DNA of 64,000 nucleotides. Source: Frankiaceae bacterium (lineage in GTDB: Bacteria; Actinomycetota; Actinomycetes; JAWWOL01). The position numbers were made by a program, and so were the translations under genes. Below the pieces are notes generated by a model. It searched no databases. It was not told the DNA's origin and saw only the letters and a program-made list of their open reading frames with translations. Numbering within the stretch: the first letter of the stretch is position 1; each line of letters begins with the position of its first letter. Shown here piece by piece: positions 1 through 64,000 of the stretch. The DNA is taken from contig JBJMHZ010000043.1 in NCBI GenBank assembly GCA_045807125.1, positions 14,357-78,356 on the forward strand, written 5' to 3'.

Positions 1-209
1 GCACCTTCCGGATGCCGGCGAACCAGCCGGTCATCGAGGAGAGCCACGCGGAGAAGCAGACGACGTTGCTGGTGCGCACCGACGGCCCGGTCCTCGACCC
101 GGCGTGGACCGTCACACCGATCACTCTGGACGACCTCGTCCTGGCCTACATGCGTCAGGCGCGCGACGGCGCCATCGCTTCCCCAAGCGGTCTGACGGTG
201 GCGCCATGA
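1..209 (+). CDS. ABC transporter ATP-binding protein, C-terminal fragment (gene begins upstream of the window)
   Basis: The open frame runs from the window edge to a TGA at 207-209. The tail ...TLDDLVLAYMRQA resembles the C-terminal end of ABC-2-type ATPases. Its stop overlaps the next start (ATGA at 206-209), which is a polytopic permease. Confidence 0.55.
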   Translation, partial: TFRMPANQPVIEESHAEKQTTLLVRTDGPVLDPAWTVTPITLDDLVLAYMRQARDGAIASPSGLTVAP

Positions 210-1270
210 CCCGGTTCGCCTGGCTGCAGTCCCGCACGCAGACGCTCGTCGCGGCCGCCATGCTCGCCGCGCTCGCCGTCGTGGCGGCCGTCACCGGTAT
301 CCAGATGTCGCACCTCTTCCACAGCCTGGTCGCCCACTGCACGACCGGCTGCGGCTTCGCCATCGATCAGTACCTGTCGCACGACTCCGTCATGGAGCAG
401 GCGCTCGACATCTTGGCGCGAGCCGTCCCGGCGTTGCTCGGCATCTTCTGGGGGGCGCCGCTGGTGGCGCGGGAGCTCGAGACCGGCACCTATCGACTTG
501 CGTGGACCCAGAGCGTGCCCCGCTCGCGGTGGCTCGTCACCAAGCTCGCTCTCGGCGGGTTCGCCGCCGTGACCGTGGCCGGGCTGCTCACCCTCACCAT
601 CACCTGGTGGTACCGCGCGCCCGACCATGTCGGAGGTGCGAACCCGTACGCGGTGCTCGATCGCCGGGACGTTGCGCCGATCGCCTACGCCGTGTTCGCG
701 TTCGCGCTCGGCGCCCTCGTCGGTGCGGTCATCCGCCGCACCGTCCCGGCGATGGCGGCCACGCTCGGCGTGTTCGTCCTCGTTCGCATCGCCATCTCGA
801 TCTGGATCCGGCCGCACCTGTTGGCACCCGTTCGCAAGACGCTGTCGCTGCTGGGTGCCGGCCCAGCAGCCCCCGTCCACCTCGGCATCGGGTCGAGCAA
901 CGGCGGACCTCTGCAACTCTTCGTGAAAGGAGAGGGCCCACCCAGATCCTGGACGCTGTCCAGCCATCTCGTGACCAGTGCCGGGCACCGGCTCAGCTCC
1001 GGCGAGCTCTCCGCCTTCCTGCACCAGCACTGTCCCAACGTCGACGCCTTGCCACCACCCCCACCCGGCCCGGGCATCACCAAGGTTGGCGGCCCGGACG
1101 CCGAGCGCGCGTGCCTGGCGCAGGTGGCGAGGACGTACCACCTCCTGGTCACCTACCAACCCGCCAGCAGGTACTGGACCTTCCAGTGGCTCGAGGCCGG
1201 CATCTTCCTGGCCCTCGCCCTCGCGTGCGCCGGCGGCTGCTACTGGTGGGTCACGCGGCGCTCAGCCTGA
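206..1270 (+). CDS. ABC-2-type transporter permease (polytopic membrane protein)
   Basis: ATG 206 is coupled to the upstream stop by ATGA. The protein has several hydrophobic helices (LVAAAMLAALAVVAAVTG..., GFAAVTVAGLLTLTITWWY, IAYAVFAFALGALVGAV, GIFLALALACAGGCYWW). GC3-rich codon usage is typical of the genome. Confidence 0.7.
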   Translation: MTRFAWLQSRTQTLVAAAMLAALAVVAAVTGIQMSHLFHSLVAHCTTGCGFAIDQYLSHDSVMEQALDILARAVPALLGIFWGAPLVARELETGTYRLAWTQSVPRSRWLVTKLALGGFAAVTVAGLLTLTITWWYRAPDHVGGANPYAVLDRRDVAPIAYAVFAFALGALVGAVIRRTVPAMAATLGVFVLVRIAISIWIRPHLLAPVRKTLSLLGAGPAAPVHLGIGSSNGGPLQLFVKGEGPPRSWTLSSHLVTSAGHRLSSGELSAFLHQHCPNVDALPPPPPGPGITKVGGPDAERACLAQVARTYHLLVTYQPASRYWTFQWLEAGIFLALALACAGGCYWWVTRRSA

Positions 1271-1310
1271 ACGCTCAGCCCGAGCTGACGCACGCCAGCG
1301 CACCCGTGCG

Positions 1311-1353
1311 CCGGAGAGGGCTCACCGGCGGCGCGCCGGTGAGCCCTCTCCGG
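1311..1353. terminator. Bidirectional hairpin terminator between convergent genes
   Basis: A perfect 20-bp inverted repeat, ccggagagggctcaccggcg (1311-1330) / cgccggtgagccctctccgg (1334-1353), has a 3-nt loop. It lies between the stop at 1270 (+) and the stop at 1360 (-). Confidence 0.7.
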
Positions 1354-1359
1354 TCGGGA

Positions 1360-1701
1360 TCAGGCCGGTAGGGCGGCCATCAGCTCGGTGACGATGCCGT
1401 CCTGCGCGTTGGCCTCGTGGACGATGTCGTACAGCGCCGGCGTCGTGGTGATGCCGGCCCAGCCGGCCCGGCCGACCCGCTCGCGGAAACCCTTGTCGTG
1501 GGCGGCCGCCCAGTGCTCGGGGGACTCCCACTCGACGTAGTTGACGTAGCGGTAGCGCGCGTCGGGCGACGTGGCCCGGTGCAGCTTGTGCGAGACGTAG
1601 CCGGGCTTGGCCCGCATGTGCTCGTTGACCTCGGACCACAGTGCGAGGAACTCCTCGTCGCGTCCCGGAGGCACCTCGAACAGGTTGATGAACTTGATCA
1701 T
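1360..1701 (-). CDS. Antibiotic-biosynthesis-monooxygenase (ABM) domain protein
   Basis: The 113-aa product MIKFINLFEVPPGRDEEFLALWSEVNEHMRAKPGYVSHKLHRA...YVNYVEWESPEHW is typical of the ABM/ferredoxin-like fold. I chose ATG at 1701 over the longer ORF start at 1749. Confidence 0.75.
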   Translation of the reverse strand: MIKFINLFEVPPGRDEEFLALWSEVNEHMRAKPGYVSHKLHRATSPDARYRYVNYVEWESPEHWAAAHDKGFRERVGRAGWAGITTTPALYDIVHEANAQDGIVTELMAALPA

Positions 1702-1724
1702 GACAGCAGCCTCTTCCCAGTTGT

Positions 1725-1749
1725 TTGCACTAGTGTGCAATGACTGCAC
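1725..1749. promoter_or_regulatory. Candidate TetR operator in the divergent ABM/TetR intergenic region
   Basis: Overlapping inverted repeats TTGCAC-tagt-GTGCAA-tgac-TGCAC sit in a locally AT-rich spacer. A TATACT -10-like hexamer at 1755-1760 lies just upstream of ATG 1767. Confidence 0.4.
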
Positions 1750-1766
1750 ATGGTTATACTAAGCCC

Positions 1767-2444
1767 ATGGCGACGCGTCAAGCAGTGGACCCGGATCGGC
1801 GGGGCCAGTCGTCCGGACGGCCCTCGCAGGGGCGGGTGGCGCAGCGGCGCCGGACGCGCGACGCGATCGTCGCGGCGGCCAAGCGGCTGCTCGCCGACGG
1901 CCGGACGCCGTCGATCGACGAGATCGCGGCGGCGGCCGACGTGTCGCGGCGGACGATCTACATGCACTTCCCGACCCTCGACCAGTTGCTGCTCGACGCG
2001 ACGGCCGGGCTGCTCAGCGAGGGTGCGGTCGATGCGCTGCTCGATCCGGACCGGCACGGCGACGACGTCCTCGCCCGGGTCGACGGGCTGGTCCGCGCGT
2101 TCGTCGAGCTGGCGCCGGACACCCTGCCGTTGGGACGGAAGATCATCCGGCTGACGGTCGACGCCGAGCAGGGCTCGGACGGGGTACGGCGTGGCTACCG
2201 GCGCCGGCAATGGATCGAGCGGGCCGTCGAGCCCCTGCGCCCGCGCCTCGCCGGCGAGCAGTTCGCCCGCCTGGTGGCCGGCCTGTCCGTGGTGCTCGGC
2301 TGGGAGGCGATGGTCGTGCTGCGCGACGTCGCCGGCCTCGATCCCGCGGCGGAGGAGCGCACGATGCGGTGGGCCGCCCGCGCCATGGTGACGGCGATGC
2401 TCGCCGAGGCGGGCGAGGCCGTCGACGCCGGCGAGGCCCGCTGA
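1767..2444 (+). CDS. TetR/AcrR family transcriptional regulator
   Basis: The N-terminal HTH signature is RTRDAIVAAAKRLLADGRTPSIDEIAAAADVSRRTIYMHFPTLDQLL. It is divergent from the ABM gene. The start is either ATG 1767 (possibly leaderless) or ATG 1740. Confidence 0.85.
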   Translation: MATRQAVDPDRRGQSSGRPSQGRVAQRRRTRDAIVAAAKRLLADGRTPSIDEIAAAADVSRRTIYMHFPTLDQLLLDATAGLLSEGAVDALLDPDRHGDDVLARVDGLVRAFVELAPDTLPLGRKIIRLTVDAEQGSDGVRRGYRRRQWIERAVEPLRPRLAGEQFARLVAGLSVVLGWEAMVVLRDVAGLDPAAEERTMRWAARAMVTAMLAEAGEAVDAGEAR

Positions 2445-2566
2445 CCTACCTGGTGGTGACCGACATCGCGCAGGCGCGATCGTCAGCCTCGGCGAGGTCG
2501 TCAGGCTGTCGTGGACGGTGCAGCCGCCGCGCCGGTGAGCAGCCTCTCGTGGTCCCGGTGCGCCAC

Positions 2567-2598
2567 CGCAGCCCGGGACCAGGGGTCACCGGGCTGCG
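2567..2598. terminator. Candidate hairpin between convergent TetR and GH26 genes
   Basis: cgcagcccgg (2567-2576) pairs with ccgggctgcg (2589-2598). Inner gacc/ggtc pairing is also possible. There is no U-tract. Confidence 0.35.
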
Positions 2599-2622
2599 GC
2601 GTGCATGAGTGCCGGGCGCGAG

Positions 2623-3660
2623 CTACAGCCCGTTCCTCACGAAGTACTCGATCTTGGTCTGCGAGACGACGGGCGGCAGGTACCCGGTCCACGTCGACTG
2701 GTGGACGCCGCTCCTGGCCGCGGCCAGCGATGCCGACGAGCTGGCCAGCCGCCAGTCGCGCGCCAGCTTGTAGTCGAAGTAGACCAGGGCCTTGAAGCCC
2801 ATGGCCGGTGCCGCGCTGAACATGCCGTTGATCCATGCCGGCTTGTATCGCCCGGTGGTGCTGCCGGCCTCGGCCACCATCATCGGCTTGTACGGCGCGA
2901 AGCTGCGGATGATCTTCTTGGTGGGGCCGAACAGCTCCTTGAACCACAGCCAGCCGCCGTGGTCCTTGGTGCCGTAGTTGTAGCCGTCGATGCCGATCCA
3001 GTCGACCCACGTGCGCCCTGGCCACATCGGCTTCAGCGCGTACGAGCCCTTGAAGGCTCGGTTGGGGTTCCACATCCACTTCACGTTGGTGGCGCCGACG
3101 TTGCGGCCGATGGTCACGATATGGCGCCAGGCGGCGACGAACTTGGCCGACGTGTTGCCGTCGTGCCCGATCGCGTAGACCTCGGTGCAGTTCATCTCGG
3201 GCATCAGCCGGATGATGACCGGGTGGCCCCAGTCGCGGGCGCCGGCGAGCCAGCTGCGGATGTAGCCGTCCCACGACCCGTTCAGGATGTCGTCGAGGGG
3301 CGTCTTCGGCATCCACGCGATGATGGGCACGGCGCCGTCGTTGCGCATGTGCACCATCTGCGGGAAGCCGCGGGTGCGGTCCCAGCCGTGGAAGTAGCCG
3401 ACCAGCGCCGAGTTGACGTTGAGCTGGTTCTCGGTGAGGTGGCGGGCGTCATCGTTGGGATCCAGCAAGCCGAACAGCACTGGATGGATGGTCGAGCGCA
3501 GCGCCATCGCGGGCGCGGGGCGCACGGCGGAGGGGGCAGGGGCGGCGGAGGCGGTGCGCCCGGCGCGGGCAGGGGCTGACGAGCCGATGTGCGCGGGAAC
3601 GGCAACAGTGGCGAGCAGCGTAGCGCCGAGCAAGGCGACCGGAAGTCGGAGCGACGTCAT
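2623..3660 (-). CDS. Secreted glycoside hydrolase family 26-like protein (beta-mannanase-like fold)
   Basis: The signal peptide is MTSLRLPVALLGATLLATVAVPAHIG. GH26-like blocks include GYFHGWD, PIIAWMP, GHPVIIRLMPEMN, WMWNPN, VDWIGIDGYN and MVAEAGS. I chose ATG at 3660. Confidence 0.7.
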   Translation of the reverse strand: MTSLRLPVALLGATLLATVAVPAHIGSSAPARAGRTASAAPAPSAVRPAPAMALRSTIHPVLFGLLDPNDDARHLTENQLNVNSALVGYFHGWDRTRGFPQMVHMRNDGAVPIIAWMPKTPLDDILNGSWDGYIRSWLAGARDWGHPVIIRLMPEMNCTEVYAIGHDGNTSAKFVAAWRHIVTIGRNVGATNVKWMWNPNRAFKGSYALKPMWPGRTWVDWIGIDGYNYGTKDHGGWLWFKELFGPTKKIIRSFAPYKPMMVAEAGSTTGRYKPAWINGMFSAAPAMGFKALVYFDYKLARDWRLASSSASLAAARSGVHQSTWTGYLPPVVSQTKIEYFVRNGL

Positions 3661-4024
3661 GCGCTTCCCATCGGACGGGGACAGGACGGTCTTGAGCCCT
3701 CGGCAGGACGAATCCCGCACGCTCAGGACGGCCTCCCGTCGGCCGCCCCGCGAGGACCCGTCGGATAGTAGCGGGGCGAGCGCAGATAGCAAGAGAAGTG
3801 CGTCCGAATCATCACGAGTGAGTGGAATATACGTGGATCAGGCGCATGGGCTGGGCAATCGCCGCTCGGCACGGTAAGGTGACAGCAGTCGTAGTTCTCG
3901 TCAGTGCGTTCAGTGCTTCGTGCATCAGTGCCCGCGGGATTCTCACGCGGGCGTTTTGCTTTCAGTACGAAAGCACCGCGGCGACGAGCCCCCACCGGGG
4001 GCGTGCAAGCCAGCAGGAGACGAG
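3661..4024 (+). promoter_or_regulatory. Promoter plus long 5' leader of the cold-shock gene
   Basis: This 364-bp non-coding stretch is visibly lower in GC than its surroundings (for example gaatatacgtggatcag, gttttgctttcagtacgaaagc). It ends with the SD aggaga 5 nt before ATG 4025. Long structured leaders are established for csp genes. Confidence 0.4.
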
Positions 4025-4228
4025 ATGACGCAAGGCATCGTGAAGTGGTTCAACGGCGAGAAGGGCTACGGCTTCATCACGCCGGAGGGCGGGGGCAAGG
4101 ACCTGTTCGTCCACTTCAGCGAGATCGTCGGCGACGGGTTCCGCAGCCTGAACGAGGGCGACCACGTCCAGTTCACCGAGGCTCCGGGGGCCAAGGGTCC
4201 CCAGGCCACCCAGGTGACGCGTGTCTGA
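4025..4228 (+). CDS. cspA: Cold-shock protein (CspA family)
   Basis: The 67-aa product [34 protein letters not shown] carries the RNP1 (KGYGFI) and RNP2 (VFVHF) motifs. Confidence 0.95.
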
Positions 4229-4324
4229 CGCTCACCACCCCGTGCACGGCACGACCGTGCGCAGGCGCGCCGAGGACGAGCAGTACGGTCCCTGGCACGA
4301 CTGACCGGTACGCCGCACGATCCT

Positions 4325-4359
4325 GAGAAGGCCCGCGAGCCCAGCTCGGGGCCCTTCTC
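4325..4359 (+). terminator. Candidate stem-loop terminator downstream of cspA
   Basis: gagaaggcccgcgagc cca gctcggggcccttctc forms about 15 bp of pairing with two single-nt bulges and a 3-nt loop. There is no U-tract, which is common in actinobacteria. Confidence 0.5.
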
Positions 4360-4414
4360 GGCGTCGCGGTGCGCCACGGTGGGCACGCGCGGTGCGGGAG
4401 ATAGGCTGCGCGCG

Positions 4415-4957
4415 ATGGCGAAGACGCAGGGAGCAGCCGACGCAGCCGACTCGGGTGACGCGGGCGAGCCACGGCCGGTGTCGGCGACGCGCACGTCGCT
4501 CAGCCGCATCATGGCCGATCTCGACACCAACCTGCACGGCAACGTGCACGGCGGCGTCATCATGAAGCTGGTCGACGACGTGGCCGGCGTGGTCGCAGCC
4601 CGGCACTCGGGCGGGCGTGCGGTGACCGCGTCGATGGACGAGATGGTCTTCCTGGTCGCGGTTCACGTGGGCGATCTGGTGCGGGCCTCGGCGCAGGTGA
4701 ACTGGGCGGGGCGCAGCTCGATGGAGATCGGCGTGCGCATCACCGCCGAGCGCTGGGACGAGCTCGGCCCGGCCACCCACGTCGCGTCCGCGTACGTCGT
4801 CTACGTCGGCGTCGACGAGGACGAGCGGCCGCGGCGGGTGCCGCCGGTGCTGCCCGAGACCGCCGAGGACCACCGCCGCTTCCGCGAGGCCGGCATCCGG
4901 CGCGAGAGCCGGCTCGCCCGCAGGGAAGCGATCAGGCGGTCGCGAGAGCGGAGCTGA
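4415..4957 (+). CDS. Acyl-CoA thioesterase (hotdog fold, YciA-like)
   Basis: Motifs are DLDTNLHGNVHGGVIMKLVDDVAGVVAARH and ...VTASMDEMVFLVAVHVGDLV... The start is uncertain (ATG 4415 or GTG 4379). Confidence 0.75.
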   Translation: MAKTQGAADAADSGDAGEPRPVSATRTSLSRIMADLDTNLHGNVHGGVIMKLVDDVAGVVAARHSGGRAVTASMDEMVFLVAVHVGDLVRASAQVNWAGRSSMEIGVRITAERWDELGPATHVASAYVVYVGVDEDERPRRVPPVLPETAEDHRRFREAGIRRESRLARREAIRRSRERS

Positions 4958-4963
4958 ACGACC

Positions 4964-5233
4964 GTGCCCCCCCGTGCCCCCGCCGTGCTCGCCGCCGCGC
5001 TGCTGGCCGATGACTACGCCGATGAGGCGGTGACCGCCTACGAGAAGGCGGCCGCGGCCCTCGAGTCGTACGGCGCCGGACGCCAAGCGGCCCTCGTGTG
5101 GCGCGAGCTGGCCGCCGTGCTCAAGACCATGGGCCGCGAGAGCGACACGATCGTCGCGCTGGAGCGGGTGGCGATGATGCGTCCCTGTCAGTACTGCGTA
5201 ACAGGACTCAGTCGATGCTGCGAGCGGGACTGA
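4964..5233 (+). CDS. Hypothetical 89-aa protein, possibly a remnant of a helical-repeat (TPR-like) regulator C-terminus
   Basis: It has a GTG start and GC3-rich codons for about 70 codons. Codon quality then deteriorates (cgt ccc tgt cag tac tgc gta aca gga ctc agt cga). The helical repeat-like sequence is ADDYADEAVTAYEKAAAALESYGAGRQAALVWRELAAVL. Confidence 0.3.
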   Translation: MPPRAPAVLAAALLADDYADEAVTAYEKAAAALESYGAGRQAALVWRELAAVLKTMGRESDTIVALERVAMMRPCQYCVTGLSRCCERD

Positions 5234-5249
5234 CGTACCGGACCGAAGG

Positions 5250-6431
5250 TCAGCGGAAGAGGTTGTCCAGCTCGCGCTGCCAGCGCAGCGCGACCGCGTC
5301 CTGAGTGAACCGTCGTACGCTCACCAGCGCTCGCTTGCCCATCGCCCGCCGCAGCTCGCCGTCGGCGATGACCCGCTGCAGCGCCTCGGCGAGGCTCGCC
5401 ACGTTGCCGGACGTGACGACGAAGCCGTCGTCGCCGTCGGCGATGATCTCGCGGATGCTGGGCGCGCAGTCGAAGGCGACGCACGGCACCCCCACCGACA
5501 TCGCCTCGGCGAGCACCAGCGGCCAGCCCTCCGCCCGCGAGGGGAGCGCGAGGACCGACGATCCGGCGAGCGCCGCGGCAGCGTCGTCGGTGTGCCCCAT
5601 GAAGGCGACCGAGCCCTCGATCCCGGCGTCCGACGCCTGCCGGCGCAGCGCGTCCTCCTCCGGCCCGCTGCCGTACAGGCGCAGCGTCCAGCCGGGATGG
5701 TCGCGGGCCACGAGCCGCCACGCCTCGACGAGCAGGTCGAAGCCCTTCTCGTGGGACAGCCGGCCGAGCCCGATGACGACCTTCGCGTCGAGGGACGACG
5801 TGCGGCCGGGCGCGATGGTGACCGGGTTGGGCATGGCGCCGGCATTGCTCATGCCGTCGTTGGCCCACGCGTCGGCGTCGGCCTGGGTGAGCAGCAGCAG
5901 GCGGTCGGCCTGCGCGAAGTGCTTCTTGACCCGGGCGTAGCGCGTCGTCGCCTTGGACGCCGCGTACGACTCGTGACTCATCCCGATGACCGGCATGCCG
6001 TGCCGGTCGGCTGCGGCGACCCACTCCATTGCCCACACCTGCGGGCAGACGATGACGCCACCGGGGGCGGCCGTCGACAGCAGCCTGGACAGCGAGGAGG
6101 CGCCCCTGCGCACCCAGGCCCGGCGCCGGGCGTTGCGCAGCACCGCACCCGGCCGGTAGCGCCGCCACCATCTGCCGTGGACGGGGCCGGGCGGGCGGCG
6201 CTCGTGCAGGACGTGCGTCTCGTACGTGGCGTCGTCGTACGCGTGCACCTCGTCGGGGTGCGTGATGCCGACGAGCCGCACGCGGTGCCCCAGTCCGGTC
6301 AGCATCGCGGCGAGGATGCGGGCGAATCGCTGCACACCACCCAGGCCCTCGACGTCGTTGCACACGATGAAGACGTCGCGCGCGGTCACGGCCACGCCGT
6401 CAGGCTCGGCCACGCCGTCGGGCTCGGTCAT
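5250..6431 (-). CDS. Glycosyltransferase family 4 (GT-B, RfaB-like)
   Basis: Motifs are VFIVCNDVEGLGGVQRF..., LGRLSHEKGFDLL, LPSRAEGWPLVLAEAMSVGVPCVA and GFVV. The ATG at 6431 overlaps the upstream stop (ATGA). Confidence 0.85.
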   Translation of the reverse strand: MTEPDGVAEPDGVAVTARDVFIVCNDVEGLGGVQRFARILAAMLTGLGHRVRLVGITHPDEVHAYDDATYETHVLHERRPPGPVHGRWWRRYRPGAVLRNARRRAWVRRGASSLSRLLSTAAPGGVIVCPQVWAMEWVAAADRHGMPVIGMSHESYAASKATTRYARVKKHFAQADRLLLLTQADADAWANDGMSNAGAMPNPVTIAPGRTSSLDAKVVIGLGRLSHEKGFDLLVEAWRLVARDHPGWTLRLYGSGPEEDALRRQASDAGIEGSVAFMGHTDDAAAALAGSSVLALPSRAEGWPLVLAEAMSVGVPCVAFDCAPSIREIIADGDDGFVVTSGNVASLAEALQRVIADGELRRAMGKRALVSVRRFTQDAVALRWQRELDNLFR

Positions 6432-9316
6432 GCGCCGGCCGCCTTGCCCGCGCCGAAGAAGCGGTCGACGACCCGCTCGGCGGCGTGCCCGTCGTCGTAC
6501 TCGGCGAAGCGCTTGACGAAGCGGGCGTAGCGGTCGGCGTAGCTAGCGGTCCACCCGTCGCTGTCGCGGACGGCGTCGATCAGCTCGTCGGAGGTGGTCA
6601 CCAGGGGCCCCGGCGCGACGTCGGCGAGGTCGACGTAGGTGCCGCGGGTGGCACCCACGTAGTCGTCGTAGTCGTAGGTGAAGAAGACCATCGGCCGGCG
6701 GGTCACCGCGAAGTCGAACATCACCGACGAGTAGTCGGTCACCAGCAGGTCGGCGACGGCGAGCAGCTCGCTGACGTCGTGCACCGACGACGCGTTGCGC
6801 ACGCAGGCGCCGTAGCGGGGTGGCACCGCGTAGCGGTCGAGGTAGTGCGGGCGGACGAGCAGCAGGTGGGTGTCGCCGAGCTCGGCTGCGAACCGGTCGA
6901 GGTCGATCGGCATCTGGAAGCGCCGCCTGCCGCCGGACGCGCCCTCGCGGAACGTCGGCGCGTACAGCACGATGCGCCGGTCGGTGGGCAGGCCGAGGGC
7001 GGCCAGCCGCTCGCCGCGCCCCCCCGGCGCCGCGGCGGTCACCAGCACGTCGTTGCGTGGATAGCCGTAGCGCAGCGGCTCGGCCCGCGCGCGGAAGGCC
7101 GGCAGCAGCGTCTCGACGTCATGCTCGCAGCGGACGAGGAAGTAGTCCCAGCGGTCGGCCTGGCGCTGAAGGGCGTCAAGCTCGTCCTTGGACGACCGCT
7201 TCACGCTAGGGACGTCGAACCCCATCACCTTGAGCGCGGTGCCGTGCCACGTCTGGACGTAGGTCTGCTCGGGGCGCTTCACCACCATCGGCGGGAGCCC
7301 GGCGTTGTCGACCCAGTGCTCGGCCGTTGCGAGCGCGACGAGGTAGCGCCAGCTGTAGCGGCGCACGAGAGTGGCGTCGGCGGGGAAGCCCTGCGGGCTG
7401 CCGGCGTAGCCCCAGATGCACTCGTACGGCAGGCCCCTGGCCCGGATCTCCTCGTAGATGCGCCGTGGGCTGTCGCTGTACTGCTTGCCGAGGTGCGACT
7501 CGAAGACGATGCGGCCGCGCCTGATCGGCAGCCGCACGAGCGCTCGCTCGTAGACGGCGCGCTTGACGTGCGGATCGTTCGGCAGCTTGCGGGCGGCCTC
7601 GGCGAGCCGGACGGCGAGCTGACGGGCCTTGGTCCCGCGCTCGGTCGCGAGGACCGTCCCGGTGGCCCGGCGCGCCGAGCGCGCGGCCGGGTTGCCGGCG
7701 GTGAGCTTGAAGGCGAGGTTGCCGTTGGTCGTCACGTACGTCTCGAGCAGGTCACCGCCGAGGGCGCCGGTGAGCGTGCGGATCGGGACGGTCAGCCCGG
7801 CGTGCCGCTCGCGGTCGGCGGTGAGCGTCGACACGTTGCGGTCGGCGCCGACCGTGATGCGCATGACGACGTCCCACACCGAGTTGCGCAGGCCGCTCGA
7901 GCGCACCACGTCGTTCATGCGCACGCGGGCCCGCCACCGGATGGTGTCGCCGTCGTGCGCGACCAGCTCGGCGGGCACGAACGCCCGCTGCTTGCCGCGC
8001 TGGCGCCGGTTCTTGAAGCCCAGCTCGAGGCGGAAGCCATCGCGGGGAATGCGGTCGAGCTGGTTGAGGATCTCGCCCTCGAGGAGCAGTGCCTCGCCGT
8101 CGGCCTCGACTCTCGTGAGCCGATCGTAGAGGTGCAGCTTCTGCAGCGGGGCGGAGTGCAGGCCGAGCTCGGTCACGTCGAGGTAGCGGCGGCCCTCCTC
8201 GGTGTCGAGGTAGCGGTCGGTCCAGTAGACCCGGCCGTCGCGGAGCACCAGCCGGGTCGAGAGCTTCTCGGACCGGTTGAGGTAGTCGACCGCTGACAGC
8301 ACGCCGGCGAGATCGCGCTGCCGGGTCATGAACGCCGCGATCGCCAGCACCGGGCTGATCTCGTCGAGGATCGTCGGGTCGATCGTGTCGAGGTAGTCCC
8401 CGGCGAGGCGCAGGAAGTCCTGCTGGTACGCGGCGTTGCGGTCCGGCAGCTCGTTCAGGTAGAGCCGGAGGTCGTGCCGGAGGAAGCGGGAGTCCTTCAC
8501 CCGCCTGATGTCCGGCGTGCCGCCCTCGTCGAGCAGCTCGTCGATCAGCCGGTGGACGCGGATGCGGTCGGAGAAGTTCTTGAACTCGTGGCGCCGGTTG
8601 GTGATGGACAGCGTCGGCGCCTTGGTGGTGACGTACCACCGGTAGACGATGTGCGGGATGACCGCGATGCCGTGGGCGGCGAGGTTTGCGCGGGTGGTGA
8701 AGACGCTGTCCTCGTACAGCACGCCCTCGGGGAACCGGATGTCGTTGTCGAGCAGGAACTGCCGCCGGTAGCAGCGGCTCGTCGAGAGCATGTCGTCGAA
8801 CAGCTCCGGGTAGTCGCGGATCGACGCGTAGACGCCGGAGCGCTGATAGACGTGCTTGAACCACCGCGTCGTCCTGTGGTGCCGGTCGAGGTGCACGCGG
8901 ACGATCTGCCCGGCCACCATGTCGACGCCGGTGTCCTCGGCAGTGACGAGCATCGTCTTGCACGCATGCCGGTCGAGCTCGTCGTCGCTGTCGAGGAACA
9001 TCACGTAGCGACCGCGGGCGCTCTCGATGCCGACGTTGCGCGGGCGGCTGCACCCGCCGCTGTTCTCCGGCAGCCGGACGATCCGGATGCGCTCGGGGCG
9101 CTCCGCCGCGAGCCGCTGCGCCACCGCCGGCGTGTCGTCGGTGCTCGCGTCGTCGACGATGACGATCTCGAGGTTGCGCAGGGTCTGCGCGAGCACCGAT
9201 CCGACCGCGCGCGGCAGGTTGCGGGCGTCGTTGTAGACGATGACGACGACGCTGACGTCGGGATCATCGGCGTGCTGCGGCACGGGCCTCCTCGGCGGCT
9301 CGCTCGGCTGGCTCAC
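6428..9316 (-). CDS. Bifunctional GT2 glycosyltransferase / CDP-glycerol:glycerophosphate glycerophosphotransferase (TagB/TagF-type) fusion
   Basis: This is a 962-aa product. The N-terminal GT2 signature is VSVVVIVYNDARNLP...IVDDASTDDT...FLDSDD. The C-terminal TagF-type signature is YVQTWHGTALKVMG, LYAPTFRE, LLVRPH and LVTDYSSVMFDF. The GTG start lies 6 nt after the LCP stop. Confidence 0.85.
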   Translation of the reverse strand: MSQPSEPPRRPVPQHADDPDVSVVVIVYNDARNLPRAVGSVLAQTLRNLEIVIVDDASTDDTPAVAQRLAAERPERIRIVRLPENSGGCSRPRNVGIESARGRYVMFLDSDDELDRHACKTMLVTAEDTGVDMVAGQIVRVHLDRHHRTTRWFKHVYQRSGVYASIRDYPELFDDMLSTSRCYRRQFLLDNDIRFPEGVLYEDSVFTTRANLAAHGIAVIPHIVYRWYVTTKAPTLSITNRRHEFKNFSDRIRVHRLIDELLDEGGTPDIRRVKDSRFLRHDLRLYLNELPDRNAAYQQDFLRLAGDYLDTIDPTILDEISPVLAIAAFMTRQRDLAGVLSAVDYLNRSEKLSTRLVLRDGRVYWTDRYLDTEEGRRYLDVTELGLHSAPLQKLHLYDRLTRVEADGEALLLEGEILNQLDRIPRDGFRLELGFKNRRQRGKQRAFVPAELVAHDGDTIRWRARVRMNDVVRSSGLRNSVWDVVMRITVGADRNVSTLTADRERHAGLTVPIRTLTGALGGDLLETYVTTNGNLAFKLTAGNPAARSARRATGTVLATERGTKARQLAVRLAEAARKLPNDPHVKRAVYERALVRLPIRRGRIVFESHLGKQYSDSPRRIYEEIRARGLPYECIWGYAGSPQGFPADATLVRRYSWRYLVALATAEHWVDNAGLPPMVVKRPEQTYVQTWHGTALKVMGFDVPSVKRSSKDELDALQRQADRWDYFLVRCEHDVETLLPAFRARAEPLRYGYPRNDVLVTAAAPGGRGERLAALGLPTDRRIVLYAPTFREGASGGRRRFQMPIDLDRFAAELGDTHLLLVRPHYLDRYAVPPRYGACVRNASSVHDVSELLAVADLLVTDYSSVMFDFAVTRRPMVFFTYDYDDYVGATRGTYVDLADVAPGPLVTTSDELIDAVRDSDGWTASYADRYARFVKRFAEYDDGHAAERVVDRFFGAGKAAGA

Positions 9317-9322
9317 CGTTGC

Positions 9323-10789
9323 CTACGCACAAGGATCGTCGGCTGCGGTGCTGGTCGGTACGGACGGCTTGCTGCTGCCGCTGGTCGGCGCCACGCTGAC
9401 CGCCTGCACGCCGGCGTAGCTGCTGCCCAGCACGACGACGATGCCGCTGCCGCCGCTCGGGTCGGGCTGGAGCGTCGCGTCGGGCAGCGCCGCCTTCACG
9501 GTCTGCGCGGCCGCCACCTGCCCGGTGCCGTACCGGATCACGGTGCGGGCGTAGCCGTGGTTGTCGGCATTGCCTGCGGGGCCGACCCGGAAACCGCCGG
9601 CCTGCAACGCCGCGCTCACCCGCCCCGCGAGGCCACCGGTCGACGTGCCGTTCAGCACCCGCACCGAGACCTGCGAGGGCGGCACGGTGGGGCGGTGGAC
9701 CTTGAACGTGGCGGCGTTGATCGGCCGATCGTGGTTGACGGCGCCGAACAGGCCGCTCGCCAGCCCGCTGTCCCACAGCACGGTGGAGCCGACCCCGCCC
9801 GGCCGGTAGTCGGTGTCGGCGAGCGGGACGGTCGTGAAGGTGACGTGCTTGGGGTCGAGGTGGCGCATCGTCAGCGCGAGCGTGCGCAGGTCGCCGACGC
9901 TGAGCTCGCGGTCGACGTGGACGGCGGCAAGCGCGGCGTTGAGGAAGTTGTCGAGCTTGCCGGGGTCGAGCAGGATACCGAGGCTCAGCGCCTTGCGCAG
10001 CATCGCGCCGAGGAACTGCTGCTGGCGCTTGATGCGGCCGAGGTCGCTGCCGTCGCCGAGGGTGTACCTGGCCCGGACGAACGCGAGGCCCTGCACGCCG
10101 CCGACGTGGCTGTGCCCGGCCTTCAGGTGCAGGCCGCTCTTGGGATCGTTGGCCGGCTTCGCCAGGCAGACGTCGACGCCGCCGAGCGCGTCGACCATCT
10201 TGGCGAAGCCCAGCACGTTGATCTCGACGTAGTGGTCGATGCGGATGCCGGTGGCGCGCTCCACCGTCGCGATGGTGAGCCGCGGGCCGCCGTACGAGTA
10301 CGCCGCGTTGAGCTTGTTGTGCAGCGCCGGGTGCCGCCGGCCCTGCGCGTCGGTGTAGGCCGGGATCTGCACGTAGGAGTCGCGGGGCAGGCTGATGAGC
10401 ACCGCGCGGTTCCGCTGCTTCGAGACGTGCAGGATGATCATCGTGTCGGAGCGCCGGCCGGCGTCGTGCCCGAGGTGGTACTTGCGCTGGTCGGCCTTGC
10501 TGAGCTGGTCGCGGTTGTCCGAGCCGACCAGGAGGAAGTTCTCCGAGCCGGCGGCGCTCTGAGCCGGGCGGTCGGTGCCGGAGGGAAAGACGTTGTCGAT
10601 CCGGCGCAGCTTGCCGGCGTAGTGCTGGAACCCGAGGTAGGCCGTCCCGCTCAGCACGACGACGACGACCGAGAGCGCGGCGGCGAGCGCCTGGAGCGGG
10701 CGCACCCACGGCGGTCGCGTGGCCGGTGCCGGTTGCGGAGCCGTCGCCGGTGCCGCGGCACGCCGGCCGGTGCCGCTCTGGTGGGCCAT
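9323..10789 (-). CDS. LytR-CpsA-Psr (LCP) family glycopolymer-peptidoglycan ligase with a LytR_C-like C-terminal domain
   Basis: It has an N-terminal TM anchor (LAAALSVVVVVLSGTAYLGF). The LCP core motifs are FLLVGSDNR, RSDTMIILHV, ISLPRDSYV and GGVDVC. The C-terminal segment is VRVLNGTSTGGLAGRV... Confidence 0.85.
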   Translation of the reverse strand: MAHQSGTGRRAAAPATAPQPAPATRPPWVRPLQALAAALSVVVVVLSGTAYLGFQHYAGKLRRIDNVFPSGTDRPAQSAAGSENFLLVGSDNRDQLSKADQRKYHLGHDAGRRSDTMIILHVSKQRNRAVLISLPRDSYVQIPAYTDAQGRRHPALHNKLNAAYSYGGPRLTIATVERATGIRIDHYVEINVLGFAKMVDALGGVDVCLAKPANDPKSGLHLKAGHSHVGGVQGLAFVRARYTLGDGSDLGRIKRQQQFLGAMLRKALSLGILLDPGKLDNFLNAALAAVHVDRELSVGDLRTLALTMRHLDPKHVTFTTVPLADTDYRPGGVGSTVLWDSGLASGLFGAVNHDRPINAATFKVHRPTVPPSQVSVRVLNGTSTGGLAGRVSAALQAGGFRVGPAGNADNHGYARTVIRYGTGQVAAAQTVKAALPDATLQPDPSGGSGIVVVLGSSYAGVQAVSVAPTSGSSKPSVPTSTAADDPCA

Positions 10790-10867
10790 CCGTTGAGTCT
10801 ATCGTGGGTGTGACCTGCGACCGGCTCGTCGAGCGCCGCCCCGACGTGTCGCCGCCCGGCGAGAGAG

Positions 10868-11950
10868 GTGCACTGCGTGGCCGAGACGACCGCCGGCGGG
10901 CGGGAAGGCCCGTGGCCGCCGGTGTCGGTGATCATGTGCGTGCGCAACGAGCGCCGGCACCTGGCCGCGTCCGTCGCCGCGATCCTGGGGCAGGACTACC
11001 CGGCTCCTCTCGAGGTGGTCATCGCGGTCGGGCCGTCGAGCGACCGCACCGGCGACATCGCGGCCGAGCTGGCGCGCGCCGACTCCCGGGTGCGGGTGGT
11101 GGCCAGCCCGACCGGTCGCACTCCCAACGGGCTCAACCTCGCGCTGTCCGCCACCAGGCACGGGACCGTCGCGCGCGTCGACGGTCACGCGATGCTGCCC
11201 CCGGGATACCTGAAGCGAGCGGTGCAGGTGCTGCTGGAGACCGGCGCCGGCAACGTCGGCGGGGTCATGGCCGCCGAGGGCGAGACGCCGTTCGAGCAGG
11301 CCGTCGCGCGCGCGATGACGTCATGGCTCGGCGTGGGCGGTGCGCGGTTCCACACCGGCGGGCAGGCCGGGCCGGTCGACACCGTCTACCTCGGCGTCTT
11401 CCCCCGCGAGCTGCTGACCCGGCTCGGGGGCTACGACGAGCGGTTCACCCGCGCCCAGGACTACGAGCTCAACGTCCGGCTGCGCGAGCTGGGCGCGACG
11501 GTGTGGTTCGATCCGGAGCTGCGCGTGACGTACCGGCCGCGCCCCACCGTGCGGGCCCTCGCCGACCAGTACTTCAACTACGGGCGCTGGCGCTGGATGG
11601 TGACGAGGCAGCACCCCCGCTCGGTGCGCGGCAGGTACCTCGCCCCGCCCGCGGCGCTGCTCGCCTGCATCGCGGGCGCAGTGGTCGCGGCGGTGGGCCA
11701 TCCGGTCGGCCTCGTCGTGCCGGCTGCGTACGTCGCCGGCGTCGCCGCCGGCTCGATCGGCATCGGCCGCGACCTCCCCGGCCCTGCGCTCGTCCGGCTG
11801 GCGCCGGTGCTCGTGACGATGCACATGTCGTGGGCGGCCGGCTTCCTGTCATCGGCGCTGCGCGGCATGTCGCTGCCGCCGGCCCGCCCGCCCCAGCCGG
11901 CGAGCGGGGCGAGCGGGGCGCCGGATCAGTCGTCGGTGGCTTCCTCGTAG
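10868..11950 (+). CDS. Glycosyltransferase family 2 with a C-terminal membrane segment
   Basis: Motifs are VSVIMCVRNERRHLAASVAAILGQDYP...VIAVGPSSDRT and ...RVDGHA. The tail is hydrophobic. The start is GTG 10868 or GTG 10877. The 3' end overlaps the convergent ABC ATPase gene by 25 nt. Confidence 0.8.
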   Translation: MHCVAETTAGGREGPWPPVSVIMCVRNERRHLAASVAAILGQDYPAPLEVVIAVGPSSDRTGDIAAELARADSRVRVVASPTGRTPNGLNLALSATRHGTVARVDGHAMLPPGYLKRAVQVLLETGAGNVGGVMAAEGETPFEQAVARAMTSWLGVGGARFHTGGQAGPVDTVYLGVFPRELLTRLGGYDERFTRAQDYELNVRLRELGATVWFDPELRVTYRPRPTVRALADQYFNYGRWRWMVTRQHPRSVRGRYLAPPAALLACIAGAVVAAVGHPVGLVVPAAYVAGVAAGSIGIGRDLPGPALVRLAPVLVTMHMSWAAGFLSSALRGMSLPPARPPQPASGASGAPDQSSVASS

Positions 11951-12810
11951 GCTCCGACGACCTCGTCGACCGGTCCGTCCATGACGAGCTCGCCGTCCTC
12001 GAGCCAGAGCGCCCGGTTGCACATCTTGAGGATGTCAGCGTTGGAGTGGCTGACGATGAAGACCGTGCCGGCCTCCTTGCGCAGCTGCTCGATGCGCAGC
12101 TCCGACCGCCGCTTGAACTGCCGGTCGCCGGTCGCCAGTGCCTCGTCGATGAGCAGCACGTCGGGCACCGCCGACTGCGCGATCGCGAACCGCAGCCGGG
12201 CTGACATGCCGGACGAGTACGCCTTCATCGGCAGGTTGATGCGGTCGGGGCGGATGCCGGAGAACTTCACGACCGTGTCGTAGCGGCGGCGCATCTCCTC
12301 GGGGCTCATGCCGAGGGCGAGGCAGCCGAGCTCGACGTTGTGCGCGCCCGACAGCGCGGGCACGAGCGCGGCGTTGACGCCGAGCAGCGAGGGCTGCCCC
12401 TTGGCGTAGACCGCGCCCCGCGCGATCGGCATGAGGCCGGCGATGGCCCGCAGCAGCGTGCTCTTGCCCGAGCCGTTGCGGCCGATGACGCCGATCGCCT
12501 CGCCCCGGTAGGTGGTGAAGCTCACGCCGCGGACGGCGTGGATGATCTGCACGCGCCGGCGGGCGAGCAGCCGCTTCAGCCGGCGGTGCTGCTGCCCGTA
12601 CCGGACCCGCCGGTCGCTGTCGGCTGCGAGAACGACGCGGTAGTCGACGTGGAGGTCGTCGACGATGACGGTCGGCTGCGACCGGTCGATGTCGAAGGCA
12701 GCTCCGCCGGCCGTGCGGGGGGCGATCGCCTCGCCGGCCGCACCCGTGCTTCCGGAGCCTTCGGAGCTTCCCGCGCTTCCGGTGCTCCCCTGCTCGCGCA
12801 TCTCAGTCAC
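11926..12810 (-). CDS. Polysaccharide/teichoic-acid export ABC transporter ATP-binding protein (TagH/Wzt-like)
   Basis: It has Walker A GRNGSGKSTLL, the ABC signature YSSGMSARL and Walker B VLLIDEAL. It overlaps the upstream permease stop. Confidence 0.85.
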   Translation of the reverse strand: MTEMREQGSTGSAGSSEGSGSTGAAGEAIAPRTAGGAAFDIDRSQPTVIVDDLHVDYRVVLAADSDRRVRYGQQHRRLKRLLARRRVQIIHAVRGVSFTTYRGEAIGVIGRNGSGKSTLLRAIAGLMPIARGAVYAKGQPSLLGVNAALVPALSGAHNVELGCLALGMSPEEMRRRYDTVVKFSGIRPDRINLPMKAYSSGMSARLRFAIAQSAVPDVLLIDEALATGDRQFKRRSELRIEQLRKEAGTVFIVSHSNADILKMCNRALWLEDGELVMDGPVDEVVGAYEEATDD

Positions 12811-13702
12811 GGCCGTAGGTCTCCTCGGCGTGCCAGAAGAACAGGAAGCCGAGCAGGCACAGGCCGATCGCCCAGCCGGTGCCGAGCAGCCACCAGTGGA
12901 GGGAGGCGAACCGGCCGTCGATGACCGCGTCGCGGGCGATCGTGATGTAGACGTGCGGCGGGTTGAGCTGGAGCAGGTGCAGGATCGCCGGGTGGTGGCG
13001 GATCGTCGCTGTGCGGTTGAGCTCGTAGAAGACGCCCGACAGGTAGAACCAGATGCGGGTGAGGAACGGCAGGAACTGCGCGAAGTCGAGCAGATGCACG
13101 GTGATCCGCGAGACGACGAAGACCGCGCCGACGTTGAAGAGCGTCTGGAGCACCAGCATCGGCACGAGCGCCAACCAGGCGATGCTCGGCGGATGGGCAG
13201 CGAGGCCGATGAAGCAGAGCGCGATGTAGGCCGGGACCGTGGCGAGGGCGTCGACCACCACGGCGGACATCGGCAGGACGGCGCGCGGGAACGGCAGGGC
13301 GCGGATCAGGTTGAGGTTGCTCGTGACCGAGCGGGCGCCGCCGGTGATGCACTGCGAGGTGTAGTTGAAGACGAAGACGCCGGCCGTGATGAAGACGATC
13401 TTCTGCCCGAGGCCGCCGGCGGACGGCGCGACGCCCAGGATGATGCCGAAGATCAGCGTGTAGACGCCGGCCTGGAGCAGCGGGCGCAGCAGGTTCCAGC
13501 CGGCCCCGAGCAGCTCGTCGGTGTTGCTCGCCCGGTAGCGCAGGTAAGACAGCTTGCGCAGGAAGTAGCGGCTCGCCCAGACCCGCTCCAGGTAGGCGCG
13601 CAGCGCCGGGCGGCGCCCCACCGGCTGGAGGCCGACGGCCGCGGCGGTCGCCGCCGCACCGCTCGCGCGGGGCGGTTCGGTGGTGGCTTGCAGGTCGACC
13701 AT
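12803..13702 (-). CDS. ABC-2 permease of the polysaccharide/teichoic-acid exporter (TagG/Wzm-like)
   Basis: It is a six-helix hydrophobic protein (AGVYTLIFGIILG, FITAGVFVFNY, YIALCFIGLAA, LVPMLVLQTLFN, WWLLGTGWAIGLCLLGFLFFW). I chose ATG at 13702. It is coupled to the ATPase gene. Confidence 0.8.
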   Translation of the reverse strand: MVDLQATTEPPRASGAAATAAAVGLQPVGRRPALRAYLERVWASRYFLRKLSYLRYRASNTDELLGAGWNLLRPLLQAGVYTLIFGIILGVAPSAGGLGQKIVFITAGVFVFNYTSQCITGGARSVTSNLNLIRALPFPRAVLPMSAVVVDALATVPAYIALCFIGLAAHPPSIAWLALVPMLVLQTLFNVGAVFVVSRITVHLLDFAQFLPFLTRIWFYLSGVFYELNRTATIRHHPAILHLLQLNPPHVYITIARDAVIDGRFASLHWWLLGTGWAIGLCLLGFLFFWHAEETYGRD

Positions 13703-13874
13703 CAGGTACCGGCGCTCAGCCGGCCGGCCGCGGGCCTCGCGGGAGCGCGGCCGGCGCCCTGCATGGACCGCACGGGCACCGCAATCTCCCCTCGTCCAGC
13801 GCATCTCATCGTACACATCACCTATCCGCCGGCTGCTGCTGCGGCGAGCCGTCGCTGACCGGGCGGTACGGCGC

Positions 13875-15053
13875 TCAGTACGAGTGCCGCCTGGACATGA
13901 TGGCCCGCACCTGGCGCTCGCTGAACGGGGCGTCCAGCCACTCGAACAGCCCGCGCAGGCTCGTCGGGTCGGCGACGTAGTCGTCGTAGTGGACGTGGTA
14001 GGCGGCGTCGCCGAGGAAGGCGGCTGCCTTGCGGACCTTCTCGTCGAGGCGGGTCACCTCGGCCAGCGCATTGGGTCGGTTGGCCCACCATTTGCTGGCG
14101 ACCACGCCGGCCACGTCCCTGGTGTTGACCACGAAGCGGGCACCGGGGAACACCGCGCGCAGGAAGGTCAGGTAGTCGTGCAGATCGGGCACGTCCCAGT
14201 GGATCTCCTTGAAGCCCACCATGCGAGCGGCCGACGTCGGCCTGATGACCGTGTCGAGCACCAGCTGGCGCAGCTGCCGCAGCGCGAGGTCCTCGGGGTA
14301 GCCGTCGATGCCGTACCAGGGGTGGGTCGGGTTGAGCGGCACCTTGCGCGCGAGCCGGTCGCGCTGGACGAGCGCGCCCTTGTGGAACCGGTAGAGCTGG
14401 TAGACGATGCCGCCGTTCTCGCCCCGCACGAGGTAGCCGGGGATGTGCGTGAGGATCCCCTGGAGCAGGGTCGAGCCGGTGCGGCCGTACGTGACGATGA
14501 AGACGTAGCCGAGTCCGGGCTGGTCGCGCTCGGGGCGCCCGAAGCCCAGCGCGCGCAGCCGGTGCAGCTCGGTGACCATCGACTCGAGGCGCTCGTTGGC
14601 GTCGCGCAGGCTGAGCCGCATGACGTCGCGCTGCAGTCGCTGCTCGGCGGCCCGCCGGCCGTACGGGCTGGCCTTGATGGCGCGCTTGACCAGCTGGCGC
14701 ACCGACCCCGCCGGGCTGGCGGCCGGCTCGGGGGCGGTGTCGGTCTCCGGCTCCTCGGTGGCGTCCTGCGCGGGCGAGTCCTGCTCCTGCTCCTCCCCGG
14801 CGGCCTGCTCGGCGGCCACCCGCTCGGCGACGCTCGCCTGGGCGGCTGCGTCGGCCTGATCGGCGTCGACCTGGTCGACCCCGTCGACCCCGTCGGCCAC
14901 CTCGACGCCGCTCGCCCCGCCCGCCCCGTCGTTCACCGGGCGCAGGCTCGGATCGGTCGACTCGTCGGGTTGCAGGGGCTCGTGCGGCGGCGGCGTGGTC
15001 ACATCGCTCCCGGCGGGGGGTCGGGTCGGGCCACGGCGGGGGCTGCGCCGCAT
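13875..15053 (-). CDS. Stf0-like (PAPS-dependent) sulfotransferase family protein with an acidic low-complexity N-terminus
   Basis: The C-terminal half carries a 5'-PSB-like loop, FIVTYGRTGSTLLQGIL. The N-terminal ~150 aa are rich in D/E/A/Q (DGVDGVDQVDADQADAAAQAS...EEQEQDSPAQDATEEPETD), followed by a coiled-coil-like stretch. The start is uncertain (ATG 15053 chosen). The 603-aa ORF version would overlap the divergent gene. Confidence 0.6.
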   Translation of the reverse strand: MRRSPRRGPTRPPAGSDVTTPPPHEPLQPDESTDPSLRPVNDGAGGASGVEVADGVDGVDQVDADQADAAAQASVAERVAAEQAAGEEQEQDSPAQDATEEPETDTAPEPAASPAGSVRQLVKRAIKASPYGRRAAEQRLQRDVMRLSLRDANERLESMVTELHRLRALGFGRPERDQPGLGYVFIVTYGRTGSTLLQGILTHIPGYLVRGENGGIVYQLYRFHKGALVQRDRLARKVPLNPTHPWYGIDGYPEDLALRQLRQLVLDTVIRPTSAARMVGFKEIHWDVPDLHDYLTFLRAVFPGARFVVNTRDVAGVVASKWWANRPNALAEVTRLDEKVRKAAAFLGDAAYHVHYDDYVADPTSLRGLFEWLDAPFSERQVRAIMSRRHSY

Positions 15054-15177
15054 CGCCCTGGGCCTACGTCGAGTGCATGGTAGCCGTCGGGCCCCCGGCG
15101 CGCGCATCCCGCGCGGCGGCGCACGACGGCGGCATACTGGTGCCGCCCAGCGCGCCTTCCCGGCGCGACGGCGCACG

Positions 15178-16593
15178 ATGACCGGGAGAGGCCCGCTGAC
15201 GACCGCGCTGGTGATCACGCACGGGCTCGCCCTGTCGGCGGACGACGCGACGCCCGTCACCGTGCCGCACCTCGTCACTGCCCTGCGCGACGGCGGTTGC
15301 TCGGCGGTGACGGTCCTCGACGACGTGCCGGGCGCCAGGGCCGCGCTCGACCGGGTGGCCGCCGCAGCGGCCGGTGGCGCCGTCCTCCTCGTGCGCGGCG
15401 ATGTCGTCCTCACCGGGAGCGCGGTGCTGACCCTGGTGACCGAGCCGCGCGGCTCGGCGGCGACGCTCGTCACGTCGAGCGGCCCCGGGTGGCGGGTACG
15501 GGTGGAGCGCGGGTCGGTCGCCAGCGCCGGCTCGCCGCTGCACTCGGTGACCGCGGCGACCGGCGTGGCGCCCGGTGCGCTCCTGGTGCGCGACCCAGCC
15601 GCCCTCGCCGGTGCCGTCGAGGCGCTGCGCCGCCTTCCCGAGCTGCCCGACGCGCTCCCGCCGCCCGACCTGGTCGCCGTCCTCACGGTCGCGCTCGTCC
15701 GCGGCGGTGCCCCGGTCGCGGCGGTGGCCGCGGACGGCTACCGGGTCCGCCTGGCCGGCTCGGCCTCCGACGCGGCCGGCGCCCTGGCCGACGCGGCCGC
15801 GGTGGACGAGCGGGCCGTCCGGCTCGCTGCGGCGGTCAAGGCCGAGGACAGCCCGTACGCCACCTATCTGGTGAGCTCCTGGTCGCGCTACCTCGCGCGC
15901 TGGGCGGCCGAGCGCGGCATCGCTCCCAACGCGGTCACCGTGGGGTCGCTGCTGCTCGGGATCGCCGCGGCCGCCGCGTTCGCGGCCGGGAGCCGCTGGT
16001 GGCTGGTGACCGGTGCGCTGCTGCTGCAGGCGTCGTTCGTGCTCGACTGCGTCGACGGAGAGGTCGCCCGCTATGCCCGCCGCTTCTCGCCGCTGGGTGG
16101 CTGGCTCGACGCGTCGTCGGACCGGGTGAAGGAGTACGCGGTCTATGCCGGCCTGGCCGTCGGTGCGATCCGCACCGGCGACGACGTGTGGGTGCTGGCC
16201 GGGGCCGCGCTCGGGCTGCAGGTGTTCCGGCACGCGGTCGACTTCGGCTTCGCGGCGCGGCAGGAGGAACGGGCACCGGTCACCGTCGTCCCGCTCGGTC
16301 AGCAGGGCGACGCCCTCGCGGCGCGGGCGGAGCCCGGCCAGGGCCGCCCGGCGGGCGCTGCCGGGCTGGGCGAGGGCGCCGTCCGGCTCTCGGCCCGCAC
16401 CAGCGCGAGCCGCGCGCTGCGCTCCGCGAAGCGGATGGTGATCCTGCCGATCGCCGAGCGCTGGGCGCTCATCTCGCTCTGCGCGGCGGTCGCCGGGGCG
16501 CGGGTGGCCTTCCTCGCGCTGCTGGCGTGGGGCGGCCTGGCGGCGGCCTACACGCTGTCCGGCCGGGTGCTGCGGTCGGTGGCCGATGCCTGA
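15178..16593 (+). CDS. Fusion protein: degenerate nucleotidyltransferase-like N-domain plus CDP-alcohol phosphotransferase membrane domain
   Basis: The CDP-OH phosphotransferase motif DCVDGEVARYARRFSPLGGWLDASSDRVKE lies in a multi-TM C-terminal half. The ~230-aa soluble N-domain (ALVITHGLALSADD...) lacks the G-x-G-x-R-L NTP loop. I chose ATG at 15178. Confidence 0.75.
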   Translation: MTGRGPLTTALVITHGLALSADDATPVTVPHLVTALRDGGCSAVTVLDDVPGARAALDRVAAAAAGGAVLLVRGDVVLTGSAVLTLVTEPRGSAATLVTSSGPGWRVRVERGSVASAGSPLHSVTAATGVAPGALLVRDPAALAGAVEALRRLPELPDALPPPDLVAVLTVALVRGGAPVAAVAADGYRVRLAGSASDAAGALADAAAVDERAVRLAAAVKAEDSPYATYLVSSWSRYLARWAAERGIAPNAVTVGSLLLGIAAAAAFAAGSRWWLVTGALLLQASFVLDCVDGEVARYARRFSPLGGWLDASSDRVKEYAVYAGLAVGAIRTGDDVWVLAGAALGLQVFRHAVDFGFAARQEERAPVTVVPLGQQGDALAARAEPGQGRPAGAAGLGEGAVRLSARTSASRALRSAKRMVILPIAERWALISLCAAVAGARVAFLALLAWGGLAAAYTLSGRVLRSVADA

Positions 16594-17179
16594 GCTGGCC
16601 GCGTACGACGACGGCGGCGCGCTCGCCGCCGCGCTCCGCCGCGCCGTCCCTGCGCTGCCGGGTGCGCGCCCCGCGCGGGCGCTGGCCGGCCTGGCCCTGC
16701 TGGCGGCCGGCGTCGCCATCGGTCCCGGCGCGCTGGTCGTGGCGGTGGTGGCGCTCGTGCTGCTCGCGGTGCCGGGGGAGCGCCGCCGCTCGGCGCTGTG
16801 GTGGCTGGTGCCCGCGCTGCTGCGGGCCGCCGAGTACGGAATGGTCGTCGCGGTCGCCGCGCGCGCCGGTCACGACGCGCCTCATGCTGCTCATGCCCTG
16901 CCGGCCGCTTACGCGCTGCTCGCGGCGTTGTCGTTCCACCACTACGACCTTGTGTACCGTATGCGCTATGCGCGGCTGGCCCCGCCGCGATGGCTCTCCG
17001 TCGCGGGCGGCGGGTTCGAGGTGCGGATGCTGGTGATCGCGCTGGTGGCTCTCGGTGGCGGGCCCGCGCTGGCGCCGGTGCTCGCGGCGCTGGCCGGCGC
17101 GCTCGCTGCCCTGTTCGTGGTCGAGAGCGTGGGTGCCTGGTGGCGATGGCTCGCCGCCGGAGGATCGGCGCTGGGATGA
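16586..17179 (+). CDS. Small polytopic membrane protein (DUF5941-like)
   Basis: The 197-aa product has 4-5 TM helices. Its ATG overlaps the upstream stop (ATGCCTGA). The conserved-looking core is WWLVPALLRAAEYGMVV...SFHHYDLVYR. The family name is from memory and unverified. Confidence 0.6.
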   Translation: MPELAAYDDGGALAAALRRAVPALPGARPARALAGLALLAAGVAIGPGALVVAVVALVLLAVPGERRRSALWWLVPALLRAAEYGMVVAVAARAGHDAPHAAHALPAAYALLAALSFHHYDLVYRMRYARLAPPRWLSVAGGGFEVRMLVIALVALGGGPALAPVLAALAGALAALFVVESVGAWWRWLAAGGSALG

Positions 17180-17192
17180 CGGGAGTCGGCTC

Positions 17193-17924
17193 GTGATCGG
17201 GATGGTGCTCGCGGCCGGTGCCGGGCGGCGGCTGCGCCCGTACACCGACACGGTGCCGAAGGCGCTGACCCCCGTGGACGGCGAGGTCACGATCCTCGAC
17301 ATCGCCCTCGCCAACCTCGCCCGGGTCGACCTGCGCGACGTCGCCATCGTGGTCGGCTACCGCGCGGAGGCGGTCGCCGAACGGGTCGACGAGCTCGAGC
17401 GCCGGCACGCGGTGCGCCTGACGCTGGTGCACAACGACCGGGCAGAGGAGTGGAACAACTGCTACTCGCTCTGGCTGGCCCGCGAGCTCTTCGCTGAGGG
17501 AGTGCTGCTGGTCAACGGCGACACGGTGCACCCGGTGAGCGTCGAGAGGACGCTGCTCGCCGCTGATGCCGCTCCGGTCGTCCTCGCCGTCGACGACGTG
17601 AAGCGGCTCGGCGAGGAGGAGATGAAGGTGACGCTCGACGACGGCGGTCACCTCGCCCGCATCACCAAGCTGATGCCACCGGCCGATGCGCACGGCGAGT
17701 ACATCGGTGCGACGCTGATCGACCCGGCGGCCGCGTCGCCGCTCGCGGCCGCGCTCGAGGAGACGTGGCGGCGCGATCCGCAGCTGTACTACGAGGATGG
17801 CTACCAGACGTACGTCGATGCCGGTGGGGTCGTGGCCGTCGCACCCATCGGCGACGTGCGGTGGGTCGAGGTGGACGACCACGCCGACCTCGCCCGAGCG
17901 CGGGAGATCGCGTGCCACTACTGA
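17193..17924 (+). CDS. Sugar/polyol-phosphate nucleotidyltransferase (LicC / IPCT-like cytidylyltransferase family)
   Basis: Motifs are (V)IGMVLAAGAGRRLRPYTDTVPKALTPV and ...NNCYSLWLARE...LLVNGDTV. The GTG at 17193 lies 14 nt after the upstream stop. Confidence 0.8.
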   Translation: MIGMVLAAGAGRRLRPYTDTVPKALTPVDGEVTILDIALANLARVDLRDVAIVVGYRAEAVAERVDELERRHAVRLTLVHNDRAEEWNNCYSLWLARELFAEGVLLVNGDTVHPVSVERTLLAADAAPVVLAVDDVKRLGEEEMKVTLDDGGHLARITKLMPPADAHGEYIGATLIDPAAASPLAAALEETWRRDPQLYYEDGYQTYVDAGGVVAVAPIGDVRWVEVDDHADLARAREIACHY

Positions 17925-17929
17925 CGCGG

Positions 17930-18970
17930 ATGGTCACCAGCCCGCTGTTCATCGACATCCGGCCGGGCGCGGTCGCGGGGCTGGGCGCGCTGCTCAGCGA
18001 CCGGCGCATCTCGGCCGACGGCCAGGTCGCGGTGGCGGTGGGGCCGGGCCAGGGCGGGCGCATCGTCGAGGCGATCCGCCCGTCGCTCGCCAACGCCGAC
18101 GTCTACCAGGTCACCGACGGCACCGTCGACGCCGCGCTGGAGCTGCAGGCGCAGCTGCGCACCCGGCCGTACGACGCGGTGGTCGGCATCGGTGGCGGCC
18201 GCATTCTCGACGTCACGAAGTACGCGGCCACCCGCATCGCGATGCCCATGGTCGCGGTCGCCACCAACCTCGCGCACGACGGCATCGCGTCGCCGGTGAG
18301 CTCGCTGGTGCACGAGGGCGGCAAGGGCTCGTTCGGCGTGACGGTGCCGCTCGCGGTGGTCGTCGACCTCGACTTCGTCCGCGAGGCGCCGCCGGAGCTG
18401 GTTCGCTCCGGCGTCGGCGACGCGGTGAGCAACCTGACCGCCATCGACGACTGGCTGCTCGCGTCGCGCGAGCGTGGCGAGCCGGTCGACGGGCTGGCGG
18501 TCGCGTTCGCGCGCACCGCTGCCGAGGCGGTGCTGCACCGCACCGACACGATCGACTCGGAGGCGTTCCTCACCGTGCTCGCCGAGGCGCTCGTGCTGTC
18601 GGGACTTGCGATGTCGGTCGCCGGATCGAGCCGGCCGAGCAGTGGTGGCGAGCACGAGATCCTGCACGCCATCGACCGGCTGTATCCGGGCACCAGCAAC
18701 CACGGCGAGCTGGCCGGCACGTGCGCGCTGTTCTCCGCGTTCCTGCGCGGCGACGAGCGGCTGTTCGAGCAGCTGTCGCGCTGCTTGTCGCGGCACGGGC
18801 TCGCGCGGGTGCCGAAGGAGCTCGGGCTCGACGAGGAGCAGTTCGCCGCTGCGGTCGCGTACGCCCCGCAGACCCGGCCGGAGCGCTACACGATCCTCGA
18901 GCACCTCCAGCTCCCGGCGGACGAGATCCGGCGGCGCGTGGGCGACTATGTCGCGGCCGTCGATAGCTGA
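17930..18970 (+). CDS. sn-Glycerol-1-phosphate dehydrogenase-like (EgsA/AraM family, iron-ADH superfamily) dehydrogenase
   Basis: The family-typical blocks are VVGIGGGRILDVTKYAA, VAVATNLAHDGIASPVSS and SSGGEHEILHAIDRL (metal His pair). The start is ATG 17930, or GTG 17912 overlapping the upstream stop. Confidence 0.7.
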   Translation: MVTSPLFIDIRPGAVAGLGALLSDRRISADGQVAVAVGPGQGGRIVEAIRPSLANADVYQVTDGTVDAALELQAQLRTRPYDAVVGIGGGRILDVTKYAATRIAMPMVAVATNLAHDGIASPVSSLVHEGGKGSFGVTVPLAVVVDLDFVREAPPELVRSGVGDAVSNLTAIDDWLLASRERGEPVDGLAVAFARTAAEAVLHRTDTIDSEAFLTVLAEALVLSGLAMSVAGSSRPSSGGEHEILHAIDRLYPGTSNHGELAGTCALFSAFLRGDERLFEQLSRCLSRHGLARVPKELGLDEEQFAAAVAYAPQTRPERYTILEHLQLPADEIRRRVGDYVAAVDS

Positions 18971-19712
18971 GCTGCGGACCGTCGCGCAGCCCGACGCGAC
19001 GATGATGCGGCGCAACGGCGAGCACTGGGCCGGCCGGCTCTACATGCGCCGGGCGTCCGTGCATGTCACCCGCGTGCTCGTCGGTACGCGAGTGACGCCC
19101 AACCAGCTGACCGGCCTGATGATCGTGGCGGGGGTGGCCGCCGGCGCGGCCGTGCTCGTACCGACGGTCGCCGGGCCGCTGCTGGCCGCGCTGCTCGTGC
19201 AGGCGTACCTCTTGCTCGACTGCGTCGACGGCGAGGTCGCCCGGTGGACCGGCCGTACGAGCGTCACCGGCGTCTACCTCGATCGGGTGGGGCACTACCT
19301 CGCCGAGGCCGCGCTCCTGGTCGGCGTCGGATTCCGCGCGGCGGCCCTGGAGCCGAACGGGTGGGCGGTGCTCGGGCTGGTCGCCGCGCTGTGCGCGGTG
19401 CTCGTGAAGGCCGAGACCGATCTGGTCGACGTGGCGCGCGCCAAGAATGGCCTGCCGGCGGTGGCCGACGTCGCCGCGATGCCGCGCAGCGCGCGCGTGG
19501 CGTCGATGCGGCGCTTCGCGTCGGCGGTGCGGCTGCACCGGATCACCGGTGCGATCGAGGCGTCGCTGCTCGTGCTCGTGGCCGGCGTGGTCGACCAGCT
19601 GCGAGGCGGGTTGACCGCGATGCGGGTCGTGGTGGCGCTCCTTGCCGTCGTTGCTGCCGTCATGGTCGTGCTGCACCTGGCGAGCATCCTGGCGTCCCGG
19701 CGGCTGTCGTGA
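18948..19712 (+). CDS. CDP-alcohol phosphotransferase family membrane protein (second copy)
   Basis: The motif is LLLDCVDGEVARWTGRTSVTGVYLDRVGHYLAE. It has multiple TM helices. The ATG at 18948 overlaps the upstream gene by 23 nt. Confidence 0.8.
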   Translation: MSRPSIAELRTVAQPDATMMRRNGEHWAGRLYMRRASVHVTRVLVGTRVTPNQLTGLMIVAGVAAGAAVLVPTVAGPLLAALLVQAYLLLDCVDGEVARWTGRTSVTGVYLDRVGHYLAEAALLVGVGFRAAALEPNGWAVLGLVAALCAVLVKAETDLVDVARAKNGLPAVADVAAMPRSARVASMRRFASAVRLHRITGAIEASLLVLVAGVVDQLRGGLTAMRVVVALLAVVAAVMVVLHLASILASRRLS

Positions 19713-20575
19713 GGGAGCTTTCGGTCTGCTGCGTGATCCTCACTCGTGGTGACCGGCCGGCCGAGCTCGCGGCCGCCGTCGACAGCGTGCTGGCGCAGGA
19801 CGGCGATCCGGTCGAGGTCGTGGTCGTCGGCAACGGCGCCGACGTGCCGGGGCTGCCTTCTGTGGTGCGCGTAGTGCGGCTGCCGGACAACGTCGGCATC
19901 GCCGCCGGCCGCAACGAGGGCGCACGGGCCTCGACCGGTGAGGTCATCGTCTTCCTGGACGATGACGGCCGGCTGGCCGACCGCGACGCGGTTGCGTTGC
20001 TGCGGCTGGCGTTCGCCGCCGACGAGCGGCTGGGCATCGTGTCGTTCCGGGTGCGCGACCCGGCCGGCGGTCCGGGTGCGCGGCGGCACGTCCCGCGGCT
20101 GCGCGCCGGCGATCCGCATCGCTCGTCGGACGTGACGACGTTCCTCGGCGGCGCGTGCGCCGTACGGCGCACGGTGCTCGACCGCTGCGGTGGGTTTCCC
20201 GACGCGTTCTTCTACGCGCACGAGGAGACCGACCTGGCCTGGCGCGCGCTCGACGCTGGCTACCGCATCCGTTACGACGCGAGCATCGAGATGCTGCACC
20301 CGGCGACCGCGCCCACCCGGCACGCCGTCTTCTACCGGTTCAACGCCCGCAACCGGGTCTGGCTCGCTCGCCGCCTGCTGCCCTGGCCGCTGGCCGTCGT
20401 TTACCTGCTCGACTGGGTGGCGCTGACCGTCGTGCGCGTGCGCGAGCCGGCCGCGCTGCGCGCCTGGTTCACCGGCTTCGCCGAGGGCTGGCGCACGCCT
20501 TGCGGCCCGCGCCGTCCGATCACCTGGCGCACGGCGTTGCGGATGACGAGGCTGGGGCGCCCACCGATCATCTAG
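19709..20575 (+). CDS. Glycosyltransferase family 2
   Basis: The GTGA overlap is with the upstream stop. Motifs are VCCVILTRGDRPAELAAAVDSVLAQ, LPDNVGIAAGRNEG, VFLDDDG and FFYAHEETDLAWR. Confidence 0.85.
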   Translation: MRELSVCCVILTRGDRPAELAAAVDSVLAQDGDPVEVVVVGNGADVPGLPSVVRVVRLPDNVGIAAGRNEGARASTGEVIVFLDDDGRLADRDAVALLRLAFAADERLGIVSFRVRDPAGGPGARRHVPRLRAGDPHRSSDVTTFLGGACAVRRTVLDRCGGFPDAFFYAHEETDLAWRALDAGYRIRYDASIEMLHPATAPTRHAVFYRFNARNRVWLARRLLPWPLAVVYLLDWVALTVVRVREPAALRAWFTGFAEGWRTPCGPRRPITWRTALRMTRLGRPPII

Positions 20576-20973
20576 GTTTGCTCTGAACCAGACCGGCAAC
20601 AGCCACTCGGGCAGATCCGCGGCGCGTTGCCCCGGAAGCACCACCGGCACGATCTTTGCTCGCGCAGCATCCGGGTCCCGGTAGACCAGCTCGCGCAGCA
20701 GGGCGGCCTCCCACCGCACTCCACGGCCCTCACCGGCAGGGGCGTCGCCCTCGGTCCCCAGCTTGTACTCGGCTGACGCGACGACGTCACGTACTGGGCG
20801 TCCCGTATCTCGCGGCGGGCCCACTCCGCCCAGTCCTGCCGCTCGTCGTCGGCGGACAGGTCGAGCTTGGCGTCGATGCCCTTGCCCCGGAGGAAGAACC
20901 AGAGCTTGCGGACCTGCTCCTCGTGCGCGGGGTCGCCATGGGCGTACGAGATGAGCACCCGCCCCGGGCTCAC
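20572..20973 (-). pseudogene. Frameshifted TIR-superfamily (SEFIR-like) domain gene
   Basis: Frame A starts at GTG 20973, with the SD GGGAGGTGA 4 nt upstream, and reads VSPGRVLISYAHGDPAHEEQVRKLWFFLRGKGIDAKLDLSADDERQDWAEWARREIRDAQYV. The domain continues in another frame from ~20785: VVASAEYKLGTEG...WEAALLRELVYRDPDAARAKIVPVVLPGQRAADLPEWLLP. The junction at 20786-20787 needs a 1-nt insertion or 2-nt deletion. The second frame has no nearby stop. Confidence 0.55.
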
Positions 20974-21048
20974 GGCTTCACCTCCCGCCATTCATCTACG
21001 GACGATGCTCTCATCCGTGGTCGCGCGGCGGCAGGGCGGCCAGGCGCC

Positions 21049-21804
21049 TCAGACCGACCGGACGTAGGTCGTGAGGGCCCCGTCGGCGTAGCGGTGGAAG
21101 GCGAGGGCGGGCGGCGCGGTCTCGTCCATGAGCTCGTCGCTCTCCCACGGCAGCATCGCCCTGGACGTCACGCCGGGCGCTACCCGCAGCGGCACCCCGG
21201 CGAACGAGCTCGCCACCGCTGCGTGCGCGTGGCCACAGAGCACGCCGACGACGTTGGGATGCCGACCGATGACTGCGGCCAGCCGCTCCGGCTCCTGCAG
21301 GCGCATGCCGTCGAGGTACGGGATGCCGATCGGCGCGGGTGGGTGGTGCAGCGCCACCAGGGCCGGTCCACCGGCGGCGCCGAGCACGCCGTCCAGCCAG
21401 TCGAGCGTCGCGTCGCCGAGCCGACCCTCGTTGCGTCCGGCGATCGTGGAGTCGCAGACCGCGATCGTCAGGTCGCTTACCGTCCGTGCCTGGTCGAGTG
21501 GGTCGTCCGGCTCGCTGTCCCAGCTGCCGGGCAGCCCGGCGCGGAAGGTCGCGCGGTGGTCGTGGTTCCCCGGGCAGACCAGTACCTCGGCGCGGTCGGC
21601 CAGCGGGGCGAGCAGCCCGGCGACCTCCTCGTACTGGCGCTCGCTGCCGCTGTCGGCGATGTCGCCGGTCACCAGCACCGCGTCGAGCCGTCCGGGCAAG
21701 CCCGCCAGGTAGTCCACCGCTCGCCGGGCACGGGCGAGGTTGCGCTCCGACCCGTCGACGTGCAGGTCGCTCAGGTGGGCCAGCAGGACCGGCGCCTCCG
21801 CCAT
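21049..21804 (-). CDS. Calcineurin-like metallophosphoesterase (CpdA/GpdQ-like phosphodiesterase)
   Basis: The signature motifs are HLSDLHVD, VTGDIADSG, CPGNHD, LHHPP and CGHAH. No signal peptide is present. Confidence 0.8.
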   Translation of the reverse strand: MAEAPVLLAHLSDLHVDGSERNLARARRAVDYLAGLPGRLDAVLVTGDIADSGSERQYEEVAGLLAPLADRAEVLVCPGNHDHRATFRAGLPGSWDSEPDDPLDQARTVSDLTIAVCDSTIAGRNEGRLGDATLDWLDGVLGAAGGPALVALHHPPAPIGIPYLDGMRLQEPERLAAVIGRHPNVVGVLCGHAHAAVASSFAGVPLRVAPGVTSRAMLPWESDELMDETAPPALAFHRYADGALTTYVRSV

Positions 21805-21854
21805 GCACGTCCCCCTCGCTGCGACAACCGGTACGACATCCTAGTCTTCGAGGC

Positions 21855-23450
21855 GTGAGCGGGCCCTTCGTCACCGTGGTGGTCATCGCGTACAACGACG
21901 CGGCGAACCTGCCGACGGCGGTGCGGTCGGTGACCAGGCAGACATTGCGCGACCTCGACATCGTCATCGTGGACGACGCCTCCACCGACGGGACGGGCGC
22001 CGTCGCCGACGAGCTCGCCCGCTCGGACAGCCGCATCCGCGTCGTCCACCTCCCCACCAACTCCGGCGGGTGCAGCCGCCCGCGCAACACCGGCATCGAG
22101 CAGTCGCGCGGTGCGTACGTCATGTTCCTCGACAGCGACGACGTGCTCGACCGCCGGGCGTGCGCCCGGCTGCGCGACGCCGCCGAGCGCACCGGCGCCG
22201 ACATCGCCGCCGGCCGGGCCGCGCGCTACCACGTCACCCGCAAGCGCATGGCCGGCTGGTACGACCGCCTCTACCGGCACGCCGCCGTGCTCGACGGCAT
22301 CCTCGACCGGCCGGACCAGCTGTACGACACGATCTGCACCAACAAGCTGTACCGGCTCGACTTCGTGCGCCAGCAGGGCCTGCGCTTCCCGGAGGGCCTG
22401 CACTACGAGGACCTGCTCTTCACCACCGAGGCCTACTGCACCGCCGAGCGGATCGCGATCGTCCCGCACCTCGTGTACGTCTGGAACGTCGTCGAGGAGA
22501 CCGGCGCGGCCTCCATCAGCAACCGCCGGCTCGACCTCGCCAACTGGCGCGACCGCATCGAGGTTCACCGCCGCATCGACGCCTACCTAGACGGTCACCA
22601 CGTCGGACAGCAACTGCGGACCGCCAAGGACGTGAAGTTCCTCAACCACGACATGCGACTGTTCCTGCGCGACCTGCCGCAGTACGACCGGTACGTGCGC
22701 ATCGAGCTCTTCGCGCTCGTCCGCGACTACGTCCGCGGCATCGACCTCGACGCCTGCGCGGCCGACGCCCGGCTCGTCACCCGCCTCGCCGCGCAGCTGA
22801 CGGCGGCCGGGGACCTGCCGGCCGTCCTCGCGGTCAGCGAGTTGCACGACACCGGCCAGCTCGACGCCGGCCTGGTGCGCGGCGACCTCGACCTCACCGA
22901 GCTGGGTCTCGCCGACGCGCCCCTCGACCGCCTGCCGCTGACCGACATCGCCGAGAGCGTCGAGCAGCGCGGCGCCGTCCTGCGCATCACCGGCGTCATC
23001 CCCGACCTGCTCGGCCGGCTCGCCGCCGCGCCGGCCGCCCCGACCGTGCGCCCCGCCGTCGTGAGCAAGGGCGCCCGCTGGCGCCTCGACCTGCCGGCGG
23101 GCGAGGCCACGCTGCGGGGCGAAGCGCTGCAATACGCGGTCGAGCTCGACCTCGCGCGCGTCGCCGAGCGCATCACCCTGCGGGACCGGCTGCTCCGCAT
23201 CGTCGTGACCGTCGAGGCCGGCGGCGAGCGCCGCGACACCGGCATCGTGCTGCGCGGCGGCCTGCGCGACGTACCGGCCGGCATCCGAGCCCCGGTCACC
23301 TCGCGGTACGCGCCGCTCGTGGGCAGCGAGCTGGTCGGCACGCTCGTCGACGGCACCCTCGGGCTGACGCTGACCGACCGGCACCCGGCGCTCCAGCGCG
23401 CGGTCGAGACCGCCCGGCGGGTGCGCCAGTCGCGCTTCGCCCGCCGGTAG
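21855..23450 (+). CDS. Glycosyltransferase family 2, paralogue of the N-terminal two thirds of the GT2-TagF fusion
   Basis: I chose GTG at 21855. VTVVVIAYNDAANLPTAVRSVTRQTLRDLDIVIVDDASTDGT...NSGGCSRPRNTGIE...FLDSDD aligns by eye, block for block, with 6428-9316 through ...FLNHDMRLFLRDLP. It has no TagF-type domain. Confidence 0.8.
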   Translation: MSGPFVTVVVIAYNDAANLPTAVRSVTRQTLRDLDIVIVDDASTDGTGAVADELARSDSRIRVVHLPTNSGGCSRPRNTGIEQSRGAYVMFLDSDDVLDRRACARLRDAAERTGADIAAGRAARYHVTRKRMAGWYDRLYRHAAVLDGILDRPDQLYDTICTNKLYRLDFVRQQGLRFPEGLHYEDLLFTTEAYCTAERIAIVPHLVYVWNVVEETGAASISNRRLDLANWRDRIEVHRRIDAYLDGHHVGQQLRTAKDVKFLNHDMRLFLRDLPQYDRYVRIELFALVRDYVRGIDLDACAADARLVTRLAAQLTAAGDLPAVLAVSELHDTGQLDAGLVRGDLDLTELGLADAPLDRLPLTDIAESVEQRGAVLRITGVIPDLLGRLAAAPAAPTVRPAVVSKGARWRLDLPAGEATLRGEALQYAVELDLARVAERITLRDRLLRIVVTVEAGGERRDTGIVLRGGLRDVPAGIRAPVTSRYAPLVGSELVGTLVDGTLGLTLTDRHPALQRAVETARRVRQSRFARR

Positions 23451-23460
23451 GGTGGACGCC

Positions 23461-24450
23461 ATGACGTGGCTCGTGACCGGCGGCGCCGGCTACATCGGCG
23501 CGCACGTGGTGCGCGCGCTCACCGCAGCCGGCGCCGACGTGGTGGTGCTCGACGACCTCTCCACCGGCCGGCCCGAGCGGGTCGGCGGCGCGCCGCTCGT
23601 GACCGGCTCCGTGCTCGACGCCGAGATCGTGCGCGCCACCATCCGCGAGCATCACGTCGACGGCGTCGTGCACATCGCCGCCAAGAAGGTCGTCCCCGAG
23701 TCGGTCGAGCAGCCGCTGCTGTACTACCGGGAGAACGTCGAGGGACTGCGCGGCCTGCTCGCCGTCATGGTGGAGGAGGGCGTCGGCCGGCTGGTCTTCT
23801 CATCGTCCGCGGCCGTGTACGGGATGCCCGACGTCGACCTCGTCACCGAGGAGACGCCGTGCCACCCGATGAACCCGTACGGCGAGAGCAAGCTGGTGGG
23901 GGAGTGGCTTGTCGCCGGCGCGGTGCGCGCGCACGGGCTGCGCGCGGTGAGCCTTCGGTACTTCAACGTGGCCGGCGCCGCCGAGCCCGAGCTGGGCGAC
24001 GACTTCGTGCTCAACCTCGTGCCCATGACCTTCGAGCGGCTCACCGCCGGGGAGGCGCCGGTGGTGTTCGGCAGCGACTACCCGACGCCGGACGGCACCT
24101 GCGTGCGCGACTTCGTCCACGTGTCCGACGTCGCCTCCGCCCACGTCGCCGCGTCGCGCCACCTTGCGGACCAGGACGGCCATCAGGTGCTCAACATCGG
24201 CCGCGGCGAGGGCTACTCCGTGCTCGACGTCGTACGGCTCGCCGGCCAGGTCGCCGGCGTCACCGTCGAGCCGCGCCTCACCGACCGCCGCGCGGGCGAC
24301 CCGGCGCGCGTCGTAGCGTCGGCCGACCGCATCGAGGACGTGCTCGGCTGGACCGCGAGCCACGACCTGCGCGAGATGATCGCCTCGGCCTGGGCCGGCT
24401 GGTGCCTGCGCCACCCCGAGGCGCGCGAGCTCGCCGGCCACGGCAGCTAG
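23461..24450 (+). CDS. galE: UDP-glucose 4-epimerase
   Basis: Motifs are MTWLVTGGAGYIGAHV, SSSAAVYG, YGESK and LRYFNVAG. Confidence 0.9.
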   Translation: MTWLVTGGAGYIGAHVVRALTAAGADVVVLDDLSTGRPERVGGAPLVTGSVLDAEIVRATIREHHVDGVVHIAAKKVVPESVEQPLLYYRENVEGLRGLLAVMVEEGVGRLVFSSSAAVYGMPDVDLVTEETPCHPMNPYGESKLVGEWLVAGAVRAHGLRAVSLRYFNVAGAAEPELGDDFVLNLVPMTFERLTAGEAPVVFGSDYPTPDGTCVRDFVHVSDVASAHVAASRHLADQDGHQVLNIGRGEGYSVLDVVRLAGQVAGVTVEPRLTDRRAGDPARVVASADRIEDVLGWTASHDLREMIASAWAGWCLRHPEARELAGHGS

Positions 24451-25697
24451 AGGCGCACCACGCCCGCCCCGCTCGCCCGGCCGCGGGTGTCGAGCAGCAG
24501 CCGCGCGCCGTCCAGCGCGTCGCCCGCGTAGCAGTCGTGGTCCTGCAGCAGGATCGCGACGTCGGCGGCCGGCAGGGCCGCGTCGAGCTCCACCGCTCGC
24601 CGCACCGGCTGGCCGTCCACTGACCACGCCGCGACGTACGGGTCGTGGTAGGTCACCTGCGCACCCTGCTCGAGCAGCCGGCGCGCCACCGGACGGGCTG
24701 GTGACTCGCGCTGGTCGGAGACGTTGCGCTTGTACGTGACGCCGAGCAGCAGCACCGCGCTGCCCCGCAGCGGCTTGCCGTGGTCGTTCAGCAGGTCCTG
24801 CGCGCGGCGCACCACGTACGCCGGCATCCGCCCGTTGATCTCCTGCGCCAGCTCGACGAAGCGGAACGGGTAGCCGAGCGTGCGTACCTTGTACGACAGG
24901 TAGTTCGGGTCGATGGGGATGCAGTGCCCACCGACGCCCGGGCCCGGGCGGAACGGCTCGAAGCCGAACGGCTTCGTCGCTGCGCACGACACCACGTCCC
25001 ACAGGTCGATGCCGAGCTCGTGGCAGAAGACGGCCATCTCGTTGACCAGTGCGATGTTGACGTGGCGGTACGTGTTCTCCAGCAGCTTGGCCATCTCCGC
25101 CTCGCGGGTGCCCTTGGCCACGACGACCTGCTCGACGAACTTGCCGTACAGCGCGACTGCGACGTCGGTGCATGCGGGCGTCAGGCCGCCGACGACCTTC
25201 GGCGTGTTGGCGAGCCCGTACGTCGAGTTGCCGGGATCGATCCGCTCCGGCGAGAAGCAGAGATGGAAGTCGCGCCCCGCGACGAGCCCCGAGGTCTCCA
25301 GGATCGGCCGGACGACCTCATCGGTGGTGCCTGGGTACGTCGTCGACTCGAGCACGACGAGCATCCCCTCGCGCAGGTGCGCGGCGACGGTGGCCGCCGC
25401 CGCCCGTACGGCGCTGAGATCCGGCGCCCCGTCGCGCGTCAGTGGCGTCGGTACGCAGATGACCGCGGTGCCCGCCCCCGCGAGCACCCGCGGGTCGCCG
25501 GTCGCCCGGAAGCCACCCGCGAGCATCTCCCGCACGTCGTCGTCGGTGAGGTCGTCGACGTGCGAGCGGCCGGCGTTGAGGCCGTCGACCACGGCGGCCG
25601 ACGCGTCGAGGCCGGCCACGGCGAGCCCGGCCCCGGTGGCGCCGCGCGCCAGCGGCAGCCCCACGTAACCGAGGCCGATCACGACGAGGTCGATCAT
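24447..25697 (-). CDS. Nucleotide-sugar dehydrogenase (UDP-glucose/UDP-ManNAc dehydrogenase family)
   Basis: Motifs are MIDLVVIGLGYVGLPLA and GPGVGGHCIPIDP (catalytic Cys). I chose ATG at 25697. The longer ORF to 26465 runs antisense into scoB. Confidence 0.85.
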   Translation of the reverse strand: MIDLVVIGLGYVGLPLARGATGAGLAVAGLDASAAVVDGLNAGRSHVDDLTDDDVREMLAGGFRATGDPRVLAGAGTAVICVPTPLTRDGAPDLSAVRAAAATVAAHLREGMLVVLESTTYPGTTDEVVRPILETSGLVAGRDFHLCFSPERIDPGNSTYGLANTPKVVGGLTPACTDVAVALYGKFVEQVVVAKGTREAEMAKLLENTYRHVNIALVNEMAVFCHELGIDLWDVVSCAATKPFGFEPFRPGPGVGGHCIPIDPNYLSYKVRTLGYPFRFVELAQEINGRMPAYVVRRAQDLLNDHGKPLRGSAVLLLGVTYKRNVSDQRESPARPVARRLLEQGAQVTYHDPYVAAWSVDGQPVRRAVELDAALPAADVAILLQDHDCYAGDALDGARLLLDTRGRASGAGVVRL

Positions 25698-25786
25698 CAC
25701 CGGGCTCCTCCGACTGGCGGTCCCCCTCCAGACGCCGTGCGGGGATGCGATGTGACGAGAGGGCTCCGGCCCGGCGGGACGCCAGC

Positions 25787-26458
25787 TCAGCCGGTGAGGG
25801 CGCCCAGCCGCATCTCGGCCGGCTCGCTCTCGACGGCGAGCTCCGGCTCGGTCTTGGCGCGCACCTCGTCCGCCGTCACCCCCGGCGCGAGCTCGCGCAG
25901 CACGAGCCCGCCGTCGGTCACGTCGACGACCGCGAGGTCGGTGATGATCCGCTGCACGACCCGGCGGCCGGTGTAGGGCAGCGAGCACTCGTTCACGATC
26001 TTCGGCGAGCCGTCCTTGGCGACGTGCTCCATGAGGACGATGACCCGCTTGGCGCCGTGCACGAGGTCCATCGCGCCGCCCATGCCCTTGATCATCTTGC
26101 CCGGGATGGTCCAGTTGGCGAGGTCGCCGTCCTTGTTGACCTGCATCGCGCCGAGGATCGCCGCGTCGATCGAGCCGCCCCTGATCATCCCGAACGACAG
26201 CGCCGAGTCGAAGAACACCGCGCCGGGCAGCGTCGTCACGGTCTCCTTGCCGGCGTTGATGAGGTCGGGGTCCTCCTCGCCGTCGTACGGGTAGGGGCCG
26301 ACCCCGAGGATGCCGTTCTCGCTCTGCAGGACGACGGTGACGTCGGCCGGCAGGTAGTTGGGGACGAGCGTCGGAAGGCCGATGCCCAGGTTGACGTACT
26401 GGCCGTCGCCGAGCTCGAGCGCCGCCCGGGCCGCCATCTGCTCCCTCGTGAGCGCCAT
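25787..26458 (-). CDS. scoB: 3-oxoacid CoA-transferase subunit B
   Basis: Motifs are [12 protein letters not shown] and LQSENGILG (catalytic Glu), plus MDLV. The start shares one nt with the scoA stop. Confidence 0.9.
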
Positions 26459-27237
26459 CACGCACCCGCCTCCCCGCCGCTGCGCGGCCTCGTCGTGCGC
26501 CGCTCGATGCGCTTCCCGGTGAGCTGCTCGGCCGTCAGCGGGACCACCCGCTGGACGAAGATGCCCGGCAGGTGGATCTCGTCGGGGTCGAGCTGGCCCG
26601 GCTCGTACAGCTCCTCGACCTCCGCGATCGTGACCCGGCCGGCCATCGCGCAGAGCGGGTTGAAGTTGCGCGCGCTCTTGTTGAACACCAGGTTGCCGTA
26701 GCGGTCGCCCTTCCAGGCCCGCACCAGGCCGAAGTCGGCGACGATGGCCTCCTCGAGGACGTACTCGCGGCCACCGAAGTCGCGGGTCTCCTTCGTCGGC
26801 GAGGCGAGCGCGACCGAGCCGTCGGCGTCGTACTTCCACGGCAGGCCGCCCTCAGCGACCTGGGTGCCGCCGCCGGTCGCGGTGAAGAACGCGGGGATGC
26901 CGCACCCGCCGGCCCGCAGCCGCTCGGCGAGCGTGCCCTGCGGCGTGAGCTCCACCTCGAGCTCGCCGGAGAGGTACTGCCTGGCGAACTCCTTGTTCTC
27001 GCCGACGTAGGACGACGTCATCCGGCTGATGCGCCGGTCCATCAGCAGGATGCCGAGCCCCCACTCGTCGACGCCGCAGTTGTTCGACACGACCTTGAGG
27101 TCGTCGACGCCCGCCGCGTGCAGCGCCCCGATCAGCGCCATCGGCACGCCGCACAGCCCGAAGCCGCCGACCGCCAGCGAGGCGCCCGACCGGATGTCGG
27201 CGACCGCCTCGGCCGCGTCGCGGACCACCTTGTCCAT
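26458..27237 (-). CDS. scoA: 3-oxoacid CoA-transferase subunit A
   Basis: Motifs are [47 protein letters not shown] and GDRYGNLVF. Confidence 0.9.
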
Positions 27238-27281
27238 GCCGGTAGACCCCTCCCGCATCACGTCGTGCCTCAGGCCGGAGC

Positions 27282-28037
27282 CTAGTGGACCTCGGCCGTC
27301 ACCCGCTCGGCGGATCGTCGCCCTTCGAGCGCGCCCCGATCGGCGTTGCGGCACAGCACGACGGAGCCTCCGAGCACCAGCGGGGCTAGCAGCGCGGCCG
27401 TGAGCCCGATGGCGCCGGTCGGCTCCCGCGTCGTGAGCAGCCGGGCGCCGGGCGTCCACCCCTCGGCCGCCGCATGGGCGCCGGCCCGCTCGACCAGCTC
27501 GGCGTGCGCGATCACCGCGCCGCCCAGCTCGACAGCCGGCTCGCCCGGCCCCACCGGGGCGTACGGCGCGAAGCGGTCGCCGTACGACGGCACCTCGACG
27601 GCGTAGTCCAGCGCGCCGGCCGGCAGCGGCGCACCGAGCGGCAGCGGCGCACCGAGCGGCAGCAGCGACAGGGCGAGCACGTCGCGGGCCGAGACCGTGC
27701 CGAGCCGGTCGGCCGCGACGAACGCGGCGGCGAGCCCGGTCGCCGGCAGCGCATCCTGGCGCAGCGGCACCGCGACCGCACCCGCCGCCCAGCAGGCGGT
27801 CAGCGCGACGAGGGCCTGCCAGTGCAGCGGCAGCGCGACGCCGACCCGCTCGCCCGGCTCGACCGCCAGGCCGTCCTGGAGCAGGTTCGCCGTCTTGGCC
27901 ACCCAGTTGTCGAACGTCGCGACCGACAGCTCCACCCGCTCGCCGGTCGCATCGTCGTAGTGGGTCACGAAGGGGCGCGCCCCGTCCTCGGCGACGGCCC
28001 TGCGCAGCAGCTCGTACGGCGTCCGGGGCTGCTTCAT
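27282..28037 (-). CDS. Conserved actinobacterial protein (TIGR03089-like, acyl-CoA-synthetase-related fold)
   Basis: It is a 251-aa ORF with good codon bias. The family call is from memory of the N-terminal block PFVTHYDDATGERVELSVATFDNWVAKTANLL. It contains an in-frame 18-nt tandem duplication (PLGAPL x2). Confidence 0.55.
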   Translation of the reverse strand: MKQPRTPYELLRRAVAEDGARPFVTHYDDATGERVELSVATFDNWVAKTANLLQDGLAVEPGERVGVALPLHWQALVALTACWAAGAVAVPLRQDALPATGLAAAFVAADRLGTVSARDVLALSLLPLGAPLPLGAPLPAGALDYAVEVPSYGDRFAPYAPVGPGEPAVELGGAVIAHAELVERAGAHAAAEGWTPGARLLTTREPTGAIGLTAALLAPLVLGGSVVLCRNADRGALEGRRSAERVTAEVH

Positions 28038-28047
28038 CCGGCGGAGC

Positions 28048-28329
28048 CTACCGTCGAGGCTCTTGCGCGGCCGTCTCCCGGAGCACCCGCAACCGGTCGT
28101 GGTACTCGGCCTCGTCGATCTCCCCGCGGGCGAACCGCTCCGCGAGCACGTCCTCGGCCCGCCGTCCGGCCGGCGGTGCGGGCGGTGCCGGCGGTGCGCC
28201 GCCGGTCCGCGACGAGTTGCGGATCAGGGTCACGACGAGCCAGACGACGGCGACCCAGAACAGCAGCGAGAGGACGCTCATCCCGAACCAGATGCCCCAG
28301 CCAAGGCCGTGGCCCCACCACCAGAGCAT
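28048..28329 (-). CDS. SHOCT-domain membrane protein
   Basis: The 93-aa product has an N-terminal TM segment (WGIWFGMSVLSLLFWVAVVWLVVTLI), a Pro-rich linker and a C-terminal SHOCT-like motif AEDVLAERFARGEIDEAEYHDRLRVL. Confidence 0.7.
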   Translation of the reverse strand: MLWWWGHGLGWGIWFGMSVLSLLFWVAVVWLVVTLIRNSSRTGGAPPAPPAPPAGRRAEDVLAERFARGEIDEAEYHDRLRVLRETAAQEPRR

Positions 28330-28458
28330 GCGCGTCGACCGCCTCTCGCCGTACCGAATCAGAGCGTAAGCCCCCGCCGGGCCGTGGCCGAGCAGGGTCG
28401 AAGGACCCGCCCGGCTCGGCGGAGGGAGCGCCACCCGCGCGCTGATAGCCTGGCCCGC

Positions 28459-29967
28459 GTGACCGTCACGCGTCCCGGCCACGGCGCACCGGTCACCGAG
28501 CCGTCCACGGACGGCCGGCCGCGCCTCCTCCCGCGCGGGCACCGGCGCGGCGTGCTGCTGCTCGCCGGCGCCCTGCTCGCCGGTTACGCGCTGCTCTCCG
28601 TGCTGCGGCACCGCGCGCTGGAGACGACCGCCTTCGACCTCGGCATCTTCTTCGACGCCGTGCACGACTGGTCGCGCTTCTCCCTGCCGCACGTGGCGGT
28701 CAAGGGCGTGCACAGCGGGTACGGGCCCGGCTTCGACCTGCTGGGCGACCACTTCCACCCGATCCTCGCGCTGCTGGCGCCGACCATGTGGATCTGGCCG
28801 CACCCGGTCACCCTGCTCGTCGACCAGGCGGCGCTGATGGCCGCGTCGGTCGTGCCGGTGTGGTCGTACGCCGCCCGGCGGCTGCGCTCGGTCACCGCTG
28901 CCTACGCGGTGGCGCTGGCGTACGGGCTCTACTGGGGCATCCAGACGGCGGTGGCCTTCGACTTCCACGAGATCGCCTTCGCGGTGCCGCTGATCGCGCT
29001 GGCCATCGAGCGGATCGACGCCGGTCGGTGGGTGCACGCCTGCATCGCGATCGCCCTGCTGGCGCTGGTGAAGGAGGACCTACCGATCCTCATCGCCTTC
29101 TTCGGCCTCTACGTCGCATGGCGCGGGCGGCGGTGGCTGCTCGGCGCGGCGCTCGCGGCGTACGGCATCGCGTCCTACCTGCTCATCACCAAGGTGGCCA
29201 TGCCGGCGATCGCCGGCCACGATTACGCGTACTGGAGCTTCGGTCAGCTCGGCCAGGACCTGCCGCACGCGCTGTGGCACATCGCGGCGCACCCGCTGTC
29301 GACCGCGCACCTGCTCGTGACGCCGGCCGTGAAGTGGCGCACCGAGCTGATGCTCTTCGCACCGTTCGCCTTCCTGACGCTGGCCTCGCCGATCGCCGTG
29401 CTCGCCGTGCCGCTGCTCGCCGAGCGCTTCCTCTCCAGCGGGCATCAGTACTGGGTCACCGCCTTCCACTACTCCGCGACGACGGCCCCGGTGATCGCCA
29501 TGGGCGCGGCCGACGGGCTGGGCCGGGTGCTCGACCGGCTCGCCACGAAGCGGCGCGCTTGGTGGCAGCGGGCGCTGCGGCGCTGGCTGCCGCTCGCGAT
29601 GGCCGCCGCCGCCGTCGGGATCGTGGCCGCCTTCCCGTTCCGCGAGCTCGTCGCTCCCCGGCTGTGGGTAGGCAACGCGCACATCGACGCGGGGCATGCG
29701 GCGATCGCGGCGGTGCCGAGCGGCGTCGTCGTCGAGGCGTCGGACGAGATCCAGCCGCACCTCGCCGACCGCACCACCGCCCTGCTGCTCGACGGGCGCG
29801 AGCACGGCGCGCAATACGTCGTCGCCAACGTGGGCAGCAAGGAGTGGCCGCTCAACTCCTTGGCGCGCCAGGCCGCGTACGTCGACCGGCTGCGCGGCGA
29901 GGGCTGGACCGTCGTGCTCGCCAGGGACCGCTACGTCGTCCTGCGGGTACCGGGCGCGCGCCCGTGA
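28459..29967 (+). CDS. DUF2079-like polytopic membrane protein (predicted GT-C-like glycosyltransferase)
   Basis: I chose GTG at 28459. It has many TM helices and the N-terminal block TTAFDLGIFFDAVHDW. Its stop overlaps the next start (GTGA). Confidence 0.65.
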   Translation: MTVTRPGHGAPVTEPSTDGRPRLLPRGHRRGVLLLAGALLAGYALLSVLRHRALETTAFDLGIFFDAVHDWSRFSLPHVAVKGVHSGYGPGFDLLGDHFHPILALLAPTMWIWPHPVTLLVDQAALMAASVVPVWSYAARRLRSVTAAYAVALAYGLYWGIQTAVAFDFHEIAFAVPLIALAIERIDAGRWVHACIAIALLALVKEDLPILIAFFGLYVAWRGRRWLLGAALAAYGIASYLLITKVAMPAIAGHDYAYWSFGQLGQDLPHALWHIAAHPLSTAHLLVTPAVKWRTELMLFAPFAFLTLASPIAVLAVPLLAERFLSSGHQYWVTAFHYSATTAPVIAMGAADGLGRVLDRLATKRRAWWQRALRRWLPLAMAAAAVGIVAAFPFRELVAPRLWVGNAHIDAGHAAIAAVPSGVVVEASDEIQPHLADRTTALLLDGREHGAQYVVANVGSKEWPLNSLARQAAYVDRLRGEGWTVVLARDRYVVLRVPGARP

Positions 29968-32012
29968 CGGCCAGCGACCGGCTGGGGCGCGGGCTGGCGG
30001 CCGGCCTGGTGACCGGCACCGCCTGGCTGATGACCGCACCGGCCGTGCTGCTCGCCGCGTGGCTGCTCGCCGGCGTGCCGCTGCTGCTGGCCGGCGCCTT
30101 CCGGCCGGCGTGGGCGGTGCCGGCCGCGGCGGCGCTCGCGCTGCCGATGCTGCTGGTCGCCCGCCGGGTGCGCGCGCCGGCCCTGCCGTGGTGGGCCGCG
30201 CTGCTCACTCTGGTCGTCGTCGGCTGCGCCACGGGATGGGCGGTCGCCCACGCGTCGGAGAACCTCGTGGTTCGGCGCGACCCCGGCCCGTACGGGCTGA
30301 TCGCGCACTGGATCGGCGTGCACGGCACCATGCGCATCCCCGACGACGCGGCGGTCTTCGGTCACGACCCGGCGCTCAGCTACGACAGTCCCGGTTTCTA
30401 CTCCGGGCCGGGCGACTCGGTGCAGCCGCAGTTCCAGTCGGGGCCGGCGCTGGCGTTCGCGCCCGGGGCGTGGGTGGCCGGGCTGCACGGCGGGCTCGCC
30501 GCCAACGCGGTCATCGCGGGGCTGGCGGTGCTCGCCGCCGCCGGGCTCGCCGCGCGCGTCATCGGGCCGTGCTGGGCGCCGCTCGCCGCGCTCGTGCTCG
30601 CGGTCGCGTACCCCCAGACGCACACCGCCCGGTCGCCGTACAGCGAGACGGTCGACGAGCTGCTGCTGCTCGGCGGGCTCGCGATGCTGGTCGCCGCCCT
30701 GTCGTGCGCGGGGGACGGGCGGGACGGCGTGGACGGCGATCGCGTGCCCATCGGGCCGCTTGCCATCGCCGGGCTCGTGCTGGGCGCCGCGCCGCTCGCC
30801 AGGGTCGACGCGTTCGTCGACCTGATGCCGCTCGCGGTGGTGATCGTGCTGCTGGCGGCGCTGCCCGGGCGGCGGCCGCTGCGCCGGGCCGGGGCCCTGG
30901 CCGCCGGGCTGGCGGCCGGCATCGGGCTGGCCCTCGCCGACGACCACTGGCTGCACTACCTGTACGTGCACGACATCCCGGCATCGCTCGACCCGCTGTG
31001 GATCGGCGGGGCGGTGCTCGCGGCGCTGACCATGGTGGCTGCGGTGGCGGTGCGCCGCCCGGCCGTCCGGGCCAGGCTCGCGAGGGTGCCGCGGCAGCTG
31101 CTGCACCGGGTGGCGGCCGCGGCCGCGGCCGCCGTCTGCCTCGTCGCGGCCGGGCTGTGGTTCGTGCGGCCCTACGTCTCGCACCCGCTCACCTGGCCCA
31201 CCGACCCGGCGATCCCCGAGATCGCCGAGCTGCAGCGCTTCCAGCACCTGCCGGTCGACGGGCGCCGCACCTACGCCGAGTGGTCGCTGCACTGGCTCGG
31301 CTGGTGGCTCGGGCCGGTCACGGTCGTCCTCGCGGTGGCGGCGCTGGCCGCGCTGGTGCGCCGGCACGTGCGCGGGCGCGACCTCGCGCTCGTGCCGCTC
31401 ACGGTGGTGACCCTCTGCGCCGCCGTGGTCGTGCTCTACGACCCCAAGGCGGCCGGCGACCACCCCTGGGTGGAGCGCCGGTTCGTCCCCGTCGTGCTGC
31501 CGGCCGTCGTCCTGCTCGCGACCGCGGCGCTGGCGTGGCTGGCCCGCCGTGCCCCGCGCGGGCGGCTCGTCGCGGCGGTGGGCGCGGTCGCTGTCCTCGC
31601 CCCGACCGTGGTGGCGAGCGCGTCGCTCTGGGGCTCGCGCACCGAGACCGGCCAGTACGCCGCGGTCCGCACGCTCTGCGCGCGGGCCGGCCCGGGCGCC
31701 GCCGTCGTCATGGTCGACGACCCGGTCGGGCTGCGGCTGGCGCAGACCGTCCGCGACCTGTGCGGAGTGCCGGTGGCCCGCCTGCGGCGCGGCACCGTGG
31801 CCGGTGCGGTCGATCGGCTGGCGCGGCCGGTGGCGGCGACCGGGCGCCACCTCGTGCTGATGGGCTGGGAGCGGAGCGCGCTCGGCGCGTACGCCGGGCG
31901 GGCCGAGCAGGTGGTCGGCCTGACCTACCCCTCCGACCAGCGACTGCTGATGAAGCGGCCCTCGACCGTGGGCCACGAGGATCTCCAGGTGTGGCTCGTC
32001 GACCTCGGCTGA
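29964..32012 (+). CDS. Large (682-aa) polytopic membrane protein of unknown function, possibly GT-C-like
   Basis: GTG 29964 is coupled to the upstream stop. It has more than 10 hydrophobic helices and one sizeable loop (RDPGPYGLIAHWIGVHGTMRIP...). I recognised no soluble catalytic motif. Confidence 0.6.
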   Translation: MTASDRLGRGLAAGLVTGTAWLMTAPAVLLAAWLLAGVPLLLAGAFRPAWAVPAAAALALPMLLVARRVRAPALPWWAALLTLVVVGCATGWAVAHASENLVVRRDPGPYGLIAHWIGVHGTMRIPDDAAVFGHDPALSYDSPGFYSGPGDSVQPQFQSGPALAFAPGAWVAGLHGGLAANAVIAGLAVLAAAGLAARVIGPCWAPLAALVLAVAYPQTHTARSPYSETVDELLLLGGLAMLVAALSCAGDGRDGVDGDRVPIGPLAIAGLVLGAAPLARVDAFVDLMPLAVVIVLLAALPGRRPLRRAGALAAGLAAGIGLALADDHWLHYLYVHDIPASLDPLWIGGAVLAALTMVAAVAVRRPAVRARLARVPRQLLHRVAAAAAAAVCLVAAGLWFVRPYVSHPLTWPTDPAIPEIAELQRFQHLPVDGRRTYAEWSLHWLGWWLGPVTVVLAVAALAALVRRHVRGRDLALVPLTVVTLCAAVVVLYDPKAAGDHPWVERRFVPVVLPAVVLLATAALAWLARRAPRGRLVAAVGAVAVLAPTVVASASLWGSRTETGQYAAVRTLCARAGPGAAVVMVDDPVGLRLAQTVRDLCGVPVARLRRGTVAGAVDRLARPVAATGRHLVLMGWERSALGAYAGRAEQVVGLTYPSDQRLLMKRPSTVGHEDLQVWLVDLG

Positions 32013-32098
32013 GCGAGCGCGGTTGCGGGCGAAAGGTCCGGCCGCGTCCTGCCGACGTGGCTAATGTCAGGCACCTGCCGTCCCGAGGAGTCGCCGTC

Positions 32099-33973
32099 GT
32101 GCACCGCCCAGCCCCGCGCCTCGCTGCCACCGTCACCGGCTGCCTCGCCGCTGCGGCGCTCCTCACCGCCGCGCCGGGCAGCACCGCGGGAGCCGCGGGC
32201 ACCACGAGCGCCGTGCAGGAGGTCTACCGGGTGCCGGCGAGCGGGATCTTCACCGTCGACGGGCGCGGCTACGGCCACGGGTACGGGATGTCGCAGTGGG
32301 GCGCGGCGCAGGCCGCCGAGCAGGGCGTGCCGGCGAGCCGGATCCTCGACTTCTACTACCCGGGCACGACGGCGGCGCCGGCCGGCAACCCCTGGATCAA
32401 GGTCGCGCTCACCGGCACCGGCAACGGCTCCACGACGGCCGGGTACGGCGGCAGCGGCAGCTACCGCTACCAGTGCAGCGACGCGGCGCACGCCTCGACG
32501 TACTGCGCGCTCGTGGTCGACGTGACCAGCGGGCTGGTCGTGACCGACTCGGCGACCGGCAACCATCCCGACACGACCGCGGGCGTCACGAAGTGGCAGG
32601 TGACCGTCGCCGCGGACGGCCTGCACCTGGCCGGCTGGACGGGCGGCGCATGGGCCGACGCGCCCGTCGGCGGGCAGGCTGCGGTGACCGGCCCGCTGCT
32701 CCTTTCCGGCCCGACGTTCGTGCGCGTCGACTACGGCAGCGCCCAGCGCGACTACCGCGGCATCGTCTCCGCGACCTGGACGTCGCCGGCCGGCACCAGC
32801 CCGGCCCGGATGATCCGCCTCGACTCGCTGCACCTCGACGACTACGTGCGGGGCGTCGTCTACCGGGAGTCGTCGTCCTCGTGGGGGCTGGCCGCGCTTG
32901 AGGCGCAGGCCGTGGCTGCGCGGTCGTACGCGGCCAGCTTCCGGCACGACTCGCGCGGCGCCGGCAAGCCGTACGACATCTGCGACTCCACCTTCTGCCA
33001 GGTCTTCGGCGGGAGCCGGCTCTACTCGGGCGGGTCGTCCACCTGGCTGGAGCCCGACCCGGCCCAGCCGGCGTCGGACCCGGTGACGCAGACCGCCGAC
33101 ACGATCCGGCTCACCTCCGACGGGCTGCCGCTGTGGGCGGAGTTCAGCTCGTCGAACGGCGGCTGGACCGCCGGTGGCGCGACGTACGCGACCCCCAGGT
33201 ACGACGCCTGGGACTACCACAGCGCCGACCCGTCGCGCCGGTGGTCCACGACGCTTCACGCGGCCTCGATCGCGAGCGGCTACGGGCTCGCGCGGCTCGA
33301 CGAGCTGATCGTCACCCAGCGCGACGGCACCTCGGCGCAGTGGGGCGGCCGGGTGCGGGCCGTCCGGCTCGTCGGCGTCGACGCCGGCGGGGCCACCCGC
33401 ACGGTCGACCTCACCAGCCAGACGGCGGTGCGCTTCGGCATGCGCTCGACCTTCTGGCACATCTCGACGGTGACCCTCACCGGACCGGTGAGCGCGCCGA
33501 GGGGCAGCACGGTCGCGCTGCACGGCACCGCGTCGCCGGGCGCGGCCGTCACGGTCTACCGCAAGGCGCAGAACTGGGGCGCGTACGCCGAGCTCGCGCA
33601 GGTGACCGCCGACGCGACGGGAGCGTTCACCGCCCGCTACCGCGCCACCGTCGACGACCAGTACTACGCGGTCGCCGGCGGGCGCTCCTCGGCGGTCGGC
33701 CTGACCTCCGCGACCGGGACGACGGTCACCGGCCCGGCCACCGCCGCGAGAGGCACGTGGGTCAAGGTCACCGGTTACGCCGAGCCGGGCGCCGCCGTCA
33801 CCCTCCACGTGCGCAAGGCCGGCGCGAGCGGTTGGATCACCCGCCCGGCGACCACCGCGGGAGCCGCCGGGTGGTGGACCCGATCGTTCTACGCGGACGC
33901 ATCGGCGAGCTACTTCGCCGATGCTGCCGGACAGGTCTCCGCTACGCGGACGACCACCGTGGCGTCGGCGTAG
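32099..33973 (+). CDS. Secreted SpoIID/LytB-domain protein with two C-terminal Ig-like repeats
   Basis: The SD gaggag lies 8 nt before GTG 32099. The signal peptide is LAATVTGCLAAAALLTAAPGSTAG. SpoIID-type blocks include GYGHGYGMSQWGA, LEAQAVAARSYA, CDSTFCQVFGG and FSSSNGGWT. Confidence 0.8.
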   Translation: MHRPAPRLAATVTGCLAAAALLTAAPGSTAGAAGTTSAVQEVYRVPASGIFTVDGRGYGHGYGMSQWGAAQAAEQGVPASRILDFYYPGTTAAPAGNPWIKVALTGTGNGSTTAGYGGSGSYRYQCSDAAHASTYCALVVDVTSGLVVTDSATGNHPDTTAGVTKWQVTVAADGLHLAGWTGGAWADAPVGGQAAVTGPLLLSGPTFVRVDYGSAQRDYRGIVSATWTSPAGTSPARMIRLDSLHLDDYVRGVVYRESSSSWGLAALEAQAVAARSYAASFRHDSRGAGKPYDICDSTFCQVFGGSRLYSGGSSTWLEPDPAQPASDPVTQTADTIRLTSDGLPLWAEFSSSNGGWTAGGATYATPRYDAWDYHSADPSRRWSTTLHAASIASGYGLARLDELIVTQRDGTSAQWGGRVRAVRLVGVDAGGATRTVDLTSQTAVRFGMRSTFWHISTVTLTGPVSAPRGSTVALHGTASPGAAVTVYRKAQNWGAYAELAQVTADATGAFTARYRATVDDQYYAVAGGRSSAVGLTSATGTTVTGPATAARGTWVKVTGYAEPGAAVTLHVRKAGASGWITRPATTAGAAGWWTRSFYADASASYFADAAGQVSATRTTTVASA

Positions 33974-34028
33974 GCTGCTAGGTGGCGGCCTCGACCGCCC
34001 CACCTTCGTGAATGTGAGGAGTCGCAGC

Positions 34029-35156
34029 GTGGCGCCCCGCGTGCTCGTCGACGCAACGGCCGTACCGGCGGACCGCGGCGGAGTCGGACGATACGTCGAT
34101 GGCCTGATCGCCGCGCTCGGCGCGATGCAGGCCGATCTCGCTGTCGTGTGCCAGCGGGCCGACGCCGAGCGCTACGGGCGGATAGCGTCCGGGGCGACGA
34201 TCGTCGCCGGCCCCGCGGCGATATCGCACCGCCCTGCCCGGCTCGCCTGGGAGCAGACCGGGCTGCCGCTCGTCGCCCAGCAGGTCGGCGCCGACGTGGT
34301 GCACTCGCCGCACTACACGATGCCGCTGCGGGCCGGCCGGCCCGTCGTCGTCACCATCCACGACGTCACCTGGTTCAGCCAGCCCGAGGTGCACAGCCCG
34401 GTCAAGGGCACCTTCTTCCGCTCGGCGATCCGCACCGCGCTGCGCCGCGCCGACCGGGTGATCGTGCCGAGCAAGGCGACGAGGGACGAGCTCGGGCGCG
34501 TCCTCGACGCCGACCTGACGAGGGTCGACGTCGCCTTCCACGGGGTCGACACCGACCTGTTCCACCCGCCGACCGACGCCGAGCGGCAGCGGGTCGCGGC
34601 GCGGCTCGGGCTGCACGGGCAGAGCTACGTCGCGTTCCTCGGCACCCTGGAGCCGCGCAAGAACGTGCCCAACCTCGTCCGCGGCTGGGTCAAGGCGGTC
34701 GCCGACCGGCCCGACCCCCCGACGCTCGTCCTCGCCGGCGGCACCGGCTGGGACGAGGAGGTCGACGCGGCCACCGTCGCCGTGCCGTCGCACCTGCGGG
34801 TCATTCGCCCCGGCTACCTGCGCTTCGCCGACCTGCCCGGGTTCCTCGGCGGGGCACGGGTCGTCGCCTACCCCAGCCACGGGGAGGGCTTCGGGCTGCC
34901 GGTCCTGGAGGCCATGGCCTGCCGGGCGCCGGTGCTGACCACGCACCGGCTGTCCCTGCCCGAGGTCGGCGGCGACGCGGTCGCCTACACCGAGCCCGAC
35001 GCCGACGCCATCGCCGGCGCGCTCGGCGCGCTGCTCGACGACCCGGCGCGGCGCGAGGCGCTCGCCGAGGCCGGCTACCGCCGGTCGCGCGAGTTCACCT
35101 GGGCGGCCAGCGCAGAGGCGCACCTCGGCGCTTGGGCCCGCGCGGCCGCGAGCTGA
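34029..35156 (+). CDS. Glycosyltransferase family 4 (mannosyltransferase-like)
   Basis: The SD gaggag precedes GTG 34029. Motifs are VLVDATAVPADRGGVGRY, LGTLEPRKNV and YPSHGEGFGLPVLEAMACRAPV. Confidence 0.85.
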   Translation: MAPRVLVDATAVPADRGGVGRYVDGLIAALGAMQADLAVVCQRADAERYGRIASGATIVAGPAAISHRPARLAWEQTGLPLVAQQVGADVVHSPHYTMPLRAGRPVVVTIHDVTWFSQPEVHSPVKGTFFRSAIRTALRRADRVIVPSKATRDELGRVLDADLTRVDVAFHGVDTDLFHPPTDAERQRVAARLGLHGQSYVAFLGTLEPRKNVPNLVRGWVKAVADRPDPPTLVLAGGTGWDEEVDAATVAVPSHLRVIRPGYLRFADLPGFLGGARVVAYPSHGEGFGLPVLEAMACRAPVLTTHRLSLPEVGGDAVAYTEPDADAIAGALGALLDDPARREALAEAGYRRSREFTWAASAEAHLGAWARAAAS

Positions 35157-35200
35157 CCCGTACGCCCACCGGCGCGGAGGGCCGACCGATCGAAGCGATC

Positions 35201-36256
35201 ATGCTGGTGGGCGGCCAGGGCACCCGGCTGCGCCCGCTGACGGTCTCGACGCCGAAGCCGATGCTGCCGGCCGCCGGCGTGCCGTTCCTCACCCACCAGC
35301 TCGCCAGGGCCAGGGCGGCGGGCGTCGCGCACGTCGTGCTGGCGACGTCGTACCGGCCGGAGGTGTTCACCGGCCACTTCGGCGACGGCTCGACCCTCGG
35401 CCTGGCCATCGACTACGTCACCGAGGCTGAGCCGCTCGGCACCGGCGGCGCGATCCGCAACGTCGCCGACCGGCTGCGGTCCGGGCCGGACGACCCGGTC
35501 CTGATCCTGAACGGCGACATCCTGTCCGGTCACGACATCGGGGCGCAGGTGCGGCTGCACGAGCAGCGCGGCGCCGACGTGACGCTGCACCTGACCGAGG
35601 TGGCCGACGCGCGCGCGTTCGGCTGCGTGCCCACCGACGCCGGCGGCCGGGTGACCGCCTTCTGCGAGAAGATGCCGCAGCCGGTCACCAACCGGATCAA
35701 CGCCGGGTGCTACGTCTTCCGCCGGTCGGTGATCGACGCCGTCCCGGCCGGGCGGGTCGTGTCGGTGGAGCGGGAGACGTTCCCCGGCCTGCTGGCCGCC
35801 GGCGCCACCGTGCTCGGGTACGTCGACACCGCGTACTGGCTCGACCTCGGCACGCCCGATGCCTACGTGACCGGCTGCTGCGACCTGGTGCTGGGGCGGG
35901 CGCCCTCGCCGGTGGTGGAGCGCACCGGCGAGCGGCTGGTGCTGGGCGGCGCAGGCGTCGCGCCGGACGCCGTGCTCACCGGCGGCACGACGGTCGGCGC
36001 CGGGGCCACGATCGGCGCCGGCGCGACGCTCGACGCGTCGGTGGTGCTGGACGGCGCGCGGGTGGGGGCCGGGGCCAGGCTGCGCCGCTCGGTCGTCGGC
36101 CGCGAGGCGGTGATCGGCGACGGAGTGGTGCTCGACGAGGCCGTGGTCGGCGACGGCGCGCGCGTCGAGGCCGGCAACGAGCTGCGGGCCGGTGCGCGGG
36201 TGTGGGCCGGTGCCGCGCTCGCTCCCGGCGCGGTGCGGTTCTCCTCCGACCGCTGA
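35201..36256 (+). CDS. manC: Mannose-1-phosphate guanylyltransferase
   Basis: Motifs are MLVGGQGTRLRPLTVSTPKPMLP, EAEPLGTGGAI and LNGDIL, followed by a C-terminal left-handed beta-helix hexapeptide repeat region. Confidence 0.85.
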   Translation: MLVGGQGTRLRPLTVSTPKPMLPAAGVPFLTHQLARARAAGVAHVVLATSYRPEVFTGHFGDGSTLGLAIDYVTEAEPLGTGGAIRNVADRLRSGPDDPVLILNGDILSGHDIGAQVRLHEQRGADVTLHLTEVADARAFGCVPTDAGGRVTAFCEKMPQPVTNRINAGCYVFRRSVIDAVPAGRVVSVERETFPGLLAAGATVLGYVDTAYWLDLGTPDAYVTGCCDLVLGRAPSPVVERTGERLVLGGAGVAPDAVLTGGTTVGAGATIGAGATLDASVVLDGARVGAGARLRRSVVGREAVIGDGVVLDEAVVGDGARVEAGNELRAGARVWAGAALAPGAVRFSSDR

Positions 36257-36320
36257 GCCGGCCCCGGCCGTGCCCGCCGGGTCCGCGACGGGCTGCGGGC
36301 GAGCGGGCCGCTCCAGCGGC

Positions 36321-37211
36321 TCAGCTCTTCGTCGGCGACGGGCTCTTGGTCGGCTTCTTCGATGCGGAGCGGGACGGCACGGGGGAGACGCTCGTCGACG
36401 GGGTCGTCGGGCTGGTGGTCGCGCTCGGCGTGGTCGGCGCGGGCGCGATCGCCGGGAACTGCTTCACGAACGACGCCAGCGCCGCGCCCGAGACCTTGGC
36501 GCAGTACTGCACGTGGCCCTTGGTCGCGAGCGCCACCTGCTTGCCGGCGGGGAAGCTGCCGTAACCGGTGGCCCACGGCACCACGAGGACGTTGGGGTTG
36601 TCGACGCCCACCCGCTCCGCGAGCTGGCGCAGCGTCTTGACCTGGGAGGACGCCAGGCCGGGCAGGTACCAGACCACGGTGTCGCCGTTCAGCTCGTTGG
36701 CCACCAGCTGCTCGACCTTCGGCTTGGCGGTCGGCGGGAAGAAGTTCGGCGTGCTCGGCAGCGGGGTGGCGTAGTGCTCGCCGCCCACCGGCGGCGCGCT
36801 CCGGTAGGTGCCCTTGGTCCGCTTCGCGTCCTTGCTGCCGGGGCCGATGAGCGCGTCCTTGCCGGCCGCCGGGCTGGTGGGCGCGTCGCAGCCGGCCTTC
36901 GTCGCCGAGGTGCCGAACGACGCGAGCTTGCGCTCGGTCACCGGCTTGGGCTTCGTCGCCTGCGGGATCCACACGGCGGCGATGATCGCGAGCCCGGCCA
37001 GCACCGCGATGCCGGCGAAGCTCCAGGTGCGCACCCGCTCCCGCTTGGCCAGTCGCCGCTTCTGCGCTTCGAGCTCGTGGCGGCGCAGCCTGGCGGCCTG
37101 CTTGGCGTCGAGCTTCCTGGAACCCTTGGGCGGCACGGCGTCTTCTGTCCTCCGTGGGGGATTGCGGCTCGCCGAAGCATACGCGGCCCGGCTCCCCCGC
37201 CGGTCGGCCAT
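36321..37211 (-). CDS. DUF3105-like membrane-anchored protein with a Pro/Thr/Ser-rich tail
   Basis: It has a basic N-terminus, one TM segment (WSFAGIAVLAGLAIIAAVWI), a core with PPVGGEHY and ...GDTVVWYLPG, and the C-terminal low-complexity tail APAPTTPSATTSPTTPSTSVSP. Confidence 0.6.
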   Translation of the reverse strand: MADRRGSRAAYASASRNPPRRTEDAVPPKGSRKLDAKQAARLRRHELEAQKRRLAKRERVRTWSFAGIAVLAGLAIIAAVWIPQATKPKPVTERKLASFGTSATKAGCDAPTSPAAGKDALIGPGSKDAKRTKGTYRSAPPVGGEHYATPLPSTPNFFPPTAKPKVEQLVANELNGDTVVWYLPGLASSQVKTLRQLAERVGVDNPNVLVVPWATGYGSFPAGKQVALATKGHVQYCAKVSGAALASFVKQFPAIAPAPTTPSATTSPTTPSTSVSPVPSRSASKKPTKSPSPTKS

Positions 37212-38181
37212 GCCGCAGACTGTCCGGGTGACCGTCGCGCCCGCACGCGCCGATCGGGGGGACGTCCCTCCCGGCGGCCCGGACGCGACGACCGAGTGGC
37301 GCCCCCCGTACGCCGTCGACATCGCCGACACCCTCGGCGACCTCCAGCGGGGTCGCGGCGACCCGACCCAGCAGCTGCGGCCGGACGGTGCCTGGCGCAC
37401 CGCGCTCACTCCCGAGGGCCCGGCCACCGTGCACCTGGCCCGCCGGTCGGGGACGGTCGTGGCGTCGGCGTGGGGCGCGGGCGCCGGGTGGCTCGTGGCG
37501 GCGGTGCCCGACCTGCTCGGGCAACGGGACCGGCCGGAGGAGTTCCCGGTGCGGGACGGGCCGGTCGGCGCGGCCTGGCAGCGCCGGCCAGGACTGCGGG
37601 TGCCGCGCACCGGACTGGTGTACGAGACGCTGCTGCCGACCGTGCTGGAGCAGCTCGTCACGTCGACCGAGGCTCGGCGCTCGTGGCGGGAGCTGCTGCG
37701 CCGGTTCGGCTCGCCGGCCCCGGGGCCGGCGCCGGCCGGGATGCGCGTGGTGCCCGCGCCGGCCACCTTGCTGCGGCTGCCGCCCTGGGAGTGGCACCTG
37801 GCCGGGGTCGACGGCCGGCGCCGGCTCACGATGATCGCGGTCGCGCGGGTAGCTGCCGCCCTCGACCGGACGGCCGAGCTGCCGCTTCCCGAGGCGCGGC
37901 GGCGGCTGGTCACCGTGCCCGGCGTCGGGCCGTGGACGGTGGCCGAGGTCGCCGCGCGGGCGCTCGGCGACCTCGACGCGGTGCCGGTCGGGGACTTCCA
38001 CCTGCCATCGGTCGTCGGGCGCGCGCTCACCGGCCGGCCGCTCGACGACGCCGGGATGCTGGCGGCGCTGGAGCCCTACCGCCCGCAGCGCTGGCGCGCG
38101 CTGCGGCTCATCGCGACGCTCGGAGGCGGGATGCCGCGGTTCGGCCCGCGGTTCCCCATCAGGGACAACCGGCAGTGCTGA
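37210..38181 (+). CDS. DNA-3-methyladenine glycosylase II-like (HhH-GPD, AlkA family) protein
   Basis: The HhH-GPD block is LVTVPGVGPWTVAEVAARALGDLDAVPVGDFHL. ATG 37210 overlaps the divergent start codon (CAT 37209-37211). The start is uncertain. Confidence 0.65.
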   Translation: MPQTVRVTVAPARADRGDVPPGGPDATTEWRPPYAVDIADTLGDLQRGRGDPTQQLRPDGAWRTALTPEGPATVHLARRSGTVVASAWGAGAGWLVAAVPDLLGQRDRPEEFPVRDGPVGAAWQRRPGLRVPRTGLVYETLLPTVLEQLVTSTEARRSWRELLRRFGSPAPGPAPAGMRVVPAPATLLRLPPWEWHLAGVDGRRRLTMIAVARVAAALDRTAELPLPEARRRLVTVPGVGPWTVAEVAARALGDLDAVPVGDFHLPSVVGRALTGRPLDDAGMLAALEPYRPQRWRALRLIATLGGGMPRFGPRFPIRDNRQC

Positions 38182-38311
38182 CCGGCCGGCTGGCCCTCGG
38201 CTGACCGCACCCAGCGCAACGGTTGCGTTGACGTGCCGTCGCCCGAGCACTGCGGGACGGCCCCGGCACGCTGCGTCATGCTGGTCGCATGGGGACGGAA
38301 GGGGGCCGCCG

Positions 38312-38575
38312 ATGACCGAGCTGGACGACGGTCGGCTCCTGGCGGCGATGCGAGCCTACCTGAGGGCGACCGACGCGCTGGCGCGGGCCGTCGACCACGG
38401 TGACGAGCGGGCGATCATGGACGGGGCGGAGCAGCGCTCGATCGCCGCCATGGCCGTGCACCGCCGGCTGGTCGAGCTGGGCTGGACCGCGCCCGTCCGC
38501 GGCCATGGTCGCTCGCCGCTGCCCGGCGGCCGACCCGAGGGCGAGGCCGCTGCCGACAGCGACGACGCCTCCTGA
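38312..38575 (+). CDS. Hypothetical small helical protein
   Basis: The SD ggaaggggg lies upstream of ATG 38312. The 87-aa product has a helical-looking N-part (RLLAAMRAYLRATDALARAV) and an acidic tail. I recognised no family. Confidence 0.45.
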   Translation: MTELDDGRLLAAMRAYLRATDALARAVDHGDERAIMDGAEQRSIAAMAVHRRLVELGWTAPVRGHGRSPLPGGRPEGEAAADSDDAS

Positions 38576-38606
38576 TCCCGCCTCCTGCCCCCGCCCTCCT
38601 GCCGGC

Positions 38607-39701
38607 TCAGCCGGTGACGCCCTGGTCGCCCAGCGCGATCTCCACGACGGTCTGGTACGCCTGGTGCCCGGTGGGGCGCACCCAGGTGACCCTCTCGACC
38701 GCCGCGGGCACTCCGGCGGCGGCGAGCGCGGCGATGATGCGCGCGGCCAGCAGGCCGGCGGCCACCATCTCCTCGCTTCGCCGGCACATGACCCGCACCC
38801 GCCGCTCCTCCGGTGCGTGGAAGACGCCGAGATCGGCCGCCGGCCCGAGCAGCGTCCGCAGCACGCGCTCCACCGGGTGGTCGAGGTCGCGGTCGGGCGG
38901 CCCACCGAGGAGCCCGATCGATGCCTTCGGCGCGGCGCCCGCGACCAGCTCCTCGGCGAGCGCCCGGCGGCCGGCGGCGGTCGCCTCGGCCGTGCCCAGC
39001 CGGAACAGGTCCTCCCCCGGCGGCCGCACCAGTGCGCGGACGCCCGCGTCGGACCGCTCGTGCTGGAAGCCGCGGATCACGGCGACCGGCACGCCGGCCA
39101 GCTTGCCCTTGACCAGCTCCGCGGCCGCGGCGAGCGCGTCGACGTCGGCCATCTCGGTCATCACGAGCGGGTTGCCGTACGGGTCGGTGCTCCCCCGGTA
39201 GTCGCGCAGCGGCGCGATGCCCGCTGCGCCGATGGCGACGTCGACCAGCCCCCGCCGCCATGGCCGGCCGAAGGTGTCGGACACCACGACGGCGACGTCG
39301 ACCCCGAGCGCCTCCGCCAAGCCCGCCCGCAGCCGCCGGGCCGACGCGTCCGGGTCGGCGGGGAGCAGGACGAGGGCGTCCAGCGCGGCGTTCGAGGCGT
39401 CGACGCCGGCGGCGGCGAGCACGAAGCCGTGGGCGGTCTCGACGATGCGGGTCCGGCCGCGCGCGGCCACGGCGCGGACGGCCTCGGCATCGACGGCCGC
39501 TTGCCGCGCCGCCTCGCGGCCCTCGGGGTCGGTCGGCGAGCCGACGACCCGGCCCTCGGCCTTGCTCACCACCTTGGACGTGACCACGACGACGTCGCCG
39601 TCGGCGAGCGCCGGCTCGGCCGCGGCGATCAGCGCGGCCAGGTCGTCGCCGGGGCGGACCTCGCCGGGCAGCCGGACCCCCAGCACCTCCAGCCGGGTCA
39701 T
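38607..39701 (-). CDS. fbiB: Coenzyme F420:L-glutamate ligase (CofE/FbiB), short form
   Basis: CofE blocks are [35 protein letters not shown] and ELVKGK. It is 364 aa. The start overlaps the fbiA stop. Confidence 0.8.
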
Positions 39702-40711
39702 CGCAGCGCCGCCGCCAGGTCGAGCGCGGCGCCGGCCAGCCCGGCCGCCTCGCCCGGGCCGGTCATCAGCAGGGGGACCGCCCGGCAGGCGATGCCGGCG
39801 GCCTCGAGCTGGGCGCGCGCCGAGTCGGCGTCGGCGTCCCGATCGTGCAGCAGCCAGCCGTCGAGCAGCCCGCCGTCGCGTCGCGCGCCGTAGTGCAGCG
39901 CCACCGCCCGCGCGCTCGTCTCGACGCCGATCGCCGCTAGGCAGGCGTCGGCCATCCCGCGCACCGGGGCGCCGCCCACGATGGGGGACACGCCCACCAC
40001 CGGCGCGCGGGCTGCCCGTATCGCGTCGGCGATGCCGGGCACGGCGAGGATCGTCCCGATGCTGACCACCGGGTTGGACGGCGGCAGCAGCACCACGTCG
40101 GCCGTCGCGATCGCGTCGAGGACGCCGGGCGCGGGCCGCGCGCCGGCTGCCCCGATCGCGACGATCGCGGTGGCCGGCACGGCCGCGTGCAGCCGTACCC
40201 ACCACTCCTGGAAGTGGATGCGCCTGGTGCCCCCGGCGGCCTCAGCCACGTCGACGTGCGTCTCGACCCGGTCGTCGGTCATCGGCAGCAGCTCGATGCC
40301 CGGCTGCCAGCGCTCGCAGAGCCGCGCGGTCGCCTCCGACAACGGGGCGCCGGCGGCGAGCATCGCGGTGCGCAGGACGTGGGTGGCGATGTCGCGGTCG
40401 CCCAGGCCGAACCACTGCGGCTCGGCCCCGTACGCGGCGAGCTCCTCCCGGACGGCGAACGTCTCGTCCGAGCGCCCCCAGCCCTGGCCCTCGTGGATGC
40501 CGCCGCCGAGGGTGTACATCACGGTGTCGAGGTCGGGGCAGACCCGCAGCCCGAACAGCGTGATGTCGTCGCCGGTGTTGCCGACGACGGTGACGGCGGC
40601 CCCGGGCGCCGCCGCCAGCAGGCCACGCAGGAACCTGGCGCCTCCGATCCCTCCGGCCAGCGCCACGACGCGGCCGCTCCTCGGGTCGGCCGTGCGGTCG
40701 CTGGCGGGCAT
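39698..40711 (-). CDS. fbiA: 2-phospho-L-lactate (or EPPG) transferase (CofD/FbiA)
   Basis: Motifs are [45 protein letters not shown] and [14 protein letters not shown]. Confidence 0.9.
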
Positions 40712-40793
40712 GCGCCCATCCTGCCAAGGCCCGGTGCCGGCGGGCGCGGCGCCCACCCGGGCGGGCCGATCCGGCCCAATACCACCAGACGGC

Positions 40794-40823
40794 TTGACGC
40801 GGACGCACCAACGCGCGTGTAAT
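40794..40823 (+). promoter_or_regulatory. Candidate sigma-70-type promoter of whiB2
   Basis: TTGACG (40794-40799), N18, TGTAAT (40818-40823) lie in a 200-bp non-coding region about 90 nt upstream of the whiB start. Confidence 0.35.
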
Positions 40824-40910
40824 TCCAGTCGTGTCATTCCCTCTCGCCAGGGCTCCCATGGTCCGGGCGCAGGACACCGCACCGTCGACCGCGTCGTGGA
40901 GGAGGAAGCG

Positions 40911-41183
40911 GTGAACGAGCTGTCCTACCTGCTGGGTGACCTGCTGGGAGAGGAAGAGGAGGCCCTGCTCTCGTGGCAGGAGCGGGCGCTTTGCGCCCAG
41001 ACCGACCCGGAGTCGTTCTTCCCTGAGAAGGGCGGCTCGACGAGGGAGGCCAAGCGCATCTGCGTCGGGTGCGAGGTCCGCGCGGAGTGCCTCGACTACG
41101 CGCTGGCGCACGACGAGCGGTTCGGCATCTGGGGCGGGCTGTCCGAGCGGGAGCGCCGCCGCCTGAAGCGCCGGGCCGGCTGA
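40911..41183 (+). CDS. whiB: WhiB-family [4Fe-4S] transcription factor (WhiB2/WhmD-like)
   Basis: Motifs are C-x..-C-x2-C-x5-C (ALCAQTDPESFFPEKG...AKRICVGCEVRAECLDYAL) and GIWGGLSERERRRL. The SD ggaggaag precedes GTG 40911. A longer N-terminus is possible. Confidence 0.9.
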   Translation: MNELSYLLGDLLGEEEEALLSWQERALCAQTDPESFFPEKGGSTREAKRICVGCEVRAECLDYALAHDERFGIWGGLSERERRRLKRRAG

Positions 41184-41198
41184 CCGGCCGGCCGGAGA

Positions 41199-41220
41199 GC
41201 CGTAGCCACCCAGCTACGGC
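41199..41220 (+). terminator. Candidate hairpin downstream of whiB
   Basis: gccgtagc cacccа gctacggc forms an 8-bp stem with a 6-nt loop, 16 nt after the whiB stop. Confidence 0.4.
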
Positions 41221-41234
41221 GCGTACGCTGGGCG

Positions 41235-44200
41235 GTGCTTCAGGCCCCCGACCCCCGCGAAGGCATGCCCTCTTCCAACGTCCCGCCGTCCCACCCGCGC
41301 CACCTCGTGACCGCCGTCCTGGTGGCCCATGACGGTGAGCGCTGGCTCCCGCACGCGCTCGCCGCCCTCTCGGCGCAGCGCCGGCCGCCGCAGCGCCTGG
41401 TCGCCGTCGACACCGGCAGCGTCGACGGCAGCGCCGAGCTGCTGACCGCGGCGCTCGGGCCGTCCAGCGTCCGCACCGCCGACCCGTCGACCGGCTTCGG
41501 CGCCGCCGTGCAGCTCGGCCTCGACGCCTTCGCGGGAGCGCCGCCGCCGCCGGCCCCGCCGCCCTCTCCGGACGAGCCGGGTGGCGAGCCGGTGGAGTGG
41601 GTCTGGCTGCTGCACGACGACTGCGCGCCGGAGCCCGACGCGCTGGAGCGGCTGCTCGCGGTCGCCGACGCCACCGCCTCGGTGGCTGTCGTCGGGCCGA
41701 AGGTGCGCGACTGGTACCGCCCGCAGGTCCTGCTCGAGGTCGGCATCACCACCGACCGGGCGGGTCACCGGCACACCGGGCTGGACCGCCGCGAGGTCGA
41801 CCAGGGCCAGCACGACGACATCGGCGACGTGCTCGCCGTCGGCAGCGCCGGTGCGCTGGTGCGGCGCGACGCGTGGGACGAGCTGGGCGGCTACGACCGC
41901 CGGCTCCCGCTGTTCAGGGACGACCTCGACTTCGGCTGGCGGGCGAGCCGCGCCGGGCACCGGGTGCTGGTCGCCACCGACGCGGTGGTGCTGCACGCGC
42001 AGGCCGGCCACCGTGGCCTGCGCCCGCTGGCCGCCACCGCCGACCGCCCGCACCGGGTCGACCGGCGCCACGCCCTCTACACCGTGCTGACCAACGGGCC
42101 GGCCGCCCTCGCCGCGTGGCGGCTCGTCGCGCTCGCCGCCGATACGGTGCTGCGGGCGCTGGTCGCCCTGCTGGCCCGACGGCCCAGGTACGCGCTGGAG
42201 GAGGTGGCCGCCTATCTCGGCCTGCTCCGCCGGCTGCCGGCGGTGCTCGCCGGGCGGCGGGCCAGGGCCCAGGCCGGCACCGCGACCGTCGGCAACCGCT
42301 CGCTGCGCCACCTCTTCCCGCGCCGCGGCGCGCGGGTGCGCACCCTGCTCGACGGGCTCGGCGCGCCGCTGCGCCCGGCCGCCGCCGCGCCCGGACGGCA
42401 CCAGGGCAGCGCCGCGGGCCGGTGGCGCCGGATCGCGGCGCGGCCTGGCGTGCAGCTCGCCGTCGCGCTCGGGCTGATCGCGGCGGTCGCCGAGCGCCAC
42501 CTGATCGGCGCCGGTGGGCTGCTGCTGGGCGGCCGGCTGGCGCCGGCGCCGGGCGGCGCGTCCGACCTGTGGCGCACCTACCTGTCGAGCTGGCACGACG
42601 CGGGGGCCGGCAGCACGTCGGCCGCCCCTGCCTACCTCGGTGCGCTCGCCGTGCTCTCCACCGTGCTGCTCGGCAAGGCCTGGCTCGCCGTCGACCTGCT
42701 GCTCCTCGCGGTCGTGCCGCTCGCCGGGATCTCGGCGCACCTCGCCCTGCGGCACCTGCGGGCCGGCCCGCCGCTGCGCGCCTGGGCGGCCGCGACGTAC
42801 GCGCTGCTCCCGGTCGGCACCGGAGCCCTCTCCGGCGGGCGACTGGGCGTCGCGGTCGGGTTCGTGCTGCTGCCGCAGGTGGTCGCGGCCGTGGCCAGGG
42901 CCGGCGACGACGCATGGCACGGTCGCGGCCTGCGCCGGGCCTGGCTGGCCGGGCTGTCGCTCGCGGTGGCTGCCGCGTTCGCGCCGGAGCTGTACCCGAT
43001 CGCGCTCGCGGCCGCCGCCGGCGCCACCCTCGCCGCGCTCGCGTCGGCGGCCATGGTCGCGGCCGGCCGCGGCGCGCTCGTCGGCTCGCGGGCGAGCGTG
43101 ACCGCGCTGCTCTGGGGCGCCGGCCGGCTCGCCGCCGCCGGCACGGTGCTGCTCGCCGTGCCGGCCGCCCTGCTGGTGCCATGGACGTTCGCGGTCTGGC
43201 ACCGGCCGGCCCCGCTGGCGCTCGGCATCGGTGGACCGGCCAGGTCGCTCGCCGCGCCGCGGCCGTACGAGCTGCTGCTCGCCCATCCGGCCGGCCCTGG
43301 CACGCCGCCGGCCTGGGCGCTCGCCGGTCTGCTCGCCGCTGCCCTCGCGGTGACCGTGCGCCGCGACCGGCCAAGGGTGGTGGCACTGGCGCCGTGGGGC
43401 CTGGTCGCCGCCGGATGGGTCGCCGGGCTCGTCGTCGCGCGCACGGCCGTCACCCCTGACGCCGGCGGTCCGCCGGAGACCGGCTGGCCGGGCGCCGCGG
43501 CCGCCGTCGTCGGCGCGGGGCTCGTGGTCGCCGCCGTCCTCGCCGCCCGTGGCGCGCGGGGATGGCTGTCCGGGAAGTCCTTCAGCTGGCACCAGCCGGT
43601 GGCCGCGGTGCTCGCGGTGGCGGCCGGCGCGGCTCCCCTGGTGCTGGCCGGTGGCTGGCTGGTGCGCGGCACACCGGGCCCGCTGCACCGGATGCCGGCC
43701 GGCCAGGTGCTCCCCGCGTTCGTCGCCGAGGACCTCGCCGCGTCGCCCGGCGTCCGCGCCCTCGTCCTGCGGCGGGAGCGGGACGGCGCGGTCGGCTACG
43801 CCCTGGGCGGCGGCTCCCTGCGCACGCTGGCCACCACCGACCTGCGCGTCACCCGGGCCGGCACCGACCGGCTCGCCGACGCGGTGCGGCACCTGACCGC
43901 CGGTCCTGGCGACGCGGCGGCCGAGCTGGCCGCGCTGGGCGTGCGCTACGTGGCCGGCGTCGGGGCCGCGCCCGGCCGGCCCGACAGCCGGCTCGACGCC
44001 GCCGTCGACGCGCAGCCGGGCCTCGTCCGCTCCACCGCGGGCGGGGCGGTCTCGATCTGGCGGGTGGTGCCGCCCGCCGGTGGCGCGGTGCTGCTCTCGC
44101 CGTCGCTCGCCCCCGCGGCGAGGGGGCCGGCGCCGCGCATCGGCCAGCTCGCCGCCGACCCGCCGCACGTGCTGTCGCTGTCGGCCACCGGCCACGCCGC

Positions 44201-44570
44201 GACCCGGCTGCCGGCCGGCCCGCCCGGCCGGCTGCTGGTCGTCGCGACGCCGGCGGAGGGGCACTGGCGGGCGAGCGTCGACGGCCGCCCGCTGCCCCCG
44301 CGGATCGCGTGGGGATGGGCGCAGGCGTTCGCGGTGCCGGCCGGCGGCGGCCATCTCGTCCTCGCCCATATCGACCACGGCCGGACCGCGGCGCTCTGGT
44401 GCCAGCTCGGGCTGCTGCTCCTCGTCCTCGTGCTCGCCGCGCCGACCGTGCGCGACGACGACCTGCCCGCCCGGCGCCAGGCCGTTCCCGAGCCGGCGCC
44501 CGCGATGAGCCACGCCCCGGCCGAGCCGGCCGCCGAGCGGCTGCCGAGCGGCGCGAGGGCCGGCTCGTGA
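41235..44570 (+). CDS. Giant GT2 glycosyltransferase fused to a polytopic membrane domain
   Basis: The N-terminal GT2 signature is VTAVLVAHDGERWLPHALAALSAQ, LLHDDCAPEP and FRDDLDFGWR. It is followed by about 800 aa with many TM helices. The start is GTG 41235 or ATG 41265. Confidence 0.8.
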   Translation: MLQAPDPREGMPSSNVPPSHPRHLVTAVLVAHDGERWLPHALAALSAQRRPPQRLVAVDTGSVDGSAELLTAALGPSSVRTADPSTGFGAAVQLGLDAFAGAPPPPAPPPSPDEPGGEPVEWVWLLHDDCAPEPDALERLLAVADATASVAVVGPKVRDWYRPQVLLEVGITTDRAGHRHTGLDRREVDQGQHDDIGDVLAVGSAGALVRRDAWDELGGYDRRLPLFRDDLDFGWRASRAGHRVLVATDAVVLHAQAGHRGLRPLAATADRPHRVDRRHALYTVLTNGPAALAAWRLVALAADTVLRALVALLARRPRYALEEVAAYLGLLRRLPAVLAGRRARAQAGTATVGNRSLRHLFPRRGARVRTLLDGLGAPLRPAAAAPGRHQGSAAGRWRRIAARPGVQLAVALGLIAAVAERHLIGAGGLLLGGRLAPAPGGASDLWRTYLSSWHDAGAGSTSAAPAYLGALAVLSTVLLGKAWLAVDLLLLAVVPLAGISAHLALRHLRAGPPLRAWAAATYALLPVGTGALSGGRLGVAVGFVLLPQVVAAVARAGDDAWHGRGLRRAWLAGLSLAVAAAFAPELYPIALAAAAGATLAALASAAMVAAGRGALVGSRASVTALLWGAGRLAAAGTVLLAVPAALLVPWTFAVWHRPAPLALGIGGPARSLAAPRPYELLLAHPAGPGTPPAWALAGLLAAALAVTVRRDRPRVVALAPWGLVAAGWVAGLVVARTAVTPDAGGPPETGWPGAAAAVVGAGLVVAAVLAARGARGWLSGKSFSWHQPVAAVLAVAAGAAPLVLAGGWLVRGTPGPLHRMPAGQVLPAFVAEDLAASPGVRALVLRRERDGAVGYALGGGSLRTLATTDLRVTRAGTDRLADAVRHLTAGPGDAAAELAALGVRYVAGVGAAPGRPDSRLDAAVDAQPGLVRSTAGGAVSIWRVVPPAGGAVLLSPSLAPAARGPAPRIGQLAADPPHVLSLSATGHAATRLPAGPPGRLLVVATPAEGHWRASVDGRPLPPRIAWGWAQAFAVPAGGGHLVLAHIDHGRTAALWCQLGLLLLVLVLAAPTVRDDDLPARRQAVPEPAPAMSHAPAEPAAERLPSGARAGS

Positions 44571-46072
44571 GGCGGCCGCCGGGAGCGCTCGTCGCCGTGC
44601 TGGCGGTGGCCGGCACGGCGGTCGGCGTCACGTCGGCGGTCCTCGGCCCGCAGCGGCCGGCAGCTCCCGCCGCTCCGGCCGCCGCGGTCGTGCCCGTCAC
44701 CGACGCCACCCTCGTGTGCCCCGACCCGTCCGGCGTGCCCGGCCGGCAGCGCACGACGGTGGGAGCGGCCGCGAGCCCGGGGGTCGACGCGGGAACCGGC
44801 GGCGAGAGCGACGGCACCGTCGCCGGCGGCGTCCTCGGCGAGCCCGCGGCCGACCTCCTGCGGGGACCGGGCCGCGCCGCCACCAGGTCGTTCGCCGGCT
44901 CGGCCGGCCCGTACGTGGTCACCGCGACCGGGCCGGTCGCCGCGGGGCTCGAGGCGGTGCAGCTCAGCCGCACCGACGGCGGTGCCGAGCGCGGCCTCGC
45001 CGGCGCGCGGTGCGTCCGGCCGGCCACCCGGTTCGCCTTCGTCGGGGTCGGCACCAAGGTGGGGGAGGACCCGCGGCTCTACCTGACCAATGCCGGGGAC
45101 GTCCCCGCCCTCGTCGACCTGTCGCTCACCGGTACCGCGGGGCCGCTGCCGTCCACCGCCGGCCAGGGCCTGCGGGTCGGCGCGCACCAGCGGGTGGTCC
45201 TCCGGCTCGTGGGGCTCGTCCCTGACCAGGCGGCGCTCGCGGTGACGGTGACGGCCCGCAGCGGGCGGATCGCCGCCGCGCTGCGCGACACCAGGCGGCA
45301 GGGCGACCGGCCGGGAGGCGTCGACTGGGTCCCGCCGGCCGCCGCGGCGGCCCGCACGCTCGTCCTTCCCGGGATCGACTGGCACGCCGGGCAGCAGCTG
45401 CTGACGATCGCCGACCCCGGCCCCACCGCCGCCGCGGTGCGCGTGCAGGTCGTGAGGGGCGACGGGTCGTTCGTGCCGAGCGGCCTCGACGCCGTGGCGG
45501 TGCCGGCCGGGCGGCTGCGCACCGTCGACCTGACCGAGGCCGTCGGCGGCCGCGGCGCCGCCGTGCGGCTGGTCAGCGACCGGCCGGTGCGGGCCGGGCT
45601 CACGTCGACGCTCGCCGGCGCCGGCGACTACGCCGACTACGCCGACACCGCGTTCGCGACCGCCACCCGCCCGGTGAGCGACGTGGTCGTACCGCTCCTC
45701 CCGATCGACCCCCGGCTGCACCAGGTGGCCGGCGTCCAGCTGGTGGCGGCCGAGGGCGCGGCCACGGTCACCGTCCGGCCGATCGGCGGCGGCCCGGCCC
45801 GGCCGCTGACCCGCTCGCTCGCCCCCGGCACGATGGGCCTCGTCGACGTCGCCGCCGACCTGCGCGCCCGCGGGGCGGTCGCCCTCGAGCTGCACGTGCT
45901 GCCGGGCTCCGGCCCGGTCCACGCGGCGGCCTACTGGTACGAGCAGGGCACCAGGGGGCCGATGCTCACGGTCGTCGAGCTGGCGTCACCGGCCCGCACG
46001 CTGGCGGTGCCGGCGCTCCGGCCGGACCAGCTCGCCCCGTACGCCGGCGCGCGGGATCACTCCTCGTCGTAG
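44567..46072 (+). CDS. Membrane-anchored exported protein of unknown function (DUF5719-like)
   Basis: It is GTGA-coupled to the giant GT2. It has an N-terminal anchor (ALVAVLAVAGTAVGVTSAVLG) and a beta-rich body. The family name is from memory and unverified. Confidence 0.6.
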   Translation: MRRPPGALVAVLAVAGTAVGVTSAVLGPQRPAAPAAPAAAVVPVTDATLVCPDPSGVPGRQRTTVGAAASPGVDAGTGGESDGTVAGGVLGEPAADLLRGPGRAATRSFAGSAGPYVVTATGPVAAGLEAVQLSRTDGGAERGLAGARCVRPATRFAFVGVGTKVGEDPRLYLTNAGDVPALVDLSLTGTAGPLPSTAGQGLRVGAHQRVVLRLVGLVPDQAALAVTVTARSGRIAAALRDTRRQGDRPGGVDWVPPAAAAARTLVLPGIDWHAGQQLLTIADPGPTAAAVRVQVVRGDGSFVPSGLDAVAVPAGRLRTVDLTEAVGGRGAAVRLVSDRPVRAGLTSTLAGAGDYADYADTAFATATRPVSDVVVPLLPIDPRLHQVAGVQLVAAEGAATVTVRPIGGGPARPLTRSLAPGTMGLVDVAADLRARGAVALELHVLPGSGPVHAAAYWYEQGTRGPMLTVVELASPARTLAVPALRPDQLAPYAGARDHSSS

Positions 46073-46497
46073 CCGTCGACCGTCTCCGGATCGAGCCCGA
46101 GCAGCTGCGCCACCTGCTCGACCACCACGTCGTGGACGAGGTCGCCCAGGTCGAGCTGGTCGTGCGCACGAGCCTCCAGCGGCCGGCGGTAGACGACGAT
46201 CCGGGCGGGCGTGCGGCCGCGCGCCGGCAGCAGCCGGGCGAGCGGGATCTCGTCGGCGAGGCCCGCATCGTCCGGCGCGGCCGGGAGCGGGTCGACCGGC
46301 GGCACGTCCTCGACGGCGAACTCCACGTGCCGCAGCTCGGCAGACCAGCGGTGCTCGAGGTGCTCGACCGCGTCCAGCACCAGGTCGTCGAAGAGCTCGC
46401 TCCTCGTGCGCGCCCCCGGCAGCCCCGCCGGCAGCAGCGGGCCGCGCAGGCCGCGGCCGTGCCGGTCGCGACGGACCGGGCCCCGCGGTCGCCTCAT
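46057..46497 (-). CDS. Zincin_1/DUF1025-like (metallopeptidase-family) small protein, zinc motif apparently degenerate
   Basis: The 146-aa product has the acidic C-terminus LVHDVVVEQVAQLLGLDPETVDGYDEE. Where the family normally carries HExxH, this sequence reads VEQVAQ. Confidence 0.5.
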   Translation of the reverse strand: MRRPRGPVRRDRHGRGLRGPLLPAGLPGARTRSELFDDLVLDAVEHLEHRWSAELRHVEFAVEDVPPVDPLPAAPDDAGLADEIPLARLLPARGRTPARIVVYRRPLEARAHDQLDLGDLVHDVVVEQVAQLLGLDPETVDGYDEE

Positions 46498-46541
46498 AGC
46501 CGCCAGGGTAGCGGTGCGCTGCGCTCCCTCGGCCGGGCGGA

Positions 46542-46584
46542 GCCGGACGGGCCGGCACGGGCCGACACGGGCCGACACGGCCGT
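46542..46584. repeat. Tandem 10-bp direct repeats (about 4 copies of GCCGNCACGG) in a divergent promoter region
   Basis: The sequence reads gccggacgg gccggcacgg gccgacacgg gccgacacgg ccg. It lies between the divergent starts at 46497 (-) and 46640 (+). Confidence 0.7.
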
Positions 46585-46639
46585 GCGACATGGCGACGGT
46601 GGTGGCCGTGGGGGCCGCGGCCGGATACCTTTCGCCTCC

Positions 46640-47014
46640 GTGAGCCCCCTTCGGCGTTGTTCGCGCGCCGCGTGCGGCCGGCCGGCCATCGCGACGCTGA
46701 CCTACGTCTACGCCGACTCGACCGCCGTCGTGGGTCCGCTCGCCGCGTTCGCCGAGCCGCACTGCTACGACCTGTGCGCCGAGCACGCCGACCGGCTCAC
46801 CGCGCCGCTGGGCTGGGAGGTCGTCCGGCTGGAGACCGACCTCGCGGCCCTGCAGCCCTCCGTCGACGACCTGGAGGCGCTGGCCGACGCCGTGCGCGAG
46901 GCCGGCCGCCCCGGCGACGGGCCGCCGGACGGCCCCGGCGGCCCCCCGGTCGTGCCCCCGCCACCGGGCGGTCAAGGCCGCCGCGGCCACCTGCGGGCGC
47001 TGCCGACGCCCTGA
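46640..47014 (+). CDS. DUF3499-like protein
   Basis: The sequence is RRCSRAACGRPAIATLTYVYADSTAVVGPLAAFAEPHCYDLCAEHADRLTAPLGWEVVRL. I chose GTG at 46640. Confidence 0.7.
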   Translation: MSPLRRCSRAACGRPAIATLTYVYADSTAVVGPLAAFAEPHCYDLCAEHADRLTAPLGWEVVRLETDLAALQPSVDDLEALADAVREAGRPGDGPPDGPGGPPVVPPPPGGQGRRGHLRALPTP

Positions 47015-47093
47015 CGGCTGCCGGGGAGCCGCCGGCACGCCGGCCAAGCCAGCCGGCCAAGTCAAATGGTGGCCGCTCGTGCCCGTGATGCCG

Positions 47094-47133
47094 GATTGGC
47101 CCCGCTTGCCCCCGGCTTGCCCCGGCTTGCCCC
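47094..47133. repeat. Phased direct repeats (G)CTTGCCCC, 3 copies plus a degenerate 4th, spacing 10-11 bp
   Basis: The sequence reads attggcccc-gcttgccccc-ggcttgcccc-ggcttgcccc. Copies start at 47104, 47115 and 47125, in the intergenic region upstream of the gene at 47216. Confidence 0.7.
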
Positions 47134-47176
47134 TGACACGCCGTGCCTTCAAGCATTCCGGGCGATGCTCCGATGG

Positions 47177-47188
47177 GGTGACGTCACC
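47177..47188. promoter_or_regulatory. Perfect 12-bp palindrome GGTGACGTCACC, about 28 nt upstream of a start codon
   Basis: It was read directly from the sequence. It lies between the phased repeats and the SD (ggag) of the gene at 47216. Confidence 0.4.
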
Positions 47189-47215
47189 ACCCCTTCCCCC
47201 GTTCGGAGTCATTCG

Positions 47216-47488
47216 ATGAAGCCGCCAGCCGTCCGCTCCGCCGTCGCCATCCCGGCCCAGGCGGCCCCGTCCTCGCTCATCAAGGTGCCCGACTCGACGC
47301 GGGCCCGCTGCGTCGCATGCGGCAGCCCGAAGCTGACCCAGATCGCCATGACGCTCACCGACGGCTCCCCCGTCCAGTTCACCTCCTGCCGCCACTGCGA
47401 GCACCGCCGCTGGATCGACGGCGGCCACGACGGCGGCCACGTCCTGCCGGTCGACTCGGTCCTCTCCAAGGCCACCAAGCGCACCTGA
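47216..47488 (+). CDS. Small zinc-ribbon-like protein (C-x2-C ... C-x2-C)
   Basis: The 90-aa product reads RCVACGSPKLTQIAMTLTDGSPVQFTSCRHCEHRRW. The SD ggag precedes ATG 47216. Confidence 0.6.
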   Translation: MKPPAVRSAVAIPAQAAPSSLIKVPDSTRARCVACGSPKLTQIAMTLTDGSPVQFTSCRHCEHRRWIDGGHDGGHVLPVDSVLSKATKRT

Positions 47489-47604
47489 GCTCCTGGCTCG
47501 TCCCCGCCGTCCACAGCCGGGCCGCAACCCTGGGTCGGCCGTCGTCACCTACGGGTAGGCTCGCCGACGAGGGTCCGACTTCTTGGACGGCAGGAGGCGC
47601 CGGC

Positions 47605-48981
47605 GTGCGTGACCTGGCGAGCATCGTCAAGGCGTACGACATTCGCGGCGTGGTGCCCGATGAGCTCGACGAGGGCATCGCCCGTGACGTCGGTACCGCC
47701 TTCGCGGCCATGGTGGGCGGCCCCGCTGTCGTCGTCGGCCACGACATGCGCGAGTCGAGCGGGCCGCTGTCGGCGGCGTTCGCCGAGGGCGTCACCGGGC
47801 AGGGCATCGACGTCGTCGACATGGGGCTGGCCTCGACCGACATGCTGTACTTCGCCTCCGGGTCGCTCGACCTGCCTGGCGCCCAGTTCACCGCGAGCCA
47901 CAACCCGGCCCGCTACAACGGCATCAAGCTCTGCTACGCGGGGGCCCGGCCGGTCGGGCAGGACACCGGGCTGGCCGAGATCCGCGAACGGGTCGAGGCC
48001 GGCGACGACCCGGCCCGCAGCGTGGCCGGCATCGCCGCGTCCGGCCGGCCGCGCGGCACGGTCACCCGCCGCGACCTGGTGTCCGACTACGCCGCCTACC
48101 TCAAGAAGCTCGTCGACCTGTCCGGCATCCGGCACCTGAGGGTCGCCGTCGACGCCGGCAACGGCATGGGCGGCCACACGGTCGGGGCGATCTTCGAAGG
48201 GCTGCCGATCGAGCTGATCCCGATGTACTTCGAGCTCGACGGCAACTTCCCCCACCACGAGGCCAACCCGATCGAGCCGGAGAACCTGCGCGACCTGCAG
48301 GCCAAGGTGCGCGAGACCGGGGCCGACATCGGGCTCGCGCTCGACGGCGACGCCGACCGGTGCTTCGTGGTGGACGAGCGCGGCGAGCCGGTCAGCCCGT
48401 CGGTGATCACCGCGCTGGTCGCCGTCCGCGAGCTGGCCAAGGACCCGGGCGCCACGATCATCCACAACCTCATCACGAGCCGCGCCGTCCCCGAGATCGT
48501 CGCCGAGCACGGCGGCCGGCCGGTGCGCACCCGGGTGGGGCACTCGTTCATCAAGGCCACGATGGCCGAGACCGGCGCCGTCTTCGGCGGCGAGCACTCC
48601 GGCCACTTCTACTTCCGCGACTTCTGGCGCGCCGACTCCGGCATGCTCGCGGCGCTGCACGTGCTGGCCGCCCTCGGGGAGCAGGAGCGGCCGCTCTCGG
48701 AGCTGCTGGGCGACTACCGGCGCTACGCGGCGTCCGGCGAGATCAACTCGCGGGTCGACGACCAGGCCGGCGCCGTCGACGCGCTCGAGCGGCACTTCGC
48801 GGAGCGGCAGGGGGCGGAGAGCGACCGGCTCGACGGGCTCACGGTCGCGCTGCCCGACGGTGCGTGGTTCAACGTCAGGGCGTCCAACACCGAGCCGCTG
48901 CTGCGGCTCAACGTCGAGGCACCGGACCAGCCGTCGATGGTCCGCCTGCGCGACGAGGTGCTCGAGATCATCCGGCGCTGA
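47605..48981 (+). CDS. manB: Phosphomannomutase/phosphoglucomutase
   Basis: The SD aggagg precedes GTG 47605. Motifs are AYDIRG, the active-site loop FTASHNPARYNGIK, the metal loop ALDGDADR and GGEHSGHF. Confidence 0.9.
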   Translation: MRDLASIVKAYDIRGVVPDELDEGIARDVGTAFAAMVGGPAVVVGHDMRESSGPLSAAFAEGVTGQGIDVVDMGLASTDMLYFASGSLDLPGAQFTASHNPARYNGIKLCYAGARPVGQDTGLAEIRERVEAGDDPARSVAGIAASGRPRGTVTRRDLVSDYAAYLKKLVDLSGIRHLRVAVDAGNGMGGHTVGAIFEGLPIELIPMYFELDGNFPHHEANPIEPENLRDLQAKVRETGADIGLALDGDADRCFVVDERGEPVSPSVITALVAVRELAKDPGATIIHNLITSRAVPEIVAEHGGRPVRTRVGHSFIKATMAETGAVFGGEHSGHFYFRDFWRADSGMLAALHVLAALGEQERPLSELLGDYRRYAASGEINSRVDDQAGAVDALERHFAERQGAESDRLDGLTVALPDGAWFNVRASNTEPLLRLNVEAPDQPSMVRLRDEVLEIIRR

Positions 48982-49064
48982 GCCGGGCGCGCGCCGCCGC
49001 CCGGGATCGATGAGAGGACGCCAGTGACCACCGACCGACCCCCGACGCTGATCGAGGACTGCGC

Positions 49065-49256
49065 GTGAACATCGACCCTGCTCTGCTCGCCATCCTCGCC
49101 TGCCCCGAGTGCCGGTCCCCGCTGCGGGCCGACGAGGAGGCCGAGGAGCTGGTCTGCACCGGCTGCGGGCTCGCCTACCCGGTGCGCGACGACATCCCCG
49201 TGCTGCTCGTCGACGAGGCCAGGCGCCCGAGCGGCGCCCACGGTCCGCGTACCTAG
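49065..49256 (+). CDS. Trm112-family small zinc-finger protein
   Basis: The sequence is LLAILACPECRSPLRADEEAEELVCTGCGLAYPVRDDIPVLLVDEA. It has a GTG start with the SD gaggac. Confidence 0.8.
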   Translation: MNIDPALLAILACPECRSPLRADEEAEELVCTGCGLAYPVRDDIPVLLVDEARRPSGAHGPRT

Positions 49257-49264
49257 GGGGAGGC

Positions 49265-50422
49265 GTGCCGCTTCACGAGGATCTCCTCGACGATCCCGCC
49301 TGCATCGAGGCAGGCGACGCCGGGGGGATGCTGCTCGCGCTGTCCAGCGCGGCGGCGCAGGTCCGGCAGGCGACGCACACCGCCGAGGAGGTCGGCCTGG
49401 CCAGGGTGGCCGAGGAGGGCCGGCCGCGGGCGATCGTGGTGAGCGGCGTCGGCACCGCCGCCCTCGCCGGCGATGCGCTCGGCGCGCTCGCCGGCCCGAC
49501 CGCGCCCGTGCCGATCGTGACCGTCCGCGGGCCCGACCTGCCCGGGTGGGTGGGCGCCGCCGACCTGGTCCTCGCGATCTCCCACTCCGGCTCGACCCAG
49601 GCCACCCTCGCCGTCTTCGACGAGGCCAACCGGCGCGGCTGCCGGCTGATCACCATCGGTGCGCCCGGCTCGCCGCTGGCCGAGCGGGCCGTGCAGGCGA
49701 GGGGCATCCACGTCCCCGTCCGCCGCGGCGCCACCCAGCGGGCCAGCTTCTGGTCGCTCACGATGCCGGTCCTGGTGGCCGCCGACCACCTGCGGCTCGC
49801 GCACGTCCCGGCCTCCGACATCGAGGCGGCGGCCGACGCGCTCGCCGCCTGCTCGGAGCAGTGCCGCCCGTCGAGCGAGTCGTTCGTCAACCCGGCGAAG
49901 TCGGCCGCCCTCGCGCTGGCCGGCTCGGTGCCGCTGCTGTGGGGCACCAGCCCGATCGCCGCCGTGGCGGCGGCGCGCTTCGCGAGCCAGCTCGCCGACA
50001 ACGCGAAGTACCCGGCGGTGACGATGCCGGCGTACGACGCCGGCCACGGGCAGTTGCCGGCCCTCGACGGCGCCTTCGGCACGCGGTCCAGCGGCGAGGA
50101 CGACGTCGGCACCCTCGACAGCTTCTTCCGCGACCGGGTCGAGGACCCCCTCGACGCCACCAGGCTGCGGCTCGTGCTGCTGCGCGACGTCGTCGAGCAG
50201 CAGCTCATCGCGGCGCGGGCGCAGGCCACCCTCGACATCGTCGCCGAGCGCGGGCTGCCGGTGACCGTGATGACCGCCGAGGGCACCTCGCCGCTCACCC
50301 GGCTGGCCGGTCTGGTCGGCTTCGGCGACTACGTCTCGGTCTACCTCGCGCTGCTGCTAGGCATCGACCCCACGCCCGTGCCCTTCGCCGGCGACCTGGC
50401 CGATCGCATCCTGGTCACATGA
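49265..50422 (+). CDS. SIS-domain protein (bifunctional phosphoglucose/phosphomannose isomerase-like)
   Basis: Motifs are IVVSGVGTAALAGD, LVLAISHSGSTQATL and GYVSVYLALLLGIDP-type C-terminus. The SD gggggagg precedes GTG 49265. Confidence 0.7.
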   Translation: MPLHEDLLDDPACIEAGDAGGMLLALSSAAAQVRQATHTAEEVGLARVAEEGRPRAIVVSGVGTAALAGDALGALAGPTAPVPIVTVRGPDLPGWVGAADLVLAISHSGSTQATLAVFDEANRRGCRLITIGAPGSPLAERAVQARGIHVPVRRGATQRASFWSLTMPVLVAADHLRLAHVPASDIEAAADALAACSEQCRPSSESFVNPAKSAALALAGSVPLLWGTSPIAAVAAARFASQLADNAKYPAVTMPAYDAGHGQLPALDGAFGTRSSGEDDVGTLDSFFRDRVEDPLDATRLRLVLLRDVVEQQLIAARAQATLDIVAERGLPVTVMTAEGTSPLTRLAGLVGFGDYVSVYLALLLGIDPTPVPFAGDLADRILVT

Positions 50423-51384
50423 GCGCGAGCGGCGGGACCAAGGCCGTCGTCGCAGCCCTCGCGGCCAACCTGGGCATCGCGGTCAGCAAGTTCGTCGGCT
50501 GGGCGCTGACCGGGTCGAGCTCGATGCTGGCCGAGGCCGTGCACTCGGTGGTCGACTCCGGCAACCAGGTGCTGCTGCTCGTCGGTGGCCGCCGGGCCAG
50601 GCGCGCGGCCGACGAGGAGCATCCGTTCGGCTACGGCCAGGACCGCTACTTCTACGCCTTCGTGGTGTCGCTCGTGCTGTTCAGCCTCGGCGGGGCCTTC
50701 GCGATCTACGAGGGCGTCCAGAAGATCCAGCACCCGCACCACATCGACGCCCCGGCGGTGGCGATCGCGATCCTCGGCGTCGCGGTGGTGCTCGAGTCGC
50801 TGTCGTTCCGCACCGCGTTCCGCGAGGCGCAGCCGCTGCGCGGCGACGCCAGCTGGTGGCACTTCATCCGGCGCACCAAGAGCCCGGAGCTGCCGGTCGT
50901 GCTGCTCGAGGACAGCGGGGCGCTGATCGGCCTCGTCCTCGCCCTCTGCGGCGTGCTGCTCACCGTGGCGACCGGCGACGGCGCCTGGGACGGCATCGGG
51001 ACGCTGTGCATCGGGCTGCTGCTCGCCGGCATCGCCGTCGTGCTCTCCGGCGAGATGAAGAGCCTGCTCATCGGCGAGGGCGCGGCGCGCGGCCAGGTCG
51101 AGGCGATCCGCAGCGCCCTCGTCGGCGACGGCGGGACGTTCTCGCGGGTGATCCACCTCCGTACGCTGCACCTCGGCCCGGACGAGCTGCTGGTGGCCGC
51201 CAAGCTCGCCGTCGAGCCGTCCCTGGAGCTGCCGCAGGTGGCGTCGGCCATCGACCGGGCGGAGGCGCGGGTGCGCAGCGCGGTGCCGATCGCCCGCCTG
51301 ATCTACATCGAGCCCGACGTCGACCGGTCGAGCAGCCGCTCGCTCGCCGATCCGCCGGCCGAGACCCACCCCTCGCAAGGGTGA
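50419..51384 (+). CDS. Cation diffusion facilitator (CDF) family metal efflux transporter
   Basis: It is ATGA-coupled to the SIS gene. Motifs are AVVAALAANLGIAVSKFV, LAEAVHSVVDSGNQ and HPFGYGQDRYF. Confidence 0.85.
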   Translation: MSASGGTKAVVAALAANLGIAVSKFVGWALTGSSSMLAEAVHSVVDSGNQVLLLVGGRRARRAADEEHPFGYGQDRYFYAFVVSLVLFSLGGAFAIYEGVQKIQHPHHIDAPAVAIAILGVAVVLESLSFRTAFREAQPLRGDASWWHFIRRTKSPELPVVLLEDSGALIGLVLALCGVLLTVATGDGAWDGIGTLCIGLLLAGIAVVLSGEMKSLLIGEGAARGQVEAIRSALVGDGGTFSRVIHLRTLHLGPDELLVAAKLAVEPSLELPQVASAIDRAEARVRSAVPIARLIYIEPDVDRSSSRSLADPPAETHPSQG

Positions 51385-51409
51385 CAGCCTGCTGGTAAGG
51401 TTGGCCTCG

Positions 51410-54529
<3,120 letters not shown>

Positions 54530-54634
54530 CCGGTCGATCTCCGGCCGATTTCCGGCGCGTGGTGAGCATCTGCGATCGTTGGGGAACGGAAGGACTGCTG
54601 CGGCGCGGGTCGGCGCGCCGAGGTAAGGGATGCG

Positions 54635-56188
54635 GTGGTGCGCACCATGCCGTTGAGCGCTGACGCGCCGGTCGAGTCGGTGCCGCTCGCTGGCCCCGTG
54701 CCCGCGGCGCGGGGCGGGGGCGGTCGCTTCGTCGCGGCCGGCTTCGTCCTGGCCGTGGTGCTCGCCGGCGCGGTGCTGCGCTTCCTGTCCTCCGGGCCGC
54801 TCTGGCTCGACGAGGCGCAGTCGGTCGCCATCGCGAGGCGCTCGCTGCCGCGCCTGTTCGAGCTGCTCCGCCACGACGGCTCGCCGCCGCTGTACTACCT
54901 GCTGCTGCACTACTGGATCGGCGCGCTCGGCACCGGGACGTTCGCCGTGCGGGCGCTCTCGGCCGTGCTGTCGGTCGCCACGCTGCCGCTGCTCTGGCTG
55001 CTCGCCACCCGGCTGCTCGACCGGGCGTACGCGGCGCTCGCAGTGGTGCTGCTCGCGTCGTCGCCGTTCGCGATCCGCTACGCGAGCGAGACGCGGATGT
55101 ACGCGCTCGTCGTCCTGCTGACCGCCCTGGGCGGCCTGGCCCTGCTCTCGACGCTGCGATCGGCGTCGGCGCGAGCGGCGGCCGGGCTCGCCCTCGTGAC
55201 CGCCGCGCTGCTGCTCACCCACTACTGGGCGGTCTTCCTCATCGGCGCCACCCTCGCCGGCCTGCTGCCCGGTGCCCTGCGCCGCCGCCGGGGCCACCTC
55301 GTCGCGCTGGCCGGCATCGCGGCCGGCGGCGTGCCGGTGCTGCCCTGGGTGCCGGCGCTGCTGTTCCAGCTGCGCCACACCGGCACCCCGTGGGCCAAGC
55401 CGAGATGGCGCGACATCGCGCCGGCGCTGCGGGACTGGGCCGGCGGCGCCAGCCGCATCGCCGACGTCCTCGCCGCGCTGCTGCTCTGCCTGACCGTCGC
55501 CGGGCTCGTCGCCGCGCGGCGCACCGGCATCGTGGGGCGGCGGACCGGCGCGCTGGCGGCCGGCACGATCGCCGTCGCCACGGCGGCGAGCCTGCTGACC
55601 GGCGGAGCGCTGATGAGCCGCTACACCTCGGTGGCCGTGGTGCCGTTCGTCCTCGTGACGGCGGCCGGCGCGCGGGCCGGCCGGCGGCGGTACGCCGCGC
55701 TCACCGCCGCCGCGACGGTGGCCGTCGCGGGGCTCGGGCTCGCCCAGGGAGCCCGCCAGGCCGGGCACCCGCGCAGCTCGGCGGACAAGATCGCGGCCGA
55801 GCTCGCGCAGGCCGACCCCGCCAGGGACGTCGCGGTGATCTGCCCGGACCAGCTCGGCCCCGACACCTACCGCCTGGTCACCGACGGCCTGCGCCTCGTC
55901 ACCTACCCGACCGGTGCCGCCGCCGAGTGGGTCGACTGGGTCGACTACAAGCGGCGGGCGCAGTCCGAGCAACCGGCCGCGTACGCCGGCCGGCTGGTGG
56001 CCGGGCTGCCGCGCGGCGGCGCGGTCTGGGTCGTGATGGAGTTCCACGACCCGGCCTACCCGGGCAGCTGCGGGCCGCTGCTGCCCGAGCTGGCCGGGCG
56101 CCTCGGCCTGCCGTCGGCCGGGCTGATCACCGAGGGCCTGTCGGGGGGCAGCGTCTACGTCCTGCGCTACCCGCCGGCGCGCCGGTGA
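54635..56188 (+). CDS. GT-C-fold glycosyltransferase (GT39/PMT_2, ArnT-like)
   Basis: It is polytopic. The first extracytoplasmic loop motif is GPLWLDEAQSV (the D-E motif of the PMT_2 family), followed by YYLLLHYW. Confidence 0.7.
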   Translation: MVRTMPLSADAPVESVPLAGPVPAARGGGGRFVAAGFVLAVVLAGAVLRFLSSGPLWLDEAQSVAIARRSLPRLFELLRHDGSPPLYYLLLHYWIGALGTGTFAVRALSAVLSVATLPLLWLLATRLLDRAYAALAVVLLASSPFAIRYASETRMYALVVLLTALGGLALLSTLRSASARAAAGLALVTAALLLTHYWAVFLIGATLAGLLPGALRRRRGHLVALAGIAAGGVPVLPWVPALLFQLRHTGTPWAKPRWRDIAPALRDWAGGASRIADVLAALLLCLTVAGLVAARRTGIVGRRTGALAAGTIAVATAASLLTGGALMSRYTSVAVVPFVLVTAAGARAGRRRYAALTAAATVAVAGLGLAQGARQAGHPRSSADKIAAELAQADPARDVAVICPDQLGPDTYRLVTDGLRLVTYPTGAAAEWVDWVDYKRRAQSEQPAAYAGRLVAGLPRGGAVWVVMEFHDPAYPGSCGPLLPELAGRLGLPSAGLITEGLSGGSVYVLRYPPARR

Positions 56189-57330
56189 GCCGGCCGGGCC
56201 CCACCGCCCTCGAGCGGCCGGCCGCCACCGCCCAGCCGCCGGCACCGGCGGCCCCGCCGCGCTCGGCGCTCGCCGTCGCCCTGCTGCCGTGGGTGGTCTC
56301 CCGCGCGCTCGCCGGCGTGGCGCTCGCGGTCGTCGCGCTCACCCATGACCACCTGCCGGCCGCCGGCAACGCCCCGCACCCGACGGGCCTGTTCGCCTGG
56401 GACGGCGCGTGGTACCGCCACCTCGCCGTCGACGGCTACCGGGCGACCGAGGACTGGCGGTTCTTCCCGCTCGTACCGATGCTCGGCCGGCTGCTCGCCC
56501 CCGCGCTCGGCGGCAGCGTCGACGCGGCGCTGCTCGTGGTCTGCAACGTCGCGGCGCTCGGCTACCTCGCGCTGCTGGTCCGCCTCGTGCGCACCGAGCT
56601 GGGGGAGGGGCCGTGGGTCGCCAGGTCGGCGTGGCTGGCCTGCCTCGCGCCCGGCGCCTCCGCCCTCGCGCTGCCCTACACCGAGGCGGTGGCCGGCCTG
56701 CTCGCCGTCGGCTTCTTCCTCGCGCTCCGGGCCCGCCGCCCCGGCCTCGCGGCGGCGGCCGGCTTCCTCTGCGGCCTGGCCCGCCCGACCGGCCTGCTGC
56801 TCGCGGTGCCCGCCCTCGTGGTCGCCGCCCGCGCGCGGCGGCGCTCGCCCCGGCTGGCCCTGGCCGCGCTGGGCGCCGCCGCCGCCCCCGTCCTCGGCAC
56901 GGCGCTGTTCTGCGCCGGCGCCTGGTACCGCACCGGCCGGCCACTGCTGCCCTACACCGCGCAGACCCACCACGGCCTGCGCGGTGGCGTGGTGCGCAAC
57001 CCGTTCCTCGCACCGTTCTCCAGCCACCCGTTCGGGCTGCCGTGGCCGGCCACGGTCGCCTTCCTCGTCGCGGCCGTCGCGCTGGTCGCCGTCGCGCTGC
57101 ACCGGCTGCCGCTGCCGTACGGGCTCTGGTCGGCCGCCGTGGTCTTCCTCGCCGTGAGCTCGTCGGACGACCACTCGCTGCCCCGCTACCTGAGCGCGGC
57201 GTTCCCGCTGCTGATGGCCGCCGCGCTGTGGGCGCGCGACCGGCGCCGGTGGGCGGCGGTGGCCGCGAGCAGCGCGGCGGGCTTCGTCGCGCTGGCCGTC
57301 CTCGGCCTCACCGCCGGGTACATCCCGTGA
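56185..57330 (+). CDS. Polytopic membrane protein, PIG-V/GT76-like mannosyltransferase candidate
   Basis: It is GTGA-coupled to the upstream gene. It has the block LFAWDGAWYRHLAVDGY and about 8 further TM helices. Confidence 0.55.
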   Translation: MSRPGPTALERPAATAQPPAPAAPPRSALAVALLPWVVSRALAGVALAVVALTHDHLPAAGNAPHPTGLFAWDGAWYRHLAVDGYRATEDWRFFPLVPMLGRLLAPALGGSVDAALLVVCNVAALGYLALLVRLVRTELGEGPWVARSAWLACLAPGASALALPYTEAVAGLLAVGFFLALRARRPGLAAAAGFLCGLARPTGLLLAVPALVVAARARRRSPRLALAALGAAAAPVLGTALFCAGAWYRTGRPLLPYTAQTHHGLRGGVVRNPFLAPFSSHPFGLPWPATVAFLVAAVALVAVALHRLPLPYGLWSAAVVFLAVSSSDDHSLPRYLSAAFPLLMAAALWARDRRRWAAVAASSAAGFVALAVLGLTAGYIP

Positions 57331-57452
57331 GCGCCCGGCGCGCGCCCCGGCCGCCGGCCTCGCACGCCGGGCCGGCCGCCCCACTTGTTTACGATCATCG
57401 GGGTCGGAAAAGAGCCCGTTGGACCCCCGTGCCGAGGCCCTGCGAGGTAGCC

Positions 57453-58979
57453 GTGGTCGACAGCCTGCAGGGGCGCTCCTCGACTGCCGTCGACGACGCG
57501 CCCCCGCCGGCCCGTCGCCTCTCCCGCACCGGCCCGGCCCCGAGCCCCAAGGGCGACCGCGCGAGTGGCCGCCGGCGCATCGGCCGGCCGTGGTGGTGGG
57601 TGACCGGCGCGGCCGCCGCTCTCGGCGCGGCCTCCCTCCTGCTCGCCCGCACCCCGACGTTCGACCCGCTGACCTGGGCCGTCTGGGGCCGCGAGCTCGC
57701 CCACGGGCAGCTCAGCACGGCCGGGGACGGCGCGTCGTTCAAGCCGCTGCCGGTGCTCGCCGACGCGCTGGTGGCGACGCTGCGCGGCGATCCCACGGTC
57801 GTCTGGGTCGCCGTCAGCCGGGCCGCGGCGCTCCTCGCGCTGGCGCTCGCCTTCGCGCTCGGCCGGCGGCTCGGCGGCCTCGTCGCCGGGGGCGTGGCGG
57901 CGGTCGTCCTCGCGCTCTCGCCCGGCTTCGCGTGGCTGTCCGGCGCCGGCATGGCCGAGCCGCTGGAGATGGCGGCGACGCTCGCCGCCGTGCTGTCCTG
58001 GGTGAACGGCCGCAGGGGGGCGGCCGTGGCCGCGCTCACCGTGCTGTCGTTGCTGCGCCCCGAGGCATGGCCGCTGCTCGCGGTCGCCGCCCTGGTGACG
58101 GCCGGCGCCTCGCTGCGCCGGCTGGCCGGCGCGGTGCTGCTCGGCGCGCTGGTGCTGGTCGCGTGGTTCGTGCCGGAGTACGCCGGCTCCGGCGACCTGC
58201 TGCGCACGGTCCACCGGGCCGGCGTGGTGACCAACGGCGGGCCGGGCGCGGCCCGCGTGCCGGCCCTCGCGCTGCTCGGCAGCGTGCCCGACGTGCTGCT
58301 CACGCCCATGGTGGTCGCCGCCGTCGCGACCACGGTCGGCTACGCCGTGCGCGCCGTCCGCGGCGGTGATGCCGTCGCGAGAGGCGTGACGCTGACGGCA
58401 ACGGTGGCCACCGTGTGGCTGGCCATCCTGACCGTCATGACGCAGGCGCACTACTCGACGGGGGCGATGCGCTACCTCGCGCCGTTCATCGCGCTGCTCG
58501 CCGTCCTGGCCGGTTGCGGCTGCGGCGCGCTGCCGCGGTTGCTGCGCCACCGCGGCACCGGCGCGCCGCTCGTGCGCGCGGCGGCCGCGGCGGTGCTCGC
58601 CGCCCTCGCGGTCACCTCGGCGCTCGTCGCGGTCGGGGCCGTGCACCGCACGGCCGACGAGGAGCTGCGCGCCGTCGGCTCCGCCCAGCGGACCGCCGAG
58701 GCGCTGCGCGCGGTCGTGTCCGCGGCCGGCGGCAGGCAGGTGCTCAACGACTGCGGCCCGGTCACCACCGGGCCGTACGAGGTGCCGCTCGTCGCCTGGA
58801 CGCTGCACCGCCACCTGAGCTCGGTGAGCTACGGCAGGGCAACGACCGGTACGGTGGTCGTTGTCGGCAGCGACCCGGTCCAGCAGGACGGCCTGGTCGC
58901 GCGGGGCAGCGTCGAGCGGACACCGTGGACGCTGCGGTCGACCTGCCCGGCGGTCGCGGGCGCGGGGGGCGCGCCGTGA
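57453..58979 (+). CDS. Polytopic membrane protein of unknown function (possible third GT-C-like enzyme)
   Basis: It has more than 10 TM helices after a basic N-terminus ([24 protein letters not shown]). It has a soluble C-terminal ~110 aa. The start is tentative (GTG 57453). Confidence 0.5.
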
Positions 58980-59145
58980 CCGGGAGGGGCGCCGCGCGGG
59001 CAACGGGCCCGGGCCCTGGGGTTTCCGCCCCCGGGTGCCGGGCAGCAGGGCTCAGCACCGGCGCCGCCCCATCCTCGGGAGGGCGTCGCGCGGGCCGGCG
59101 CCCGGCAGGCAATCAGCACGGCAGCAGGTAACGAGCGGAGGACAG

Positions 59146-60702
59146 ATGACCGACCGGGAGGTCGCCGGCAGGACCGGCCTGGCGCCGCGAGTCGTGGTGA
59201 TCGGGGCGGGGCCGGCGGGACTGACGGCGGCTTACGAGCTGGTCCGTCGCGGGGCGCGGCCGGTCGTCCTCGAGGCCGACGACGTGGTCGGCGGCATCTC
59301 GCGCACCGTCGAGCGCGACGGCTGGCGCTTCGACATCGGCGGCCACCGCTTCTTCACCAAGGTCGACGAGGTCGAGCGGCTCTGGCACGAGATCCTGCCC
59401 GACGAGGACTTCCTCACCCGGCCACGGCTGTCGCGCATCTACTACAACGGCAAGCTGTTCGACTACCCGCTGCGCGCCGGCAACGCGCTGCGGGGCCTCG
59501 GCCCGATAGAGGCCGTCCGGTCGGTCGCCTCGTACGTCGCCGCGAGGGTGCGGCCGCCGGCCGACCAGACGACGTTCGAGGGGTGGACCGTCGCGCGGTT
59601 CGGCCGGCGCCTCTACGGCATCTTCTTCAAGACCTACACCGAGAAGGTGTGGGGCGTGCCGGCGAGCGAGATCCAGGCCGACTGGGCGGCGCAGCGCATC
59701 AAGAACATGTCGCTCGCCACGGCGGTCATCCGCTCGCTGCTGCCGAAGCGCAAGCGCACCGACGTCACCAGCCTGATCGAGGAGTTCCAGTATCCGAAGC
59801 ACGGCCCCGGCATGATGTGGGAGCGCTGCCGCGACCTCGTCGAGGCGCGCGGCGGCACCGTCGTCCTCGGCGCCCGCGTGACCTCGGTCGAGCGGCAGGA
59901 CGGCCGTGTCGTCGCGGTGCATGCGGTGCTCGACGGCGAGCCGCGCCGCTACCCGTGCGACCACGTGGTGTCCTCGATGCCGCTCGGCTCGTTCGTCCAC
60001 GCGCTCGACCCCGGTGACCCGGCCGTCGAGGCGGCGGCCGACGGGCTGCGCCACCGCGACTTCCTGACCGTCGCGCTCGTCGTGCCGCAGGACGCCGGCT
60101 TCCCCGACAACTGGATCTACGTGCACAGCCCCGACGTGCGCGTCGGCCGCATCCAGAACTTCGGCTCGTGGTCGCCGTACATGGTGAAGGACGGCCGCAC
60201 CTGCCTCGGGCTCGAGTACTTCGTCAACGAGGGCGACGACCTCTGGACGATGCCGGACGACGAGCTCGTCGAGCTCGGCAAGCGCGAGCTCGCCACGCTC
60301 GGGCTGGTCGACGCCGACCGCGTCGAGCTCGGGCACGTCGTACGGATGCCGAAGGCCTATCCGGTCTACGACGCCACCTACCGGGACAACGTCGAGACGC
60401 TGCGCAAGTGGCTCGCCGCCGAGGCGCGGGGCGCCCACCCGGTGGGGCGCAACGGCATGCACCGCTACAACAACCAGGACCACTCGATGCTCACCGCCGT
60501 GCTCTCGGTCGAGAACATCTACGGCGCCGCGCACGACATCTGGGCGGTCAACGTCGAGGAGGAGTACCACGAGGAGCGGGAGGCAGGGGCCGCACGGCCG
60601 GCACGGCCGGCGGGGTCGGGCACCGGGCGCGACGCGCCCATCCTGCCGCTGCCGAAGCCGGCCGCCGTCCCGGCCGCCAGCGAGGCGCCGGCGTCATCGT
60701 GA
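59146..60702 (+). CDS. FAD/NAD(P)-dependent oxidoreductase (amine-oxidase / UDP-galactopyranose-mutase-like fold)
   Basis: The SD ggagga precedes ATG 59146. Motifs are [17 protein letters not shown] (GxGxxG), [10 protein letters not shown] and [15 protein letters not shown]. The C-terminal tail is Pro/Ala-rich. Confidence 0.75.
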
Positions 60703-61286
60703 GCCGCGTCCCGCTCGAGCCCGTGACCGCGACGGTGCCGGACGCGCCGGCCCCGCCGGTCGCTCCTGTCCGGTTCGCCGACGGGATCGTCGCCCGGCTG
60801 CGCAGGCGCACCAGCAGCCGCGTCGGCGAGGTGCTGAGCTTCGGCATCATCGGTGCGTTCAACACGATCGTCGACATCGCGGTCTTCAACGTGATGCTCG
60901 GCTGGGTGCTGCCCAGCAAGCCGTTGCTCGACAAGGGCGTGTCCATCGCGGTCGCGACCGCCCTCGCCTACGCGATGAACCGCAACATCACCTGGGCCGA
61001 GCGCGCGCGCACCGGGGTGCGCCGCGAGCTGCCGCTGTTCGCGGCGCTGTCCCTCGTGGGGCTGGGCATCTCCGAGACGGCGCTCGCCATCTCGCACTAC
61101 GGGCTGGGTCACACGTCGGTGCTCGCCGACAACATCGCGGCCAACGTGGTGGGGCTGGTGCTCGCCTCCGCATGGCGGTTCTGGTCCTTCCGCCGGTGGG
61201 TCTTCCCGCCGGCCGAGCTGATCGACGACGACGTGCTCCCGACGGAGCCGCGGCTGCGGGAGCGCGACAGCACCAAGGTCGCGTGA
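60699..61286 (+). CDS. GtrA-family membrane protein (polyprenyl-phosphate-sugar handling)
   Basis: It is GTGA-coupled to the oxidoreductase. Motifs are [22 protein letters not shown] and ...[10 protein letters not shown]. Confidence 0.8.
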
Positions 61287-61287
61287 G

Positions 61288-62331
61288 ATGACCGGCACGG
61301 GGCCGCCGCCGCCGGCGCTGCGCTGGTCGGACGACGGGCCGGCCGTGGTCCTGCTCGACCAGACCCGGCTGCCGGCCGAGGAGGCCGAGCTCGTCTGCTC
61401 CGACGTCGGCGCGCTGGTCGCCGCCATCGCCCGGCTGGCCGTGCGCGGCGCGCCGTTGCTCGGCATCGCCGGCGCGTACGGCGTCGCTCTCGCGGCGCAC
61501 CGCGGCGACGACGTCGATGCCGCGGCAGCTGCGCTGGCCGGTGCGCGGCCGACCGCGGTCAACCTCGCCTGGGGCGTCCGCAAGGCCCACGACGCGTGGC
61601 GCGCGGGCGGGGCCGCCGCCGCGCTCGACGAGGCGCGGTCGGTCGAGCGGGCCGACGCGGCGGCGGCCGACGCCATCGCGCGGCACGGGCTCGCGCTCGT
61701 CCCCGAGCGGGCGCGGGTGCTCACCCACTGCAACACCGGGCGGCTGGTGTCCGGCGGCTGCGGCACCGCGTTCGGGATCGTCGCGGCCGCTCACCGCGCC
61801 GGGCGGCTCGCCCAGCTCTGGGTCGACGAGACCAGGCCGCTCCTGCAGGGCGCGCGGCTGACGGCGTACGAGGCGGCCAGGGCCGGGATGCCGTACCGGG
61901 TGCTGGCCGACACCGCGGCCGCGTCGCTCTTCGCGGCTCGGCAGGTCGACCTCGTCGTCGTCGGCGCCGACCGGATCGCCGCCGACGGCAGCGTGGCCAA
62001 CAAGGTCGGCACCCTCGGGCTGGCCGTCCTCGCCCACCACCACGGCGTGCCGTTCGTCGTCGCGGCGCCGTTGTCGACCGTCGACCCCGGCACGGCGAGC
62101 GGTGCCGACATCGTGGTCGAGGAGCGGGCGCCGGACGAGGTCACCACGTTCGCGGGCGTGCCGGTCGCGCCGAAGGGGGCTCCGGCGTACAACCCCGCCT
62201 TCGACGTCACCCCGCCCGAGCTGGTGACCGCCGTCGTCACCGAGGCCGGCATCGCCCGGCCGGTGGACGGGTCCCGGCTGGACGAGCTGCTGCGACGATC
62301 CTGGCAATCGGCCCGCGAGATGTCACCATAG
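61288..62331 (+). CDS. mtnA: S-methyl-5-thioribose-1-phosphate isomerase (eIF-2B alpha/beta/delta family)
   Basis: Motifs are AIARLAVRGAPLLGIAGAYG, RPTAVNL, THCNTG, VDETRPLLQGARLTA, VGADRIAADGSVANKVGT and FDVTP. Confidence 0.85.
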   Translation: MTGTGPPPPALRWSDDGPAVVLLDQTRLPAEEAELVCSDVGALVAAIARLAVRGAPLLGIAGAYGVALAAHRGDDVDAAAAALAGARPTAVNLAWGVRKAHDAWRAGGAAAALDEARSVERADAAAADAIARHGLALVPERARVLTHCNTGRLVSGGCGTAFGIVAAAHRAGRLAQLWVDETRPLLQGARLTAYEAARAGMPYRVLADTAAASLFAARQVDLVVVGADRIAADGSVANKVGTLGLAVLAHHHGVPFVVAAPLSTVDPGTASGADIVVEERAPDEVTTFAGVPVAPKGAPAYNPAFDVTPPELVTAVVTEAGIARPVDGSRLDELLRRSWQSAREMSP

Positions 62332-62335
62332 GGGC

Positions 62336-63013
62336 GTGAAGGGACGCGTACTCGTCGTCGACGACGACCCAGCGCTCGCCGAGATGCTCGGCATCGTCCT
62401 GCGCGGCGAAGGGTTCGAGCCGTGCTTCGTCGAGGACGGCGACCGCGCGCTCCAGGCGTTCCGCGACACCAAGCCCGACCTCGTGCTGCTCGACCTGATG
62501 CTGCCGGGCACCGACGGCATCGACGTCTGCCGGCAGATCCGGGCGGAGAGTGGCGTGCCGATCGTGATGCTGACGGCGAAGACGGACACCGTCGACGTCG
62601 TCGTCGGCCTCGAGTCGGGCGCGGACGACTACGTGATGAAGCCGTTCAAGTCCAAGGAGCTGGTCGCGAGGATGCGGGCGCGGCTGCGGCGCCGCGAGGA
62701 CCCGGCGCCCGAGCAGCTCGCGATCGGCGACCTCACGATCGACGTCGGCGGCCACGCGGTGAGCCGCGACGGGCAGCAGATGAGCCTCACGCCGCTGGAG
62801 TTCGACCTGCTCGTCGCGCTCGCCCGCAAGCCGCAACGGGTCTTCACCCGCGAGCTGCTCCTCGAGCAGGTGTGGGGCTACCGGCATGCGGCCGACACCC
62901 GGCTGGTCAACGTCCACGTGCAGCGGCTCCGGTCCAAGATCGAGCGCGATCCGGAGCACCCCGAGATCGTGGTGACGGTGCGCGGCGTCGGCTACAAGGC
63001 CGGCCCGCCCTGA
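62336..63013 (+). CDS. mtrA: OmpR-family response regulator MtrA
   Basis: Motifs are RVLVVDDDPALAEMLGIVLRGEGF, DLVLLDLMLPGTDGIDVCRQIR and LTPLEFDLLVALARKP...VRGVGYK. It is followed by the cognate kinase gene. Confidence 0.9.
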   Translation: MKGRVLVVDDDPALAEMLGIVLRGEGFEPCFVEDGDRALQAFRDTKPDLVLLDLMLPGTDGIDVCRQIRAESGVPIVMLTAKTDTVDVVVGLESGADDYVMKPFKSKELVARMRARLRRREDPAPEQLAIGDLTIDVGGHAVSRDGQQMSLTPLEFDLLVALARKPQRVFTRELLLEQVWGYRHAADTRLVNVHVQRLRSKIERDPEHPEIVVTVRGVGYKAGPP

Positions 63014-63027
63014 CGACCGGGCAACCC

Positions 63028-64000
63028 GTGCGCCCCGCGCCAGCCACCCGCCGCACCAGCTCGCCGTCAGCCCGCCGCCCGCCCGGCGCCCCGGCGGGGC
63101 TGCGCGGCGGGCTCGCCCGTACCAGCGCCGGTCTCGCCGACCGGTGGTACCGCTCGCTGCAGCTGCGGGTCATCGTCTCGACGCTCGCGCTGTCGGCCCT
63201 GGTCGCGGCGCTCGTCGGGCTCGTCGTCATGACGCAGGTGCGCTCGGGGGTGCTGCGCACGAAGCAGAAGGCGGCGACCGCGCAGACGCTGGCCGGCCTG
63301 TCCACCCTCCAGCGCCAGCTGGACGCGCTCCAGGTGAACGACCGGGAGACGGTGTCGAGCGCGCTGATCAGCGGCCTCGAGGCCAACAGCACCACGGGGT
63401 CGAAGGCCGGCGAGTTCCGCATCCTGCTGCTCGCGACCGGCAACGCTCCGCGCAACAGTGAGCTGTCCGGCGACATCGACGCCTCGACCATCACGCCCGC
63501 GCTGCGCCAGGCCGTCGCCCGGTCGACCACGCAGGTGTGGCAGTACGTCCGGCTCGTGCACGACTCCGACGGCCGGTGGGAGCCGGGCCTGGCCGTCGGC
63601 GGCCGGCTGTTCTCGCCGGACGGCGACCCCTACCAGCTCTACTACGTGTTCCCGCTGTCGGCCGAGGCGCAGACGATCTCGCTCGTCCGCCGCACGCTGC
63701 TCTTCTCGGGCTGCGGGCTCGTCCTGCTGCTGGTCTTCGTCGCGTGGCTGGTGACGAGGCAGGTCGTCCGGCCGGTGCGGCAGGCCGCCGGCACCGCGGA
63801 GATGCTGGCGGCCGGCCGGCTCCAGGAGCGCATGGTGGTGCACGGCAGGGACGAGCTGGCCACGCTCGCCTCCTCGTTCAACCGGATGGCCGAGAGCCTC
63901 CAGCGCCAGATCCACGAGCTGGAGGACCTGTCGCGGCTCCAGCGCCGCTTCGTCTCCGACGTCTCCCACGAGCTGCGCACGCCGTTGACGACCGTCCGGA
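63028..64000 (+). CDS. mtrB: Sensor histidine kinase MtrB (5' part, continues beyond the window)
   Basis: My own translation from GTG 63028 reads VRPAPATRR...WYRSLQLRVIVSTLALSALVAALVGLVVM. It continues through a HAMP-like region to the H-box RRFVSDVSHELRTPLTTVR at the window edge. This ORF is not in the supplied track because it has no stop in the window. Confidence 0.85.
   Translation, partial: MRPAPATRRTSSPSARRPPGAPAGLRGGLARTSAGLADRWYRSLQLRVIVSTLALSALVAALVGLVVMTQVRSGVLRTKQKAATAQTLAGLSTLQRQLDALQVNDRETVSSALISGLEANSTTGSKAGEFRILLLATGNAPRNSELSGDIDASTITPALRQAVARSTTQVWQYVRLVHDSDGRWEPGLAVGGRLFSPDGDPYQLYYVFPLSAEAQTISLVRRTLLFSGCGLVLLLVFVAWLVTRQVVRPVRQAAGTAEMLAAGRLQERMVVHGRDELATLASSFNRMAESLQRQIHELEDLSRLQRRFVSDVSHELRTPLTTVR

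Follow-up and report, generated by a model that had tools for sequence, protein, structure and literature searches.

What would an actinomycete do with an operon that sets a homologue of glycerol-1-phosphate dehydrogenase (G1PDH) beside a nucleotidyltransferase (NTase), two proteins of the CDP-alcohol phosphotransferase family, a DUF5941 protein, and a glycosyltransferase? We examined this question in a 64-kb stretch of a Frankiaceae genome (here, the window), for which an earlier note had proposed a non-canonical CDP-polyol-phosphate pathway. The six-gene plus-strand operon at 15178 to 20575 was confirmed, and the family calls that the note had made for its genes were upheld by Pfam and NCBIfam profile searches. 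The six open reading frames (ORFs) are as follows:

C1, 15178..16593, + strand: 471-aa membrane protein with a predicted pseudo-NTase domain and a CDP-alcohol phosphotransferase domain
DUF5941, 16586..17179, + strand: 197-aa membrane protein (Pfam PF19365, E 1.4e-33)
NT, 17193..17924, + strand: 243-aa LicC/IPCT-type nucleotidyltransferase (Pfam NTP_transferase / NTP_transf_3)
DH, 17912..18970, + strand: glycerol-1-phosphate dehydrogenase homologue (Fe-ADH_2), 352 aa (GTG 17912) or 346 aa (ATG 17930)
C2, 18948..19712, + strand: 254-aa stand-alone CDP-alcohol-phosphotransferase-family protein (PF01066, 28 bits)
GT2, 19709..20575, + strand: 288-aa glycosyltransferase (Pfam Glycos_transf_2, PF00535, E 4e-16), last gene of the operon

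GC content by codon position changes cleanly from a minus-strand gene to a plus-strand frame at ~15000 to 15180, and downstream of ~15180 it tracks each of the six plus-strand frames. The genes had been described as same-strand and joined by overlaps or tiny gaps, and this was borne out at every junction. The C1 stop (16593) overlaps the DUF5941 ATG (16586), and a 13-nt gap separates the DUF5941 stop (17179) from the GTG start of NT (17193). The NT stop (17924) overlaps the DH start at GTG 17912, which is used in the public annotation (P0001); the alternative DH start, ATG 17930, follows the NT stop after a 5-nt gap. The DH stop (18970) and the C2 ATG (18948) overlap by 23 nt, and GTGA at 19709-19712 is common to the end of C2 and the start of GT2. 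C1 with DUF5941 and NT with DH are translationally coupled pairs. The PDB matches of the operon GT2 were weak: 6yv7, and the Und-PP-oligosaccharide glucosyltransferase 9jma.

The cell wall gene neighborhood of the operon in the window consists of the following features:

5250..6431, - strand: GT4 glycosyltransferase (Pfam Glycos_transf_1), same wall cluster
6428..9322, - strand: GT2 + Glyphos_transf (TagF-type) fusion (PF04464, E 4e-97; PF00535)
9323..10798, - strand: LCP protein (LytR-CpsA-Psr + LytR_C), glycopolymer-to-peptidoglycan ligase (PF03816, E 3e-49; PF13399)
10868..11950, + strand: second GT2 glycosyltransferase (Pfam), divergent pair with the LCP gene
11926..12810, - strand: TagH-like ABC transporter ATPase (Pfam ABC_tran)
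12803..13816, - strand: TagG-like ABC-2 type permease (PF01061, 26 bits, slightly below cut-off)
13875..15002, - strand: Sulfotransfer_3-family gene (PF13469, E 4e-14; frame plot), divergent from the operon
21855..23450, + strand: GT2 protein (Pfam), lacking a TagF domain and paralogous to the GT2-TagF fusion over the fusion's N-terminal two-thirds

The GT2-TagF fusion is a candidate poly(glycosyl-polyol phosphate) polymerase, which would require a CDP-polyol donor. Its TagF-type domain, previously placed at 6428-9316, was recovered in the gene at 6428-9322. The window had been said to hold no TagD-type gene, and with an approximate TagD probe sequence we found no TagD-like ORF in its 64 kb or in 80 related loci (~1.4 Mb, +/-10 kb per genome).

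The dehydrogenase motifs and the NTase motif quoted in the earlier note were found in the sequences. Against NCBIfam, DH scored 249 bits with the G1PDH model NF002022 and 50 bits with GldA; the former falls below the NF002022 equivalog cut-off of 413 bits, so DH may not be a strict orthologue of the archaeal enzyme. In the PDB, phmmer matched DH to 3ce9 and to the G1PDH of M. jannaschii (4rgq) at E 1e-44, and the alignment with the M. jannaschii enzyme spans the NDGIASP, GxGDxVSN, and SSRPxSGxEH blocks. The last of these motifs is invariant across the DH family, as are D170, H248, and H264, which we take to be the metal ligands of the group-III dehydrogenase metal site. When the family profile was compared with solved structures of G1PDHs, GldA, and dehydroquinate synthases, it sided with the G1PDHs (184 bits versus <=58 and <=28, respectively). 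By sequence comparison, DH thus groups with glycerol-1-phosphate dehydrogenases and not with glycerol dehydrogenases.

The GAGRRLRP...PKAL loop of NT is intact, and its best solved relatives are LicC (1jyk) and the T. maritima IPCT (4jd0). LicC and IPCT are CTP-using transferases of polyol- or choline-phosphate. We propose that NT is a CTP:glycerol-1-phosphate cytidylyltransferase; its sequence does not reveal specificity, and inositol-1-phosphate, phosphocholine, glycerol-2-phosphate, or another polyol phosphate may be the substrate instead. NT adjoins DH in all 80 related loci, mostly with an overlap, and the two stay adjacent even in loci without the other four genes, which is the behavior expected of a precursor-supply pair. 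The logic of the pair parallels that of TarJ/TarI for CDP-ribitol.

C1, which is identical to the public protein P0121, has PF01066 (CDP-OH_P_transf) at residues 249-341. It carries the full 8-residue signature D-x2-DG-x2-AR-x8-G-x3-D-x3-D, whose D/D state is kept in 50 loci and in 120/120 homologues and is lost in ~21 Nocardiopsaceae loci. Its N-terminal NTase-fold domain lacks the GxGxR loop, as do 118 of the 120 homologues. The AF2 model of C1 (pLDDT 90.9) gave IPCT-DIPPS (4mnd) as its top Foldseek match over the full length (E 4e-12), and the N-domain model matched the IPCT structures 4jd0 and 2xme. C1 is a pseudo-IPCT/DIPPS with a dead NTase (pseudo-cytidylyltransferase) domain and with DUF5941 as its partner; the domain architecture is like that of IPCT-DIPPS, but the NTase domain is degenerate throughout the C1 family. 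The DUF5941 protein has a conserved FHHYDxVYRxR motif, and by motif count DUF5941 forms the C terminus of C1 in about half of the homologues (at least 54/120), among which PF01066+PF19365 fusion proteins exist. In a model of one fused homologue (P0174), the DUF5941 region consists of ~4 confident transmembrane (TM) helices beyond the 6-TM core. The earlier note was silent on both the dead domain of C1 and DUF5941 as its partner.

The same signature had been ascribed to both membrane proteins. This holds for C1 but not for C2, which reads DCVDGEVARWTGRTSVTGVYLDRVGH (D-x2-DG-x2-AR-x8-G-x3-D-x3-H), with His in the position of the fourth Asp. The His is found in 71/72 loci and in 116/120 database homologues, the remaining four having Ala. 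The fourth Asp is the proposed catalytic base of the family, and a D-to-N change there kills M. tuberculosis PIP synthase activity (PMC4634129). Given this replacement, and Ala in some homologues, C2 might be non-catalytic. C2 is found wherever the cassette occurs. Among solved structures it comes closest to AF2299 (E 7e-13), and C1 and C2 together are nearest to AF2299 and IPCT-DIPPS, neither of which processes lipids; in AF2299, a small hydrophilic pocket holds the glycerol of CDP-glycerol (PMC4634129). As judged from these relatives, C1 and C2 fall in the branch of the family that uses the soluble donors CDP-glycerol or CDP-inositol.

The survey of gene neighborhoods that had been suggested across Actinobacteria found the cassette conserved and inside wall-polymer clusters. 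It is kept across Actinomycetota, in mesophilic soil actinomycetes, with the order C1-DUF5941-NT-DH-C2-GT2 in most related loci, and an arrangement found in 80 independent loci is more than chance. The gene set is thus a widespread actinobacterial module and not a peculiarity of this window, which the earlier note had not seen. For the 59 loci with full flanks (+/-10 kb per genome), we counted GT2 in 55, an LCP gene <=10 kb away in 52, an IspD-type cytidylyltransferase in 50, TagH homologues in 29, TagF-family genes in ~24 (as well as in the window), and GDPD in 17. The usual neighbors of the cassette are genes for LCP ligases and TagGH-like exporters, together with genes of the CDP-ribitol type. 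The divergent LCP(-)/GT2(+) pair was seen again in many related loci, and homologous TagG-like permeases occur in or next to the cassette in L006 (where the permease is inside it), L033, L066, and L081. GT2-TagF fusion orthologues immediately follow the cassette in L005, L006, L007, and L010, and in Actinoplanes (L083) the C1-DUF5941 gene has a similar fusion behind it; this placement, shared with the window, fits a priming role for C1-DUF5941.

On balance, and with modest confidence, we take the six genes to be a conserved module of actinobacteria by which glycerol phosphate is CDP-activated and used for a teichoic-acid-type envelope polymer. The DH, NT, and C1/C2 relatives, the wall-cluster synteny, and the lack of a TagD-like ORF in the window and the loci searched support the non-canonical pathway first proposed, and the enzyme families differ from the classical TagD/TagB/TagF set. 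All in-silico checks able to refute that proposal turned out in favor of it. The activated glycerol phosphate is probably the archaeal-type mirror-image form. We infer the substrates, stereochemistry, acceptor, and step order as follows. DH would convert dihydroxyacetone phosphate to sn-glycerol-1-phosphate, as its family membership suggests, and NT would couple this to CTP, giving sn-1-configured CDP-glycerol. C2, as the universal transferase member, and C1, acting with the four-helix DUF5941 module, would pass glycerol phosphate from CDP-glycerol, with CMP set free, to hydroxyls of an acceptor held in the membrane on its cytoplasmic side; the acceptor would be a lipid-linked wall-polymer intermediate. 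The operon GT2 would add sugar, the divergent neighboring TagGH-like ABC transporter would export the lipid-linked product, and in this bacterium its attachment to peptidoglycan would fall to the LCP enzyme encoded nearby. The GT2-TagF polymerase of the window probably draws on this CDP-glycerol pool too, so the CDP-alcohol phosphotransferases may be TagB/TarF-like linkage-unit primers and not the main polymerase; where TagF-family genes are present, the phosphotransferases would not be needed as polymerases. We found no characterized system with the same gene set in the literature, in agreement with the earlier note, and no experimental characterization of the cassette; a 2026 survey of Streptomyces synteny merely lists its genes.

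An unlikely reading is that the cassette and TagGH form a self-contained, LtaS-independent route to lipid-anchored poly(glycerol phosphate), like lipoteichoic acid (LTA). In this scheme the initial glycerol phosphate would be put onto diacylglycerol or a glycolipid by C1-DUF5941, which has ~ten TM helices; chain growth would fall to C2, decoration to GT2, and export to TagGH. In Streptomyces, C1DUF-NT-DH-C2-GT2-TagG-TagH form one operon-like row of seven genes, with no LCP, TagF, or other wall-polymer gene within +/-10 kb, and LTA of the poly(glycerol phosphate) type occurs in both Streptomyces and Thermobifida although these have no LtaS orthologue, its pathway being unknown (PMC3196553). PMC7086022 and PMC8262930 give the units of Firmicutes LTA as sn-glycerol-1-phosphate, which would fit a G1P dehydrogenase, but for actinobacterial LTA the literature searched gave no stereochemistry. 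Lipid-acceptor CDP-alcohol phosphotransferases have 3 or 4 additional C-terminal TM helices (PMC4634129), and DUF5941 provides ~4; the fused model, however, had no CHPT1/CEPT1-type match among its top 50 in Foldseek, and the LCP ligase near the cassette, in the window as in most loci, points to wall attachment. Rather less probable is an envelope role with a polyol other than sn-glycerol-1-phosphate, in which DH would reduce another keto compound, such as a ketose phosphate, and NT would activate the product. The score of DH under the equivalog cut-off and the varied phospho-alcohols accepted by LicC-type NTases would allow this, and a model exists in the pneumococcal Gtp1-3 route to CDP-2-glycerol, whose genes are known from cps loci (PMC1391919). 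Yet the cassette has no kinase or phosphotransferase gene, as a route via free glycerol would need, and DH keeps the signature blocks and is far nearer to solved G1PDHs than to other Fe-ADH relatives.

The earlier note had kept two alternatives in play, an unusual phospholipid head group and a compatible solute. We regard an unusual membrane lipid head group as improbable, whether a (glycosyl-)glycerophospho-lipid made from CDP-glycerol and diacylglycerol or an archaeal-like G1P lipid. The CDP-alcohol phosphotransferase family serves chiefly phospholipid synthesis (PMC4634129), SQS_PSY, amine-oxidase, and polyprenyl-synthase genes directly adjoin the operon in Streptomyces, and G1PDH, GGGPS, and DGGGPS homologues have been reported together in Streptomyces (PMC6431249). 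However, C1 and C2 are nearer to soluble-donor enzymes than to CDP-DAG users, the cassette has no GGGPS- or PcrB-type gene, and it shows strong synteny with LCP, TagGH, and TagF genes and with those of the CDP-ribitol type. IPCT/DIPPS makes compatible solutes in hyperthermophiles, and a product of the di-myo-inositol-phosphate, glycerophosphoinositol, or diglycerol-phosphate type would match the architecture of C1 and the UniRef auto-names of some homologues, which follow IPCT-DIPPS; the archaeal glycerophosphoinositol route is also cited as requiring CDP-1-glycerol (PMC8262930). We favor the envelope reading and consider a solute very improbable, since the C1 NTase domain is degenerate family-wide, the cassette has no inositol-phosphate synthase or solute phosphatase, its constant companions are GT2, an ABC-2 exporter, and LCP, and its hosts are mesophiles.

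Two further genes lie near the operon. The Sulfotransfer_3 gene, which has a low-complexity N-terminal extension and was not conserved among the 80 loci, heads a minus-strand sulfotransferase-TagG-TagH unit. On the other side, the GT2 protein at 21855..23450 scored 418 bits against an HMM made from the GT2-TagF fusion proteins.

The six plus-strand genes at 15178-20575 of the window encode a long (C1) and a short (C2) membrane protein of the CDP-alcohol-phosphotransferase family, a DUF5941 protein, a nucleotidyltransferase (NT), a glycerol-1-phosphate dehydrogenase (G1PDH) homologue (DH), and a GT2 protein. The window has a G+C content of ∼74%, and proteins encoded in it are identical to the public proteins P0001, P0121, and P0241 of a Frankiaceae metagenome-assembled genome (MAG). 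A plot of GC content by codon position showed a minus-strand gene that stops near 15000, followed by six successive plus-strand coding frames at 15178-20575. This agrees with the earlier note, which had described six coupled same-strand genes, and apart from trivial differences in counting the junctions were as it had described them.

Junctions between successive cassette genes
C1 (15178-16593) and DUF5941 (16586-17179), plus strand: stop at 16593 and ATG at 16586, 8-nt overlap
DUF5941 and NT (17193-17924), plus strand: GTG at 17193, 13-nt gap
NT and DH (17912-18970), plus strand: GTG at 17912 (start in the public annotation), 13-nt overlap; or ATG at 17930, 5-nt gap
DH and C2 (18948-19712), plus strand: stop at 18970 and ATG at 18948, 23-nt overlap
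C2 and GT2 (19709-20575), plus strand: common GTGA at 19709-19712

Profile searches of Pfam and NCBIfam, which the earlier note had recommended, agreed with its family calls for all six proteins. The cassette GT2 matched PF00535 (59.9 bits against a gathering score of 23.3) and weakly resembled GT2 enzymes acting on polyprenol-linked glycans. Scans for promoters, terminators, Rfam families, and tRNAs found nothing.

By sequence, DH is a G1PDH homologue. It belongs to the same family as archaeal EgsA and Bacillus subtilis AraM and is far from glycerol dehydrogenase (GldA) and dehydroquinate synthases (DHQS), the placement that had first been suggested from its sequence blocks. DH matched Fe-ADH_2 in Pfam (PF13685, E 1e-32), and in NCBIfam it scored 249 bits against the G1PDH model NF002022 and 50 bits against GldA. 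In a phmmer search of solved structures, the M. jannaschii and Pyrobaculum G1PDHs were matched at E values of 1e-44 to 1e-36 and GldA at 1e-11, and the gap was wider with the DH family profile against the PDB, where G1PDH reached 184 bits and the maxima for GldA and DHQS were 58 and 28 bits. D170, H248, H264, and the SSRPxSGxEH block are invariant in the DH alignment (A1); we take the three residues to be the Asp/His/His metal ligands of the group-III dehydrogenase site. These candidate ligands have counterparts in the alignment to the M. jannaschii enzyme, and the sequence blocks of G1PDH are likewise invariant. It should be noted that NF002022 was built from archaeal enzymes and that DH lies under its equivalog cutoff (249 versus 413 bits), so strict orthology to archaeal G1PDH is unproven. 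Published G1PDH phylogenies, set in the context of the lipid divide, already include actinobacterial homologues (PMC5059525, PMC6431249), and our literature search found no activity data for the actinobacterial clade. In archaea and Bacillus, glycerol-1-phosphate (G1P) goes into prenyl ether lipids via GGGPS or PcrB, whereas DH is coupled to a nucleotidyltransferase (NTase) and CDP-alcohol phosphotransferases.

NT carries an intact nucleotide loop, G-x-G-x-R-x(n)-PK (LAAGAGRRLRPYTDTVPKAL), and matched PF00483 and PF12804 in Pfam, consistent with an NTP_transferase fold. Its nearest solved relatives are LicC (1jyk; CTP:phosphocholine) and T. maritima IPCT (4jd0; CTP:inositol-1-P); loop residues, Pfam, and best PDB matches all confirm its description as a LicC/IPCT-like enzyme with an intact loop. 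NT reached no NCBIfam equivalog cutoff, and it matched no small HxGH (TagD-type) cytidylyltransferase family in Pfam or NCBIfam. With a B. subtilis TagD sequence as the query, tblastn found no TagD-like ORF in the window or in 80 related loci with their flanks, and the absence of a TagD-type gene from the window, remarked on earlier, stands for this search. None of the six cassette proteins matched PF04464 (Glyphos_transf) in Pfam. A separate upstream gene at 6428-9322 did (E 4e-97), as expected from the TagF-type polymerase domain that the earlier note had placed there.

The earlier note had also given both membrane proteins the full CDP-alcohol phosphotransferase signature, which proved correct for C1 but not for C2. 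In C1, D1xxD2GxxAR...GxxxD3xxxD4 is complete (DCVDGEVARYARRFSPLGGWLDASSD), with APNAVT as its P(D/N)xx(T/S) motif, and the D/D signature was found in 120 of 120 homologues and in 50 loci. The predicted structure of C1 (pLDDT 90.9) has a 6-TM fold and matched 4mnd, 4o6m, and 5d92 in Foldseek. Its best full-length structural match is Archaeoglobus fulgidus IPCT-DIPPS, and over the first 240 residues it matches IPCT-type NTases. C1 and 118 of the 120 homologues lack the GxGxR loop, and we therefore regard the N-domain as a pseudo-cytidylyltransferase. The NTase fold of this domain was brought out by structure prediction, hhalign being too weak (a co-linear match to the NT family at E 0.0024 and a probability of 12%). 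We rejected C1 as a bifunctional IPCT/DIPPS: its fold and domain order match 4mnd, but GxGxR is absent and its score against the NCBIfam IPCT-DIPPS model NF041135 is far below the cutoff (47 versus 580 bits). IPCT-DIPPS (A. fulgidus AF0263, PDB 4MND; di-myo-inositol-phosphate synthase) likewise joins an N-terminal NTase fold to a 6-TM CDP-alcohol phosphotransferase and uses a soluble donor. C1 differs from it in lacking GxGxR, in having a separate NTase gene and the extra TM helices of DUF5941, and in its wall-polymer rather than solute context.

DUF5941 matched PF19365 in Pfam (117 bits versus a cutoff of 27) and is fused to the C terminus of C1 in roughly half the homologues, among them those of Streptomyces, Sporichthyaceae, and Actinoplanes. 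In a model of a natural C1-DUF5941 fusion (pLDDT 90.3), it forms ∼4 confidently packed TM helices beyond the six-helix core; its invariant motif is of the HHYDxVYRxR type. We asked with the whole-fusion model whether DUF5941 resembles the lipid-acceptor helices of eukaryotic choline/ethanolamine phosphotransferases. The top 50 Foldseek matches contained no CHPT1/CEPT1 and were dominated by NTase and IPCT-DIPPS structures. A literature search found no paper on DUF5941.

C2 retains seven of the eight signature residues and a TPNQLT motif, and its Pfam score for PF01066 is above the cutoff (28.4 versus 22), but the signature ends in D-x3-H, not D-x3-D. His takes the place of the fourth Asp in C2 of the window, as it does in 71 of 72 loci and 116 of 120 database homologues; the remaining homologues, including one from Streptomyces, have Ala, and none has Asp. 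C2 is thus a divergent family member with a noncanonical active site. In CDP-alcohol phosphotransferases the eight signature residues are described as absolutely conserved, the fourth Asp has been assigned as the catalytic base, and its change from D to N kills the activity of Mycobacterium tuberculosis PIP synthase (PMC4634129). By sequence, both C1 and C2 are nearest to AF2299 and IPCT-DIPPS, AF2299 (A. fulgidus, PDB 4O6M/4O6N/4Q7C) being the closest solved relative; it is archaeal and has the full signature, in contrast to C2 with its His. AF2299 and IPCT-DIPPS reportedly do not process lipids, and the small hydrophilic pocket of AF2299 is reported to take the glycerol of CDP-glycerol (PMC4634129).

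The gene that occupies the place of C1 in ∼21 Nocardiopsaceae loci has lost both the signature and the N-domain, and DUF5941 and C2 (with His) are kept. The encoded protein, of ∼250 to 350 amino acids, has lost every catalytic signature residue and looks like a pseudoenzyme kept for a noncatalytic role.

Short genes in the C1 position (L-numbers denote related loci in other genomes)
∼7500-8600 in full-length loci: L022, L030, L033, L034, L039, L041, L046, L048, L052, L057, L061, L068, L070, L072, L075, L079, L080

At least one plausible catalyst is therefore always there, C2 being the universal one. The decay seen in C1 and C2 is complementary, a hint that they may act jointly in a complex.

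The DH profile, run against one genome per species, gave 442 relatives, and we examined the best 80 loci. They represent Streptosporangiales (Microbispora, Nocardiopsis, Streptosporangium, Nonomuraea, and others), MAGs of Frankiales and Sporichthyaceae, and the Nocardioidaceae and Propionibacteriales. In this survey of gene neighborhoods, another of the earlier recommendations, NT adjoined DH in 80 of 80 loci, and the order C1-DUF5941-NT-DH-C2-GT2 was kept in most of them. Neighbors were counted in the 59 loci with full 10-kb flanks, with families checked against Pfam.

Gene families near DH in the 59 loci
C2: 56/59
C1: 56/59
GT2: 55/59
LCP ligase: 52/59
DUF5941: 51/59
IspD-type (TarI-like) cytidylyltransferase, at times fused to SDR: 50/59
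TagH-like ATPase: 29/59
TagG-like permease: 21/59
GDPD: 17/59

TagF-family genes of a divergent type were present in 22 of the 59 loci, and the type found in the window lies directly after the cassette in four more. A near absence of the family (5 of 80 loci by tblastn and phmmer) was therefore wrong, the divergent Glyphos_transf genes having been missed. In ∼22 Streptosporangiaceae loci, an IspD+SDR fusion and a highly divergent 700-amino-acid Glyphos_transf protein (39 bits to Pfam) are encoded divergently beside the cassette (for example, at 5419-6825 of L015 and 3417-5612 of L016, both on the minus strand). Judged by family, this TarI/TarJ-like CDP-alditol synthase and its Glyphos_transf partner would give the cluster a second system of the CDP-alditol kind.

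The surroundings of the cassette vary among lineages. In the window, it is flanked by a divergent Sulfotransfer_3-TagG-TagH unit and a wider GT2, LCP, GT2-TagF, and GT4 cluster. The Streptomyces arrangement is C1DUF-NT-DH-C2-GT2-TagG-TagH, after which come genes of the squalene/phytoene-synthase type and for polyprenyl synthase. In the Streptomyces loci L081 and L082 (17381-21747), the cassette and TagG/TagH are directly followed by a hopanoid-type cluster made up of a pair of SQS_PSY genes, one amine-oxidase-type gene, and one gene for polyprenyl synthase. In Actinoplanes a GT2-TagF fusion follows C1-DUF5941, and in a few loci NT-DH stands alone. Two such loci, L054 and L066, have NT-DH without C1, C2, and GT2, and L066 also has a TagG-like permease. 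Their neighbors carry an N-terminal P-loop-like PKTGTTFLQ motif.

Genes for PKTGTTFLQ proteins
L054, 7625-8785, minus strand
L066, 7642-8778, minus strand
L066, 10718-12334, minus strand
L066, 12475-13578, minus strand

The motif is sulfotransferase-like, but we do not call these proteins sulfotransferases because they had no Pfam match; they could be alternative users of the NT-DH product.

Taking families, structure prediction, and synteny together, we lean slightly toward the cassette being an envelope polymer pathway that uses CDP-glycerol, and as far as these lines of evidence reach they support the CDP-polyol-phosphate pathway originally proposed. The invariant NT-DH pair resembles TarJ/TarI in its behavior, as a unit of reductase and cytidylyltransferase that supplies a precursor. 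In the most economical chemistry, DH and NT would convert DHAP to sn-glycerol-1-P and this to CDP-glycerol. The two soluble-donor-clade CDP-alcohol phosphotransferases, DUF5941, and GT2, partners that vary but are mostly constant, would then apply the donor to an acceptor bound to the membrane, on its cytoplasmic side. A pathway of the teichoic-acid type would be completed by a TagGH-like transporter and LCP. Because several loci, the window among them, also have a TagF-family polymerase and/or CDP-ribitol genes, the cassette may more narrowly be a builder of primers or linkage units. Such a primer or unit would contain glycerol phosphate, and in Firmicutes its synthesis falls to TagD, TagA, TagB, and TarF; the two transferases would account for two glycerol phosphates and variable neighboring genes for the main chain.

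An alternative drawn from the same families and synteny is that the product is a lipid-anchored poly(glycerol phosphate), which the stand-alone Streptomyces operon would favor. A membrane-lipid head group fits less well, both with the synteny and with the soluble-donor affinity of C1 and C2. The kinship of C1 with IPCT-DIPPS raises a compatible-solute pathway, but this is unlikely: C1 has a dead NTase domain, inositol-phosphate synthase and phosphatase are both absent from the cassette, which is constantly accompanied by exporters, GT2, and LCP, and its hosts are mesophiles. The activated polyol might also be a different one, such as the glycerol-2-P of pneumococcal Gtp1-3, a rival that requires a kinase, and none is there.

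The envelope polymer pathway that we favor shares the logic of TagD/TagB/TagF in B. subtilis 168, in which a cytoplasmic CDP-glycerol phosphate donor leads to a lipid-linked intermediate, ABC-2 export, and LCP ligation, and the TagGH-like, LCP, and TagF-type genes of that classical route also occur in the window. It differs in activation, which would fall to a LicC/IPCT-type NTase instead of a TagD-type cytidylyltransferase, and in its transferases, which are integral-membrane CDP-alcohol phosphotransferases instead of TagB/TagF-fold enzymes. Furthermore, its glycerol phosphate probably comes from a G1P dehydrogenase and would thus be the opposite enantiomer to that of the TagD route. TarI/TarJ, like NT-DH, is a coupled reductase and cytidylyltransferase pair supplying a CDP-alditol, but from other families (SDR/MDR and IspD-type versus Fe-ADH_2 and LicC-type) and from another presumed substrate (ribulose-5-P versus DHAP). 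LtaS-dependent lipoteichoic acid (LTA) is poly(sn-glycerol-1-phosphate), the stereochemistry expected of the cassette product; however, LtaS acts outside the membrane and takes glycerol-1-P from phosphatidylglycerol without a nucleotide-activated donor, whereas the cassette is proposed to use one.

Two teichoic-acid paradigms are established, one in which TagB/TagF use the CDP-sn-3-glycerol made by TagD and one in which LtaS draws sn-1-glycerol phosphate from phosphatidylglycerol. The cassette probably represents teichoic-acid-type polymer synthesis from noncanonical enzyme families, with inverted glycerol-phosphate stereochemistry. A fuller version, to which we give distinctly less credence, is that an archaeal-type DH and a LicC-type NT make CDP-sn-1-glycerol in actinobacteria, with C2, as a new His-variant subfamily, and C1-DUF5941 as membrane-embedded glycerophosphotransferases. 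This would be a long-sought way, needing neither TagD nor LtaS, for the phylum to build wall or lipoteichoic acids of poly(glycerol phosphate), with an expected configuration of sn-1 instead of the sn-3 that is classical for wall teichoic acid. GlpQ is specific for the sn-3 form (PMC7086022). CDP-1-glycerol has been considered likely absent from bacteria (Litschko et al. 2021, PMC8262930). Actinobacteria have no clear LtaS orthologues, and Cot et al. (2011, PMC3196553) stress that the lack of LtaS leaves their poly(glycerol phosphate) and LTA synthesis without an explanation. Published chemotaxonomy of glycerol-phosphate teichoic acids and LTA covers, for example, Thermobifida fusca and S. hygroscopicus. 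If true, the proposal would add a third, nucleotide-dependent route with the archaeal glycerol-phosphate enantiomer, give the CDP-alcohol phosphotransferase family an added role in wall-polymer assembly, and provide a physiological job for the widespread actinobacterial G1P dehydrogenase, hitherto discussed only around the lipid divide. The presence of the cassette in Streptomyces makes the idea directly testable in a genetically tractable and industrially important genus.

A 2026 synteny survey of Streptomyces found clusters of CDP-alcohol phosphatidyltransferase, GT2, and sugar-phosphate NTase genes syntenic with tagG, tagH, araM, and crtB, and placed them under teichoic acid biosynthesis without functional analysis (PMC13118837). 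The SQS_PSY genes beside the Streptomyces cassette agree with this crtB synteny. Our literature searches (DUF5941; G1PDH and teichoic acid; CDP-alcohol and Streptomyces) found no functional or experimental study of the gene set, just as the earlier note had known of no characterized system with exactly these genes. According to the TagR/TagGH report (PMC10269677), the tagGH pair of S. roseosporus is under the control of an adjacent TetR-family gene; we saw no link drawn there to this cassette.

Several further features of the window lie around the cassette.

13875-15002, minus strand: Sulfotransfer_3-family gene heading the divergent TagG/TagH unit, with a long acidic low-complexity N-terminal extension
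20572-20991, minus strand: short ORF convergent with the operon, overlapping the GT2 stop by 4 nt
21855-23450, plus strand: GT2 protein without the TagF domain, paralogous to the GT2-TagF fusion at 6428-9322 over the N-terminal two-thirds of the latter
28552-32012, plus strand: DUF2079 membrane protein, then a 682-amino-acid polytopic membrane protein without a Pfam match
35201-36256: ManC-like NTase
39698-40711: CofD
47605-48981: phosphomannomutase
51796-53235: AdoHcy hydrolase
62336-63013: OmpR-type response regulator

None of the 80 related loci has a counterpart of the Sulfotransfer_3 gene, suggesting that the polymer is modified in a lineage-specific way, perhaps by sulfation. The short convergent ORF, whose frame looks truncated, is weakly SEFIR/TIR-like at its N terminus (Pfam E 7e-4, under the cutoff) and may be a remnant of a defense or signaling gene. 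The GT2 protein at 21855-23450 scored 418 bits against an HMM of GT2-TagF fusions. The two membrane proteins at 28552-32012, downstream of the glycopolymer cluster, could be GT-C-type envelope glycosyltransferases. Finally, we take the gene order at 35201-63013 to resemble a conserved actinobacterial region that in mycobacteria holds mtrA, sahH, pmmA, fbiA, manB, wbbL1, and the LCP gene Rv3267; should the likeness hold, the cassette would lie in the core cell-wall locus.
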